A DNA stretch of 64,000 nt from Dendronephthya gigantea (taxonomy: Eukaryota). The DNA lies in contig NW_021163015.1 in NCBI RefSeq assembly GCF_004324835.1, forward strand, positions 2,952,323-3,016,322. The letters are read 5' to 3'. The notes below the pieces were generated by a model, which ran no database searches, was not told the origin of the DNA, and saw nothing but the letters and a program-made list of their open reading frames with translations. Shown here piece after piece: positions 1 through 64,000 of this stretch. Numbering within the stretch: position 1 is the stretch's first letter; each line of letters begins with the position of its first letter. A program made the translations under genes and the position numbers.

Positions 1-2050
1 AACACCTTTCAATGAAAAGGAGGATATTGACTATGAAAAGTTGAAAGAGAATGTTGAAAAATGGAATGAAATCCCTTTTAAAGGTATGAGATATTTTATA
101 CTAATATGAAGAGAACGTTTTCATAATTTACCAGGAATTGAAAAGATGATCTGGTATAGTCATGTCAAGCAATTAAAATATCACTTGATGAGAACAATTT
201 TGAGCCTATATTTCTACATACAGGGTATGTTGTACAGGGTTCCAATGGAGAGTTTGCGTACATGGACTCAGACGAGAGGATAGATCTTGTGAAGAAGGTC
301 AGGGAATTTGCTCCTAAGGAGAAACTCATCATTGCTGGTGCTGCATGTGAAGGTAATGATGTGCTGGTAGATGAAAGACAGAATCATTTTAGTACACTAA
401 GAAAATTCAACCAATATTCATTGTGTAGCAATTTAAGGTAGTTAAAGTAGATGTACCCATAGATGTACCTATTTTTAGTATACCAAGAAAAAGTTGCCAA
501 ATAATTAGAACACATCATACGAGCTTTTACTGTCAGTGTTATCTATTTTAGTAAAGCTTCCAGTAGATTGATTGCACATATTTAATGGAACAAGTGCCGT
601 CATTCAATTAAACATAGAGTACTATAAAGATACTTCAGGTTTCATCCTCCATTCTACATGCAGGTACAAATCAGACCATCAGCATGGCACAAAATATGGC
701 TTCTGTAGGAGCAGATGCTGTCCTTGTTGCTACTCCTTGCTTTTATAAAGCTGGAATGACGAAGGAAGCCTTGGAAAGGCATTACACCAAGGTAACTACA
801 GTGTAATGAATATAAGCCAATTGAGTCAACCAAACTATGCTCAATTAGGTATGCTTATTTTGTGTTGAATAGGTTGCAGATTCATGTCCAGTGCCTGTGA
901 TTTTGTACAGTGTCCCAGCAAATACTGGTATTGACCTGCCTGAGGAAGCCATTGTTAATTTATCAAGACATCCAAATATTATTGGACTCAAAGACAGTGG
1001 AGGCAATGTATGACTTTCAACTAACATTCACACATATAATGTAAGATTTGTGCGTATTCCACTGTTGTCTAAATATTCATCAGAATATACCAATTTTCAC
1101 ATAGATTACTAAAATTGGTAGTGTCATTCATCGAACTTTAAAGGGAAGATTTCAAGTTTTGGCTGGTTCGGCATCCTTCCTCTATGCATCTCTCAGTTTA
1201 GGTAATGAATGAGGTTTACTGTGTATGTTAATGGTCTTCTTCTGCCTATAATGCCCTGAATGGATCCAGGTTGGAAGCTAAATGGCTCATTGGGTTAAAT
1301 CATAGAATAAAGAGCAAGGGCCACAATGATATAATGTGTGCAGTGGCTAGAGACACAAGAACTGCTTTGCAGAGGACAGTTTCCCACTTTCATCAGCAGC
1401 ACATGATAGTTATTATATCAGTTTAATTGTTGGATGAAAATTCACATGTTCAACGCACTGTTTTAGGTGCTGTTGGTGGCGTGTGTGCGCTGGCTAATGT
1501 CTTAGGCAAAGAAGTTTGTAAATTGGCTGAACTTCACAGAACAGGTGACCACGAGAAGGCGAAAGAAATGCAACATAAACTTATCCTGCCAAATACTGCA
1601 GTAAGTTTGACTTGGCCCAGCTAGACAAAAACATTTTAAACAACCTTCCTATCTGGACTGTTTCGTCTTCCGATAAAAAATTGAATTCAGCCTATTCGAG
1701 TTTTTTATATTTTTAGAGTTACCAACTTTATTGGCCAAATATATTGTTGTACTGTACTCGACTGCATTATTTACTCAAAATTTCCAAGCACCTTTCCCGA
1801 GTTGCTGTCGTTTGTACCATACTAGAAATAGATTAATCTTACCGTGGTAAAAATTTTTCCAGTAGGCCAGCGTGATTCACCACCTTCTCTGTGCCACCTT
1901 CTTCTAGGTTACCTCCAGACACGGGATTGCTGGTCTCAAAACTGCTATGGAGATTTTTGGATATTACGGAGGTCCAACAAGGTCACCATTACTGCCCTTA
2001 AAACAAGAACAGATCGAAGATGTCCGGCAAATATTCGAACCATTTTTGTG
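1..2050 (+). CDS. HOGA1: 4-hydroxy-2-oxoglutarate aldolase (HOGA1; DHDPS/DapA-like), multi-exon, 5' end outside window
   Basis: Exons approx. 1-83 ([27 protein letters not shown]), 223-350 ([42 protein letters not shown]), 662-792 ([43 protein letters not shown]), 871-1008 ([45 protein letters not shown]), 1095-1201 ([33 protein letters not shown]), 1463-1599 ([44 protein letters not shown]), 1896-2050 ([47 protein letters not shown]). All flanked by AG/GT. Collinear with vertebrate HOGA1 (…VQGSNGEF…SVPANTG…KDSGG…[14 protein letters not shown]…). Confidence 0.85.
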
Positions 2051-3896
2051 AAATATTTTATTGGACTGACGCTAAGGAATACGGAATGCTATTTGGAATT
2101 GATCTAATCCTAGTTTTATACAATGTTGCAAACATATTTTATACACGTCCAGCGTGCTTGAGAAAGCTTCTTTATTTCGGAAAACATTCATCACCTACCT
2201 TCAGACACACATCTCCTAAAAACCTGCTATCTGCAAGGAACAATGTAGATCTATATCACTATATGTGTCATCAACCTTTTAAAATAAAAATTTGGCTTGC
2301 AAAATATGCAAAAATCATCTAAAACAAATTTGCATTCAAAATAGTTTACAACCAATATGTATTGTCCTATTTAGTATATTTAATCTCTATGGTACAAGGA
2401 ACGGAGAGTTTTGACATATTACGTACAGAATTTGCAGGTGATCATCACCAAACAATGCAGGCCCGAATCAAACCGAAGGCTCAACATTAAGAAACAAAAT
2501 ATACAGAATTTTTACAACTATGGTTTGGGAACATTTTGACACTTCTATCATCTGCATAAAAGGCGTAAACACCTTGTCACAACGGTAATATTTTTAACTA
2601 CCATCCACCTAAGTCTCAAAGCAAAATACCGCGAGCAATTGTCTAGTAAATACTCTTGTATATGCACTTGTTCAAATCGCATTCCACACCACCAGGGTTA
2701 AGAAAAGATGAGTGCATATATTTCGAATCTTTACTATCGTTATATTGATTAAATTATTAGTTGGACGGAACTTATTCAATGCAGTTCAGGGGAAACGTTA
2801 AACGGTAGACAGTGTAGTTTTGAATCGATATAACTCTAAAGCTACGATTCAGAACTACAGTGTTGTTCTTCATGTATTGAGCGAATCTCTAGCTAAATTG
2901 GATCTCAGTGTATGTTAACAAAGATGTACACACACACGAAGACTCTTCGTAAACAACTTGAAATAACATGCACTGAAATCAGGTTTTGAACATTCTCTAA
3001 TAACTGCGCGGTATTGGCAGGGCGGGGGATTGTGTTGAGGAGCTAGAGACGCGGGGTAACGTGAGGTGCGCTAACCAACCAGAACTTGGTGCAAAATGGA
3101 CGAGAACAAAACATGCATGACCCCTCCCTCCCACGGTGTGTTCCGTACTTAAAATATAAAATGTATATCTACGTGTAGATTAATGGCTACTACTTTATAT
3201 TACGACGTATGAACAGTATAGATATATAATGTGAAGTCCAGGTTACTGATTAAAAACAATCCAACCGTAGTGATGGCCCGTGCAAACCAAAACTTGTTGT
3301 GATTCAAAAAAGAACTGCTACAAGAGTATTTCTGGGTTTTCTGTGTTGTTGGCCACAAAAAGAAACATTTCAGGAATTCATCAAATTCGTAGAGCGACGA
3401 TATGGCGGGCGATTTTATTTCGTGAAAACATAGAAACTTGTCAACCGTCGACCACAATCTAGCGACCTATATAGAGATAGAAAGATGAGCGTCACAGGCG
3501 GGTTCTTAACTACCCAATGATTATTAGCACTATCCCTAAGGGTGGAGACTGGATGGACAGCCAAGATCGGAATTTTTTCATAAAAAGCAATTTTTACTGC
3601 AGGTAAAGAGCAAAACGCAATAAAAACTGCAACTGTTAACTGAAGAGCCCAGAATTTAAAAAATGCTTACAGTGATCCTGGGTTTAACCGAGTTTAAACG
3701 AAGCACGAGATGATTTTGAAGTATTGAAATAAGTCATTACGAAAGGAAACAAGCACATACTATTGTCGAGATGACTACACGACTGCCATTTCATTCAATA
3801 CCTCAAAGTTATCATACGCTCCGTTTAATCACGGCTAAGCTCGATTATGTGAACAGTCATAAACACATAGAACCCTCTACTTCAATACTAGAAAAG

Positions 3897-6598
3897 TTAT
3901 CTCAACTGAAGAGCGATGTATGACGGTGGAATGGAATGAGATACCATACCTCTCGTCTTCGGCTCTCGTTCATGCCTCTTGGCACCAGTGCCCGTCGTGG
4001 CTGCCGCGGTGCTGGAACTCGAGGCCTGTTGTGCTGCTTTCTGTTTCAGCAACGTCCAATCAAACACGTAGTCGTATTGATGGTTCAATGTGCGGAACAG
4101 AATTCGAAATAGTTGCCTAAGGTACATGTAGTCTGGTGCCTCTTCAAACCGCAGACCACGGCAGTAATTCAAGTACATTGCAAATTCGGCAGGAAAACCC
4201 TAAAATGATGATAAATAATAATATTCATGAGGAAATTTTTCACAAACATGGAAGGGGGGTGGTATGTAACCCCTCAGAGCAGAATCTAAAAATCTGGTCT
4301 TGTCTATACATATGAAGAGACCATTCAGGCTACTTACTTTACAAAGGACCTCTACAGGAGTTGACATCTTCTTTTCACTAATTTTTTCGTATTTCTGTTT
4401 CTTTGTCGCAGCCTACCATTAACAGACAGTCAGTCAATTGACACTAATCACACACCATTTCCATGCATTTATAGAGGAGTCAAAGCAAAAGGCAATTGCA
4501 TGCAGTACCTTTAGTCCTTGCCAGGGTAAGCTCGTTCTGTTGAAGTACATCAAGACATAGCCCAGTGATTCCATATCATCCCGTCTTCTACAAAAACATA
4601 CAAGCAAAACAATGATGAGAAATGTTAAAATACATTCATTCATTTATTTCTCTCGATACTCAAGGATTTGCCTCATTTACTTGTGGTGAAATGAAACTAA
4701 TCTCTCCAGAAAGACCCAATATCCTGCAACTTATTTTGTCTTTTGATAGAAGTAATCGATTTAAACATGCTCTGTCAATACATCACAACTTACGATTGTT
4801 CAATCCCTAGATGGGCGTTGATACTTGCATATCTTGCGGTGCCAGTCAAATTCTTGTCCTCTCTATATACAATGTGTTGCTTGGTTCTACTATCTCGATA
4901 TTTTTTGGCCAAACCAAAATCAATTAAAAACAACTGAAGAAATAAAAATACGATCAAATATTAGCCTCATTCTGTACAAAAAAATAAAAGAAAATCAACA
5001 TTTTAAATACAGCTAGCAGATACAACGTTGTCATTTTCATGACACAAACTCACTTTATTACAATGCTTCCCGATTCCCATTAGAAAATTATCCGGCTTAA
5101 TGTCCCTGTGAATGAAGTTCTTGTTGTGCACGTATTCTATTCTACCAATCATCTAGGAAAATTAAAATGATAAATTAAATACAAAGCAATAGTATGTGTG
5201 TCGATCAAATGTGTCCATCAAATATGATACTTGATATATATGACAGGGTTGGGCTGTACAAATGTATAGTTTTGCTCTTTTTTTTGAGCTTATCAACTGT
5301 TAAAGTTAAGAGAGCTTTGGACAGCTGTCCTCTGATCAACAGCAACTCACCTGATCTGCAAGCATCAAAACAGTTTTCATGGTGAATCTGCGCGAGCAAA
5401 AATTAAACAAATCTTCCAAACTCGGTCCTAATAAGTCCATGACTAGAATATTGTAGTCTTTTTCTTGTCCATACCACCTGAAAGTAAACATGTTTGATAA
5501 GCTAACTTTGCCTTGTTTGCATGATAATATGATAAAGTGATTATGAGTAATGTCAACACTTTAATTAAAAATCAATTTCACCTGATGTGTGGGATTCCCA
5601 CGCCACCTTGAAGGATCTTGTACAACTTTGATTCATAAAGTAGTTGTGGATGACGAGCCTTAGACGACTCCAACTTCACCGCAACTTCCTAAAAGCCAGA
5701 CCAAACGCTTTTAACATAGGAAAGATTCTATTGTAATAACTAACTTCTGGAGAAATCAGCATTGACTGAAATTTATGGAACAGTTTAGACCATTCTAGAA
5801 AAACATCAGCACGTAAAGATAACGATGGTTGTACTAGGCATATCAAAATTTTTCACGGTTAATAGTTAAACATATAAGAACGCACTATGCCTTCTGGCCC
5901 ACACTACCCCCCGAAGATACAATCATTTTCAAAACATTTGGCTTTTGTGTTGCCAATATTAAAACAAGAAAAATGTTGAAACAAATCTCATCACAAATAT
6001 TTTGACACTAACAATTCAATGATGCAATTGCAATATCGGACCTAGCCATGTAGGGATTCACTTGAATTCAACTAATGAGTTTTAAACTTAATAATGTAAC
6101 TTTTTAAATGTAACTTCTAAAAAAAATTAATAAAATGAAATTCTACACCATTGGTATACATGAAGTATCGATTTCTCATAACAAAAACATATCATTCTCA
6201 TTGTAAGATGTTTGAATGTTGAAATAACATAACTCACTGTTTAAATAACTACTAATGCAAAATAAGGAATGGAATGAGATCTCGTTCATTAAAACAATTC
6301 CGCTGAAAATATTTTCTTATTGATTACCAATATTTTACGAGCAATACACGGTAGAGTATACAATTACACGCCCTTTTGTAATGGGGAAACATTACAAGGT
6401 TAAACCACGCATTGTTAATTTCTTTTGCCGTGGTAAACTAGTTAAAACTAATGTGCAAAATTAACAATGACAAACCTCTGTGTTCGTTATATTTGTTGCC
6501 AAATAAATGTCCCCAAAGGAACCGCTACCAATCTTCCTTACCAAGCGATATTTGCTACCGACGATAAACTCTGATTTTGACTCTCTCGAGCTGGACAT
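3897..6598 (-). CDS. CSNK1A1: Casein kinase 1 alpha (CK1 family Ser/Thr kinase), 8 coding exons
   Basis: Minus-strand exons approx. 6476-6598 ([41 protein letters not shown]), 5584-5689 ([36 protein letters not shown]), 5345-5473 ([42 protein letters not shown]), 5053-5143 ([33 protein letters not shown]), 4797-4929 ([47 protein letters not shown]), 4516-4594 ([26 protein letters not shown]), 4322-4425 ([25 protein letters not shown]), ~3950-4193 ([62 protein letters not shown]…). Near-identical to CK1alpha over the whole kinase domain. The exact 3' end is uncertain. A 5' UTR exon may lie near 7500. Confidence 0.9.
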
Positions 6599-8825
6599 TT
6601 CTGAGGGAAGTCGCCTATTCATCAATTCTGATATTTGTTTCTAAACAAACACGCTTTTTGTCAGTACTTTTTTTGTGATTAACTAAACTGACCAGCTGCC
6701 TAGAACAGTAGAACTAGCTATATTTTAATAATATTAAATATTATTTATATTTTCACACAACAATCACACATAAACACCGTAGTCAACGCTCTGGCATCCA
6801 TTTTGAAGAAGCAAATCAAGACAGTCCAATTTCAAATCGCCTTGTCATGAAAAATCGCCTTGGAATTTGACCTAAATGGCCTTTTAAAAGAGTTCGGCTT
6901 GTACGCGGTAAAAAATAAGTGCCCATTTCGCGAAGCGTGTGAAAATTTTAGTACTGATTTTTAGGGCTAAATTTCATTGCTGGCCATTGGTTGCCAAAGA
7001 AAATGCATTTAACGATATAAAGAGTTAACATGTTTTAAGAATTAAGTTATAAATCCAGTCCAAACAAAGCGGTATTTGGTCGCGGTTGAAGCGACATGAA
7101 TAATTGAAGAGCGACCACGAACTTCATCCGGACACAATTTCGCCACACGAAATCATCTCGATTGTGCCCAAAACACAGTGTTTTCACTCATATACTTATA
7201 AATCAAGTATTCCCTTATATACGTATGCCTTCATTTAAAAAAAAAATACCCAAAAGCCATAGATTTCGCTAAACAAAGCCCACAAACGCAATAAACCCCC
7301 ACATCACAGTCCACACAATACGCCACTATTGAGCTCATATTTAGTTATTTACAAGCAAAAATGAGCGCTTTTATAACTCACCTTTCCCCAAAGAAATTAC
7401 GTCTAAATAAACCTAAAGATATGTAGTTCACCATAAGCATACAAAAGAAGCGGCTCGCCTTTGTTTAGATGATAGAAATAAGCATTACTTTCTACATATC
7501 AACTTCCAAAAACAACCTCCATTTTGCTTGTCTGCGGGAGTTTGAGGGCCAGCAGTCGACATTGGGGCTCAAACTTGTTGTCATGGTGATCACGAAAAAT
7601 ATGCGCAGATGAGATCATTCAGAAGTATGTGAAGCATTATGGTGTAAGAGTTTGTATGAGTGATATCACTTGAATATTGCACATTCAAGCTCGTTTTAGG
7701 CTGATTTTTAAATGAAGCAGCCCAAGGAACCCGCTTCCTGCTGATATAGTCAGACAATTATATTACAATGAGCTGCAAAATAGAAAATAAAACTGATTGA
7801 CGGACATGCGCACTGCCCAGTTTCCCCGTCTGTCACAATCATAGAAGATACAAAGAAAAATATCTTATATAAACTTTTCGCGAGAAAAAAATACATGGAC
7901 CTGGCAACCTTTGACGTGATACACGTGGTTATAGGAGGTCTAAGGGCGGTGTTCACATTGCAAGGGGGTGCCCCCCTGCTGCAGCCTCCCTTATTGGGGG
8001 GCGCCCCGTACGCCTATGCTTTTGCGACAGTCTTCAAATTTCTGCCTAAATGAAGGAAAAAAATACCCTAAAACGCCGTCAACGAAGTCAACAACGTAAT
8101 GCCATCAATCAATGGTTCCGGTGTATAATTAAATAATAATATAACCAATGTTTTTACTTGAACTGTGCTAGAATTGCAAGTTCCTACAAACAAATTGCGA
8201 ATTCCTACAAACATATTAAACCCAAATGAGCTTGTATCATTTCAAACACACAAGATTGCAAAGGAAAGGGTGTGCATTGCCAAATATGATGATCAGCAAA
8301 GTCATATGCCTATCTATAACCACATCATTTTTTTCACTCTGCATGATGGGTATCACTGACATTTCATATCGGTATTCATGTCTTTATGACAAAGAACTAA
8401 ATACTTGTACGTCAGGACAAACATTTTTTTGTAAAACCATTAGCTCGTTGAAGACAAGAAATGCAAAAAATGCGAAAAATTATTTTTGCGCACAATTTCC
8501 GACATCTTCCGAAGATGGCGACCAACTTTTGAACGATGACTTTCGACATTTTGTTGTTATTGTTTTGCAGTGTTGTTTTGGAACGAAACTCGGAAACTGA
8601 ATGAAAGCAAAACGGAAGCTGTATCAACTGCATGTTGTTTGAAGAGATTTGACAGAAAATTGTGTCAGTTTTGCAACTAAGAATCCAAGATTATACAGCT
8701 CATAAAAAATTATCCTTAGTGACTAAAAGAAACACTTTTATATATAAAGGTGTATCGCTACTGACGCTACATTAGCCTACCTACCTGCGTGTTGTGATTT
8801 GCTTTAGAAGCTAAGCATATAATAA

Positions 8826-10370
<1,545 letters not shown>

Positions 10371-10689
10371 AAAGGCCATGTTACACAGTACAATTTTTCT
10401 TGCAACTTGCAATGCAATTCTACTTCTAAGAGATGCAAATTAGTGAAAAGTCTTGTAGAAGAAAAGTGCATGAAGTTTAATAAACACAAAAGTTTCCTTG
10501 TTCCCAAAAATACATCTCTCAAAAGTAGAATTGCATTGCAAGTTGCAAGAAAAATTGCACCGTGTAACAGAGCCTTAACATGCAAGCATTATTTTGATAG
10601 TTCCTTTGTTCTTTGAATCCAAACCCTTGCCTTTGGACACATTGGCAGTAACACAGCACACTTGTCCTTAGATACAGAATTGTTCATTC

Positions 10690-10935
10690 TCTTTCAGAAT
10701 TAACAAACAACCAACAATCAATCCTTCTACTATTTAAACGGTTAAAAGCTTGGTATATATGAACAAGTAATTAGTGCCTGGAGGAGTTTGTAAAAATAAA
10801 CGAATAGCTTAAAATTGATTGACAAACAATCAATCCTTCTACTATTTAAACGGTAAAAAGCTTGGTGGTATATATGAACAAGTAATTAGTGCCTGGAGGA
10901 GTTTGTAAAAATAAACGAATAGCTTAAAATTGATA
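10690..10935. repeat. Tandem duplication, 2 copies of ~122 bp
   Basis: The block 'caaacaa[c]caatcaatccttctactatttaaacggt[t/a]aaaagcttggt(gg)atatatgaacaagtaattagtgcctggaggagtttgtaaaaataaacgaatagcttaaaattgat' occurs twice head-to-tail, with a few substitutions and indels. Confidence 0.8.
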
Positions 10936-11364
10936 GGTGTAATATAAATAGCAAGTTATTAATTAATAATTTATGTTTTGTGATTTATATTTTGCAAAGT
11001 GTGAACTTTCTCCACACTGCATGTGGGGTATGTTGTATAGCGAAGGCTGATGAACACTTTTGCAATATTTAACCATCAAACCGTTGACTAGAACAAGTTA
11101 ACAGGTTCTATACAACAAGCCCCTTGTCATCAAAATGCAGAATTTGCATTAACAGGATTGAAAAAGCATTTCCTAAAGTTTCTTGAAACTATCTGACTTG
11201 CTGCAGAAAGAAAGTAAATGACATTCTGTGTTGTCTTTATACTGTCATGAAGGTTATTTTGCCATTTGGTAGTCCTAAATGCCTCTACAGCTCCACTTAT
11301 GGCATTGTTTGTCTATATTATCGCTATACAGTACAATATACTTATATAAAACTTTGTACAATTT

Positions 11365-12918
11365 TCAATAAAACATGCCAGTGTAACTGCCTGAGGAGAT
11401 ATCTGACGACTCCATAGATGATCGACTTAAAATTTTGTCATCTTGTGATACAGTACTTGGTATTCTGTCATATGATACAGATCTTCCTGCTCTGTTGTTA
11501 ATTATAATGTCTGATTTGTTGCTTCTTAAAAATACACTAAATGGGTTGTCCGTGTTAGTTGCACAACCGAAATCCTCCATCATGTCTTCGACTGTTTTTT
11601 CCGGATATTTCCCTTCCAGGAAAGCTTCAATTTCCTCGACAGTCATGGGGGATTGTAGGAACAAGTGAAGCCCACTGAATGATAGGAATTTGTTGATGTC
11701 AAGGACACTGAATAAGGGAAAGACAGAGCAGAACGGTTAACAAAAATCACAACCCACCTGGGTTATGGGGAAAAACCTAATTTTATATGACCAGTTCAAG
11801 CCTTAGGCAACATGATAGGAAGAGGGGATATTTTTTATTCGCTCTAATGGGAAAGAGTCATTACTACCTTTCAAGAAAATCCTGTAGTCCTTGCTGCCGC
11901 AGGCTCAGAAACGAAGGATGAAATCTTCCAATCATTTTCTTTGGTGGTAACTCCGGAACATTTCCTCTGCAATACAAGATTGTTGCTTAGAGAATTTGTG
12001 GGTCTTGAATACAGGATAATAACACTGAGAACATCAACTCTCATTCAATAATAGGAATTTTAATGAGTAAAGGGCTGAAGGTCAATTACCCTATAAGTCA
12101 AGGTGACATTGTGCAAAGCAAAATACCAAGTATGTCATTAAAAGGTTTCATCATTGATTTCAAAGAATTGTCAATGTTTTTTCCAGCTAAACTTGTTCTA
12201 GTCGCCATGAATAGTTTTTTAATTTCAAAACAAGAAACAGCAAATTCCTTTCTTTCACGGCTCATAATTTTTCTTAGCAACAAGTATTTATTATTGTAAT
12301 GATAAAATTCCGTGTCAGAATCAGAATATATAATGATGTAAACATTGTCTTCATTTTCGCCCTAAAATATACTCACTTTCCTAAACCGTTCACTTCGACG
12401 CTACCCAGTTGCTTTCTTAACCACAAAAACTCAGAGAATCGTCTTCTCACGGTCGAAGTTCTTCGTGAAAAAGCAATTTTATTTGTCTAAAACGGAATAG
12501 GGAATATCAGTATCATATCTGTATTATTTCGTCAGCCACGGTCATGGATGACGTTTCCCGTTTCAAAAATACTTTTATGTACAAAACGGTTGAGAAGAAA
12601 AAAAGATTATTCCCATACCTCGATATATACTTCATAATCTGTGTATTTCCCTTTGTTAAGATGCTTGTACGTTCTTGGATAACGAACTTCAACCGAGAGA
12701 TACTATACAATAATATATTGATGAACATTTATTGTAAGACGTAATTACGAAACATAAGTCACAAGACTGAAGACTACTTTACATTTATGTCTAAAAATAC
12801 TGTTTCCTGTAACTTCAAGGCAATCGATGCCAAGATTATAGCTTTATACGTATTAAAATCATCATAAAACTTTAAACGAGTCTCTTACCTCCGTTTCTGA
12901 ACAAGATTTCGAAAGCAT
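11365..12918 (-). CDS. SNX10: Sorting nexin 10/11-like PX-domain protein, 5 exons
   Basis: Minus-strand exons approx. 12890-12918 (MLSKSCSETE), 12640-12702 (YLSVEVRYPRTYKHLNKGKYTDYEVYIE), 12384-12492 (TNKIAFSRRTSTVRRRFSEFLWLRKQLGSVEVNGLGK), 11885-11975 (GNVPELPPKKMIGRFHPSFLSLRQQGLQDFLE), 11365-11691 (SVLDINKFLSFSGLHLFLQSPMTVEEIEAFLEGKYPEKTVEDMMEDF…GMFY*). Collinear with human SNX10 ([26 protein letters not shown]…RRRYREFVWLRQRL…LPELPSKN…RRQGLEDFL…LHLFLQS). Confidence 0.8.
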
Positions 12919-13270
12919 TGTAGCGTTTATTGTGGGTTGTACTTTGACTGCGTGATCGAAATTTGGCGGCTTCGCATTTATGCTACAAATTATTGACACG
13001 TCTCCCTGCGAATGTAATACCTCACACATCTAGATATTACCCGTTTACTGTTAAACTCATAGATGCATTCTACTACTTCTAACACGATTTCCTGAGAAAA
13101 ATATGGATATCGCGGAAGAAATACGGAGGCAGTTTTACGTCAACAAACGTCCCGTCGGTCCCGAGCAAAGTCCCGAGTCTCGTGTCATGTTCGCGTGAAA
13201 AACTCGTGACCCCGAATTAACTTAAAAATCAAAACGAAACAAGTTAAACACGCAGCACGCACGCGGCGAG

Positions 13271-13440
13271 CAGAAAAATTTTTTGGGATCACTTGAAGGC
13301 TTGGTTACCAAGCACTGATCTATAGTTCTTACTGGACTAACATTATTAGCAACCTTTTACTTTCAGACACTGAGCTATAGTTTCACTGGACTAACATTAT
13401 TAATACCCTTTTACTTCCGGTAGTCGGCAGCGCGCTACTT
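13271..13440. repeat. Left terminal inverted repeat of the MULE-like element (contains internal direct subrepeats 'actggactaacatta')
   Basis: Aligned by eye to the reverse complement of 20760-20927. The subrepeat '…ctgagctata[g/t]tttcactggactaacatta…' is duplicated within each TIR. Confidence 0.8.
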
Positions 13441-13689
13441 CCGGCTTCAATTTTTGATCTACATTGATCTTCATTCTCCAGCAACCTCGCAAGCCAAGCT
13501 TTTCTACCTTACATACGCTCCATGATTTTACTACACAGTTTATACTCAACTGTAATATCGAAAGACGAAGCGCGGAAACAAATGGCGTGAAATCAATACA
13601 TTTTAGAACTGATTTAAACGAGGTAAACTCCCATATTATTTTTTCGGAGCATCTGAATATAGTCAGATTCAAGAACAGCAGCATGAATG

Positions 13690-14660
13690 AGGCATTTAGT
13701 TCTATATAAGATGTTCATGACCTAATAAGCAAGACTCCGGGTAAAATATGCAAAAATGCCCCCCATATTATAGGGCCATATATGTTCTTCAGTGTTCCTA
13801 GTTGTACTCAAGTATTGCCTTGATATCATTGGTCATCTTGGTTATATTATTGTTTTACAGACAAAAGTTTATGCATGTTAGGGAGGGATGATAGGGTTAG
13901 GGAACAACAATATTACCCTGACCATCGAAACTACACACACAAATCCCCCATCCCCTAGGGAAAGTTTGGTAAGTGAATCACCTATTATGCCCCACATTTC
14001 CCCAGGGTAGGGTTCCCTTTCACATTAGTGCATTAAGATATTCTTTATATGATACAGGTACAGCAGCATGATAACTGCAGTTAGTTCCATAAAATGTTCA
14101 TGACCCATTTGTCTTGAAAAAAGGGACGTAGAAGAAGACTGTTTAAATTATAATTACAGTATCTGTTTACGTTAAGATATTCTTGACATGATAGCAGCAG
14201 CATGATTACAGCATTGTGTTTCATAAAATGTTCATGACTCAATTGTCTTGAAAAAATGGAAGAACAAGAAAAGGAGACTGTTAAATATTTGTTTATGTTG
14301 CTGTGTGGTGGATCAGTGATTGATCCAGCCCTGAATTTTAGGGGAATGCACCAGGTTGATTTGAGTATGCATACCTGGGTCTTGGTGAAATGCTTTTATC
14401 AGCATTCTGATGGCTATCTGAAGACAAAATTGACCTCAGAAAAGTACTGCAATTGCTCATATCAATTTTCAATCCCACAAATGCCTACACTCTCCACGAA
14501 ATACCATATAATGCAACAGTTTAGCTGTATTTTAGCTACTAAAATCCAACACTTAACCAAAGTTTGTACCTCCTCTGCAGAGGATCCACCACTATGTTGA
14601 AACATTCTTTATATGATGCAGGAACTACAGCAACAGATGGAAGTTGTTTCTCCAATGACA
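13690..14660. repeat. Subterminal internal repeat array inside the element (3' non-coding region of the transposase gene)
   Basis: A unit of about 130 bp recurs at ~14035-14150 and ~14165-14290: '…aagatattcttt/gacatgata.cag.agcatgat.ac.gca.t…cataaaatgttcatgac.caattgtcttgaaaaaa.gga…'. Partial copies occur at ~13690 and ~14595. Confidence 0.6.
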
Positions 14661-14709
14661 TCCTATTTTGACAAGTCTATTCTTTGAACATTAAATGTTA
14701 CTCTTCACT

Positions 14710-17700
14710 TTAACGTGTATGTCCAGCGTTTGGCCTATTTAAATTAATATTCAGTGAAAGGTTTCTTTTTCTGTTTGGCTCTATTTTTCTTTTCCTAGCA
14801 GGCATTGTGCATTTATCACTTTTCCTAAAAGTCGCCTTGCGACCTGAAGGCTGTGCGAGTGAAGACTTTATACCTGACCGACGGCGCGATATTGCAGTTG
14901 GCTGTACTCTAATTCTCTTGTTTGCACGATGAAGTATTGGTAACATTTTGCAATTTGTGTTTCTGCCAAATGAGACATATGCGGTTGAGAGACTGTTGAT
15001 TGGGGCTTGTCCTCTTGCTTTATTAACGATTTTCTTATAGGTTTCAAGGTACTTGCCGTAGCATTTCACAAAATTTGGATTTCCACTGCGTAACCAAAAT
15101 TCGATGTCACTGGATACTTCTTTGTGGAGTTTGATAACGTCCTCTAGGCTTGTCTCTTGCTCTTCGTGTGTCATATTTGAACATTCAGTTTCTGTGCTAT
15201 TGGGCTCTTCATTTAATGGCACATGTATATCTCTTGCTTTCTCATCAAGAGCCTCCGGATGTGGAATCACCGGTTTTGTCGAATCGAACTTCTTTTGGTG
15301 AACATCTGCGAATTTTTCTGCGCACAAGTCCGGATGGTCTCCTATTGCCAATACCGCTAGCTTGTACTTGTCCATGTGATTTGTTGGAATAAAGTTGCTG
15401 TTGGAGACGCCGTATTTTAGTGCAACTGCAGCTTGATGGGGACAACTGTTTCCATTTTCACCTGCTGGGCAAGAACAGATTCCGATTGACGAGTTCACCT
15501 CGTAAATCTTTCCCTTCTCCTTTCTACTTGGCACATAAAACTTAAAGGGTTCAGTGCTGTCTTGCGTGATTGTGGCGAAATCAACTGTGCTAGCATTTCT
15601 ACCAAAACATCTGGATGCAATGTGCAAATTTTGAGGTTTTCCAAAAGCAAGCGATAGTAACTTACGTTGAAAATACTTGTCTAAGTCCTCAACGATAAAT
15701 CGAAATAGTTCCACCAAGTTGTATGCCCTAATTCGTCGTAATATTATGCACTTGAAGATGAAAATCATAGATTCCGTATAATTATCCGTGTTGTTACCTC
15801 TAGTGATTAGTTGTTTGCGAAGACATAAGGCCCATTCCGACTTTCTTGCCATCGCATTCTTGATGTACTTAAGAAAAATTGCATATTTCTTTGCTGTCTT
15901 GTCTTCTTTTAGTTCTGCGAATAGTTTGTTCAATATGTTTTCGCTTTCAGAAAAGACCAAATTCTGAATCAATTTCATGAGCGGTTTTCGGTCACATAAT
16001 TCTATTTTATGTTTTGACTGCCATAACCATCTCCACGCTGCTTGTAGGAAATGAAATATACAGAGAAGTAATTTTGTTGAACCCCAGGTAGTATTTAAAG
16101 CGCCCCTCTGGGCCGCGTCATCATCCGTTAAGCAAATCCTTGGCCCCTCTTGCGTACCTCGACCACCAAATGCACCCTCTGGAAATAAACTTTTTGCTTT
16201 CCCCAAACAGCTCTCGACTGTTTGCTGGGAGTTATCAGATGTGACCCAGACACATAGTGGAAGTGCTCCTGAAGGGTGGTGCGTACAAAGAAAGTATACA
16301 GGATTGTTGTGTCGGTCAATACTGGCTGATGCATCCAAGAACACCATCTCCCCAGCTTGAGGTAAAGAATGTACCCTAGCCATCAGTGGGGTAACAACAG
16401 CAAGGATTAATGGTTTTTCGGTGCACTTTGTCTTCTCATAACGTTGAACAAAGCATTTACCACCGTCCATAGAATGTCGTTTGTTATAATCTTTCACAAC
16501 ATCTTCCAACTCCAGGAACATATCCACCCCATCGGACGCTCCCTTTGTTTGCTTTCTCCATTTCTCAAACATCCTTCTTGCGTCAGTTGCAGATGGGCAA
16601 TATCGCCGGTCGGCGAGAAGCGTCATTGTCGATGGATCATTCATAAGTAACGACTCGTGATGGTGAAAAGCTTCTGCTGCAGACATGCCGCTCGCGAAGT
16701 AATCGTTAAATGTCTCCACCGTCGCTGGGAGGATTTTAGCAAAGCTCTGGAGATGAAAACAGTCGATACTATGATTGTGAGTCCACCACAACTGAACATG
16801 ACATACGTTACCAACAGAATTTGCTGGTAATAATTTAACAGACATCTTGCTTGGGCAATCTGTCTTCTTATCACGTGCTGTTGATAGCAAGTGCAGTTCC
16901 GTATCATCTGTAAAGGTATTTTTGAGGTTTGTGCCCAACCTCTTTTGACGTTTTTTTGAGCGTGTTTTTTTGGCGTCTTGTTGTTTTTTCGTCAATTTCT
17001 TCCTTTTACATTGGCAAATGTACCACTTTGTCATTAAGACTTTCACGCCTTTCCGTTGGTATCCTCCTTGCGTGTTATATTTTATATTGGTTGTTGAAGT
17101 CAGTTCCGAGACCCATGTTTTTACTTCTTCTATTGAAGTTATATTAGCAATGGTGAAGCATACTTTAAAAGCTTCTTTCGGTGCCCCTGTAAAACACTCT
17201 TTCTCCAGTTCTTCATATTCGTCAAGCTTGTACTTATAGTTTGATGGTAAAATGTTTTGTACATGCGTTGGTAAATCCGAGCTTTCGTTGCTTATTTTCT
17301 CGGTACACTCATTCACATCTGCATAGCAATGATCGTGGATGATGGAATCATGATTTGAAAAAGATAATCCTGCTGTATTTTTTGCTCTTTCGCTGTTACA
17401 AACGCCAGCTGGATCTTGAACACCAGACAACTTTACTTTTTTCGTCGGTTGAAAATCGTCGTCCGAGTCTCCGCAATGTTTCGGCGAGTTCGGACTTGAC
17501 TGCTCCAATCTCGAGGGCGTGTCTCTTCGTTTTACCCCTTTTCTACAACCCGCAGGCAAATCAGGAATCTCGTATACATTGTCATGTTCATGAGATGGAA
17601 GTTTAATTTCTAAATGAGGATCCCCAGCACTGATTTCCAAAATCAGCGAATACCTAAACGATTCAATATCTCCTTGAGTGAAATCCAGCGGAAGACCTAA

Positions 17701-19677
17701 GGAGATATGTTGAGCCCACTTCGCAACAAATACACCACAGTCATCACCATTTGTCTGCTGACTTAGATGCCGACTTGGTAAGATATAGAAAAGCCATTCT
17801 TTCCAGTCAAGAGAGAAATCTTGTGTTTTCGATATGCGTTGGGAACATTCCAAGAAATGTTGCATTCTCTGAAAACCCTGTCTTGCAGAAGCTCCTTCAT
17901 ACAAGGAGTCGAGGTACATCATAGCTCTTAACTGAGGGAATGTGGCCAATAAGCACCAGTGATTACCAAAATTTACCGCACCTAAAATTACATCACTTGA
18001 AAGAATACCATCATACATACTGTGGTACTGATTGTTTTTGAATGTCTCCATCGAAGGAGTTGTCATTTTATGAAATACGTCACTGTTTATTGTCCGCACG
18101 ATGTTACCAAAAGCTTTGCATTTCGTTTCTAGAATCCACATATAATGATTAAGTACGAAGTTATTTAACCATGATCCTGGAAGAAGACTTAAAAGATCAC
18201 TTGAAGTATATCCTTTCAATCTTACATGAGTAGGGGGAGCTTGATCTTCATGCGCTTTAAGTTTGGCATTCTTTACCTGTTGCTCTGACAGTGGCGTATA
18301 TACCAATCCCTTCTTGCTTCTTTCAGTGCGACAAACTCTTGGTAAAGAAAAGGAAGTAGACGGATGATCAACGTAATAATTTGGCGGGATCGAGTCTATT
18401 TCAAAGGATACCTGGTCTGGGGGAGCATTAGAAGTCGTGGCTGATTTATTTATCTTTCTGCTACTGTTTTTCTCGTACACCAAAATATACGCTTCTTGAT
18501 TCAGTGCCGTGAATTCCGATATCTTCAAAACTTGCGAATCGTTTAAGGAATACCATTGGCCATTGCGAAGAACACATGCTGTATAGTGACCAGACTTTGT
18601 TGTACTGCCGTGATGGGAAATAACAGCCACAAGATTGTATTGTTCCTCCAAGTTAACTTCCACATCTTCCATTTCAGATTGCATCTCTTTCATTTTCAGT
18701 ACCCCTGGATATTCGACAAACGTTTTAATTTTCCGTCCCTCCTTTGAGAACCGCAACAACTGAACACAGAAGGCATCCGGAAGTTTTTCGAACACAGTGC
18801 GTTTATACGCCTCCGTTTTCTTTTTACACCTATTTACAAAAAATGATATGACTTTTGCACCCCAAATATTGTTAGCCTCTTTTCTAATTTTAGTATCAGT
18901 GATGAGATCTAAGTTACTATATTGAACAAAGAAAAACTGTGTACTAACAGGGTTTAGTATACAGTACCTATCGCATTCATATTCATCATCCAAATGTTCA
19001 GGCTTATTCAACATCTTAATTGCAGTCTCCAAATTTGTTCCCTGCGAAGGTGTAGTTAATGTAAATTGAAAATCATGGACCAAGCATATGAACTTATTGC
19101 ACACATGCATGTGCATATGTATGTAACCAACTATTAGAAAACACACTATTTCATTGTAGTGAGTATGCAGGATTACATAATGCCTTGGTATTTTTGCTAA
19201 ATTTTTTAAATGTTTCAATTTCATCTGTCCTAGTATAGAAAGAACTAGCAAGTAAAACTGGATCACATTTATAGACTGTAAAGATCTGACCAAAATAGAG
19301 ATAAGTGGGTAGTATTGTTCTTTAGGACACCAATGTAATACCTTTTTTACAGGCAGAGGGAGCAAACTCTCAATGCTAGTGCACTTTGAGATATGACCAC
19401 AGAGAAGACACGTAACCTCACTCCTCAGGCTAAATTGGAAGGATTTTAAAAAAGAAGTATCGCAGTGCGGTGGAACAATTCCATTCTCATAATACTCCTG
19501 AGCAATTAGATTCAGTGCTTGCGTGTAATCCTGGAAAAACTCTGCGGCACATTGCTGCATTCCAGGTTGAAAGCTTTCATTAATGTTTGGCAACTGTGAT
19601 ATCAGTGAAGCTGGCCTTAAAATTCCATGACAGTTTTGTGCCTTATAACCATCAATAAACAGTTTTGTGCTGCACAA
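14710..19677 (-). CDS. Element-encoded giant protein (main exon, 1655 codons): USP deubiquitinase core + Ulp1/SENP protease + putative WRKY/GCM-like zinc finger + MULE DDE transposase + SWIM zinc finger
   Basis: - USP (C19): QQD box (MQQCAAEFFQDY), C-x-x-C (VTCLLCGHISKCTSIESLLPLPV), LRFSKEGRKIKTFVEYP, His box (YNLVAVISHHGSTTKSGHYTACVLRNGQWYSLNDSQV…AYILVYEK).
- Ulp1 (C48): LPGSWLNNFVLNHYMWIL…GNHWCLLATFPQLRAMMYLDSL…QQTNGDDCGVFVAKWA.
- Putative zinc finger: WYICQCK…CHVQLWWTHNHS.
- MULE transposase: MVFLDASASIDRHNNPVYFLCTHHPSGALPLCVWVTSDNSQQTVESCL…ICLTDDDAAQRGAL.
- SWIM: CSCPAGENGNSCPHQ. Confidence 0.85.
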   Translation of the reverse strand: MCSTKLFIDGYKAQNCHGILRPASLISQLPNINESFQPGMQQCAAEFFQDYTQALNLIAQEYYENGIVPPHCDTSFLKSFQFSLRSEVTCLLCGHISKCTSIESLLPLPVKKVLHWCPKEQYYPLISILVRSLQSINVIQFYLLVLSILGQMKLKHLKNLAKIPRHYVILHTHYNEIVCFLIVGYIHMHMHVCNKFICLVHDFQFTLTTPSQGTNLETAIKMLNKPEHLDDEYECDRYCILNPVSTQFFFVQYSNLDLITDTKIRKEANNIWGAKVISFFVNRCKKKTEAYKRTVFEKLPDAFCVQLLRFSKEGRKIKTFVEYPGVLKMKEMQSEMEDVEVNLEEQYNLVAVISHHGSTTKSGHYTACVLRNGQWYSLNDSQVLKISEFTALNQEAYILVYEKNSSRKINKSATTSNAPPDQVSFEIDSIPPNYYVDHPSTSFSLPRVCRTERSKKGLVYTPLSEQQVKNAKLKAHEDQAPPTHVRLKGYTSSDLLSLLPGSWLNNFVLNHYMWILETKCKAFGNIVRTINSDVFHKMTTPSMETFKNNQYHSMYDGILSSDVILGAVNFGNHWCLLATFPQLRAMMYLDSLYEGASARQGFQRMQHFLECSQRISKTQDFSLDWKEWLFYILPSRHLSQQTNGDDCGVFVAKWAQHISLGLPLDFTQGDIESFRYSLILEISAGDPHLEIKLPSHEHDNVYEIPDLPAGCRKGVKRRDTPSRLEQSSPNSPKHCGDSDDDFQPTKKVKLSGVQDPAGVCNSERAKNTAGLSFSNHDSIIHDHCYADVNECTEKISNESSDLPTHVQNILPSNYKYKLDEYEELEKECFTGAPKEAFKVCFTIANITSIEEVKTWVSELTSTTNIKYNTQGGYQRKGVKVLMTKWYICQCKRKKLTKKQQDAKKTRSKKRQKRLGTNLKNTFTDDTELHLLSTARDKKTDCPSKMSVKLLPANSVGNVCHVQLWWTHNHSIDCFHLQSFAKILPATVETFNDYFASGMSAAEAFHHHESLLMNDPSTMTLLADRRYCPSATDARRMFEKWRKQTKGASDGVDMFLELEDVVKDYNKRHSMDGGKCFVQRYEKTKCTEKPLILAVVTPLMARVHSLPQAGEMVFLDASASIDRHNNPVYFLCTHHPSGALPLCVWVTSDNSQQTVESCLGKAKSLFPEGAFGGRGTQEGPRICLTDDDAAQRGALNTTWGSTKLLLCIFHFLQAAWRWLWQSKHKIELCDRKPLMKLIQNLVFSESENILNKLFAELKEDKTAKKYAIFLKYIKNAMARKSEWALCLRKQLITRGNNTDNYTESMIFIFKCIILRRIRAYNLVELFRFIVEDLDKYFQRKLLSLAFGKPQNLHIASRCFGRNASTVDFATITQDSTEPFKFYVPSRKEKGKIYEVNSSIGICSCPAGENGNSCPHQAAVALKYGVSNSNFIPTNHMDKYKLAVLAIGDHPDLCAEKFADVHQKKFDSTKPVIPHPEALDEKARDIHVPLNEEPNSTETECSNMTHEEQETSLEDVIKLHKEVSSDIEFWLRSGNPNFVKCYGKYLETYKKIVNKARGQAPINSLSTAYVSFGRNTNCKMLPILHRANKRIRVQPTAISRRRSGIKSSLAQPSGRKATFRKSDKCTMPARKRKIEPNRKRNLSLNINLNRPNAGHTR

Positions 19678-20491
19678 TATACAGGGTTGACCTGTCCATA
19701 AATTAAAAATAAAGTCAATTAGACTTAGATCAGCTGTGTAAATGAGAAATATATTAACTTGTTAAATAATTTATTTATGGGCAAATAAAGCATTATTCTT
19801 TTGGTTAAATGAATGTATTTAGGTAAATAATTTTCATTATTTTCCCTCTACTATGATAAAGTGGAGTTTGTGTTTAGTACCCATTAATATCTGATCACTC
19901 ACACCCTCTGACTAACACCTATTACTGACTGCATTGGGCACATTTATTAAATATATACAAGCAATGTTCATTGTTACAGAACACTTGAACAACATTCTTG
20001 GCCAACATTTGACAAAAACCACAAAATTTTTTATAGCAAACAGCATGTATGGGAGCTTGAATTTTGATAAAGAATGAACGTTGGGTTGTTGACTAGGCAA
20101 ATTGATGTTGAGAGTGTTTGTTGTTTGTGCGTTTTAAAGAACTAATGATGCGTTCAACCAGATGTTGCGTGAACGAGTTGCGTTGAAGTGTGTCAGTAAG
20201 TTCTTTCAGATCGTTGCTGAGGCCATCTTCGGTACTGTCGTGCGTTTCCTGTTATGTTGTCAATCATGTTTGTAAATATTAATCTATTCCTTGAGTATCA
20301 CCTAACCTGTATCATATTTTACCTTATATATTTTACGATGTAAATAACAAATTCATTCGCACAGAATATGACTGTTTGCTATAAAATTTTTATTATTCAA
20401 CGTTTATTAAAAATGCTTACATATAGTTCTTATGACAACCCAGAATTACGAAAAATATAGACGAAAAGAACGGACAATAAAATATGTAAAT

Positions 20492-20645
20492 TACCGGATC
20501 TTTCCTGCAGACAACGAGTCCGGTTGTGTTCCATTTGCAAGAGTCCATTTCCGTATCGTTTAACAGATACTAATGCTTGAAGAGTACTATTAGCAAAGCA
20601 AGTGTTACCCAAGTTTTGTATTCCTTTTGGAAGTAAAGTAATCAT
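20492..20645 (-). CDS. First coding exon of the element gene: USP catalytic Cys box
   Basis: MITLLPKGIQNLGNTCFANSTLQALVSVKRYGNGLLQMEHNRTRCLQERSG. GIQNLGNTCFANSTLQAL is the canonical USP Cys box. The exon ends at a GTAATT donor. The likely acceptor 'ttatggacag|GTCAACCC' sits just upstream of the main ORF at ~19687, and joining there restores a continuous USP domain (Cys box then QQD box). Confidence 0.7.
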
Positions 20646-20759
20646 TTTTATTAATATTGAGAAAAAGCGAACGTTTACAAGAGAATCTCGAACAGCCGAA
20701 GTGAAATTTAAATATTTCGCGGGAAATGTAAATTTGGCGCGTTTTAATTTTGGTTTAAA

Positions 20760-20927
20760 AACAGGAAATCCAGATACACCGGAAGTGATACTGTATTCTA
20801 ATGTTAGTCCAGTGAAAATATAGCTCAGTGTCCGGAGGTCAAAGGTTGTTATTAATATCCGTCCAGTGGAAACTGTAGATCAGTGCTTAGTAACCAAGTC
20901 TTCAAGTGATCCCAAAAAATTTTTCTG
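20760..20927. repeat. Right terminal inverted repeat of the MULE-like element
   Basis: The reverse complement matches 13271-13440 ('cagaaaaattttttgggatcacttgaag[g/a]cttggttac[c/t]aagcactgatcta…'). Confidence 0.8.
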
Positions 20928-21235
20928 CACGCGGCGAGCCCATCCCCTTGAACTATATGAAAAACTGGATGACTTTTCTTGTAAAGTCTGAACCGGCTCA
21001 TTCGTTGCACTGGTTGCACTAAAAAAGTAGACTGTGCTGTGATAAAATGAGAAATTTACAGTGATAAATGGTATTTTCTCAACAGACCTCACTCTGCCAA
21101 GATGGTTCGTTCACCAAAATGCTGGAAATCAAGTCATAGGGACTCAAAAATACAGAATTTTTTTTGCAATAGGTTTTACAGACTCCCTACAATTACCCCA
21201 TCTTTAAATTACCAATTTCCACTTTGGATCATTTT

Positions 21236-21312
21236 TATCAAAACGGTTTATTCGACCATGGTGGACTGTGGAGTATATCAGAAAACGGTATATTCGACCA
21301 TGGTCGAGAGGA
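21236..21312. repeat. Imperfect tandem repeat (~27 bp x2: aaaacggt[t/a]tattcgaccatggt[gg/cg]a[c/g])
   Basis: Seen directly in the sequence. It gives rise to the repeated 'KTVYSTMV' in the ORF at 21102-21332. Confidence 0.6.
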
Positions 21313-24300
21313 AGAGTAAAAGCTGCCCCTAAACCATATATACCAAGACCTTTTCGCAAGTCACCACAATATACTATATTCTTTACTCTTATTTATCAAC
21401 CTAACTTTCTTCTTTCTGTCTATTGATAGCCTAAATGCCAGGGAACTTGGATGCACCCCTAATGCAAGGGGTAAAACTTTGTGGTATTGGACTTTGGAAA
21501 CATACGAGTTTAATAAAGTAAATAAATTAAGGCAAAGTAAAGTTTAATACTAAAGTTCATCATTACTCGATATTTGACATGACAGAAATAAATAATTCGG
21601 TTTAAGTTTTTTAATCATAATATTTTTCGCGTGATCGCCAACGCATAGTAGTGCGGCATACGTGTGAACAGTTGGGTGCAAGCCATGTGACAAAAATAAA
21701 ACAATAATTATATTGGCTCATTTATCCCATAAAATTATTCCTGTTCGCTTTTCTTGTGAGAAAAGGTTTAAAATAAAAAACTCCAACTAAAGCCAATACA
21801 GCGCTGGTTTATCAATAACATACTACATTCCATATGTCCTCAGAATTGAATTGGACCCCCAAAATTGAATGATGTGAAATGTGAATAATAATATGCTCGG
21901 AGATGTTCCAATATAACCCGGGAGCAGCGTGGCAGCGTCTTCAAACAACTTAGCATCAAATGTGGTATAACACCTGCTAAAGTAGACAAAATCACTTCTC
22001 GACGTTTCGACCTGACGGCCTTCGTCACGAGGGTTGCTCGGAGATGATTGCATATTTTTCTTAACTCTATATTCTGTAATTCACATTTCACGTTTGCAAT
22101 TCGTTCGTTACTTCTTCGTGACGTGTTTACGCAGTTTTGAGCGGCGCAAAAATTATTGGAATAGTTTACATTCTAATAAAGAATCTGTGCCGACAAAGCA
22201 TCCGGAATCTCACAGCGGACAGACGCTTGAAGCTGTGATACGACATCCTGGATCAAGGCAGACGGACCCGTATTTGTCCTTTTGCCGATTTTTCAGCACT
22301 TCTCAGTTCGCCCTGCGTCAAGATTTTCCCAGGCGGTAAAAATAGAGCAGAACAATACTCTGCTATATAGAATATTAATACACTTCCACCAAATGTTAAC
22401 TCCCCCCCTCACGAAGACGCTCTAAGTAAGGAAAGACGCTCATGAACTATCGATAGTTTACAATCATCATAAGAAATATAAGCAAAAAAATTCGATGATT
22501 GTTTTAAAAAAATTTTAGAAAGTAATCCCATCCACTTCTAGTAACTTCTCGTGGTTCTCAAAATCTTCGCTTCCAGAAATTGTGAACTTTAGAATTTCGA
22601 TCAAATAAAAAAAAGAAAAACCGTCGAAGATCCCTAACTTTTAGAAATTGCTTTATCTGTGGTGCTAACACAGTCAGTAGGGGGTTAATCTACAAACTGG
22701 ATGCTGCATTTACCTCCATAGTATTCCTATTCCATAGTATCCCTAAGCAATTCCTGGGAGTACCTTTTACTGAGTTGGGTTGAGTGTAATTTGTCGAATT
22801 ACCAAGAAAATAGCTTTCAGAGACGGTCAGAAAATCGAGAAATTGATTGATAATTTATTAAACGGCTCTAATGGCCCACGCGTGAGCATTGTCGTTAACC
22901 GTTGTCCTCAGTTGAGTGGGCTGGGCTCATGCTGGATCGATATTGTGATTTGCATGAATGTATAGTATTGATGCTCTAAGCATAATTTCTTGTCACCTTA
23001 CCGACACGTTTTGAAACTTCGTTGGACTGCACTGGACGATGATGTGGCAAAACATAAACTAATTCATGTTGTTCTATATCATGATAGCGTATTGCATGCG
23101 AATTAATGAACAGACATTCCGACATGAGTCGATCATAGTACAATACGCCATTTTAACTTGCATATAAGGGCATGTTAGTTTAGTAAAGTGTGTGGATTGC
23201 TTCCTGTGAAATTAAAGGTCAGGGTTGTCAAACAAGCCTAGACATGATCGGCGCTTAATAATTATCAGTAACGATGATCTTCAGCTCTAGAAACGTGTCT
23301 TTTGTGTGAATTTCTTCGTATTTCGAGGCACTGGGGTATCAATGAATGACTTTGACATTTGTTTGAAAACATCGAAATATGAAACATTCCAAATCTGAGT
23401 AAACGAAAGCGAGTCTCGGTAAACAGAAATTAAGCGTGTAAATATAATAAGCCACTGAGTGCGCAGACAACATGCAAATATAGCTATCATTTATGACGTA
23501 GTTAATTAATCGTGGTTCATTAACAGGATCCGGTCCGTTTGTATGGAATGACAGGAGGCCTATCGAAGCTCATGTCGATTACAATCTGGCTGTTTGAGAG
23601 AAAAAACGTGCTTGTATTTTAGTTTTGCACTTTTGATGACGCGTTATCTTGAAATCAAGATATTCTAAATGAGAATCTTGAATTTGAGACCAATTTTTGG
23701 ACAATTTTTTATCCACAGCAAGACACCTTCGGCTGGAAGAGTTGTTTGTTAAATTGATAATTTGTTTAGACTTGTCTTATTTTAATAGAACCTCGCCCAT
23801 CCGTTTTTACACTGAATTCTAAATTAAGCGAATAAATTTTGTGTGGGTGTAGAAGCGAACAGTGAGCTGCGTTTTGCTGTTCTTTGCCACGCTTTTGTTA
23901 CTTGTTATTGTCGCAGTTTTGTTCTTTTTCCCACGAAATTAGAACTATGTCGGTTACAATTCCATTCGAAAAGAAAATTAGAACAATTTTATTACAATAA
24001 TTGACCGCGTGTTTATAGTAAAGAAAACAGAAAATGATCCGACTTTAATTATTAATATCGACTTAAGCATGGTAGCACTGTTTTAGCATATATGACTGCC
24101 AAATATATGCCGGTCAATATCGAAGATAAAATCAGCATTATCGTTTGTACACGTAATTTCAAGGGTAGAACGTTGGGGCATACCTACCGGTGATTAGGGG
24201 GAAATCGATTTATCGCGTGAGTCTTTGCAATAATTTACGCAAAAGCGGGGATAAACCATGCGACTGCTGAAGCTTCTCTGACTGTCTCTCTGACTGATAT

Positions 24301-25089
24301 TTATTATCAATTTGCCAGACAATATTTGTGACAATACTATCGTATGCTCCGCCTTTTGAAACTGGGCGTTGATTGGATAAAGAGGCGCGTAATATTACTT
24401 GGAATTCCACGCGCGGCACGAAGTCAAACCACAGTAAAATTTATTCGAAAAACAGGAAGATTAATTTGGCAGGAAGTCAATATCGTCATATCTTCAAATA
24501 GGCTCTTCGCAGAAGTTATAAAGCCATTCGTCGAAGCAATGTGGTAAGTCTTATTTCACAACACATCGAAGCGAACGTAACTAATAGAAGAACGTTGTTA
24601 GCGGCAGAAAACCTTTGACAATAAATATTCAAGAATAAGTGAGTAGATTAAAATGCCTTAAGTGGACATGTGATGTCGCTTTAAGAAAATATGGACGTGC
24701 GCCTTCTAACAAGTCTTGTAATCTTATTTGACATTTTATATCTGTAGTCTGTAAAAGAAGCTAATATTATGATTTAGGTTTCATAAGAGATCTAGGTCTA
24801 GGAATTTTGCTTTTCTCAATATTTCTGATGCGAAGAAAGCAATAAATATATATTAATTTCAAAGCGGGTAGATGTTAGCTAGATTAGGGACAGTTTAATA
24901 CCATGTCGAGTTTCGATAAGTATGAATCTAATTTGTTGCTCGTTCATTCCAAAACAAGGTGAATGAGTTTGTATGTAGATTCACTGCGATTATCATCGGG
25001 TAATATTCCTGCTATTAAAGATTAATAATGTTGCTTGTTGTGTTCAAACAGGTTGTGTTATCTTAACACCGATGAATTAATTCGTCGCA

Positions 25090-26562
25090 ATGATGCAATT
25101 CATGAGAAAACCTGCTGAGTATCATAAGTCGAAGTATACATTCATGGAATCCAAGCCTAGAGCAGAATCAGTCTCTGGTCCGACCAGCCCACGACGAAAG
25201 CTATCTTCGCCGAGCAAAGATGAGTCATGGAGAAGTGACATGTTGAAAGCATTGCAGAACAGCGCTAATCCGGAACCAATTCGAATTGCGTGCATGAAAA
25301 GCAATGTTAATGGACCTGCTCATTTTGGGGAGCTGTTTCATGGTACTCTAACAAGAGATGAAGTCACAGAGTTGCTATCTGGGGGAAATGGGCGATATCT
25401 TGTTCGAGAGAGCAATAGTTCACCAGGAGATCACATACTGTCCTTCAGTACTGGTGGCAATATACTTCATTATAAGCTGTTCTATGATGCAGAAACAGCT
25501 AAATATCACACTGAGTCTGACGAGAAGACCTACAATTCACTGACCGAACTGATGGTCGATATCTTGAACATGCTACGTGTCATCCATCAGTATGGAAGTC
25601 AGATAAACGGATGTGGAATCAGCGGAAATGGAGTGGAAAAAACAACAAAAACAAAGCGTCCATCGTTCACAAAGCCACATAGTTTTCGTATTCATCAGTA
25701 TATGCATCCCAAATGGTGTGATATCTGTCACGCATTCATGTGGGGTCTAATGCATCAGGGAATGAAATGTCAGGACTGTGGCTTAAATGTTCACAAACAT
25801 TGCGTCAAAGATGTTGAAACCAACTGCGGAACCTGTACAGTTGAAACCAGAAATAGATCAGAGTCAAAGACCAAACGTCGAGGCAGACTATCTGTTGATC
25901 AAGGCAAATCTGACGAACTGTATGCTCTACTTGCAAAACACATTACATGTGGCTATCAACTGGAATGTCTAAAATATTTGTCAAGTCTTAAGCAACCAGT
26001 GGCAAACTTTGACTTAGCTACCTTAATGAACCCATGTTACTGTGATAACTGTTGCCACTTGAAGGATTTGGACACTCCTCTATGTAAAACTGGGTCGCCA
26101 CCCCAGGCATACTCGTTACCTCTGGGTTGGTGTCGATTTTGTTTGAACACACCAAAGGGGATGGCTGAGCCGGCGTCGTGGAATGTTGCATATTATTCAT
26201 TGTCTAAAGAAATGCTGCCGAGTATTCTCGAGAAAGGTTTGGGCAATAAAGCAGATTTTTTGGGCTCTGATGGAAAGATCTTTGTGAAGCTCACACCATC
26301 AATCATTTGTGCAGACCTTGACTCTCCTGTTGTAGAATATCAGGACTCTGACTCAAATGAACTCAAGGTAGCAAAGATTGCTTTACAAGTATATGTTAAA
26401 CCTGGGTCATTTCAGACCATGGGTAGAGCTGGGATCTCAACGGAGGAAATTGATCCCTATTTCAAAAGCACGGACATATACTGGGTTATACGAGATAATA
26501 ATAGTATAATACCCTTCGGAATTTTGATTAAGAGGATGAGAATGACTTATAGAAAGTCATAA
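25090..26562 (+). CDS. Intronless gene: SH2 domain + C1 (phorbol-ester/DAG-type) zinc finger + C-terminal PARP/ART-like domain with degenerate catalytic triad (tentative)
   Basis: Single 490-codon ORF.
- SH2: FHGTLTRDEVTELLSGGNGRYLVRESNSSPGDHILSFSTGGNILHYKL (FLVRES-type).
- C1: HSFRIHQYMHPKWCDICHAFMWGLMHQGMKCQDCGLNVHKHCVKDVETNCG (H-x12-C-x2-C-x13-C-x2-C-x4-H-x2-C-x7-C).
- C-terminal: AYYSLSKEMLPSILEKGL…GSDGKIFVKLTPS…DIYWVIRDNNSIIPFGILIKRM aligns to the PARP signature (HGS…ILxxGL…GKGIYFA…S.S…EYIVYD…YLL), with H replaced by Y and Y replaced by F. Confidence 0.7.
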   Translation: MMQFMRKPAEYHKSKYTFMESKPRAESVSGPTSPRRKLSSPSKDESWRSDMLKALQNSANPEPIRIACMKSNVNGPAHFGELFHGTLTRDEVTELLSGGNGRYLVRESNSSPGDHILSFSTGGNILHYKLFYDAETAKYHTESDEKTYNSLTELMVDILNMLRVIHQYGSQINGCGISGNGVEKTTKTKRPSFTKPHSFRIHQYMHPKWCDICHAFMWGLMHQGMKCQDCGLNVHKHCVKDVETNCGTCTVETRNRSESKTKRRGRLSVDQGKSDELYALLAKHITCGYQLECLKYLSSLKQPVANFDLATLMNPCYCDNCCHLKDLDTPLCKTGSPPQAYSLPLGWCRFCLNTPKGMAEPASWNVAYYSLSKEMLPSILEKGLGNKADFLGSDGKIFVKLTPSIICADLDSPVVEYQDSDSNELKVAKIALQVYVKPGSFQTMGRAGISTEEIDPYFKSTDIYWVIRDNNSIIPFGILIKRMRMTYRKS

Positions 26563-27592
26563 TGCTGACAAGTAGTAGCCTTACTACATTTAACAACGAT
26601 AAACAATCTGAACTATAAATTAACTATAAACAACCATAGACTGATTAATGGTAGTGAATCAGATGAAATAATTATGTATATGTATTTGTATTGGTCTTGG
26701 TTGATATTGTAAGGATGATGAATTAATGTTGACTAAATAAATAACATGATTAACTTCTATTCGTGATTATGTCTTCTGTGTCTGTTTGTGGACATATCAA
26801 ATGCTCCATATCAAATGCTCCATAATCCTCCCTCTATGGGCTAAGGCTTCAATATATTCAAACAAAATCTTTGCTTATGATTTTCATTGTTTAAAAGGTT
26901 GAGAAAATCAATTGACCATTTTGAAAGAAGTGAGTGAGGTGTTATATCCCCACTCATATGCCCCTGTTGTTTATCAAGCAAGCTAATATTGACACAACAT
27001 AGGTCCTGGCATTGAAGCATGACTGAGCAGGTTGTTTTAACATTAAACAGACATATTTTTCCAAAAATGGCAACGAATGCAGTATGTTTGTCAAATTTGT
27101 CAGCCTGTTATTTGGCAAATACGCTGTGCCCCCTTGGCTACACACCCCGACAGCAAATATAGCAACTCGAGTCAAAACAGTGTCTTTTGCCCGAAGTAAT
27201 AAAAAGCCGAATAAGTGTTTTCACAAATAGAGTCTAAATAAACTACTGACTGATACCAAAGTATAATTTAGGTCTCGGTTTTGGCCAGCTGCGAGTCCAA
27301 CATTTTGCAGTTAGGAACCGTTTAAAACTTAATTTTTAAGATTTGAATAATAGTATAAAACTTTAAATTAAATTGCTATCTCCTAAATGTCGAAAATTCA
27401 AGTGTTTTCATCTATAAGTATCCGAAAATACGGGAAGTAGTACATCAACGCCACAGTAAACGAACTTTATACTTACATGATATTTTCCCGCCATTTATTC
27501 CTGCCGCCATCTTGGAAATTGATATATGTTCTTGTAATCTTGTAAAATTGAATTATTGAAAATTATATAAAACTCCTGTTTTTCAATGAAAA

Positions 27593-29948
27593 TTGATGGC
27601 AACAAATAGTATTCTACAAGACTTGTATGCGCAAATTTTACAATCTGAGGAGCAAGTCAAGAAGAGGAATACTAAGTTCAAAGCAGGTAGGCGAAAATGG
27701 CTTGGTTGGAAAAATATATTCCCTCAGAATTTGGGCCAATTTTTGACCGACTTTAATGGCTTATTTCAGTCATTCCTTTCTTTGGCAGTGAACGAGGAAA
27801 TCGCCCAGACTCAGAAAAAGACTGCAGAAATAAGAGACGAATTAAAATCGCTTCAAGGAAGTCTTGCTATTCAAAATAACAAAGTAGCTGAACAAGAATT
27901 GCAATCAAAATGGTTAAAAGAAAAGGAAAAAATAATGAAATTACAAAAACATAATCTTGAACAGACGAAACTGGATTTACAAAACACACTGGTGCTTTAT
28001 AGCTTTTATTTATACTTGCAGCCGTATGACTATTTAGATAATAGTACCCTTGTAATTCAACAATAAATATTCTTGCATTTTAGGATAATCATCGGGCTGT
28101 GATTCATTGTGAAAGGTACAGAGCTTTTGTGAAGACGACTCCACTGATGTAAAGAAATATAGGCGAATTCCTTGAATTGTACACGTCCTGTTATCTATTG
28201 TATTAAAATACAACGGAACACGGACTCAAGTTCCCCTAATAATATAGAAGTGGATGCAATTAGCCTCTCTCATGTCAAGATGACAAATATTCCGCCAATT
28301 TTGAGGAAACTCGTTTGTTTTCACATTCGTGATAATACAAAGTAGCAGAGGCGATTTATAATTTTTAGGATTATTCATTTCTGCTATTGATCAGTTGATT
28401 TTGAAAAATTACTTGTTTTTTTACTGTTTAAACCCGTTTAGGAAGCCAAGATATGCGGATGTTTCCTCTCATCGAGAGAAAGCAAACAGAGTTAACAGAC
28501 TTTCCTCATAATGACGTCAAACACGGATAGTCTGATGTTACACGAAGTGTTGGCCAATCAAACTTCGCGTAACATTGGACGCGCTTGACGTCATCGCGAG
28601 AAAGTGTGGCTGAAGCCAATTTGGTTATTGAGGACCTCATACACTCAAGTGTCTATCAATTTTATTGTTTAACATATACCGCTCTTGCTTTCGGAATTTT
28701 CGACTTCCTGAATGAGGTTAAAGGAGGAAGTTAGGAAGTTCGTGGCCCTTTTCAGGCATAAAAAAAATACGAAAACTTTGTATACACGAAAAGTAAAAAA
28801 AAATTATGAAATTACCCCTTGGCGCCCGGTTCTGTTTTTTTACAAGAAAACGTCTTCTTTTAGGCAAAGATTTATTGCCGAATGTGAGGAGTTCTCTTGC
28901 ATGTATGACTTGACTGGAGATGGGAAGAGAAAGCGGGATGAAGCGAAAAAAACAAAACTTGAAGAATTAATGAAAGACACAGACGAACTAAAATCAGGTC
29001 TCTTAGTAAATATTATACAAGACTTATAAGAAGCTATTTGTGGACTCTGCTTGCTGTTGGCCACCATCTTAGAGTACAATATAATTGATATAATTCCAAG
29101 TTTATATTTATAACTAATATAATTTAACTAGAAATCGCCTCGATCAAAAAAGCAAAAACTGAAGTTGACGTGTTGGAAAATAAGAAAGAGAAGTTGCTTA
29201 ATGAAATCAAGAGATTGGAGTCGAAACGTGAAGGCAAGATATTTTTTTCTTCCTATAGATAAATCAAGACGTGATGCTATAGGAAAATAGCTCAAGTCTA
29301 CTTCCGATATTGAGCCTTTAGGCTTTAGCTTATAGCCAAATCATGACCACCACTATTTTAAAACGAATGATGTTATTCCTCCCACAACCACCGCCTAGGA
29401 GTGAGTCATCAGGCTAATTTTGTATTTTATATTGTATTTAGAAAATGATAAAGATATTGAAGCGGAAAAGGATAGGACGGAAAGACTGAGGCAGGAAAAA
29501 CAAAGGCTCTCAGCGAAACTTAGGAATGACCCAGAATTAAAAAGGTTAGAATTGATCAACAGAACTTTACCGGAAATAACCAGAATTATGTGAAAGATTT
29601 GAGGTTGCTTTTTTAAGGTTAACGGCCGAGTTGAAGAATTGCAAGGAGGAGAGCTTGAATTTGGAAGGAATAAATGATGCTATGGATCAGGAACTCAATG
29701 AATTACGCCAGAAATATTATCAAAAGCAGCTACGAAAACAGAGAGAACAGAGAGACAAACAGAGACACTTTGAGCAACAGAATCAGCAGACAAGAATAGA
29801 GTCACAGATACAAACGCAACAAAGATCAAAGCCAAGGACAACCCCGAGGCCCAAGGATCTAAGCAAGGCTAATCAGAGTAGCGTGTATTTTGAAAATGAA
29901 ACGCAGGGCAAAGGCAAACAAAGGCCGTTGTTTGGAAGAAAAAAATAA
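27593..29948 (+). CDS. Coiled-coil protein gene(s), multi-exon; exon boundaries and whether one or two genes uncertain
   Basis: Coding-like segments rich in K/E/Q heptads:
- 27593-~27990: MMATNSILQDLYAQILQSEEQVKKRNTKFKAGRRKWLGWKN…LQGSLAIQNNKVAEQELQSKWLKEKEKIMKLQKHNLEQTKLDLQNTL.
- 28861-28999: QRFIAECEEFSCMYDLTGDGKRKRDEAKKTKLEELMKDTDELKS.
- ~29125-29210: IASIKKAKTEVDVLENKKEKLLNEIKRLESKRE.
- ~29440-29590.
- 29631-29948: …ELNELRQKYYQKQLRKQREQRDKQRHFEQQNQQTRIESQIQTQQRSKPRTTPRPKDL…GRKK*.
I did not recognise a family. Confidence 0.4.
28480..28600. promoter_or_regulatory. Putative promoter module with two palindromic CRE (TGACGTCA) sites and CCAAT boxes
   Basis: 'aatgacgtcaaac' at ~28510 and 'cttgacgtcatcg' at ~28586. 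'ggccaatca' at ~28552 and 'agccaatt' at ~28616. It lies ~100-200 bp upstream of the coding-like segment that starts at 28712. Confidence 0.4.
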
Positions 29949-30040
29949 ACGTTGGATGTTTGAATATTGATTTTAATATTGTTACTTGTATTAAACTTTG
30001 ATAAGGTTTCTTCACTGTTTACATAAATTTAATTTTTGTA

Positions 30041-32355
30041 TCAACCTGTATCACTGTCGTCACTAAATGTTTCAGCCTCGATTTCATAGCACTGTTCTGT
30101 CACACCAAATTGTCTGTTCCTCGCTGCAGCTGCTGTTGCTACAATCGATGCAAACGGATTAGCGCCATAACTCATTGGCCCCATAAATGCCCGTTCTTCT
30201 GCACCACGGTCATTTGATGGTTTACAAACGACGTCTTGGATTCCGGTCATTTCATTCTCTCCATTTTCATTACATGGAAATGATTGCTCATTGTTCTGAG
30301 AAATATTTGCCTCTCCTGGAACTGTACCAGCCTGTTCTTCATCACTTGAACCGTCAACACATGATTCTTTTTCATTCTTACCACTTTTCATATCGACTCC
30401 ATATCGAGCGTCGTTCTCTTCAATCTCTTCAAAATCAGCTGTGTCTCTTCCATTGTCTTCACCCTCAACAGCGCCGAATTTCTTTAACAATAAAACCCTT
30501 GGAATTCCGACCATTTTTTCCCCATCCTTCGTTGCTAAAACAGACTTCAGTTCCTTAAGAAGATGTCTGCCTTCCTCTCTCATTTTTTCCTCTCTAAATA
30601 ATTCTTCTCTTCCTAATAATGATTCATTCTGTTTTTCATCTTCACGACCAGACGTTGTTTCTCCTTCAAACATCTGGTCTGGAACAGGTTCTGCTTCTTC
30701 CATCAAGTTGAATATCCGAGCATGCACATCTTCTTGTTCAACCAAGCTCCCACTTGTTTTTTTTTCCACGATATTTGTCTTCTCCTCAGATGGGCTAAAA
30801 GTAATTTCCTCAAGTCTATTTTGACTTTCGTGCCAACACATGCTGATTTTCTCTATCTCTTGACCAATGTTTAATATCTGCTCGTTTACCTTAGTCAGAT
30901 CGGAGCTTGCAGGGTCTTGAGTCGATTCAGAAACGAGCTTATCAAGTCTTTCTTCCATTTCAACAGACGTTTTGCAAGCCTGCTGGAGGTGTAAGGTCAA
31001 GCTACGTAGAGACAAAATGAAAGACGTGTAGACAGTTTTATCACACGGTGGTACATGTCCATGGTTTTCATCAAATATGCGAGCAGGGATATCCAATTTG
31101 TGAAATTTATAACATTGATCAAGACTATCAAACAACTTTTCCCTCCTTGTTTCAATAAATCATCAAAATATTTAAACTCCAACAACTCGTCATTTCGTTC
31201 CGACTGTTGTAAACAGATTATCGCGAGCATCAAATTTATTGCTGCACAGAACAACAATGAGGATTGGTTGCTGCCAAATGTGGCAAACACTTTCTTCAAT
31301 CTGATCAACGTGTAGTCGTGATCCTGCAAATGTTCCTCGCTCTGCATAATGCCCTCGTTTACAATCTTGTTAAGCTCTTTGGAAAGCCAACCTAAATTAC
31401 CACAGTCAGCACTGAATTTCGTATCAGGGAGTGTAATTTTCTTACGAAGCAGATCAATGTAGTCGCTCATTTTAATAAACAAGCATTTTCTTAATACCAT
31501 ACATTGCTTAATTTGGGATTCTAATCTGGTCACCGGTGCTGTAGGATTAGCAATAATATGCCCGCGACTTATAAGTTCCTTCTCCTGAATAAACAAGATT
31601 GATTTTCGTATTAGCATTAGAAATCCTGCTGTAAACTTGGTGTACTGCAGAATTAATACCATATTCTTCTTAAGGATGTTAATCTTTTTCTTCACTTGTA
31701 GAGAATACAATTTTAGAACTCCCCAAATTAAAAGAACCGAGACGAAAAAGAATGAAAAAAAATTCGACGAATTGGCGTTGGAAAAGCTACCCAAAATTAA
31801 AGCAGCCAGCATTATAGCTCCCGCAATAAACTTGCTTTCGACAATGTCTAGCAAAAAAGAGTTTTTCGCTTCTGGCAATTTGTTCACATCAGTTTTACGG
31901 TCAGAAAACACAACACTGACTTCATCGTCCTTGGTCTTGGAATCAATTGCGTTCTCTGTACATTGCTCAAATCTGTACAAAAGTTCCAAATGATCGTCTG
32001 TTAACAAGCCCGATGATTTTATTATGGCTACGCAAGAGCTGTAGCTGTAGCATGAGATCTTTTTTGATACAAAAGAGGGCAATAAAATGCCTAAAACAAA
32101 TCTTTTAGCCCAATCTATAATGTAGTTAACTCGCTCCTTTAAATTTCTGATACTAAAATTTCCGCAATCCTCTGGTCTCACGCTCCTATTGACGATGGAT
32201 TCATATAGTTCATCGCTGTTATTCAACGTTTCTACGTGAAAATCTGTAAAACCAACTTCGGATAAATGTCTATACAACGGTGAATTGTCAAAAACTACGC
32301 CTTCGTCGTCCGCCATATTGAAAATTTTCCCGATTTTAGGGTTCATTCTGTGCAA
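30041..32355 (-). CDS. Uncharacterised transmembrane + acidic/coiled-coil protein (~800 aa) encoded by two overlapping minus-strand ORFs that differ by a frameshift near 31130
   Basis: ORF 30997-32355 (MHRMNPKIGKIFNMADDEG…) contains two hydrophobic helices (FIAGAIMLAALILGSF, FFSFFFVSVLLIWGVL). ORF 30041-31135 (…FDSLDQCYKFHKLDIPARIFDENHGHVPPCDK…) is very acidic, with Glu-rich coiled-coil segments. The frames switch at a GGAGGGAAAAG run: '…FDDLLKQGG' then 'KLFDSLDQ…'. No family recognised. Confidence 0.45.
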
Positions 32356-32497
32356 AATTAAATTGAGCTTTCCCGCAAACCTGCGAAAAACAAAATGGAC
32401 GTGAAGAGAGGAGTAAAGAATTTTGGAAACTTCTAGATTTTAACCTGGATTTTCTTGTAAATATGCAGTGAATTCCTGGGATTTTTAAGTATTAGGA
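32356..32497. promoter_or_regulatory. Short head-to-head intergenic region (putative bidirectional promoter) between the minus-strand TM-protein gene and DDX41
   Basis: The minus-strand ORF start codon is at 32355 and the DDX41 ATG at 32498, leaving about 140 bp between divergent start codons. Confidence 0.4.
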
Positions 32498-36535
<4,038 letters not shown>

Positions 36536-36921
36536 GGCTCTAGGTACAAGAATGCTTCGTACTGGGAACGTGACGTCACTGGCCCGGCTGCCTGCCATTG
36601 GCGCGGCTGCACTGCCTGAAAAACTGAGTCTTCATGGTCCGTCTTTGTAAATTTTATGAATAGTTTACCTTTGAGAAGAGAAAAGTAAAAGTATTTATAA
36701 TTTAACTTCAGAATTTGCTTAAAAAAGGGTAGTTTTTTAAGACCCGGGAAAAGGACCCGATGGAGAAGCTGTGCCGATATGTAAAATCCCGTATAGCCCT
36801 ATCTCGTATTGACTAATGACTATAAAAAATTAAAAATATGGCGCGACTTTTGCTTGTTTTTTAAAAGTTATGCCATTTTTATGCAAAATTTTAATGGAAA
36901 ATCTTTAAATCGGTTGTTGGA

Positions 36922-39360
36922 ATGTCTGCCGGAAGACGTCGTTTAGAAAATGCTATTCAAATTGGCAGAGATATTGACTCTCGCCTGGAGGAAAGGTTTG
37001 CAGAATTTATAAACTTGAGTAATTGAAAATATCAATATTCAAAATATCCTTGTAAACAAACATTTTTGGTAATTTTAAATATTTAGCGATAGTTCGTCAG
37101 GATTAAGTAAAATTTCAAGCGTTCAGGACATTGATTTTGGTGATATCGGTGGCGTATTTTGCATCAATTTCTCCTCAGATGGCGAGTTTTTTGCTGTGGG
37201 CTGTGGAAATAGTGCTATACAGGTACTGTGAAAAAATATAGTAAACAAAGTACTCAGTATGAGTTTTAATCATATCGGTGGAAATTTTCTGTCTAAAGTA
37301 GCATCTATTTGATCATCTATTAATTTACACAGAGTATATGCTTATCTTAGTTATCTAGATTTGACACTTCCTATAAACCAGGTTGACCTAGCAAGAACCA
37401 TAAGTGTACATTCACTGACCTTCACATGCAAATCTAACTGCATTAACTCCAAGGTTTACCACATATTAACCCAGAATAAACATCCACTATATCATTAACA
37501 GGTACCATCAGCTGAAACACCACCATCAGACTGCAAACATTAAACAATGCATATTCCAAGTCGTGCATAGATCTACCTTTGCCAATGGTTAACAACCATT
37601 TTTGCATTCAGGTGTATTCTGTGAAACAAGGGAAAAAACGACGACCATTGCGTCATGGATCGAATTTTGGTCTTCCAGTTACTGGTGCTAAGTTTTACCC
37701 ATTCAACTCCAATCTTCTCATAACAACAGGTACAAGCCCACATAAGCTGACCTGTTGTAGTTCTAATCTTCCCAATGAAATGGAAACTATCATTTTTCAT
37801 TCTTTGTTAATGCTTAAAAGGGATCCTCCATTTGCGGCAGGTCTGGAATAAACATAGGGTTTTGATCTAAATTTTACAATGTACCTAAATCTAATCACTA
37901 GATTCACAAGGTGATATAACAGTCTGGGATTTAACTGACTGGACACAAAAACGAAAAATATTTGAAAAAGGAAATGAAATTGAGACCTTGGACTTCTCTC
38001 ATGATGGGAAGATTTTTGCAACAGCTGGGAAGGTAGAGTTCTTTCTATCTAAGTCTATATAGTAAGTACATTGAGTAGATGAGATTTTTGATTGTTTAAA
38101 AACAGGACAGAACTGTGCGAATTTATGACAGTGATCAGTTGGATGTTATAAAGGATTTTCCTGGGACTGGAATTTTAGACGAAGATACGTGAGTATGACT
38201 TGGAGTTCAGCAATCCTAAAAAATGAAAAAAATATTGATCCAGAGTTGTTTTCTATATCACGATCAGTTCTGAGCTCACAGAATTTGGCCATGGACGAAA
38301 AGTCTTTGCTCTGAAGTTCCATCCTTTTGATGATAATGTGTTCATCACAGGTGGCTGGGATAAATGCATCAAGGTATGGTAATTAAAAACGCGAGTTTCC
38401 CGATGTATTTGCGTGAAGATTTGAACGGTGGTCTTGTAGGCGTTTAGAGAGCAAGCACAGATAGCGTCTTGCAATTGTGATCAAGCAAGCACAGATAGCG
38501 TCTTGCAGTTTGTGTCTTGCAATTGTGATCATGAGGAAAGTGTTTCTTTCCTAGGTGTGGGATATTCGAACAGCACATTCTGTGAGAACGATTTGGGGCC
38601 CCTATATCTGTGGGGATGCGTTGGATATGTGCGTGGATAATATTCTCACTGGATCATGGGTCGCTGATGATGCCTTGCAGGTATGTGTGTGTGTGATGAG
38701 AGTGGTGGTTTGAGTTAACTGGCGTGGACTAACTACCACGATTTTGGGAGGGGGAGGAGGGAGATGGGGTGCAGGAAGGTGGGGATTTAGGGAGATGAAT
38801 ATTGATGGAGGTGCGGGGAGGTGAGGTGGACGTTTAGCGGTTTAGGAAGATAGGGAAGGAGATGGTAGGATAAAGGTGCAGGGAGGAGGGGGAAATGGGG
38901 AAGGACCGGATCGAAGGTTTTCTTAATCACTGTTCAATTTCTTATTACATATAGATCTGGGATTTTAAAAGTGGTAATCTGGTTGAAACCGTACCGTTTC
39001 CCTCAGAGAAAGGCGCATTTCTCTATTGTGCTCGGTTTTTAAGTAGTGACTTGCTCGCCGCTGGAGGAAGTGGAACGAAAGATTTGAAGCTTTTATATCG
39101 CCATACACATGAGGTTTGTTGTAATATAAAACTTTAAGTTGATAGGATTGAATTAAGAAATGAGTGTCAAGGATCGTTTCCCTTTCTTTTACAGAAACTT
39201 TTGAAAGAAAACTTTTTACGATCAGTTTTTAAATTTATAGGTCGCCGGTTGTTTGGACAACGATGGCCGAACCATCCAAGCTTTGGATTCTACAGATAAT
39301 GGTCATTTACTGGCCATGGGTAGCACTGGCAACCATATACGACTGGCCAGTATTCTCTGA
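36922..39360 (+). CDS. WD40-repeat protein (~360 aa, 9 exons), family not determined
   Basis: Exons approx. 36922-37000 (MSAGRRRLENAIQIGRDIDSRLEER), 37091-37222 (…FCINFSSDGEFFAVGCGNSAIQ), 37613-37731 (VYSVKQGKKRRPLRHGSNFGLPVTGAKFYPFNSNLLITTG), 37891-38033 (DSQGDITVWDLTDWTQKRKIFEKGNEIETLDFSHDGKIFATAGK), 38105-38190 (DRTVRIYD…), 38268-38372 (…FALKFHPFDDNVFITGGWDKCIK), 38556-38681 (VWDIRTAHSVRTIWGPYICGDALD…), 38953-39113, 39241-39360 (…GHLLAMGSTGNHIRLASIL*). Repeated WD signatures (GxxxxVWD/IWD, GGWDKCIKVWD). Confidence 0.75.
38445..38545. repeat. Tandem repeat (~34 bp x2-3, 'caagcacagatagcgtcttgcaattgtgatcaag') in a WD40-gene intron
   Basis: Seen directly: …gagcaagcacagatagcgtcttgcaattgtgatcaagcaagcacagatagcgtcttgcagtttgtgtcttgcaattgtgatcatg…. 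Confidence 0.7.
38700..38905. repeat. Purine-rich (GGA/GGG) low-complexity tract in a WD40-gene intron
   Basis: 'gggagggggaggagggagatggggtgcaggaaggtggggatttagggagatg…ggagggggaaatggggaagg'. Strong G/A strand bias over ~200 bp. Confidence 0.6.
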
Positions 39361-41429
39361 CCATCAACTATCACGCTGTTTGTTTTTGCTCAGCCGTTAA
39401 CCAGCTGCTTCAATCGCCGTGTAAGAAATATTTGCTTTCAGCTGTTTTAAAATAATATATTATAATGTATAGCTTTTAAATATTCTTGTTTATTATATCA
39501 TTCTTTGGAATTGACGACGTTTTTTGGTTTAAAGTACATACTTCGGTTATACCCAGTTATACCAGACTTTAGGTCACGTTTATCCCAATATGTCCTGTCA
39601 ATCCGCTTAGTTTCCTTTGACGATCTCATTTATCCTAATAGGTCTTGTAGATGCCCTTTAATTTTTCTTTGACGGTCTCATTTCGAGGAAAAATAGATTT
39701 TTGAACCTGTTATAACGCCTATTCACGTCCCCAGATACTTGTTAATTTAATACGCAATGCTTTGGGAACGAGGATGTATTCAGGTCTTTCCAAGAAATTG
39801 CCCGTTACACCAGACCGCGTGTACGAAATACACTGGGAACAAGATTTCCAGAATTTCCAGATGGATTTCCAGTAACGCCTATTCATTGGCGGTCTATACG
39901 CCAATATCTGCGAAGATTCAAGACGTCTCGGTTTTTCGCTTCAAATGATCTGCATCCCTTTTCCACAAGCTATGGAATTGCAAATTGCATTAATTACATA
40001 CGATGTATACATAATGTCTTTCAATCAGAGAAAAGCGTGTCAATTTGTTTCATGTGTAAATGGCATAATGCAGCTGTCAAATTGAATTTCGAAAGAAGCC
40101 GTCCAAATTGGCTACAGCGGCACTTTTGCACGATCTTTTATTCTAGATCTTGTTCATTTGTCCCTTACAGACATAGGTAATTTTAATCTGATAACCGTGC
40201 AATTGTAACGCCACTATAGCAAACACATTCAATTATTTATATTAATTTTGTCTGCCGCACGTAGCCTTGGGGAAACTCTGTCAAATCAACCCGCTTCTAA
40301 TAAATTCTGAAGAGTACTCGAAAAATTGATCTGAGAATATAATTGTTTTGAGAATGTATATTTGAATATATCATATATAGATGTTATATTTGTCAATTCG
40401 TAGCTAAAGTTTACTTAACAGTTGCTAAGCCACATTTTGAATGTCTAACTATCTATATTAAATGCATATTGACAATGTTTTTCCTTGTCTCGACAAATTT
40501 TGTCATGCGGAAATTTAGATCTACTAAAACTGAACGTTTTATTTTCACCTTCCTTGCATTCCTCCGGTTAAGATGGAAGAAATCGAGGTAGCCTGTTTTC
40601 TTAGCTTCGCCGCAAATCCTCGCATGAAAACTTATATTTTAATAGTTCAAACGAAAAGACGCTTCCCTCTATGGCTTCGAAAGTGGACTAGACGTTCAGT
40701 GTTATAATTTTTATAACCTGGTTTTGATTATACGAAATATCTTTCTTGTTTGTGCTTGGCATGCAAATCAGTATCTACTTACTGAAAGGTACATCAACAA
40801 AGGCTCTGTCGGCATTAGAATGTCAGGCGGGGTTTTATACCTCACCCCAACTCATTTTCTCGATCCAGATATGCACCGGAATTTAGGAGTGAAGATCAGC
40901 GACGGGATTTGCAGAACACCATTGAGAAACCACTTTAACATCGTTTTAAAAGTTTCAATATATTTATATCTTTGGCGCATATATTCATGAAATTTGCTTT
41001 TTGAATGCTGAAATGAATTTGATTGACGCTAATTCAAGCGTTACCCTGTCTGAGTGCAGGTAGTATTTACGAAATAATTATTAACAACATATATCTATCT
41101 AGATATATATGTATATATTGTATAAAAAAATAATGCGTTTTTACAGTCTGCGATTTTTCATCAAATTTTCATCAGTCTAGAGTTGTGTTCCGTTCAAAGA
41201 AATATTACATCTTTTTGATCACGTAGGAACTTTACAAAGTTCTAATAAAAAAATGTGGGTTGCGTCAGTCAACTGAGTGACATATTTTGTCCAATTGATG
41301 AGTAGAAAATGCTCGCAATCTTCCTAAGGCCACCGAAAGACGAGCTATAAAATTTTATATCGGCCTTCCGATTTTATACAAGCAACAGGCAGTGACTATT
41401 TGTAATTGTAATACAATGATGATGTTTGG

Positions 41430-41544
41430 CTGCGAGCCAATCAGAATCGAGAAATTTGCTATGTTATTGGAGTAGGCGGCCATCTTTAGGAAGGTGGGTT
41501 TTGCTGTCGTGAGGAGCCTCTTGCTCCAAATCGACTTTCCTTCA
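41430..41544 (+). promoter_or_regulatory. Putative core promoter / 5' UTR of the GRK gene (CCAAT box and GC-rich segment just upstream of the ATG)
   Basis: 'gcgagccaatcagaatcg' (CCAAT) at ~41445 and 'ggagtaggcggccatc' immediately upstream of the exon-1 ATG at 41545. Confidence 0.35.
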
Positions 41545-47543
<5,999 letters not shown>

Positions 47544-49358
47544 TAGGTCCTTCGGCTGGAATGAAACCCATAAAGCTGGTTGGTAAGAGGTATAGTTAGT
47601 GATAGAGAATTGGCCTGTAACGATGGTGTGTTTTACGTTTCGATTCAAGCACCCGAAATGCAGATAAGAATTTTATGCAGCCAGTTCCAGACCTTGTGTA
47701 AGCTGGTTGATTTTGTTCTAGACAGAGCCGAACGAGACAACCACCACCACAAGCGTCAGCTGAAATTCAACCCACCCCTTCGCCACCGTGAAATTTCTAT
47801 GTACAAACAGCGCGTAACTTCGTGCGGTGGAAATATTTTCAACTCCGAGCGGAGAATATGTTGATTAGCCACAGCAGAGTTGACCACACACGAAGGCCAC
47901 GAAAACTGGTAACAAATATTTGCAAATTATTCAAGGCTGGTCCGGTAGACGTCTCGTAAATAATAGAAAAAGAACATATTCTAGTGAAAACATCTCATTT
48001 TTACGCCTCCCGTTCTACTTAAATCATTTTAGTTATAGAAAAACCGTCTGTATGCCTCGTTGCAACGGTAATACAGGCGACTGCTAACCGTTTTTATCGC
48101 CCCTCGACGGCTGTTGGATGAGATTTTTTAGTCGATGCATGGTAACCTACGTCTTCCATTATTACTGAGCGTATGTCATGTGTAGACTAACTAAAATCTC
48201 TTTTAAAAGAAAAGTAGCGTGGCCGGGACAATATACGTTTTGAATGGGCCATTAGCTACCAATTATTGATAATGCAATCGACGCAATTCAGGAAGAGATT
48301 GTGTTGACGATGGTTGCACTTGCATACAGTAGGCACTCTTTTGTATATTGAAAGGCAAATTTTATCGTTCTTCAATCTCGTTTTGGCACGCTGCATGGGC
48401 GACAAATATGTGCAGTGCGACGGCGAGAGACTAGTTGAGACCGCAGAAAATGTCGCGTTTTGTGGCTGGGAATCTAGTTACCAGGACTTCATAATATAGT
48501 GAGAGTAATAATTAGGTCGGGGGAAAGGACCTGGAAACTAGATTCCCCGTCATCTTGGTACTGCAAATTGCCCTTTTTGGTTTGCTGTGAATTAATCCGC
48601 TAACTTCGTTTTAATTCACATCAGTGTGGGTTGGTCTTCGAACAGGCCTCAAAAGATATTTGTCTTGCATTGGCTCCTTTCAGATCTTCAGATGTTAATT
48701 TCTCCCATAAATTGGATTCCGATACGTCCTAAATTAACAAATGATTATTTTGCATGATTTAAAAATTAATCAAGATCACATGCAAGATTTTGCGATAGTT
48801 GAAGTTTCGTTTTCTTTGCTTCCACTTTATGTACAGCTAATTTGAATTTATACCAATTTTCAATGCAGGTTTCTCATTCATAATCAGATATAAAATTTTA
48901 GTTGCATGATTACGGAAATACGGGGTTCTTTCAAGGCTAAAGATGATTCTAGACATGCATTATATGATCTGAAAGGGGTTTTGGCATATGAGACGTATTA
49001 AAAAATCTACAGACACTTTTTGAAAATGCTCAATCCTCATGAAACGCAAGGTGAAAATGAATGTCTAGTTTGAAAATGCACTTACAACCTAGTCAACACC
49101 ACTTAGTCGACACCTGACCAACGCTTATTTCTCACCATAGTTTCATGTCGGTTGAGCAACATTTCAAAGTGAATATTATTTTCTGGCTGGTCCATAGTTG
49201 GTATTTGATTATTGTACAGGTATAAAGAACAATTTTGAAGCATTTTAGAATATATCTGGTGAGCGTTTTATTATTGAAAGAATCATAATCGTTAGTGTAT
49301 TAGTATCGCTATCAGCGAAGTCACTCTTCTTTTTGTTGAAAGCGAACCAAGGACTGGA

Positions 49359-49646
49359 ATGTGTATGAAGTCACTCATATTCGTATACTTGCTATCCACA
49401 AAGATATTTAAGTTGTCTTATGCAGGCGACATTTCCCGAATACCACGTCATTTTGACATGGGAATAACTCTGTTTTCTATGTATGTTTACGAGTTGTTCA
49501 TAGAAACAACAGTTAATAAAGGATCCAGTGGTTTTGATTACGGTTTCGTCTTGCAAAGGAATGAAGATGAATTGGGATACCAACCAACACAACAGGGAGT
49601 TTTTCAAAGTTACCCCGAAAAGCACCAAAATATTTGGCAAACTTGA
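49359..49646 (+). CDS. Candidate small secreted-peptide ORF (95 aa) with N-terminal hydrophobic signal-like segment; speculative
   Basis: MCMKSLIFVYLLSTKIFKLSYAGD… has a signal-peptide-like start. There is no homology I recognise. It is an isolated ORF in an otherwise non-coding stretch. Confidence 0.15.
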   Translation: MCMKSLIFVYLLSTKIFKLSYAGDISRIPRHFDMGITLFSMYVYELFIETTVNKGSSGFDYGFVLQRNEDELGYQPTQQGVFQSYPEKHQNIWQT

Positions 49647-51292
49647 GCACTCGTGGCGTTCTGAAGAGAAGTGGAACTCTCAAAGCACGTCCGTATCAAG
49701 GTGGTCCTGAAAACGAAAGATATATTTATGAGTCCATAAGAACTCGCTGCATTACGAAATCAAGTCTGAAAGATTGAACGTGCCTTGCATAGAAGTTTTT
49801 GTTTCCACTCTTCAATGGCGAGAGCAGAAAAATTTCTCACTTTCAGCAAGTTTCCATCATCGTCTAATGCAATAAAAATATCTTCAGAGGTATTCGTAAT
49901 ACGGTATTATAAAATGCTGACAAGTTTACCTGATGTAACTAGACTTTCTTTTTCAAATTCCTCAAGAGATTGCTTGACACAAGACCTCGCTCTGCTTTTG
50001 AAATCTTCTAAATTTTCGTTCAAGCTAAAAGTAAGAGTAATTCACTTTACCGGGGGGTGGTAAACATGTCAAATGCATGAAGATGAGCCGGGTTTAAGAG
50101 ATGAACTGTTGCAATGGTGGACTACAGATTCTGTCAAGTTCGTCTGGTGTATGTGTTAACACCTCGAGGAAGTAATTTCTTACCAATTCGCAGCTTCTTC
50201 ATTCAAGGGTCTCCCGGTGTTCATTGTATAGAAAGAGCTTTTCAAATATTTTAACAAATCCCTAAAAAGTCGCCAAAACGAAATTAAGAGACACTCGGTT
50301 GTTATCTCCTTTCATAAACTCGGGAAAGGCCAAGCTGCTTTAGTGAAATTGGACATTAAAGTTCGCAATAAGCATTCCTACCCAATATGATTTTCATGTT
50401 TATTCCATCGAGGGAACGCCTGCTCAATGTTCAATATCCTTGAAACAGAAAGACCACGCTTAATGATTTATGATTTATATATTAATAGAAACAGAAGGTT
50501 TTTCTTACCCGTTCTTGTGGATTTGTGGGTGGAAAACATGACTTGTGAAGCGGATCAGTGGAGCAGCATTTGGAAAACTACAAATTTACGTGATTCAGTA
50601 TTTCTTAGAGTTCCTCTGTATAGGCTGAGTTTAACAAATATCCATACGTACTTGTCTTGAAATAAAATGTCGAATCGAAATACCCCTTCCCGGAAAGGCC
50701 CAGCCCTTAGAAATATTATGCCATGCCATACTAAAAAAAGTATGAACTCAAATTAGAATTTTGATTGGATTTTGCCCTATCAGTTATTTTATCGATAAAC
50801 ATTGGTGGTATTCTTAATGATTTATAATATTCTACCTTGAAGTGACTTTATTGATGGTATCACGTATACTCCACCAGGAGGATTTTTACACAGATATTTG
50901 CTGAAAAACAGCATCACACAAACACATCAAGTTTATAAGCATAATGTCATGAATGGTTCAGGCTGTGGCAAAGTGCAAATATTGCTGTATTGGTGAAATC
51001 ACATAGTCTTCGGAAGCATTGCATAGCACAAACTGAGACATGAGAAAGAAGAAGCTAGGAAAATTTACCAAGTTCGTTGCCCTTGCGGGGATTGGTACCT
51101 ACAGGAAACCATGGATTGTAGGGAACATTTAGCAATATGGCTGCTCAATATGGGAGTTAATTAAACTAATATCTGAAATGTACTCCATTCTCCCTAATAA
51201 TCACGCGTTAACAAGGGCAATTAAAAACGCGTATGGGAAATTTTTCCCAAGTCAACAATGTCGAGTATTTACTTCATTCAAACACGATTGAC

Positions 51293-51637
51293 TCACAATT
51301 CCATTAATATATCATGTTCTTTGAAATAGCTTGAGAAATCCTCATGAATTCTTGCGTTGTCTGTCTTGTCTTCTAGGTTTTGAATTTCATTGTCAGCTGT
51401 GTTAAATTCGTTACTTGCTGCGGTGCGTTTCATCGCCTTCCCTGGATAGCCAAATAACTTTATCGTCTCTCTCTTTATTTTATTACTCAACCCGGAAACC
51501 CTCGAAGATCTGTTAGCTGTTGATTCCCGCGAGTGAGATGGAACGTCCGTACTCGCCGGCTCGTAATTATTATCAAATTCCTTTTCATTGCTTTCTTTTG
51601 AATTTTGCGCTTCAACCTCTTCCGTCGATGGCATCAT
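51293..51637 (-). CDS. Hypothetical small acidic/Ser-rich protein (114 aa), single ORF
   Basis: ORF MMPSTEEVEAQNSKESNEKEFDNNYEPASTDVPSHSRESTANRSSRVSGLSNKIKRETIKLFGYPGKAMKRTAASNEF…. No family recognised. Its low-complexity composition could be coding, or could be chance. Confidence 0.2.
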   Translation of the reverse strand: MMPSTEEVEAQNSKESNEKEFDNNYEPASTDVPSHSRESTANRSSRVSGLSNKIKRETIKLFGYPGKAMKRTAASNEFNTADNEIQNLEDKTDNARIHEDFSSYFKEHDILMEL

Positions 51638-52382
51638 TGAAATATTTGTTTTATAGTCTTGTGTAAATTGCCCTAAGAATTATGTTGTCTCTTGAAAGCG
51701 CGTGAATATTTAATTTCGATTGTTAACATGCACGAGACTGAGTCAGTGTATTCGTCAGTCTGTTGTTTTTCATTATCTCTTTCATCGATGCCAAATTAAA
51801 AACCAAATATCAAGTGAATCTGCTAAACAAATATTAACTATGATTTATCTGAGGTATATCATATTACCTAAATCCGGTAAAAGTCATTCTTCACTTCAGT
51901 TGCCATTTATTTTGCCAATTGGCCTTAGGTAAATGAAGCGTAGACGTTATTTGACTTATTTGCATGCAAGCATGAAATAAATAATTCATATGTCATTTAC
52001 TTTGTTGTCATATCTGTTGAAGGATCACCCGACTATATCTTTGATAATAATCTTACACGAATTTTGCTGTTTCCTTTCAATTTTACACATAATGTTTGGT
52101 GAATATTTTCCAATTGAAGTTCTAATTGAAGTTCTAATTGTTTCCAATACTTGATATGCGATTGTTTTTTAAAAAAGAAATTGAATTTGCCGGAACCGGA
52201 ATTATTCATCTTAAATCGAAAATATAATCTGTATTAGATATTTATTATAATATTAGATATCTATAATTTTCTCAAATATATTTCATCGTTTGTTTGGAGA
52301 AATATGAGCAACGAAAATCTTCGTGAAATTAAAATTGTCACAATTCACTAGTTCCAGTCTCCTCTTCTCCTCCGTATCCAAT

Positions 52383-53163
52383 ATGGCGACCGCCGTGGAC
52401 GAAAATGCTGCCAATTTGACAAAGACATTTGACAGTAAAACGACTGCAGATCTTGAGAGAGTGACTGACTATGAAGAAGATAAAGAGATAAGTCCAGTGA
52501 ATATTGGAAATGTAAGTGATGTGCAGCAGAAATAAATATATATTTCATTATTTTCAACATATCTGAGACTGACTGAAGCCGAAGGCTATAAAGAGTCTAT
52601 TACAGACGTTTGTGGCCCATTCACTGAATATTCTACTAATGATTTAAAATAGGCAATTTCATTTGTTGATGACACATATTCGAAAGAAAAGGCCGCCAAA
52701 GCAGAACGGTAAATACAAACGAAGCCTTTATATTAGTTTTAAATTGAATGAATTGATTCAACTGAATCAACTCATATATGGCGGAGATATCAGATATACT
52801 TCAATATTTTTGGTTTCAGCGAAAAAGAACTGTCGAAAGTTGCCATAAAGAAAGAACATGTTGATTTAATCGTAAGTATTGCAACAATGTGAGCCATTTT
52901 ATGATATCATGTGAGTGAATGATACAGCTTTACTTTACCCCCGATTTCATTCATGTTTACTTAATCCCCGATTTAATTCATTTTTACTTAATCCGCGATT
53001 TAATTTGTGTTTACTTAATCCCGATCACATTCGTGTTTACTTAATCCCCGATTTCATTCGTAAACAGATGAGAGAGATGGAAATCTCGAAGTCTGCTGCA
53101 GAATGGAGTCTAAGGAGTCATGGCGGGGATGTTGTGAAAGCATTGATTTCACTAACAAATTGA
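52383..53163 (+). CDS. HYPK: Huntingtin-interacting protein K (HYPK, NAC/UBA-like), 4 exons
   Basis: Exons 52383-52512 (MATAVDENAANLTKTFDSKTTADLERVTDYEEDKEISPVNIGN), ~52650-52706 (AISFVDDTYSKEKAAKAER), ~52820-52870 (EKELSKVAIKKEHVDLI), ~53066-53163 (MREMEISKSAAEWSLRSHGGDVVKALISLTN*). Matches human HYPK (…ADLERVTDYAEEKEIQ…KELAKVTIKKEDLELIMTEMEISRAAAERSLREHMGNVVEALIALTN). Confidence 0.85.
52915..53062. repeat. Minisatellite (~30 bp unit x5, 'tttacttaatccccgatttcattcgtg') in HYPK intron 3
   Basis: '…tttaccccc gatttcattcatg tttacttaatccccgatttaattcatttttacttaatccgcgatttaatttgtgtttacttaatcccgatcacattcgtgtttacttaatccccgatttcattcgtaaacag'. Confidence 0.8.
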
Positions 53164-54229
53164 AAAACCTAGTAAATGAAATCTCGAACTTTCTTGCCGA
53201 AAGTGGCTTCGGGATGCGCAGGGTATGAGATGGCGGACTTTTTTAATAGTAAAGACGATTGTACAGTATGGCTTATAAAAAAATGCATTGAGCACCAAAA
53301 TAAAGGCTTTCAAGCCTGTTCAAGCCTGTATTACTATGAAAACGATTTTTATCACAAGTCCATGCGAAGTGACGATGGAATGTATCCCAAAGGAGCTGTT
53401 GACGCCATGGCTGTTAACAGTTGAGGGCAAGAATTTGATCATCATTATAGAGCAAACCTAGCTCTTCCTTAGTTAGCCCTTCCGCCCTAATCCTTCTCAT
53501 TTAACTTCCGTCCTATCAACAATAGAGCCTGAATGTTAGGCTATCTTTTAAACTGAGAGCGGACAAGGGGGAATAAACAGGGGGGGATAACGCGGGATGA
53601 TTATGGAATGAAAAGAGAACAGTCAGAGGTGATTAGAGCATGAACAGGGAATAGTGGGGATGATTATGGAACGCGGGGAAATAAACGGGGGAAACAGATC
53701 AAAATCTAGTCCTTCATAGTCTTACAATAATTCTCAAATGTGTTCTCCTCGCTCCTGATTCGACAGTCGACACACTAGAACTACGACTTTATTATACAGT
53801 AATGTAGTGGTATTTCAATAATGCGGAGACCGCATCGTTTCCATTCAACATTCTTTTAAGAGTTTCAGCGTATGTTCTAACTTCCGTCCTGTCAACGACG
53901 GATATATACTAGCCCAAATATAGCGCAATAAAACGGGAAAGGGGACACTTAATTTTCCCAAAATGTACACGTCAAGCACACGCCATAACACTTGCCTAAT
54001 GGCTGCCTGAGGATTTCTTATCAATTCTGACATTTTATTAGTAATTTGTTGTAAATGTTGTTACAAGATGATAATGTGTGTGCTAATAATCGTCCGGATG
54101 AAGTTTGACATCTCTCTTCCTCATCTTTCATTGCTCACAGCACGACATCTACAGTGATGTCATTTGCTTGATTGTATGTCACATCCGCTAAGGAACTAGT
54201 CTTATTTAAAAAGAGACAGCGCAGCGAAA

Positions 54230-57200
54230 TTGCTACAGTTCCTATCTCGCAGAATGAAGGCAGCGATCAGTATCTTTGTTCTCTACCATGCACTCGTCTC
54301 ATCGGCGTTTGATCTCTATGGTTCTATGGACGACGCTCGAAGCGCAATCATGTCTTTTTACGACTCAACGCACGTCGCACCCCGTGTTCTGGCAACGGAG
54401 AAGCCAACAGTGAACACCCCAATACCAGGTAGTTTCGTCACAAGTCTGGCAGAAGTACCAGACGTTATTCGCCCTGTTTCTGTTAAAAAATTTTCGAAAC
54501 GGAAACACACTATGGTAACATCAATGGGTGGAACGGGTCCTAGGTTTAGACCATTTCCACGGCGAAAATATAAACATCATTCTGTCATTTCTGCGTGGAG
54601 AAGACCTGCTCCTAAGTTCAAACCACTTCTCAAACCAATTCCAACCGTCGCTTTGAGAACGTCTTCCCCAGTTGTTCGCTCCAAACGAGTCTCGTTGAAC
54701 AAGTTCGCTGAAGCTATCGAAGATATTGAGAAAGCCTTGGCCGATGCGCAAATTGTGAGTCGCGTCAGGCACGACGCAACTAGGTTGAGGAAACTAAAAG
54801 ATCTTATCAAAACAGCTGTTGAGAAAAGAAGTTATCGTTTTGCGCGTAAGGCAATCGGTGAAGCGATGTTCACGATTAGAAAAATGAACGAGCAAAGGTA
54901 AGAATTGGAATTGCAAATGTGAAATATAAATGCATATTACATGAAAACGGTGTTAGATGGGCTGAACATGCCCTCGAACATGCCCTAGCTTTAAGCCTTG
55001 GCGTTTGTTCAAAAGTCGAAGTTGCGTTTGTATTTTAAGGTTGTCCTTTGAGTCATAACAGGCTAGCCTAGTTCTTACCAATTGTGTTGGCCTGTGCCTC
55101 AAAATCGTCTTATATCTAAAGTCTGGTTTCGACGCATTTCTGTCGAGACAAATGCAACTAAGACAATATAAGATGATAATCGGAAGGCGATATAACTAAA
55201 ACGAGGCTTATCATACTGTTATGTATTTGCTCAATTACACCTGACAAAAAAGGCCTAGGCTGGCGGGCAGGCAATTGATTATTTTAATGACTGTATATTT
55301 TATCAAGGAAAGCAACTGGACGTAGAAAGAGAAACATTGTCCTGTCATCAAAGGATTTTCTTGGCAGCGTTAGGCGGACAATTGGTGTATCGGCTTTCAA
55401 TGATCTTCTTGCGATGCAAGGTCAAGTCACACTCATGTTTGCCATCGACGATACGGGCAGCATGCGTGAGGAAATTGAAGCCGCAAAAAGAATCGCAACG
55501 TCTATCGTGAATCAGCAACGAGTGGAGCCGGTTGATTACATTCTGTCACCGTTTAATGACCCAGGTAATTAGCATTAGTTGCGGTCAAGTCAGTTCTACG
55601 CATGTGCTGTGTTTATGGTACACAAATAGTCAAATATTAACCTTGAAGTGCACAACATTGCTTAGTCAGACACGATGCTTCTAAATTACTTGTCGAATCT
55701 CTTGCGGCGCATCTAAGGTAACAGTTTTTTTGGTGTTTTTTTGTTAGGTACTGGTCCAGTAACCTATTGTTCAGAGACCGAAAAAGATCGATTTGTGAGA
55801 GCCATTGCTTCTCTTTCACCCAATTCTGGGGGCGATTGTCCTGAACTGGCATTCCAAGGAATGAGTGACGCAATCGACGCTGGACCTCAGCTAGACTCAC
55901 CTTTGTACGTATTCACGGATGCCGGACCAAAAGACGCAACCGAAGACAAAGTACGATACGTTAAAGAGACTGCACAGGCCCAAGGACTTGTCGTTAATTT
56001 CTTTGTTGTTCAGAATACTGCGTGTACACAAGGGGTAGACATCTCGTCGTTTCACGAAATAGCGCAAGCCACTATGGGTCAGGTTTATGAATTGAAAAAT
56101 TCTCAGGAACTTGATGATCTTCAAGGGTTGACAGCAACCTCGCTTGGAGGGACTGCTGTCGTAGCAAATGCAGTCAGTGATAATCAATCTTCGCGTAAGA
56201 AACGGAGCTCTTCCCAAACTGCCAATTCGTATTCAATCACGGTTGATGACTCTATAGACACCCTGGTTGTATCCGTGACTGGTGACAAACCCAAAGCGAA
56301 TATGTGGAGCGTGTCGCTGACCTCGCCCACGGGAACGATTGCAGGCGTCACTACCACAAGTAACTTAGACCAAGGAACCGTGTACCAGATATCCAAACCG
56401 AATGTAGGGATTTGGAATTTAGGAATCAATGCTGATCCAAATGTGAAGTATGATTTCTTTGTGAAGGGATCCAGTGCGGATAACATCGATTTTGAAGTTT
56501 ACTTTGTCAGGACCACAGTTAGAAGAGGAGTGTCTACTACAGTTCCCATCACTGCACCTTTACTAGGTAAGACTATGACCTTTGTGTATAGCTTGCGTGA
56601 TTCTTCGTTATATGACAAGATAAGTAATAAATCAAAGATGATCTGAGATAGATTACACACCACAGTTAATAGATTACACTGAGTGTGGTATTTCTGTGAG
56701 ATATTGTATGTTTATAGTTGGCAATAAATAGGATAATAAAATTTTTATATGTGGAAGAAAATATGGCGATTACTTCAAAATTTATCTTGGTCTTGTGTAG
56801 TAGTTTTTTGTTGTAGTAGTTTATTGTATAACTCCTATGAACAACTCTTCAATAATTGTGTTCATTTTCATTTCAGGCATCGAAGCTGAAGCTATCCTGA
56901 CTCTGGGTGGCGTGGGCCATGTCGACCAAAGTACTCTGAGAGCAGAACTCGTGGACTTGTGCGGCGATGTCATAACGCCAACCAGATCCGTCTCTTTCAC
57001 ATCGAAAGACAAAAAAGGGATCCGCCATTCTTTCAAATTCTTCCCACCAAATCAAGATTTCAAAATTAAGTTGAAGGGGCGTACGAAGAAAGGACATGCA
57101 TTCGAACGTATTTCTCACTCTCCCATCAAACCTGAAACTCTGATTGTTAAAGTTGTGTTCGCACGAAACGATTACACTATGACACAAGGTGGAGCAGGTT

Positions 57201-57454
57201 ATGTAATCTTCATGATCGAAAACTTTGGAGAGAGCGAGGTTGTGGATATAAGCTCGTTTGGTAGCATGGGAACAGTCGAGAGACAATCGCGAAGCACGGC
57301 CCTAGCTCGTAAAGATCGTAGAACGTCGTTTTCCGTCTCATTCCGAGGAAAAACGAAGGCAACACGAGGTTTGACGGTTACGATTGTTGTGTCGGTTAAA
57401 GGACGAAATTCAGGCTCCAAATCTGTCATGTCTGTTCCATTGTTAGTTGTCTAG
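54230..57454 (+). CDS. Secreted VWA-domain protein with signal peptide, basic propeptide and furin (RRKR) site; 4 exons
   Basis: - Exon 54230-54898: MLQFLSRRMKAAISIFVLYHALVSSA… (signal peptide), Lys/Arg-rich.
- Exon ~55297-55567: ATGRRKRNIVLSSKDFLGSVRRTIGVSAFNDLLAMQGQVTLMFAIDDTGSMREEIEAAKRIATSIVNQ… (start of the VWA domain, MIDAS-like DxTGS).
- Exon ~55745-56567: GTGPVTYCSETEKDRFVRAIASLSPNSGGDCPELAFQGM…YVFTDAGPKD…FFVVQN….
- Exon ~56870-57454: …IEAEAILTLGGVGHVD…VMSVPLLVV*.
All junctions are GT-AG. Confidence 0.65.
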
Positions 57455-57728
57455 TCCATGTGATGAAAATATTACGCGGAAACAATTCACCTGATTGACG
57501 TGATTGTAGACTAGTGTATACATAGATTAGGATTTTATCCTATTGAAACTTAGATTCAAGACCAAATATTATCTCTCATTGAAAGTTACTGATGATAATT
57601 AAAACGCATTTACAAAGTAGCACGTATTTCTTTTACAAAAAAATGAAAGGTTTTCATATGCTACATCTTCTTACATCAGGACACTGAAGATACTCTTCTA
57701 CATAAAAATATTTAAAAACCGTTTAAGA

Positions 57729-60089
57729 CTATCCATGACATTCATTTTCATCATCTTCTAAATTGCTAATATTATTCTCAAGCTTTGTGAAATTATTGCG
57801 CTCCTTTTTCAACTGTTTGATGTATTTTTCAAAATCTTTTCCATCACAACGAGTTTCTTCTTCCAAAATATCTTGTTCATAGTCGTTCACTGCAGGTAAC
57901 ATTGCGTCATTCATCAAACACACGTCATTTCTGTCTCGTCGACTTCTCTTTGGGCTTAACCACTCATCGATGTATTTATCCATTGTCGGATTCCCTGTTC
58001 CAACGTCTTCTGGTATCTCGTTGTCCAGTAAATCCTCCACAATACGCGACTGTAATTCGTCTTCTGACAACTCCGATTTTCTCGCGAGCCACAGCGGTCG
58101 TTTGACGTTCGGCGAGCTCGGAGCGGTTCGTGGAGGTAACGCCGGTCGTTCGTGGCCTTTCGCGATAATCTTCCGAGCAACAGGCGAGGTAGGTTGACTT
58201 TTAGATGTGACTGTAGTGAAGAGCGCCTTGCGGCATTTCTTTCCAGGTCGTGGCTGGTAAACCCAATTAGGATTATCATGTTTGTGTCTTTCCTTCAACT
58301 CGTTTGCTTCGTCAAAATAAGGTTTTTGTTCAATGCTCGGCAGCTCGTTCCAAATATGACCCAGTCTCACGCTGATCTCAGCATTACTGGCATTTGGAAA
58401 TCTTAAAACAAAAAAAATCTTGAAACGAATCTCGAGTTTCTAGCAAACTTTACAAGCAATACATCATCATTGCTACTACCTCTTTCTTAAGAAATGAAGA
58501 GTCCTTGTTTACCTTTTTGCAATCGAAGCTCTGTTCTTCTTCGCCCAAACCATGAAAGCGTTCATGGGTCTCTTCACGTGAGGTCGATTGCCATGGTGAC
58601 ATTCCACCTGCAAACTCTGATAAGTGAAAGGCATTCTGAGGAATGTCTGACTCATTGGGTCGGTATCAGGCGGCGTTATCCAGGCTTTGAACCTTGGCTC
58701 GCTTTGTGATTTTCTCGTCAGGTCACTGGCTTTCAGCGGCAGTGTCGTTGGTGGTGGGCAATATGGATGAGGTGTTGGTGGACTAGGTGTGTCAGTCTGG
58801 TTTTGCATTGTTGGTGTTCGTGATGGTGGTAGTGTACTGGCAGCTACACTGGCTGGTGTTCGTGATGGTGGTAGTATACTGGTTGCTACACTGGCGGGTG
58901 TTGAAGATGGTTTATTTTCTTGAGTGGTGATAGGCGACCTTGGTGTGGCGGTTACGTTTGGTACTGTTGGTGACTGTGGTGCTTTAACAAGAGATGGACT
59001 GGTCATGTCTACCGTTCTTGTTGTTCTCGATGAGGTTATTGGCGACCTCTTACCATCTTGAACTGTATGAGCTGTGATTATAGTTTTGGCTGTTTTAGGC
59101 GTGTATCAGGTAAGATTGGTGTTTCTGTTGTTACTGGAGGTGAATCTGGTGCATTAGGTGTTGACCTTGTTGATACGATTGATAACAATTTAAAGCCAGA
59201 ACGGATAGGGGTGGTTGTTATGGATGGAGAGGTTACCTCCGGTTTCGAGGAACAAACGTCTGGCATTTGTACGGCCTCTAATCGTTCAGAGAAGCAAACT
59301 TGATTTGCCGAACCATTACCTTCCTCTGAACAAACACTGTCTTTTGATTTTGCATTCCGTGAGGCATTTCTTTCGCCTATTAACTTCGCAGTTTGTTTGT
59401 TCCCTTTTTCCAATTTCATCACTTTTAGGTTTGTTTGCTTCTGAGGTCGACGTTCAGTAATTTTAATATTTTGTGATGAGGTTGAGGAAATCGTGTCCTT
59501 TTCATCACACAAGCAGATATGTTTTTCACATTCCTCTTTCAACGATTTTTCTGATTCTTGCAATGACTTGAATGTAAAATGTTCGATTTGCACCGAATAA
59601 TCGCAAGAGGTGTTTTCGGAACTATTTTTCTCCCTCATTGAATTTTTATCAAGTTTCTCGCTAACCCTTTGGTCTTCTCGACCTTTTTCTTCCATCGTTT
59701 GCCGTGTAATTCTTTGATTCAAGTCTTTAGATGCTGTTCCAGGACTCATTCTATTTAGGAAAGTACATCAAAGCAAATTATTTTTCTTTATTTTCGAAAA
59801 GATCTTATACTTCTATACGACTTCTCCCTTTCACTGAAGGTGGGCCTGTCTTTATCGAAGTAGTTTAAACTATTGCTGGCTTTTATAGCATTTGAAAAGC
59901 TCAGAACGGAATGAAAATTTTAACATACCTGTACTTGTAGTCGGCATGGCTTGATACAACGTTCGTAGTGTGCGCGTTTTGCTCTTTCAAACACTGCTTA
60001 GCCAAGGACGTTTTAGACATTTTCACTTTTGAATATCTCCTCTCGTTCGTACGTTTTCCATTTGAACTTAGAAATTGTTTAACAGACAT
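57729..60089 (-). CDS. SOX-like HMG-box transcription factor with long Ser/Thr/Pro-rich region; >=4 exons, one frame discontinuity unresolved
   Basis: Minus-strand exons:
- 59928-60089: MSVKQFLSSNGKRTNERRYSKVKMSKTSLAKQCLKEQNAHTTNVVSSHADYKYR.
- 59078-59749: Ser/Lys-rich.
- 58509-~59090: …TSPSLVKAPQSPTVPNVTATPRSPITTQENKPSSTPASVATSILPPSRTPASVAASTLPPSRTP…HVKRPMNAFMVWAKKNRASIAKR.
- 57729-58370: …NAEISVRLGHIWNELPSIEQKPYFDEANELKERHKHDNPNWVYQPRPGKK….
The HMG box is split by an intron, as in SOX genes (RPMNAFMVW…NAEIS..LG..W..L…EK.PF..EA..L…H….P.Y.Y.PR). Confidence 0.7.
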
Positions 60090-60538
60090 GGATAGTTTCC
60101 ATAACCGAATTGTTTTTCACAATATGCGCTAGCTAGCTAGCTGTCAATCATTTCGGAAAGAGATTTGGCTTTCTGTCACCATAGCAACAAGATTTAAATG
60201 ACCAAGTGACGCATTTTGTTGCCAGGTAACAGAAAAGACAAAATGGTGACCACGTACGGAAAATCAAAAATATTCAAAGATAGTGATTTTTTTAAAGATG
60301 TCTTTGAATGGTGTTATAAACGACTCTCTGAATTCAGCTAATATGAGTTGATTCGACGCCTTAGTAATGCATACATAATACATCACTGTTATGCGCAGCT
60401 TGGCCACTAATATAAAACAGACTGATAGCGCAAACTCACTGCACACATATACCTCGCAACATATAATTCAATGTACAATTTTATATTCATATATAATTTA
60501 ACATATTTTTCATTATTTTTCTTTTTTCCCAATGATCT

Positions 60539-62460
60539 CTAAAGCTTTTTGGATCGTCTGTTATTTCTTAACCACTTCGTACTGAAACAAGAGAACAAAT
60601 TCTTTCCTTTCTTTCTTTTTTTGCTTTGCTGTTCAAATTCAAAATCGTGCGGTCTTTTCAAAGATGATTTAGTTAAGCCATTGAGGACAGGCTCTTCATT
60701 ACTGTCTGAACTGTTGTATTGTATTTCGCTTTTGGGGACATTCAGCAGCGTCTTACTTTCACCATAAGTTTGATACTTTTCTTTGACATTTTCAGGATCA
60801 GTTTCATCAGCGCTGTCACGATCTCTCAAAGATCGGCGACAATTTACACAAACCGGTCCATTAGCATTGCTTGAAGATGGAATGAGATCTCTTCGATTGG
60901 GTCTATTTTCACGAACTCGTATGTTCTACAAAAGCAAGAGACGATTCATTAAAACAATGTATATTTTTGGCCATTACCATAGATCTTGCGCACAGAAATG
61001 TAACGTATCAGTTTTGCCGAAACAACACTTAACAGTTTGTCTTCTCGTTTACCTCTGGTTTTCTATTAAATTCTCTGGCTTCTGGGGTGTTCATGACTGC
61101 AAGACAAGATTTAAGCGTTTTTTGCAGCAAGACAAAGTAGAAAAGATGTTCCATTTCTGCTTCGTCAAGCCTTCCATGAAACGTCCAATTCTGATCTGGA
61201 ATAAAAGCCAAAAAGGTCATGGCCCATGAAAACACTTAGCTAGTAGCTATGACTACACTTTTACTTTCACAATTCAGTTCGTCCATCACCTTGTGGAGAT
61301 AACTTTTGCATTATCTTTTCAAGAATGTTTCTCGTAGAGGGACGCTCGTCTGTGGCCAAGACAGAAAAAGCAAGTTTAGAAAAAGCGATAGTTTTAGAGT
61401 GAGTGTTTTTAAAATATGATGTTACACTGATGTCAACCAGTCAGGTACTTAGCAGAGTAGGACTCTAGCTTTCTAGTTTAATGCTCTATCATGGCATATT
61501 GGTTGCCGAACGTTAAAAACAAACCTTCATCAAGCTCTATAAATTTACTGGCAAAAGTTATGAACTGCATCTCGTGTTTCGCCTGCAATTCCTGGACTTC
61601 ATTTCGAAGCGTTTTGACGGCTTCATGCAAGAAAGCAACATGATTTCCATTCTCATCTCGTCCGCTCACATCGTGTTCATCGCAGGCTATCGTGACGTCT
61701 GACGGGGACGTACTACTGAATTCACTCTCTCTTGCTGAGAGAGACGATGATTTTGGCGTTGTACTGTCACTACCCGAAGACAAGATCTTGCCAAATCTAT
61801 CAAGCAAAGACAATTGTCACGCTTCTGCCACAATCGTATATTGTATTACTATTAGCTTCAGTTGTGAAATGCTATGCTCAGCTATGCCCATGAAGAGACT
61901 GACCTGGGTTGGTTGATCGTATGGTTACCATCATTTGTTTCGTGATGTTCAACCACTGAAGCAGTGTTTACAAACAAGCCACCATTCTCTGTGGTTTGTG
62001 GATCATTCACATCCCTGCCGTTCTCTGAAATCTGTAATTTCGTGAGTTCGTCTAAAGTGTTTGCACTCTGAACTAACGCACTACGAAAACTCCTGATTGA
62101 TTCATCTTCTGTGGTACTGGACATCCCATAATCCTCTCCATTCTCCTTGCAAGAATCCATCATTGACAACAAACTTTTGACAAGGTCTTCAATAGCCAAT
62201 ACAAGCTGCGTCGACAACACCTAAGAAACAGAAGATAAAATGCAACAAGATTTCTTTCCTCTTCCCACCAGACCCCAGCGTCTGTACTATCATCAATCAC
62301 TACCTCTGCTTTTAGTAGATCTTCAAGTATGACCCGCGGATGTCTTGTTGGTGAACGAAAGCGCCCTGCAGGGGATGCACTGAGCAAGCTTTGGAAACTC
62401 TGAAGTCGAACTCGCTCGTAAAGACGAACATCCGAGGTATGCGGTGACAGCATTAAGCTG
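60539..62460 (-). CDS. Uncharacterised multi-exon gene (Ser/acidic-rich N-terminal regions, coiled-coil segment, basic C-terminus); structure tentative
   Basis: Minus-strand coding-like segments:
- 62160-62453: …LSPHTSDVRLYERVRLQSFQSLLSASPAGRFRSPTRHPRVILEDLLKAEV.
- 61882-62220: VLSTQLVLAIEDLVKSLLSMMDSCKENGEDYGMSSTTEDESIRSFRSALVQSANTLDELTKLQ….
- 61478-61813: …NHVAFLHEAVKTLRNEVQELQAKHEMQFITFASKFIELDEG.
- ~61300-61345: ERPSTRNILEKIMQKLSPQGDGRTEL*.
- Possibly 60539-60905: …NRPNRRDLIPSSSNANGPVCVNCRRSLRDRDSADETDPENVKEKY…KRKKGKNLF….
No family recognised. Confidence 0.35.
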
Positions 62461-64000
62461 GGACTGCAAGATTGCTAAACAGTTTAAAATACAATTCTTT
62501 ATACTTAAGTGAGTCAAAACACAAAAGGTGCCTCTATATTTTAGTCCAGCTAATTAAAAGACGAAAGTTCGTGAAGCGACCGAGTTGCTTCTAGAGCATG
62601 CGTACAAAGATGCATCATTGTCAAAACTCAGGTGAAATGTTGGATTGTTTAGATCATAAATAAATTTAAAAGCGTGTTTATTTATAGGATCAAAGGCTGA
62701 ATATAAAATTTTGATGTTGCTCCTGATAAACTAGTCTAAGACATGTCTCGCATCCAATTATGAAAAAACCACAACGTATTTCAAAATATAATTAAGGGAA
62801 AGATATACTCGCTCCACCTTTTCAGACATTTACGTCAATATTCTTGATCGAGAAAAACCAACGCAGTAGGCATATCGTTTGGGTTTAACAGCATCCAACT
62901 ACACTGACAAGAGCACCTGCGTCTAGTGTCATATACAGCAGCGTTCTCCGTTCTCTGTGATGAAAAATAGATTGTTATAAAAACTCCAATGACAGAAGAG
63001 ATACTTTAAAGTCGATAACTTAGTAAACTAACCGCTTGAAGTAGCACTCTCATGTCTTATTCACGGTAAAGTCAATATAAGGTTAAATGCTAAATATGAA
63101 AGTATAATATTCGATAAAGTTGAATGAACACTTACTTTTACCACAGCTTTACAATACAGAATATATCGCTATGGACCGGTCTGTTTAATTTGTCTAGCAA
63201 TAATTCTCCCCTTTCAGTTATTCACCTTACCAAAAGTTCTCGACAGACTCCCAAGTCATTCGGTCAATTCACTAACAAAGTTCACACGGAAATCGTCCAC
63301 TCAAAGGCAGATTGTATTTGTCAGCATCGGGTAACAACGCTATTTGCATAATATTTATGTACACATAAACCTATATACATATTAACCAAATGGTCCCCAC
63401 TCAATGTTTTAATGGAAGGCAGATTGTTCTAGCAGAAAGCTTGTCACGCAAGGTTGTTGGTAATGGCAGAGTCAGGCAGACTGGTAGTGATGGTCAAAGA
63501 TCTTGTTTTAGTTGTAATCTGAGATCAACAAAGTCCTGTGTATATCATTATGATTTTTGAATGTCTATTTTTTGATTCAGCGATCATTCATTGAGCAATG
63601 GCGGGAGAAACGTTTAAGGAGAAATAAATAAGATGTCTTCATTGAGATTTTAGCGACACTTCGTAGAAAGCACTGGGGGAGGGCAGGTGCCCCACTTGCC
63701 TTTTCGAGGAGAGGCATGGGGTCAAAAGATGCCATATCTATCTAAAAGATTGCAGTTCTCAATTCTTTAATTAGCTTTAGGCAAGGCTAGATAGAAATGC
63801 AGGCAATAAGCTTAAAAATATTGCGCGATTGTTTAGAGGAACACCTTCAGACAACGAGGTCAATCATTTGGCATGGAAACAACATGATGAGACGGAGGCT
63901 CAACTGCCGACGTTTTGCAAAGTGCAAACACTCTCTATGCGTCGTGCCCTTTCATGAAAATCTGTCCTCTTTTGGCTTCCGATTGTCCCAGCGATATAAA

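What the first reader, a model, noticed from the sequence alone, without database searches (positions are those of the whole stretch)
13260..13440. TIR architecture: ~160 bp imperfect inverted ends with nested direct subrepeats and a GC-rich 11-12 bp TSD (CACGCGGCGAG)
The first 20 bp (CAGAAAAATTTTTTGGGATC) is a perfect inverted match between 13271-13290 and 20908-20927. The similarity extends about 160 bp with internal duplicated motifs ('ctgagctata.tttcactggactaacatta'), which may be transposase-binding subterminal repeats. The duplicated flank is CACGCGGCGAG(C), at 13260-13270/71 and 20928-20938/39. A TSD of 9-12 bp is diagnostic of the Mutator superfamily. The target is strikingly GC-rich in an AT-rich genome.
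Basis: seen in the sequence. Interest (0 to 1): 0.6.

Follow-up and report, generated by a model that had tools for sequence, protein, structure and literature searches.

The report
Mutator-like transposon in a soft coral
This is a complete 7.7-kb cut-and-paste transposon of the well-known Mutator family in the soft coral Dendronephthya gigantea; its inverted ends are real, but it duplicates 9 bp of target rather than 11-12, and its transposase is fused to two enzymes that remove ubiquitin and SUMO.

Summary
Window 13270-13421 and 20778-20928 are 151-152-nt inverted repeats, 86% identical, with the first 28-29 nt perfect. Each arm holds two tandem 54-nt subrepeats, and the string CACGCGGCGAG flanks both ends.

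The element is a Mutator-like element (MULE), but the TSD is 9 bp (ACGCGGCGA), not 11-12. All 18 ends examined begin GCAG or GCAA, so the outer G and C belong to the element. Six of seven complete copies have an exact 9-bp TSD and the seventh has 8/9. The 11-bp reading fails in five of the seven.

The element encodes one 4-exon, 1,564-aa protein:
- a complete USP36-like deubiquitinase;
- a SENP/Ulp1-like protease;
- a C..C..HxH zinc finger;
- a DDE core with the C(2)H and W hallmarks;
- a SWIM finger.

Targets are GC-rich locally (72% against 36-40%), with GCNG at TSD positions 3-6 in 9 of 11 sites.

Ulp1-bearing MULEs are already known in Hydra, lancelet and plants. This is therefore an ordinary new family. 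The added USP domain and the central GC target motif are modest novelties.

The parts
13261..13269 (.). Left copy of the 9-bp target-site duplication, ACGCGGCGA
   Evidence: It is identical to 20929-20937. The 9-bp register is fixed by seven complete copies and by G/C termini at all 18 ends.
13270..20928 (-). Complete Mutator-like element, 7,659 bp, termini GCAG...CTGC. The gene is on the minus strand.
   Evidence: Homology between the paralogous copies L001 and L002 starts exactly at the terminal G.
13270..13421 (+). Left TIR, at the 3' end of the gene. It has a ~43-nt tip holding the conserved 26-nt terminal motif GCAGAAAAATTTTTTGGGATCACTT(G/T), then two 54-nt subrepeats.
   Evidence: The terminal 26 nt are conserved across subfamilies that share only ~53% amino-acid identity.
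13313..13416 (+). Two tandem 54-nt subterminal repeats. Their ~24-nt cores CACTGA..CT..ACTGGA lie at 13313-13336 and 13368-13390. Proposed transposase-binding sites (inferred).
   Evidence: TRF: period 54, 1.9 copies, 88% matches. Motif scan. The first core always starts 44 nt from the tip in the close copies. L005 carries 4-5 copies at a 31-nt period.
13422..14709 (-). 3' non-coding part of the element, with 3-4 copies of a 44-76-nt direct repeat at 13666-14270.
   Evidence: repeat families D1-D4.
14710..18829 (-). Exon 4 (the stop codon is 14710-12). It encodes the C-terminal half of the USP domain (to 18475), the Ulp1/SENP-like C48 domain (18291-17632), a C..C..HxH zinc finger (17016-16771), the DDE core (16335-15772) and the SWIM finger (15477-15436).
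   Evidence: Pfam hits. PDB SENP1 at 6e-20. Invariant D286, D356/357, C377, H380, W453, E473 and C572/C574/C583/H585 in a 16-sequence alignment. Collinear with the uninterrupted 1326-aa ORF P0001.
18968..19041 (-). Exon 3 (USP domain).
   Evidence: GT-AG borders and correct phase. The spliced product restores a full-length UCH match.
19342..19691 (-). Exon 2 (USP domain).
20495..20645 (-). Exon 1, from ATG 20645-20643. It holds the USP Cys box GIQNLGNTCFANS.
20646..20777 (-). 5' leader and probable promoter region between the right TIR subrepeats and the ATG. A TATA-like TATTTAAA is seen at about 20712-20705. Function is inferred only.
   Evidence: Read directly from the sequence. No eukaryotic promoter tool is available.
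20778..20928 (-). Right TIR, at the 5' end of the gene. Subrepeat cores lie at 20862-20885 and 20808-20830.
20929..20937 (.). Right copy of the 9-bp target-site duplication, ACGCGGCGA.

Best explanation
Window 13270-20928 is a structurally intact, apparently autonomous Mutator-like element (MULE) inserted in the genome of the octocoral Dendronephthya gigantea.

Proposed mechanism. Step 1 is shown here; steps 2-5 are inferred.
1. The element's single gene (minus strand, four exons, 1,564 aa) encodes a USP36-like deubiquitinase, a SENP/Ulp1-like protease, a C..C..HxH zinc finger, a DDE catalytic core with C(2)H and W, and a SWIM finger.
2. The transposase recognises the conserved 26-nt terminal motif GCAGAAAAATTTTTTGGGATCACTT, which contains an imperfect A5T6 palindrome. 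It also recognises the inward-facing subterminal repeats (CACTGA..ACTGGA cores) in both ~150-nt TIRs.
3. It cuts the element out at the GCAG/CTGC termini. By analogy with Muta1, this would go through double-strand breaks with hairpins on the flanking DNA.
4. It joins the 3'-OH ends to a target cut with a 9-bp stagger. Repair of the gaps gives the 9-bp duplication ACGCGGCGA. Target choice favours a short GC-rich core, GC(S/N)G, at TSD positions 3-6.
5. The two isopeptidase domains are kept under purifying selection as part of the element. Most likely they modify ubiquitin/SUMO marks on chromatin, repair factors or the transposase itself, to favour transposition or to counter silencing. This last step is speculative.
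For: Structure:
- The TIRs are 151 nt, 86% identical and perfect for 28 nt. The tip occurs only twice in the window, against 0.06 expected.
- Subterminal repeats are confined to the TIRs.

Boundary and TSD:
- G/C termini at 18 of 18 ends.
- An exact 9-bp TSD in the window, L001, L005, L013, L015 and L016, and 8/9 in L017.
- L001 and L002 are 98% identical from the terminal G onward, with unrelated flanks.

Transposase:
- 52 homologues at E <= 1e-5, many carrying PF10551 MULE and PF21056 ZSWIM1/3 RNaseH-like.
- 14 of 16 aligned family members hit PF10551 and 8 hit SWIM.
- P0006, P0029 and P0043 score above the Pfam gathering cut-off.
- D, D, C(2)H, W and E are invariant with the Mutator spacing (hallmarks as listed in PMC5499845).
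- The AF2 core has pLDDT 80-93.

Gene model and accessory domains:
- Three GT-AG introns in correct phase.
- The spliced USP domain covers Pfam UCH positions 2-254 of 254 at 156 bits and matches USP36 at 1.9e-34.
- Catalytic motifs of both proteases are conserved across the family.
- dN/dS between the window and L001 is 0.08 for Ulp1, 0.24 for the USP C-half and 0.08 for the DDE core.

Target:
- Mean TSD GC is 72%, against 36-40% for the loci.
- GCNG occupies positions 3-6 in 9 of 11 sites. The background per-position frequency is 0.8%, giving a binomial P of about 1e-17.

Host: window ORF 25090-26559 is identical to XP_028391569.1 of D. gigantea.
Against: - The window protein's own Pfam MULE score (21.9 bits, E 2e-4) is below the gathering cut-off of 27.6. 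Membership rests on relatives, motifs and fold.
- The two TIR arms of the window copy differ at 14% of positions, more than in the other copies (2-7%). This copy may therefore be old or its ends impaired.
- No second copy from D. gigantea itself and no empty site could be obtained, so mobility in this genome is not shown.
- Splicing is inferred from sequence and homology, not from RNA.
- One related locus, L006, has two good ends with unrelated flanking 9-mers.
- The target motif rests on only 11 sites from several unidentified species and was defined post hoc.
- The function of the USP and Ulp1 domains is untested.
Confidence: 0.9

Rival explanations
1. One reading: the element ends at CAG...CTG (13271-20927) and makes an 11-12-bp TSD, CACGCGGCGAG(C).
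For: In the window the 11-mer is identical on both sides. The same is true of L013. TSDs of 10-11 bp do occur in some Mutator families (PMC6446971, Table 1).
Against: In L001, L005, L015, L016 and L017 the 11-bp reading mismatches at exactly its first and last positions, while the inner 9 bp match. The extra bases are G and C at every one of 18 ends. Paralogue homology starts at that G. The 11-bp look needs only a C before the target and a G after it, which happened in 2 of 7 sites.
Confidence: 0.03
2. It is a Zisupton/KDZ-type element. That superfamily also combines a SWIM finger with a Ulp1 SUMO-protease domain and long TIRs. The 8-bp TSD of Zisupton and the family's description are recalled from my own knowledge, not from a tool result.
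For: A SWIM finger and a Ulp1 domain sit in one large transposon protein, and the element is 7-8 kb.
Against: The TSD is 9 bp, not 8. No KDZ-type Pfam family appears even at E <= 1 in four family members, whereas MULE, ZSWIM1-3_RNaseH-like and weak Transposase_mut (IS256) matches do. The best structural neighbour is the IS256-family transposase ISCth4. The domain order here is protease then transposase.
Confidence: 0.02
3. The window copy is a dead relic, or a transposase gene on its way to domestication (as with ZSWIM or FAR1), rather than a currently mobile element.
For: The TIR arms are 14% divergent, against 2-7% in other copies. The right arm carries more private changes than the left. 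Only one copy is in the window. Distant relatives include ZSWIM- and FAR1-named host genes.
Against: The copy has an intact 4.7-kb coding sequence with all catalytic residues, perfect terminal 28 nt on both arms and a perfect TSD. Neutral decay large enough to give 14% arm divergence should have broken a 1,564-codon ORF. The arm asymmetry is therefore more likely a family trait. Copies that are 98% identical at different loci exist in a related assembly.
Confidence: 0.2
4. It belongs to another long-TSD superfamily, such as hAT or P (8 bp).
For: The (C/D)(2)H motif and the W residue are shared by hAT and MULE (PMC5499845). Hermes, RAG1 and the P transposase appear as weaker fold matches.
Confidence: 0.01

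Closest known systems
Muta1 (Aedes aegypti MULE), the biochemically characterised animal Mutator element (PMC5499845, PMC5225508)
   Same: Both have a ~145-150-bp TIR built from a short, imperfectly palindromic terminal motif plus tandem subterminal repeats. Both make 8-9-bp TSDs and have a DDE core with the (C/D)(2)H motif and a conserved W. Muta1 serves as the mechanistic model: end binding, double-strand breaks with hairpins on the flanking DNA, then target joining.
   Different: Muta1 is 3.2 kb and encodes a 504-aa transposase with a FLYWCH finger and no protease domains. Its subterminal repeats are 9 x 12 bp and its TIR arms are 97% identical. The coral element is 7.7 kb and encodes 1,564 aa. 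It has a C..C..HxH finger plus SWIM, 2 x 54-nt repeats (24-nt core) and arms 86% identical.
MuDR/Mu of maize
   Same: Both make a 9-bp TSD, have long (~215 bp) TIRs and show a bias toward GC-rich DNA and the 5' ends of genes (PMC2774946).
   Different: The maize target consensus is SW::SWNNNNNWS::WS, with an uninformative centre and 50% GC. Here the information sits in the centre of the TSD (GCNG at positions 3-6). There is no mudrB-like second gene, and protease domains are present.
Ulp1-bearing MULEs: KI-MULE/VANDAL-type elements of plants and the MuDR families of Hydra and lancelet (as listed in PMC2836005)
   Same: A C48/Ulp1 cysteine-protease domain is carried by a Mutator element. A cnidarian precedent (Hydra) exists.
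   Different: Here the Ulp1 domain lies in the same reading frame, upstream of the transposase, and is preceded by a complete USP36-like C19 deubiquitinase. The searchable literature gives a C19-transposase association only for an IS5-like gene of Trichomonas (PMC2836005). Repbase entries could not be compared.
Cnidarian MULEs in Repbase: MuDR-1_NV (177-bp TIR) and MuDR-6_HM (OTU protease domain), as summarised in PMC6446971
   Same: Same phylum, long TIRs, and an accessory deubiquitinase-type domain in MuDR-6_HM.
   Different: The accessory domain there is OTU, not USP plus Ulp1. TSDs are not recorded for them in that survey.
IS256 family (ISCth4 transposase; PDB 6xg8, 6xgx, 6xgw)
   Different: It is a bacterial, 1.5-kb insertion sequence with 31-bp TIRs and 8-bp TSDs that moves by copy-out/paste-in. 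Sequence identity is only 13-16%.
Zisupton (KDZ superfamily)
   Same: A large element whose protein combines SWIM and Ulp1 domains.
   Different: Its TSD is 8 bp and its transposase core is unrelated. Neither feature is met here.

Membership tests
Mutator superfamily (MULE) | Transposase homologous to the MULE DDE domain (Pfam PF10551) | tested here: met
   The window protein scores E 2e-4 and 21.9 bits, below the gathering score of 27.6 when taken alone. Fourteen of 16 aligned family members hit PF10551. P0006 (28.2), P0029 (41.4) and P0043 (29.4) exceed the cut-off, and they match the window protein at E <= 4e-87.
Mutator superfamily (MULE) | DDE triad, a (C/D)(2)H motif 15-45 aa after the second D, and a conserved W upstream of E (PMC5499845) | tested here: met
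   In 1,655-aa ORF numbering these are D1115, D1185 (with D1186), C1206-x2-H1209 (21 aa after the second D), W1282 and E1302. All are invariant in 16 sequences that go down to 24% identity.
Mutator superfamily (MULE) | Target-site duplication of 8-11 bp, typically 9 | tested here: met
   The TSD is 9 bp, exact in 6 of 7 complete copies and 8/9 in the seventh.
Mutator superfamily (MULE) | Long TIRs (tens to hundreds of bp), often with subterminal repeats | tested here: met
   The arms are 151-152 nt, each with 2 x 54-nt repeats. TIRs are 47-235 nt in related copies.
Mutator superfamily (MULE) | Zinc-finger DNA-binding domain, commonly with a C-terminal SWIM finger | tested here: met
   The invariant CxCx8CxH (C1401, C1403, C1412, H1414) matches the SWIM pattern. 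Pfam SWIM is sub-threshold in the window protein (E 0.02) but hits 8 of 16 members. The N-terminal invariants C888...C941...H967-x-H969 resemble the WRKY/FAR1 type, but no Pfam model hit supports that assignment.
Mutator superfamily (MULE) | Catalytic fold closest to IS256/Mutator-family transposases | tested here: met
Mutator superfamily (MULE) | Cut-and-paste excision with hairpins on flanking DNA | not testable with these tools
   Known only for Muta1 (PMC5499845). It is assumed here by homology.
Ulp1-carrying MULEs (KI-MULE-like) | C48/Ulp1 protease domain encoded inside a MULE | tested here: met
   Peptidase_C48 hits at E 3e-9 to 7e-9. SENP1 structures match at 6e-20 over ORF residues 463-682. 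The H, D and Q..C catalytic motifs are conserved in the family.
Zisupton / KDZ superfamily | 8-bp TSD | tested here: not met
   The TSD is 9 bp in 7 copies.
Zisupton / KDZ superfamily | KDZ-type transposase core | tested here: not met
   No KDZ Pfam family appears at E <= 1 in four members. MULE/IS256-type hits and fold are found instead.
Active (currently mobile) element in D. gigantea | Near-identical copies at different loci, or insertion polymorphism, in the same species | not testable with these tools
   The host genome cannot be searched here. Copies that are 98% identical at two loci were seen only in another, unidentified assembly (L001/L002). The window copy itself has an intact ORF, intact tips and an intact TSD.

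The most novel reading that the evidence does not exclude
The element may represent an anthozoan MULE clade whose transposase has become a three-enzyme protein. A USP36-like deubiquitinase and a SENP-like deSUMOylase would both be catalytically intact and under purifying selection as strong as on the DDE core. On this reading they form a built-in module that strips ubiquitin/SUMO marks, so as to escape SUMO- or ubiquitin-dependent transposon silencing or to steer repair. The lineage would also insert sequence-specifically at a GC(S)G core, often inside or next to YY1-like ATGGCGGC promoter boxes. Neither the dual-protease architecture nor a centre-of-TSD GC motif is described for Mutator elements in the literature I could search.
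Probability: 0.3. Interest if true: 0.55.

Novelty: new member of a known kind. Interest (0 to 1): 0.3.

Why it matters
Taken alone this is routine repeat annotation: one more Mutator family, in an octocoral.

It has three modest uses:
- It gives an exactly delimited, intact reference copy (termini, 9-bp TSD, exon structure) for a family that gene predictors currently miss or split. No NCBI protein corresponds to it.
- It shows how a coincidental match between flanking bases and element termini can inflate an apparent TSD. This is a general trap when only one copy is read.
- The conserved USP and Ulp1 domains fused to a transposase, together with the short GC-rich target core, are concrete and testable leads. 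They bear on how DNA transposons interact with ubiquitin/SUMO-dependent chromatin control and on how MULEs choose promoter-proximal targets in animals.

Tried and rejected
- A scan of JGI metagenome contigs with the TIR tip gave 6 hits. All are chance matches with no similarity beyond the 21-mer. A scan of viral contigs gave none.
- I looked for an empty site through orthologues of the neighbouring SH2/C1 gene. Contigs L018 and L019 stop about 0.6 kb or more short of the insertion point.
- The look-up of the D. gigantea paralogue P0025 returned no record.
- The Oculina locus L014 showed no TIRs, only poly-A/T inverted matches, and was not used.
- The two good ends of L006 have unrelated flanking 9-mers. 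This points to two elements or a rearrangement. The locus was kept only as two single-end target sites.
- A sequence-profile search of the PDB with the transposase alignment gave only spurious EGF-like hits to the Cys-rich SWIM region. The fold search was needed instead.
- The sigma-70 promoter/terminator scan of the 5' region is meaningless for a eukaryote and was disregarded.
- Regional GC/CpG enrichment as the explanation for the GC-rich target: the ±150-nt flanks are only mildly and inconsistently enriched. The signal is therefore local to the TSD.
- The 1,655-aa single ORF from the ORF listing is not the protein. It reads through two in-frame, stop-free introns and lacks exon 1.
- Literature searches for a USP + Ulp1 + MULE architecture found nothing specific. 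Repbase Reports are not in the library.

Full report
**1. The observation**

The sequence at 13260-13440 and its partner at 20740-20939 were read directly.
- The 20-mer CAGAAAAATTTTTTGGGATC occurs exactly twice in the 64-kb window, in inverted orientation, at 13271-13290 and 20908-20927. With up to 3 mismatches allowed, shuffles predict 0.06 matches.
- A local alignment of the two arms runs 151 nt (13271-13421 against the reverse complement of 20778-20927). It is 86% identical with one single-base gap, and the first 28 nt are perfect.
- Each arm has a ~43-nt tip followed by two tandem ~54-nt units. TRF reports 13313-13416 with period 54, 1.9 copies and 88% matches.
- A ~24-nt core, CACTGA-N-CT...ACTGGA, is found nowhere in the window except twice in each arm, always pointing inward.
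- The flanking string CACGCGGCGAG is present on both sides.

**2. What lies between the repeats**

The minus strand carries one large gene. The mechanical ORF list gives a 1,655-aa frame (14710-19677) and a separate 71-aa frame (20430-20645). Pfam finds UCH (ubiquitin-specific protease, C19), Peptidase_C48 (Ulp1/SENP) and, weakly, MULE in the large frame. It finds the UCH Cys box in the small one.

Reading the DNA shows three canonical GT-AG introns in the correct phase: 20494-19692, 19341-19042 and 18967-18830. Two of them are in frame and free of stops, which is why the ORF finder ran through them.

The four-exon model (20645-20495, 19691-19342, 19041-18968, 18829-14710) gives a 1,564-aa protein.
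- Its N-terminus is now a complete USP domain. It covers Pfam UCH positions 2-254 of 254 at 156 bits.
- It aligns end to end with the USP36 catalytic domain at E 1.9e-34. This validates the splice model.
- The next domain matches SENP1/SENP2 structures at 6e-20.

**3. The transposase**

The C-terminal ~830 residues have 52 homologues at E <= 1e-5.
- Relatives at 50-86% identity come from unnamed cnidarian-type assemblies, from the stony coral Oculina patagonica and from D. gigantea itself.
- More distant ones (24-35%) come from a sea urchin, a thrips and a bryozoan. These carry PF10551 (MULE) and PF21056 (ZSWIM1/3 RNaseH-like).

The window protein's own MULE score is sub-threshold (21.9 against 27.6 bits). 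However, 14 of 16 aligned members hit PF10551, three of them above the cut-off, and 8 hit SWIM.

The alignment shows these invariant residues, in 1,655-aa ORF numbering:
- D1115 (FLDAS) and D1185/D1186 (LTDDD);
- C1206-x2-H1209;
- W1282 and E1302 (NYTES);
- a CxCx8CxH SWIM finger;
- an N-terminal C..C..HxH arrangement.

This is precisely the DDE + (C/D)(2)H + W signature listed for MULE transposases in PMC5499845.

An AlphaFold model built on this alignment has a confident core, with pLDDT 80-93 over residues 150-630. Its best structural neighbours are the ISCth4 transposase complexes:
- Foldseek's five best hits are all ISCth4 chains, at E 2e-8 to 1e-5.

ISCth4 is an IS256-family enzyme, and IS256 is the recognised bacterial relative of the Mutator superfamily (PMC7780238). 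Sequence-only comparison with the PDB found nothing meaningful.

**4. Boundary and TSD**

Related copies were fetched through their proteins. The consensus is GCAGAAAAATTTTTTGGGATCACTTT; L016 has GCAA.

Two copies from one assembly, L001 and L002, encode the identical 1,326-aa ORF. They are 98% identical over 7.7 kb and start to align exactly at that G, while their flanks are unrelated.

With GC...GC termini the flanking duplication is 9 bp:

| Copy | TSD | Match |
|---|---|---|
| window | ACGCGGCGA | 9/9 |
| L001 | TGGCCGCCG | 9/9 |
| L005 | ATGCGGATG | 9/9 |
| L013 | GTGCGGTTC | 9/9 |
| L015 | GCTGGCACA | 9/9 |
| L016 | GTGCCGACA | 9/9 |
| L017 | (G/T)GGCGGATC | 8/9 |

The 11-bp reading fits only the window and L013. 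In those two the bases next to the target happen to be C and G, which mimic the element's own terminal bases. In the other five it fails at exactly its first and last positions.

The element is therefore 13270-20928 (7,659 bp), and the TSD is 13261-13269 / 20929-20937. Nine bp is the canonical Mutator value (PMC2774946, PMC6446971).

**5. Target preference**

- The 11 target 9-mers (7 complete copies plus 4 single ends) average 72% GC, in loci of 36-40% GC.
- In gene orientation, position 3 is G in 9/11, position 4 is C in 10/11 and position 6 is G in 9/11.
- GCNG occupies positions 3-6 in 9/11 and GCSG in 7/11. Per-position background frequencies are 0.8% and 0.2%, giving a binomial P of about 1e-17. 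The result stays highly significant after a generous correction for the post-hoc choice of motif.
- The ±150-nt surroundings are only mildly and inconsistently enriched in GC or CpG. The preference is therefore local.

This differs from the maize Mu consensus SW::SWNNNNNWS::WS, whose centre is uninformative (PMC2774946). The sample is small and comes from several species, so the result is a lead and not a logo.

**6. Accessory domains**

The catalytic motifs of both proteases are conserved across the family:
- USP: Cys box, His box GHY, and N/D-D;
- Ulp1: HW, YLDS and Q..DCG.

Between the window copy and L001, dN/dS is 0.08 for Ulp1, 0.24 for the USP C-half and 0.07-0.09 for the transposase parts. 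Synonymous sites are near saturation, so these values are approximate. The proteases are therefore maintained as working parts of the element.

Outside the family the USP domain is closest to USP36/USP17-type host enzymes, at ~33% identity.

Ulp1 domains in Mutator elements of Hydra, lancelet and plants, and OTU domains in other transposons, are already documented. So is one C19-transposase association, in Trichomonas (PMC2836005). MuDR-6_HM of Hydra carries an OTU domain (PMC6446971). I found no description of a USP + Ulp1 + MULE fusion, but Repbase could not be consulted.

**7. Mechanism**

Shown here:
- the element's anatomy;
- the conserved termini;
- the 9-bp staggered-cut signature;
- intact catalytic residues;
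- recent movement of close relatives.

Inferred by homology with Muta1 (PMC5499845):
- the transposase binds the terminal motif and the subterminal repeats;
- it excises by double-strand breaks with hairpins on the flanking DNA;
- it joins the 3'-OH ends into a 9-bp staggered target.

Speculative: the USP and Ulp1 domains act on ubiquitin/SUMO marks of chromatin, repair factors or the transposase itself, to favour transposition or to oppose silencing.

**8. Rivals**

- A Zisupton/KDZ assignment (SWIM + Ulp1) fails on both TSD length and transposase type.
- hAT and P fail on TSD, Pfam hits and fold ranking.
- The window copy could be inactive. Its arms are 14% divergent, against 2-7% elsewhere. 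Against this, the ORF, tips and TSD are all intact.

Activity in D. gigantea could not be tested.

**9. Host and verdict**

The neighbouring ORF 25090-26559 is identical to D. gigantea XP_028391569.1.

The finding is real and correctly assigned to Mutator, with the TSD corrected from 11-12 to 9 bp and the termini corrected to GCAG...CTGC. It is a new member of a known kind. Two modestly novel traits deserve follow-up: the dual isopeptidase fusion and the central GC target core.

Noticed in passing
L004 14043-14060; L001 5128-5141; L015 14168-14195; L013 7790-7807: A YY1-like box, AAnATGGC(G/C)GCC, lies in or next to several insertion targets. In L004 it reads aaaatATGGCGGCGA|GCAG. In L001 the TSD TGGCCGCCG is preceded by aaca. 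In L015 the TSD is followed by acATGGCCGCCATCTT. The box also occurs inside the TIR of the L013 subfamily (CCAAGATGGCCGCCA). This could point to promoter-proximal targeting or to a promoter within the TIR.
   Followed up: partly
window 19042-19341 and 18830-18967: Introns 2 (300 nt) and 3 (138 nt) of the element's gene are in frame and contain no stop codon. This is unlikely by chance in AT-rich DNA. It may be coincidence, or the introns may be retained in some transcripts.
   Followed up: no
window 13666-14270: Three to four copies of a 44-76-nt direct repeat (CAGCAGCATGA...ATAAAATGTTCATGAC) lie in the element's 3' non-coding region, inside the left TIR boundary. They are distinct from the TIR subrepeats.
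   Followed up: no
L001 6100-7600 and L002 6300-7600: The related copies carry an internal satellite-like array of ~46-53-nt units. It accounts for part of the 14.3-kb size of the L001 copy. The window copy lacks it.
   Followed up: no
L006 3129 and 16430: Two well-formed element ends lie 13.3 kb apart, but their flanking 9-mers are unrelated (GACCGCGTA and CGGCAGCAC). This suggests two elements, a nested insertion or a recombination between copies.
   Followed up: no
L006 21165-22205: A THAP-domain ORF followed by a P-element-type transposase gene sits a few kb from the MULE copy, so the region is rich in transposons.
   Followed up: no
window 25090-26562, 54230-57454 and 57729-59749: Host genes lie around the element. 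An intronless SH2 + C1 domain protein is identical to D. gigantea XP_028391569.1. Long ORFs at 54.2-57.5 kb were not characterised. On the minus strand at 57.7-59.7 kb there are ORFs whose RPMNAFMVW motif looks like an HMG/Sox box by eye.
   Followed up: partly
window 10713-10934 and 52929-53061: There are two tandem repeats unrelated to the element: 115 nt x 2 at 96% identity, and 27 nt x 5.
   Followed up: no
window 13100-13270: The ~170 nt to the left of the insertion are unusually CpG-rich. CpG observed/expected is 1.45 for the reconstructed site, in the top 5% of the window. This fits an unmethylated promoter-like region, but no gene start was identified there.
   Followed up: partly

Follow-up and report, generated by a model that had tools for sequence, protein, structure and literature searches.

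An anthozoan Mutator-like transposon predicted to encode a USP, an Ulp1/SENP-type protease and a transposase in one protein

Transposon-borne ubiquitin and SUMO proteases have precedents, and so has the idea that they serve transposition (PMC2836005, PMC9741609, PMC13317346). Among animals, Hydra and lancelet have been reported to carry Mutator elements with Ulp1, and in Trichomonas a transposase fusion with a C19 (USP) domain has been reported (both PMC2836005); with these animal cases published, the view of a preliminary description of this DNA that Ulp1-carrying MULEs are known mainly from plants does not hold. Helitron-like elements, too, repeatedly carry UCH and C48 domains (PMC11417382), and PMC6446971 and PMC13317346 describe the capture of host gene fragments by MULEs. 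No description of a triple fusion of USP, Ulp1 and transposase was found in the literature searched, in agreement with the preliminary description, and what seems to be new is the fixed combination of the three (single protease fusions and USP/OTU domains in other transposons have already been published).

The element occupies positions 13270-20928 (7,659 bp) of the window, i.e., the whole 64-kb stretch of DNA that was analysed. Its locus and complete Mutator-like structure had been recognized before, but the ends, then placed at 13271 and 20927, are corrected here. The terminal features are:

13261..13269, no strand: left copy of the target-site duplication (TSD), ACGCGGCGA, identical to 20929-20937
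13270..13421, + strand: left terminal inverted repeat (TIR), the gene-relative 3' end of the element; begins GCAGAAAAATTTTTTGGGATCACTT; 85-87% match to the right TIR
13313..13416, + strand: two tandem ~54-nt subterminal repeat units within the left TIR, CACTGAnCTATAGTT.. and ACTGGACTAACATTA..
20778..20928, - strand: right TIR, the gene-relative 5' end of the element
20929..20937, no strand: right copy of the TSD, ACGCGGCGA

The TIRs are ~150 bp long with the tip sequence GCAG. The inverted arms (13259-13399 / 20799-20939) are 87% complementary over 141 nt and a gapped alignment reaches 13421/20778 at 85%, a match far beyond chance that bears out the long inverted ends described earlier; for the terminal 25 nt there are exactly two occurrences in the 64 kb, where 0 are expected. 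Among eight termini (the window and four related loci, from three assemblies) homology starts exactly at GCAG and there is hardly any variation in the first ~53 nt, with only 2 positions differing between the two ends of this element, while beyond the first ~70 nt the left and right TIRs are ~85% identical. The left-TIR repeat has a period of 54 (TRF, 1.9 copies, 88% matches) and the same subterminal duplication was seen in the right TIR by secondary alignments; these repeats are candidate transposase-binding sites.

The TSD is perfect (9/9 identical) and shorter than the 11-12 bp assumed previously. The literal direct repeat spans 13 nt (13259-13271 / 20927-20939) because the TIR-terminal GC is self-complementary and adjacent bases match by chance, and the length of 9 bp is fixed by related copies and an empty site. 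At the related locus L001 the TSD is the 9-mer TGGCCGCCG, which is present once in the empty paralogous site (L001 1080-1125), so that the empty site looked for by the preliminary description exists for a related copy, but with a duplication of 9 bp and not 11. This empty site shows that the family transposes by a cut-and-paste mechanism in which the target cuts are staggered by 9 bp. In L001 and L002 homology begins exactly at the TIR tip. Six independent flanking 9-mers have 72% GC versus a background of 38%, and GC-rich target sites are preferred by the family. Identical 1,326-aa ORFs were found on three contigs of a related genome, the copies being 98-99.97% identical; the proposal of recent or ongoing activity is thus supported there (near-identical copies, empty site), but is not shown for the genome of the window copy.

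The gene lies on the minus strand and comprises four exons, all introns being GT-AG, with a predicted product of 1,564 aa (not ~1700 aa from two exons, as first proposed):

20646..20777, - strand: 5' UTR and presumed promoter region, adjoining the right TIR; assigned by position only
20495..20645, - strand: coding part of exon 1; ATG at 20645; USP Cys box GIQNLGNTCFANSTLQAL
19692..20494, - strand: intron 1, 803 nt, GT..AG; 16-21 stops in every frame
19342..19691, - strand: exon 2, 350 nt; holds the QQC(D) box; 80-83% DNA identity to relatives
19042..19341, - strand: intron 2, 300 nt, GT..AG; in frame, stop-free
18968..19041, - strand: exon 3, 74 nt; stands out as a conserved island when the DNA is compared with L001, L007 and L008
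18830..18967, - strand: intron 3, 138 nt, GT..AG; in frame, stop-free
14710..18829, - strand: exon 4; USP residues 192-310, linker, Ulp1/C48, second linker, entire transposase, stop codon
13422..14709, - strand: 3' untranslated/subterminal region; short unconserved ORFs only

Neither stops nor frameshifts interrupt the 4,695-nt coding sequence, and every splice site is preserved. An uninterrupted main ORF had been described, and a stop-free ORF of 1655 aa (14710-19677, minus strand) is indeed present, but it spans introns 2 and 3 (300 and 138 nt), which happen to be in frame and without stops. Intron 2 could not be aligned with relatives in DNA comparisons. The start codon and donor site of exon 1 are kept in L001, a relative ~75% identical in protein sequence that has the same intron positions, and an independently annotated protein of Paramuricea clavata, P0439, aligns without a break over the exon 2/3 and 3/4 junctions. 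DNA identity to relatives is 77-83% from the 5' UTR region up to ~20830 and 78-81% over full-length exon 4, whose AG acceptor is at 18830-18831. The fusion of the C-terminal USP half, C48 and transposase is independent of splicing, because all three lie in the continuous stop-free exon 4 (18829-14710), whereas exons 1-3, encoding the N-terminal part of the USP, are predicted from sequence to be joined by splicing. The one-polypeptide fusion proposed at the outset is therefore found on one spliced model, with most of the domains within exon 4, in the order USP, Ulp1/SENP, CCHH zinc finger, DDE RNase-H-like core, SWIM finger and conserved C-terminal tail:

18475..20624, - strand: USP (peptidase C19) deubiquitinase domain, aa 8-310, exons 1-4
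17632..18291, - strand: Ulp1/SENP-type cysteine protease (peptidase C48), aa 372-591
14713..17250, - strand: Mutator-type transposase module, aa 719-1564
16771..17016, - strand: N-terminal zinc-chelating region of the transposase, C797, C850, H876, H878
15772..16335, - strand: DDE catalytic core, D1024, D1094, E1211
15409..15477, - strand: SWIM zinc finger, CxCx8CxH (C1310, C1312, C1321, H1323)

Both protease domains were recovered from the spliced protein, as anticipated by the preliminary description. Pfam UCH (PF00443) matches at 5e-45 across the full profile (positions 2-254 of 254; exon 1 alone 4e-9), and the catalytic residues C16, H273 and D289 as well as the zinc-ribbon CxxC pairs are present; the reported QQD box does occur in exon 2, but reads QQC here. 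The alignment with human USP36 (1.5e-34) is almost gap-free, including all three exon junctions, and USP36 is also the closest solved structure. The domain is of the USP36/42/17-like type, its closest non-transposon relatives being host USP36/USP17-like genes (~33% identity). Peptidase_C48 matches at 7e-9, with catalytic H482, D499, C556 and the oxyanion Q550 present, and aa 372-591 match SENP1 at 2e-20 (phmmer), i.e., the domain is SENP1/2-like.

The transposase module is homologous over its whole length to 2,834 animal MULE-like proteins, with E<=1e-30 for 410 of them. Its own Pfam scores are below the cut-offs (MULE 8e-4, 20.2 bits against a curated cut-off of 27.6 bits; SWIM E 0.04) but those of some homologues are above them, so the assignment to MULE and SWIM rests on homologues and the modelled fold. 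In Foldseek searches of the PDB with the AF2 model (pLDDT 75), the only significant matches were chains of the IS256-family ISCth4 transposase (E 5.6e-8 to 1.3e-6, probability 1.00). The DDE residues correspond to columns D339, D409 and E526 of alignment A3 (42 sequences) and are invariant or nearly so, the motifs fLDaS, TDD and NNTxNYxES are kept across the family and outgroups, and the SWIM-finger residues are nearly invariant; the transposase core with SWIM finger described before is thus confirmed. C797, C850, H876 and H878 are nearly invariant in the 42-sequence alignment, the motifs CPSKM and WNHNHS are conserved and the AF2 model has beta strands there. FAR1 (PF03101) was not detected on the spliced protein by Pfam search, so that the fold class of the CCHH region is putative; it is probably a DNA-binding finger of the WRKY/GCM1 type.

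The element is not unique but a member of a widespread multi-copy anthozoan family. Several other assemblies contain homologues that share its exon structure, the order of its domains and its TIR ends; named members are from octocorals (Paramuricea clavata, Dendronephthya gigantea) and stony corals (Desmophyllum pertusum, Porites lobata, Oculina patagonica), and the same gene and TIR were found at the related loci L001, L002, L003, L004, L007, L008 and L009. Further protein clusters combine UCH, C48 and MULE, and there are clusters in which near-identical and truncated copies number from tens to more than a hundred; the family is present but unannotated in public protein databases (e.g., A0A6S7GHA6). 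In a neighbour-joining tree, the transposases that bear proteases group into one clade. A distant MULE, P0044, bears a separately acquired USP domain. Relatives carry database names such as “FAR-RED ELONGATED HYPOCOTYL 3” and “sentrin-specific protease 1-like”, and echinoderm relatives match the ZSWIM1-3 RNaseH-like Pfam family. Frameshifts were found in L004, L007 and L008, and many members have decayed, since L008 is frameshifted and has no matching TSD. The catalytic residues of USP and C48 are kept in all family members. Compared with L001 (dS about 1.3), dN/dS is 0.12 overall, 0.17 for USP, 0.09 for C48 and 0.06 for the DDE core, which indicates at the sequence level that purifying selection acts on every domain (0.06-0.17); the linkers are poorly conserved (0.32 for aa 611-760).

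The locus is very probably a Mutator-superfamily (MULE, IS256-like) DNA transposon that is autonomous, appears to be intact and has a USP-Ulp1-transposase gene. That the window copy is a genuine family member turned immobile relic, by diverged ends or host silencing, is the least unlikely of the rival readings: overall identity between its TIRs is ~85%, the 64-kb window holds neither a second copy nor a MITE-like derivative, and related copies (L004, L007, L008) are frameshifted. Its intact coding sequence and splice sites, the near-identity of the conserved terminal ~53 nt, the perfect TSD and the full set of catalytic residues argue against decay. A domesticated host gene (like FHY3/FAR1 or ZSWIM genes) with repeat-like flanks would account for a long intact ORF under purifying selection, for the single copy in 64 kb, and for the names and ZSWIM1-3 matches of relatives, yet we consider it highly improbable given the intact TIRs with cross-species-conserved termini, the perfect 9-bp TSD, the retained DDE triad, the homologous copies at different loci of related genomes with homology stopping at the TIR tips, the empty site of one of them, and the large clusters of near-identical or truncated copies.

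For the proteases, capture of host USP/SENP fragments as functionless passengers, by Pack-MULE-style transduplication, is very improbable. MULEs do pick up host gene fragments, the nearest non-transposon USP relatives are ordinary host genes, and P0044 shows that capture recurs; functionless captures, however, decay fast, whereas here the two domains are full-length, share the reading frame of the transposase and are catalytically preserved in soft and stony corals, with low dN/dS and conserved intron positions within the USP domain. Clan CE includes viral maturation proteases, and the polyprotein-like layout with poorly conserved linkers would suit a C48 and/or USP that cuts the 1,564-aa precursor, as adenovirus clan-CE proteases do. 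We give this little credence, because the domains are nearest to true isopeptidases (USP36, SENP1/2), enzymes that recognise a folded ubiquitin-like domain with a Gly-Gly end, and a Pfam domain search found no ubiquitin-like domain in the protein.

If the element works as an autonomous transposon, the transposase would bind the conserved ends as well as the subterminal 54-nt repeats via its N-terminal zinc finger, and would then excise and reinsert the element. The isopeptidases, covalently tethered to it, would be delivered to the transposition complex and the element's chromatin, where both may strip ubiquitin and SUMO conjugates. Tentatively, we prefer a role in countering SUMO-/ubiquitin-dependent host restriction, which might be, e.g., SUMO-dependent heterochromatin silencing or SUMO-targeted ubiquitylation and degradation. 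Shielding of the transposase itself is a less likely role, and tuning of double-strand-break repair signalling a rather doubtful one.

Between the gene and the left TIR (13422..14709), we found no conserved second gene and nothing that resembles related elements at the DNA or protein level; this region contains loose repeats with a spacing of ~134 nt (D1-D5).

Between the terminal inverted repeats (TIRs) lies a 1,655-aa ORF (14710-19677, minus strand), which the preliminary description had taken as uninterrupted and as part of a gene of about 1700 aa made by joining two exons. Conservation against relatives is confined to four DNA blocks, every one of them bounded by GT..AG, and predicted splicing of the corresponding four exons yields a 4,695-nt frame encoding 1,564 aa. 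A single large gene is therefore retained, with a smaller product and two more exons than proposed, and the long ORF spans introns 2 and 3.

Predicted exons of the window gene
20645-20495, minus strand: exon 1
19691-19342, minus strand: exon 2
19041-18968, minus strand: exon 3
18829-14710, minus strand: exon 4

The same four exons could be built in L001, a related locus in another assembly, with each splice site at the same codon position, and the four-exon gene was also found in the related loci L004, L007, L008 and L009. The Paramuricea clavata protein P0439 (CAB3991045.1), which was annotated independently, aligns unbroken over the exon 2/3 and exon 3/4 junctions, and the alignment of the spliced USP domain with human USP36 is almost gap-free, exon junctions included. 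From USP residue 192 on, at the least, a single translation product comprises the three enzymatic modules. The element has one gene, with Ulp1 fused to the transposase, and no conserved second ORF. The 1,655-aa ORF owes its existence solely to introns 2 and 3 (300 and 138 nt) having lengths divisible by three and no in-frame stop. Both introns (19042-19341 and 18830-18967) are AT-rich, with no in-frame stops and 3-13 stops in the other frames; the chance of being stop-free was estimated by shuffling at P about 5e-4 and 0.02, respectively, or jointly with the length condition at roughly 1e-6. We rejected the reading of these stop-free stretches of the USP region as coding insertions, as they have GT-AG ends, are unconserved, and are absent from USP36 and from the relatives. 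The counterpart introns of L001 (433 and 303 nt) contain stops, and the stop-free in-frame property is thus not conserved. Since the introns are in frame and stop-free, an mRNA retaining them would still encode the C48-transposase part, and the property could reflect either chance or tolerance of intron retention. At 14.3 kb the L001 element has double the length of the window copy, the excess consisting of a ~46-bp satellite array in intron 1 and, in the 3' subterminal region, ~20 tandem copies of a ~140-bp unit (L001 6091-7598, 14117-17043); at the place corresponding to the ~140-bp array (14033-14270), the window copy shows only loose repeats spaced ~134 nt.

A Pfam scan of the predicted spliced protein placed the two proteases on the same polypeptide as the transposase, as the preliminary description had anticipated for PF00443 and PF02902.

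Domains and conserved residues of the predicted 1,564-aa protein
aa 8-310: Pfam UCH, E 5e-45, profile positions 2-254 of 254
C16, H273, D289: predicted catalytic residues of the USP domain
aa 467-590: Pfam Peptidase_C48, E 7e-9, 36 bits against a cut-off of 20.7
H482, D499, Q550, C556: predicted catalytic residues of the C48 domain (Q550, oxyanion Gln)
C797, C850, H876, H878: predicted N-terminal finger, conserved C..C..HxH
D1024, D1094, E1211: transposase core residues, invariant or nearly invariant
aa 1040-1121: Pfam MULE (PF10551), E 8e-4, 20.2 bits, below the 27.6 cut-off
aa 1310-1332: Pfam SWIM, E 0.04, below cut-off
C1310, C1312, C1321, H1323: SWIM CxCx8CxH, nearly invariant

By sequence, the best matches among solved structures were USP36 (1.5e-34) and SENP1/SENP2 (2e-20 to 7.5e-18). 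The USP region is a complete C19 domain, its Cys and His boxes included, with a predicted Cys-His-Asp triad, and the C48 region a predicted Ulp1/SENP-type domain with a His-Asp-Cys triad and the oxyanion Gln. The USP His box and Asp are kept in all relatives whose ORF extends that far, and conservation throughout the family was seen for H482, D499, Q550 and C556. For both proteases every catalytic residue is conserved in each member whose ORF reaches it. AlphaFold2 without an alignment gave an unusable model of the spliced N-terminal 602 aa (mean pLDDT 33), and the protease folds are accordingly assigned from sequence matches.

For the transposase, matches to MULE and SWIM (PF04434) were obtained, both with scores below cut-off in the window protein, and the proposed FAR1 domain (PF03101) was not detected in the spliced protein even at E<=10. 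Mutator transposases of many clades have a SWIM finger after the catalytic core, and an N-terminal DNA-binding finger of WRKY/FAR1 type is likewise typical of the superfamily. SWIM scores exceed the cut-off in homologues, as do MULE scores (P0080, 37.9; P0313, 38.3; P0036, 29.5), and the window protein matches such homologues at E 1e-50 to 1e-154. From aa 719 to 1564 the transposase module shows end-to-end homology with animal MULE-like proteins, with 2,834 matches at E<=1e-3, of which 410 reach E<=1e-30. Modelling by AlphaFold2 from an alignment of 42 sequences reached pLDDT 75 (about 90 in the core), and the sole significant PDB matches of the model in Foldseek were chains of ISCth4 (IS256 family; E 5.6e-8 to 1.3e-6, probability 1.00); the transposase query matched no PDB chain by sequence at E<=1. 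IS256 is the recognised prokaryotic relative of Mutator. ISCth4 (PDB 6xgx, 6xg8) is the closest solved structure to the predicted core, although it is a bacterial protein of about 400 aa without protease domains or a SWIM finger, and its identity to the window transposase is only ~15%. From the homologues over the cut-off, the D/D/E residues and the IS256-like predicted fold, the window protein belongs to the Mutator/MULE superfamily.

Selection was assessed by comparing the window gene with that of L001 (dS about 1.3).

dN/dS between the window and L001 genes
Overall: 0.12
USP domain: 0.17
C48 domain: 0.09
Zinc-finger region: 0.08
DDE core: 0.06
SWIM region: 0.03
Inter-domain linker, aa 611-760: 0.32

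Because dN/dS is low and the catalytic residues are conserved, the proteases are very probably kept for the benefit of the element rather than being decaying passengers.

The ends of the element were defined by comparison with related copies.

Terminal features of the element in the window
13259-13399 and 20799-20939: inverted repeat arms, 141 nt, 87% complementary
13261-13269 and 20929-20937: target-site duplication (TSD) ACGCGGCGA, 9 bp

In a gapped alignment the match between the TIRs reaches 13421/20778 at 85%, giving a TIR length of ~150 bp with 85-87% identity between ends; Mutator-superfamily TIRs are often long, at 100-200 bp or more. The 64-kb window has exactly two occurrences of the 25-nt terminus GCAGAAAAATTTTTTGGGATCACTT, one per end and inverted (chance expectation 0), and a ~54-nt unit is present twice within each TIR. 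Both flanks share a 13-nt direct repeat, GCACGCGGCGAGC, which is longer than the true TSD because the terminal GC is self-complementary and adjacent flank bases match fortuitously. The L001 element has TGGCCGCCG on either flank and a repeat tip of GCAG, and in the L001 and L002 copies, which lie at unrelated sites, homology starts exactly at GCAG. An empty site was sought, as had been suggested, and was found for L001, where an inverted paralogous stretch 4 kb upstream (...ctaagaaca-TGGCCGCCG-ctctctcgcgg...) carries the 9-mer once. From the related copies and this empty site, the element therefore spans 13270-20928 (7,659 bp). The preliminary description was right about inverted ends and a TSD; its TSD size of 11-12 bp, and any of 11-13 bp, is rejected, since the L001 flanks and empty site give 9 bp. 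The 9-bp TSD, seen in the window (ACGCGGCGA) and in L001 (TGGCCGCCG), lies within the Mutator range of ~9 bp (8-11). Occupied and empty sites show cut-and-paste movement of this Mutator family, with the target cut at a 9-bp stagger.

Aligned over eight termini (window plus four related loci; three assemblies), the first ~53 nt are nearly invariant and are followed by conserved ACTGGA and TTTTACTTCCGG motifs. As identity in the coding DNA of these elements is no higher than 78-81%, with synonymous sites saturated, the termini are evidently under constraint. The same terminal repeat is present in L007 and L008, and the short contigs L004 and L009 stop before an element end. Among the JGI metagenome contigs scanned, neither a match to the conserved TIR sequence nor a MITE-like derivative was found, and there was no such derivative within the 64-kb window. 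GC content is high in the 9 bp beside every terminus (72% at six independent sites vs 38% in the window); these 9-mers contain a GCNGC-like motif, with one flank column an invariant C (window 13261-13269/20929-20937; L001 5133-5141; L002 5341-5349; L007 11713-11721; L008 3120-3128, 16431-16439), which suggests a target-site preference. L008 was dropped as a further TSD case, its two flanks being different; this copy (ends at 3129 and 16430) has both TIRs, no TSD and a frameshifted gene, and is either decayed or rearranged or a recombinant of two elements. About 5 kb downstream of it, L008 21165-22205 holds an ORF with a THAP domain and the beginning of a transposase gene of P-element type (Tnp_P_element, TNP-like RNaseH).

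P0001 is the closest protein cluster (73% identity), with a P. clavata protein among its 23 members, and three contigs carry identical 1,326-aa ORFs. In a profile search the order UCH + C48 + MULE was recovered in many further clusters (e.g., P0317, P0320, P0321, P0347, P0491, P0500 and P0439), and family-specific HMMs found all three modules in 28 collected sequences; 21 others scored as C48 plus transposase only are nearly all N-terminally truncated ORFs. Named members come from octocorals (Paramuricea clavata, Dendronephthya gigantea) and scleractinians (Desmophyllum pertusum, Porites lobata, Oculina patagonica). A tree of the catalytic core (neighbour-joining) groups the protease-bearing proteins in one clade, and no protease domain was detected in echinoderm, thrips, snail and nemertean relatives by Pfam listings and scans. 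A distant clade member, P0044 (from a JGI metagenome contig), has its own USP, represented by the C-terminal half since the ORF begins inside the domain. Only a C48-type region was found in P0313 (by Pfam C48) and in P0007 (loci L005 and L006), the latter with an Ulp1-like H/D/C motif visible by eye and missed by Pfam. The MULE transposases of P0044 and P0007 are distant ones (26-31% identity), with the protease-like region N-terminal. The proteases of P0044, P0313 and P0007 thus point to capture by animal Mutator elements more than once, and the sequences of P0044 and P0007 (L005, L006) suggest independent acquisitions. The protease-free echinoderm relatives P0300, P0301, P0304 and P0071 match Pfam PF21056 (ZSWIM1-3 RNaseH-like domain), a hint that the vertebrate ZSWIM1/3 genes may have arisen from near this transposase clade.

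Mutator elements with Ulp1 domains are described from Hydra, lancelet and several plants (PMC2836005), so that Ulp1-carrying MULEs do occur in plants, as the preliminary description had stated, though not mainly there. The animal cases, including a cnidarian one, are MuDR elements of Hydra magnipapillata and Branchiostoma floridae with Ulp1/C48 (Repbase Reports 2008/2009, via PMC2836005); a USP/C19 domain goes unreported for them. Plant KI-MULEs and KIU-carrying VANDAL elements (Arabidopsis, melon, rice, grapevine) also have a long-conserved Ulp1, which in contrast sits in a separate VANC-type accessory gene of elements with three genes, no TIRs and no USP (PMC13317346, PMC2528002). The window element cannot be placed among them, having clear TIRs, Ulp1 and transposase joined in its only gene, and no conserved second ORF. 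It is not a Pack-MULE either, with a full transposase and captured domains that are complete and under purifying selection; Pack-MULEs are non-autonomous MULEs without transposase, whose captured fragments are usually partial and decaying.

Further cnidarian cases are Hydra MuDR-6_HM, whose transposase is fused to an OTU rather than a USP protease (as tabulated in PMC6446971), and Hydra Ginger1, of a different, integrase-like superfamily, with one C-terminal OTU or Ulp1 (PMC2836005). Both, like the window element, carry a ubiquitin/SUMO-family cysteine protease directly on the transposase, one as against two. Animal MULE clades named in PMC6446971 include Phantom, Ghost, Spectre and Curupira, and a cnidarian Ghost subgroup with 177-bp TIRs and no extra domain is listed there. 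In Helitron-like elements OTU, VTD, UCH or Peptidase_C48 domains are recurrent and position-conserved, and the portions of PMC11417382 and PMC9741609 on these domains do not describe UCH and C48 in one protein; those elements are rolling-circle, with a Rep/helicase protein, whereas the window element has a DDE transposase. A USP-type protease on a DDE transposase is given in PMC2836005, in its entry for Trichomonas vaginalis XP_001314237.1 (transposase_11 + Peptidase C19), a protist protein listed there as IS5/Harbinger-like, not Mutator, and without Ulp1. Our search of published papers (as distinct from Repbase and Dfam) recovered none on a Mutator element, or any transposase, combining USP and Ulp1. 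Single ubiquitin/SUMO-type proteases in transposons are thus known, and the combination of USP, Ulp1 and MULE transposase is apparently undescribed in the literature searched.

Transposon-borne ubiquitin/SUMO-family proteases have been noted since the mid-2000s, as Ulp1 in plant and animal Mutator elements, OTU/VTD/UCH in Helitrons, and OTU or Ulp1 in Ginger, and to our knowledge their role in transposition is still unknown. In the window family, the predicted N-terminal zinc finger would bind the 54-nt repeats as well as the conserved termini, cutting and joining would fall to the DDE core, and the tethered USP and SENP-type domains may strip ubiquitin and SUMO from proteins of the transposition complex or from local chromatin. 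We favour counter-restriction against SUMO-/ubiquitin-dependent silencing or degradation pathways as their role. As indirect precedents, KIU-carrying plant VANDAL elements cause hypomethylation of related elements, with no function known for their Ulp1 (PMC13317346), and a Helentron-encoded VTD domain has been the subject of biochemical work as a ubiquitin-directed protease (PMC9741609). Alternatively, the proteases might protect the transposase itself, or they might modulate break-repair signalling; an action of transposon Ulp1 and OTU domains in post-transposition repair was proposed by Bao et al. (PMC2836005), likewise an indirect precedent. Under counter-restriction, the host marks erased would be those of SUMO-dependent heterochromatin silencing and SUMO-targeted ubiquitin ligases, which would restrict transposons or dispose of chromatin-bound transposase. 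That the family is an anthozoan-wide, still active Mutator lineage with a permanently built-in USP and SENP counter-defence, the two enzymes acting jointly at the transposition complex to erase coupled SUMO-then-ubiquitin host marks, and with GCNGC-like targeting, is a tentative and in its entirety rather doubtful proposal. If true, it would describe a transposon-encoded antagonist of the SUMO-ubiquitin axis, steered to particular genomic sites by a GC-rich (GCNGC-like) preference.

The family is an unusually clean test case: isopeptidases of the ubiquitin type and of the SUMO type share one polypeptide with the transposase, active sites are intact in relatives, named members span soft and stony corals, and there are copies that appear intact and have defined ends. 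Open to direct measurement are the activity and substrate preference of the isopeptidases, transposition of catalytic-dead mutants, and transposase protection versus chromatin action.

Family proteins are already in public databases, uncharacterised or misnamed. Among such fragments or relatives, P0411 (Desmophyllum) is entered as 'SUMO1 sentrin specific peptidase 1', P0514 (Paramuricea) as 'sentrin-specific protease 1-like', and P0036 (Frankliniella) as 'Protein FAR-RED ELONGATED HYPOCOTYL 3'; these are probably transposon genes mis-annotated as host genes, and fragments of these elements that carry the names 'sentrin-specific protease 1-like' or 'FAR-RED ELONGATED HYPOCOTYL 3' in coral genomes should be recognised as such. 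The rest of the ORFs in the window are ordinary animal genes. An exact-sequence look-up of one of them (25090-26562) gave no hit, and the window's transposon protein was not in the protein collection either; its nearest relatives among the elements suggest an anthozoan, probably octocoral, source.

Other genes in the window
25090-26562: SH2 + C1 protein
30997-32355: vezatin
55741-56646: VWA/hemicentin-like protein
57729-58370 and 58509-59006, minus strand: Sox-type gene, HMG box split by an intron

The residues of the split HMG box in the two adjacent ORFs read RPHVKRPMNAFMVWAKK... / ...LGHIWNELP...

Follow-up and report, generated by a model that had tools for sequence, protein, structure and literature searches.

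A chimaerin-like SH2-C1 module joined to a diverged, NEURL4-type ART-like domain in an old, cnidarian-wide gene

The 490-codon open reading frame located at 25090..26562 (+) of the window, i.e., the whole 64-kb stretch of Dendronephthya gigantea DNA that was analysed, encodes a cytosolic three-module protein in which an N-terminal segment with an SH2 domain is followed by a C1 domain and by a NEURL4-type ART domain. The C-terminal domain combines a PARP-like ART fold with a Cys-rich subdomain of its own and, judging from its residues, the protein is a diverged, triad-less member of the NEURL4-type family and not a predicted enzyme. Taken together, the data point to a three-module adaptor recruited by phosphotyrosine and diacylglycerol (DAG), in which a chimaerin-type sensor is joined to a dead NEURL4-type ART domain acting as a partner-binding output, a joint reading that we regard as probable.

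The reading frame was uninterrupted exactly as claimed in the original prediction, with 490 aa plus stop, and its product was identical in sequence to the D. gigantea "uncharacterized protein LOC114516329", whose complete CDS lies in a single exon. An in-frame TAA at 25078-25080, 9 nt before the ATG, closes the main frame; it is also the stop of a mini-uORF (ATG-AAT-TAA, 25072..25080, +), which is conserved in the scaffold of another octocoral (L006). A candidate AATAAA polyadenylation signal, a consensus match only, occurs at 26736..26741 (+), 174 nt past the stop, and the next gene downstream is CCDC172-like and syntenic. The further claim that all other genes in the window are rich in introns does not strictly hold, as a second uninterrupted ORF of 1655 aa was found at 14710..19677 (-).

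Upstream of the gene, a conserved non-coding block (24390..24660, +) was 77.5% identical to the L006 scaffold, with a core 77% identical to Xenia (L005), and may comprise the promoter and a short 5' non-coding exon. Several elements of this block on the forward strand were invariant in the three-species alignment, namely GGAATTCC (24401-08), two CAGGAAG motifs (24453-59 and 24470-76), TATAAAG (24517-23) and the donor-like sequences GTAAGT (24544-49) and GTGAGT (24639-44). Similarity to the L006 scaffold picks up again at 25038, and a putative 3' splice acceptor, consisting of a T-rich tract followed by AAACAG/G, is located at 25046..25052 (+), 38 nt upstream of the ATG. Both the T-rich tract and the AG/G are conserved in three octocorals; together with the conserved donor-like sites at 24544 and 24639, the acceptor suggests that the 5'UTR may contain an intron. 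The intron-free status of LOC114516329 is established for the CDS only.

Pfam analysis identified the SH2 domain at aa 83-155 (25336..25554, +; PF00017, E 3e-12) and a typical C1 domain at aa 197-247 (25678..25830, +; PF00130, C1_1, E 7e-14), in agreement with the SH2 domain bearing a YLVRES pocket and the complete C1 zinc finger originally proposed. In the alignment of 25 homologues, the canonical phosphotyrosine-pocket residues R89, R106 (within YLVRES, aa 103-108) and H127 were invariant or nearly so, while the full H-C-C-C-C-H-C-C zinc set and residues P207, W218, G219 and Q223 of the C1 domain were all invariant. These residues mark a typical C1 domain of the DAG/phorbol-ester type and an SH2 domain whose phosphotyrosine pocket is intact. 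The C1 domain is about 60% identical to that of chimaerins, and the best matches among PDB sequences were beta2- and alpha-chimaerin, spanning the N-terminal motif, SH2 and C1 (E 3e-34). The N-terminal chimaerin-like motif, aa 46-69 (SWRSDMLKALQNSANPEPIRIACM; 25225..25296, +), aligned to beta2-chimaerin residues 23-45 in PDB entries 1xa6 and 3cxl, and its W47, L52, L55, PEPIR and AC were invariant in the 25 homologues. The C1 domain is followed by a basic, Ser-rich linker (aa 248-284, ...KTKRRGRLS...; 25831..25941, +), poorly conserved in the homologue alignment except for a basic-Ser patch with the consensus PRKKxS.

Up to its C1 domain, the coral protein is thus built as the chimaerins are (alpha2/beta2; 1xa6, 3cxl): the N-terminal motif is followed by the SH2 domain and a typical C1, and the residues of the phosphotyrosine pocket and the DAG site are retained. 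In contrast to chimaerins, its SH2-C1 linker is shorter, its CDS is single-exon and the RacGAP is missing, with the ART-like domain occupying the effector position. The chimaerin-like SH2-C1 module, the CDS without introns and the name 'N-chimaerin' automatically given to the homologue P0033 in one database entry might indicate an ordinary chimaerin with a missed RhoGAP exon, or else a recent retrocopy, a pseudogene or an assembly chimera. However, no RhoGAP/RacGAP domain (PF00620) was found in the protein by Pfam even at E<=10, and a tblastn search of the entire window with chimaerins returned residues 26-262 only, with no match to residues 263-466 anywhere in the 64 kb, thus confirming for both protein and window the absence of RhoGAP originally reported and leading us to reject an ordinary chimaerin. 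Moreover, all 25 aligned homologues (25/25) terminate at the same stop, past the ART-like domain, the CCDC172-like gene downstream is syntenic, and the intact architecture with a single-exon CDS occurred in every species checked from five genera (Nematostella, Montipora, Xenia, Hydra and another octocoral), on which ground a recent retrogene, a pseudogene and an assembly artefact were also rejected. We consider this whole group of explanations extremely improbable.

The SH2-C1-ART architecture and the single-exon CDS are common to Octocorallia, Hexacorallia, Scyphozoa and Hydra, with members carried by Hydra and Sanderia. The proteome check in related species proposed with the original prediction thus recovered the same architecture in corals, anemones, jellyfish and Hydra. 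The gene family is old and cnidarian-wide; since architecture and single-exon CDS are shared across the cnidarian groups, LOC114516329 is an ancient cnidarian gene, and the recent retrogene that had been considered possible is ruled out. No description of an SH2-C1 and ART-like fusion was found in the accessible literature, and searches with the gene IDs, and with chimaerin and Nematostella, returned nothing relevant in the literature searched.

The resemblance of the C-terminal domain to ART/PARP folds, originally based on motif alignment, was supported by structural models and not by sequence profiles. The C-terminal 248 aa gave no Pfam match at E<=10, PF00644 included, and searches of PDB sequences with coral-only and family-wide profiles retrieved no PARP but only chance matches with E>1, namely guanylate kinase and a Ni/Fe ABC-transporter binding protein. 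An hhalign comparison of the family alignment with an approximate PARP1 sequence returned a probability of 1.6% and was used only as a register lead. The PARP relationship is not visible by sequence. AlphaFold2 models were built from 16 cnidarian sequences (pLDDT 65) and from the 40-sequence family alignment (pLDDT 90.5), and both gave PARP-family proteins as top structural matches, with PARP16 (PDB 6hxr/6hxs) ranking first at 14% identity. According to these models the domain would adopt the ART fold of the diphtheria-toxin/PARP type; we know of no solved structure of a NEURL4-type domain.

The ART-fold core covers aa 364-482 (26179..26535, +) and displays in order the motifs WNVAYYSL (beta1), KLTPSIICADLD (beta2 plus helix), LQVYVKPGSF, EEIDPYF, DIYW (beta5) and IPFGILIK; the three motifs previously aligned to PARP1 were present and conserved in homologues. 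The core is preceded by a Cys-rich subdomain, the N-terminal part of the NEURL4-type domain (aa 285-351; 25942..26142, +), which includes a GW[CS]RF motif and corresponds to the Cys-rich segment noticed at the outset, with C287, C293, C316, C318, C321 and C322 conserved in homologues. In the 40-sequence family alignment, C287, C293, C316, C318, C321, W347 and F350 were conserved in at least 90% of the members, and the Cys cluster and GWxRF were conserved family-wide, NEURL4 included. The conserved cysteines suggest that this subdomain probably forms a structural zinc site.

The profile search with the coral C-terminal domain retrieved 560 representatives at E<=1e-3. Among them, a crinoid protein named neuralized-like protein 4 (P0046), which carries six Neuralized repeats plus SPRY, matched over profile positions 7-210 (E 6e-30), a full-length similarity between the coral and NEURL4 C-terminal domains. 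The Cys cluster and the motifs GW[CS]RF, [ST]PSI, LQVxxxPxSY, xW and P[YF]GLLxK are shared with the NEURL4-type domains. Unlike NEURL4, the coral protein has no Neuralized or SPRY repeats (PF07177 gave no Pfam match in LOC114516329) and the domain is fused to SH2-C1 instead; moreover, the His, Gly-Thr, motif Tyr and Glu of the NEURL4-type domains are replaced (Y/L-S-L, C, Y) in all SH2-C1 members. An enzymatic activity of NEURL4 has been reported in a single study (PMC8932523) and is described elsewhere as 'suggested' (PMC9027952). A PARP14-like protein of Glandiceps talaboti (P0062) also carries a C-terminal NEURL4-type domain (aa 1733-1962, E 2e-24), which stands behind Macro x3 and WWE in the place of a PARP catalytic domain. 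In this protein, however, the domain retains H-G-T, SPT..Y and E-x-E-W, and it follows an RRM-KH-Macro x3-WWE array, which sets it in the context of an ADP-ribosylation enzyme rather than of phosphotyrosine/DAG signalling.

The catalytic His and Glu are both kept in 52/66 other family members, while neither residue is kept in any SH2-C1 member (0/42). The catalytic and NAD-binding His position is occupied by Y369 (26194..26196, +), with H-G-[ST] becoming Y-S-L, in line with the replacement of the NAD-contacting His proposed earlier; His occurs here in 54/70 other family members and never in the SH2-C1 family, which shows L16, Y12, M6, F, V and C. At the catalytic Glu position, Y464 (26479..26481, +) changes E-x-E-W into D-I-Y-W, with Tyr in 38/38 anthozoan-type members versus Glu in 61/70 other members, and lies at the front edge of a beta-strand in the AlphaFold2 model. 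The SH2-C1 family has also lost the Gly-Thr adjacent to the His and the two acidic residues of E-x-E-W. From the family alignment, C407 (26308..26310, +) takes the place of the Tyr in the family motif SPSIxY, with Cys in 37/38 anthozoan-type members versus Tyr in 48/70 other members; this Tyr is probably equivalent to Y907 in the SKSANY of PARP1, in a register derived from the non-significant hhalign comparison. In the same alignment, K400 (26287..26289, +) occupies the beta2 position equated with the triad Tyr, where Lys was found in 38/38 anthozoan-type members and F21/Y10/K9 in other family members. The equivalent triad Tyr position is published as 'LLS' in human NEURL4, and our register agrees with the published assignment HGS/LLS/ELE, the NEURL4-type triad being given as H-Y-E[D-Q], or H-L-E in human NEURL4 (PMC7955679).

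As His, Gly-Thr and Glu are all lost, we infer that the domain is a pseudo-PARP, which would neither bind NAD nor exert transferase activity. To our knowledge, no H-Y-E-clade ART is active without the His, and those that lack it (PARP13, and PARP9 on its own) show no productive NAD binding or use. Motifs such as TPSIICADLD, EEIDPYF and IYW are nearly invariant between octocorals and hexacorals, indicating purifying selection on the dead ART domain.

A non-canonical but active enzyme under the control of phosphotyrosine and DAG, either an ART with a different residue set or a protein with another NAD- or nucleotide-utilising activity, might account for the predicted ART fold and for a cleft that has not drifted but is fixed to new residues, with K400, C407, D409, D411 and Y464 conserved in at least 37/38 anthozoan-type members. 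These five residues would line the former NAD cleft. The His and Glu are retained by most relatives, and PARP16, an active H-Y-Y enzyme, shows that a mono-ART can work with a Tyr in place of the Glu. PARP16 differs from the coral protein in that its His and triad Tyr are both retained, in that it is tail-anchored in the ER and in that it has neither SH2 nor C1. In the SH2-C1 family, however, the His position is a variable hydrophobic residue, as for an unconstrained former NAD contact, and the Gly-Thr and both E-x-E-W acidic residues are gone, which makes an active enzyme distinctly unlikely. A related and equally doubtful idea is that the former NAD cleft was not decayed but rebuilt round the same five residues as a neo-functional ligand-binding or catalytic site; if true, receptor tyrosine-kinase and DAG signalling would here be linked directly to an ART-fold effector for the first time, in a second-messenger or ADP-ribose-linked branch of phosphotyrosine signalling specific to cnidarians.

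The original prediction had proposed a pseudo-ART acting as a reader, which would bind ADP-ribose, poly(ADP-ribose) or NAD without transfer and couple tyrosine-kinase/DAG signalling to ADP-ribosylation signalling. The conserved cleft residues and the ADP-ribose-related context of the family, such as the Macro and WWE fusion in P0062, are consistent with this possibility, but the His that contacts the adenosine ribose is gone and we know of no pseudo-PARP shown to be a dedicated ADP-ribose reader, so that we consider it unlikely.

We therefore favour the adaptor, which would sit near the membrane and sense the coincidence of two signals. In chimaerins, recruitment to phosphotyrosine goes through the SH2 domain and recruitment to DAG through the C1 domain; in the coral protein, the SH2 domain would dock the adaptor on receptors or scaffolds that carry phosphorylated tyrosines, and C1 would anchor it to DAG-containing membrane. 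Beta2-chimaerin is held closed by its N-terminal motif and, by analogy, the conserved motif may keep the coral protein closed until recruitment, a chimaerin-like autoinhibition that is only an analogy. The dead, strongly conserved ART-like domain would be the output, binding a partner protein rather than transferring ADP-ribose; an alternative ligand might possibly be NAD/ADP-ribose-like. PARP13/ZAP, TASOR and RCD1 are pseudo-PARPs that act as binding modules. Unlike the coral protein, these pseudo-PARPs (plant RCD1/SRO1 included) are combined with other partner domains and have no extra Cys-rich subdomain, and no sequence relationship to the coral protein is detectable. Against the adaptor, the near-invariant cleft residues could mean ligand binding or new catalysis, and the Glu-to-Tyr change alone would leave activity possible, as in the H-Y-Y of PARP16.

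The value of these results lies in a well-defined hypothesis, for a function that we infer, and in an annotation correction, rather than in a demonstrated new mechanism. At present every SH2-C1-ART member goes under 'uncharacterized', 'N-chimaerin' or 'Protein kinase C', and the NEURL4-like ART family is absent from Pfam and therefore invisible to routine annotation. The proteins described here add a conserved, pan-cnidarian, triad-less branch to this poorly characterised family and, since Nematostella and Hydra are genetic models, provide a tractable entry to what pseudo-ART domains bind. They are also relevant to a possible coupling, past or present, of phosphotyrosine/DAG signalling with ADP-ribosylation-type modules, and show that early in animal evolution the chimaerin sensor module, with its N-terminal latch, SH2 and C1, was put to use again with a wholly different output domain.

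The ORF at 25090-26562 (+) runs from ATG to stop without interruption over 490 codons, as the original prediction had stated, and its translation is identical to the NCBI 'uncharacterized protein LOC114516329 [Dendronephthya gigantea]' of this octocoral. An in-frame TAA at 25078-25080, 9 nt 5' of the ATG, makes a 5' extension of the frame impossible within this exon, and an AATAAA signal (+) lies 174 nt 3' of the stop. Further upstream, the block at 24390-24660 (+) showed 77.5% identity to a scaffold of a second octocoral, with its core kept in Xenia. Its conservation between octocorals equals that of the coding sequence, and two CAGGAAG motifs, TATAAAG, GTAAGT and GTGAGT were all invariant in a three-octocoral comparison. 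Similarity restarts at a conserved, putative T-rich AG/G acceptor at 25046-25052 (+). These splice-like signals suggest a 5'UTR intron of roughly 0.4-0.5 kb, with 24390-24660 probably holding a promoter and a short non-coding exon ahead of it, and the predicted lack of introns is thus established for the CDS alone. Within 24390-24545 (+), the two ETS-type CAGGAAG motifs are accompanied by a Rel/NF-kB-like palindrome, GGAATTCC, which adjoins the TATAAAG box and is kept only in part in Xenia. All of these are no more than consensus matches, but they are strikingly conserved across the three octocorals.

Pfam analysis of the protein returned an SH2 domain (aa 83-155, E 3e-12), a C1_1 domain (aa 197-247, E 7e-14) and no other domain. 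The best matches in a search of PDB sequences were beta2-chimaerin (1xa6, E 3e-34) and alpha/N-chimaerin (3cxl), both alignments spanning a pre-SH2 segment (aa 46-69), the SH2 and the C1, and the PKC matches ranking next covered C1 domains only. In an alignment of 25 homologues, the phosphotyrosine pocket residues R89, R106 (YLVRES) and H127, all eight C1 zinc ligands and P207, W218, G219 and Q223 of the C1 were invariant or nearly so. The P, W, G and Q positions are the mark of 'typical' C1 domains responsive to diacylglycerol (DAG) and phorbol esters. On the basis of the chimaerin matches and the retained pocket, zinc and DAG-site residues, the sensor half looks chimaerin-like and functional. 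The linker that follows (aa 248-284; 25831-25941) is variable in the same alignment except for a patch of basic residues with a Ser after it, RRGRLS in this protein and PRKKxS in the hexacoral consensus, which by resemblance is a candidate basophilic kinase or 14-3-3-type site.

The possibility of an ordinary chimaerin was effectively ruled out, since tblastn of the window matched chimaerin residues 26-262 only, at 25228-25827, while the RhoGAP part of three fish chimaerins gave a best E of about 3 over the whole 64 kb, which makes a missed RhoGAP exon in this stretch very unlikely. All 25 aligned homologues share one stop position, and the next plus-strand gene downstream is a multi-exon, CCDC172-like gene with exons at 27596-29702. 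Whereas the effector of chimaerins is a RacGAP, the output domain of this protein cannot be one. The exons of the coiled-coil gene at 27596-29702 (+) match a CCDC172-like gene downstream of the Xenia orthologue (locus L005, 5809-7007), showing that local synteny is kept within Octocorallia.

The C-terminal 248 aa gave no Pfam match, even at E<=10. When a profile covering aa 272-490 and built from 16 cnidarian sequences was scored against 1.84 billion representative proteins, 560 matched at E<=1e-3, 154 of them at E<=1e-10; in most of the matching proteins the domain is C-terminal. Selected matches were identified by Pfam scans and source names. They included a crinoid neuralized-like protein 4 (P0046, E 6e-30) with six Neuralized repeats and SPRY, fusions with SPRY/Neuralized and ARM, Mind-bomb SH3 repeats and ARM, or LRR modules, and a hemichordate 'PARP14-like' protein (P0062, RRM-KH-Macro x3-WWE) carrying a NEURL4-type domain where the PARP catalytic domain would sit. 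The C-terminal domain belongs to the NEURL4 ART-like family, so that the PARP-like assignment of the original prediction is supported, with the refinement that the domain is NEURL4-type and not Pfam PARP. The Cys-rich segment that the original prediction had pointed out is part of the NEURL4-type domain. De Souza & Aravind (2012) reportedly predicted this family, which according to PMC7955679 Pfam does not contain; NEURL4 has been reported active in mitochondria (PMC8932523) and is viewed as 'PARP-like' but placed outside the PARP family (PMC10450202).

Some of these relatives deserve separate mention. In P0062 (Glandiceps talaboti XP_077997139.1) the domain occupies aa 1733-1962 with intact H-G-T and E-x-E-W, and Pfam reports no PARP domain; one ART family was seemingly swapped for another in a conserved architecture. 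P0044 (1448 aa) has a receptor-like layout, in which numerous LRRs of extracellular type occur with two tandem part-copies of the domain. P0043 (Dimorphilus gyrociliatus, 1588 aa) has two copies, one with His-Gly-Thr and the other with Leu-Pro-Ile, indicating that the triad was lost more than once in the family.

AlphaFold2 modelling of the domain reached a pLDDT of 65 with the 16-sequence alignment, and of 90.5 (pTM 0.88; five of five models >=88) with a 40-sequence family alignment. Structure searches ranked PARP-family proteins on top, then Tpt1/KptA, diphtheria toxin and other ART toxins, and the ranking was identical for both models. With Foldseek, all of the top 50 matches were PARP or TASOR (best E 4e-5), with TM-scores of about 0.4 because the query carries an extra Cys-rich subdomain of about 90 residues. 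Profile searches of PDB sequences found no sequence-level link to solved structures. The models predict an ART fold.

Catalytic positions were compared in a profile alignment of full-length domains, 38 of them anthozoan-type and 70 from other family members; the resulting register agrees with that published for human NEURL4, HGS/LLS/ELE (PMC7955679). The beta1 H-G-T motif is common among the others (H 54/70, G 59/70, T 53/70); in the anthozoan-type SH2-C1 members His is replaced by L (16), Y (12), M (6), F (2), V (1) or C (1), followed by S (38) and L (32), with Y369 in our protein. The beta2 aromatic (F 21, Y 10, K 9 in the others) is Lys in 38/38 (K400), the Tyr of SPSIxY (48/70) is Cys in 37/38 (C407), and the Glu of E-x-E-W (61/70) is Tyr in 38/38 (Y464). 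Including four medusozoan-type representatives, none of 42 SH2-C1 domains keeps His or Glu, against 52 of 66 other domains keeping both, bearing out the predicted replacement of NAD-contacting residues. The modelled secondary structure fits this register: the His position falls where a strand ends and a helix follows, and the Glu position is found at a strand's front edge. A non-significant hhalign comparison with PARP1, of use as a lead only, likewise placed H862 on Y369, S904/Y907 on S404/C407 and E988 on Y464. Few parts of the protein are as well conserved between octocorals and hexacorals as the substituted sites and the motifs around them (KLTPSIICADLD, EEIDPYF, IYW), which argues that the domain is under selection despite triad loss.

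The architecture recurs in related species. The named members among 38 full-length homologues (P0002-P0039) are octocorals, stony corals and sea anemones, and four more SH2-C1 representatives were found among distant matches, including Hydra vulgaris LOC105843462 (P0184) and the scyphozoan Sanderia (P0050); P0039, P0093 and P0117 group with the Hydra/Sanderia-type members at 46-59% identity. No non-cnidarian SH2-C1 member occurred among the best 150 of the 560 representatives. One exon holds the whole CDS in Nematostella, Montipora, Hydra, Xenia, the second octocoral and P0039, and the intron-free state is therefore older than the cnidarian radiation. Of the suggested retrogene or lineage-specific invention, restriction to Cnidaria stands among those 150 representatives; the same single-exon CDS across genera rules out recent retroposition, and an ancient one is possible.

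Other genes of the window were also inspected. The claim that all of them are intron-rich failed at 14710-19677 (-), an uninterrupted 1655-aa ORF where a ubiquitin hydrolase of the USP/UCH type (PF00443, E 4e-32) occurs together with a Ulp1/C48 protease of SUMO type (E 7e-9). This ORF also has a SWIM-like Cys/His motif and matches MULE transposases weakly (E 9e-4), and it looks like a Mutator-like transposon ORF with two deconjugating proteases. At 30041-32355 (-), two long ORFs overlapping in different frames (452 aa with Vezatin, PF12632, E 5e-11; a 364-aa acidic tail) form a vezatin-like gene in which two large exons are separated either by a very short intron or by a frameshift. Exons for VWA_4 and a hemicentin galactose-binding-like domain lie at 55741-57454 (+), and a Sox-like gene at 57729-59006 (-) has its HMG box divided over two ORFs, indicating an intron inside the box.

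If it works as chimaerins do, the protein would be docked on tyrosine-phosphorylated partners by its SH2 and held at DAG membranes by its C1, and its conserved N-terminal motif may help to keep it closed at rest. The missing NAD-binding His and the analogy with PARP13, TASOR and RCD1 favour a role of the output domain as a binding module, which is most likely. Alternatively, it might be a true ADP-ribose/NAD reader, or the new invariant residues K400, C407, D409, D411 and Y464 might form a neo-enzymatic cleft. The single domains all come from known families; their combination as SH2, C1 and a NEURL4-type pseudo-ART domain had no description in the literature searched, two founding ART surveys lying outside it. 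In our view the architecture is new, and so is this presumably inactivated NEURL4-like branch, which is restricted to Cnidaria.
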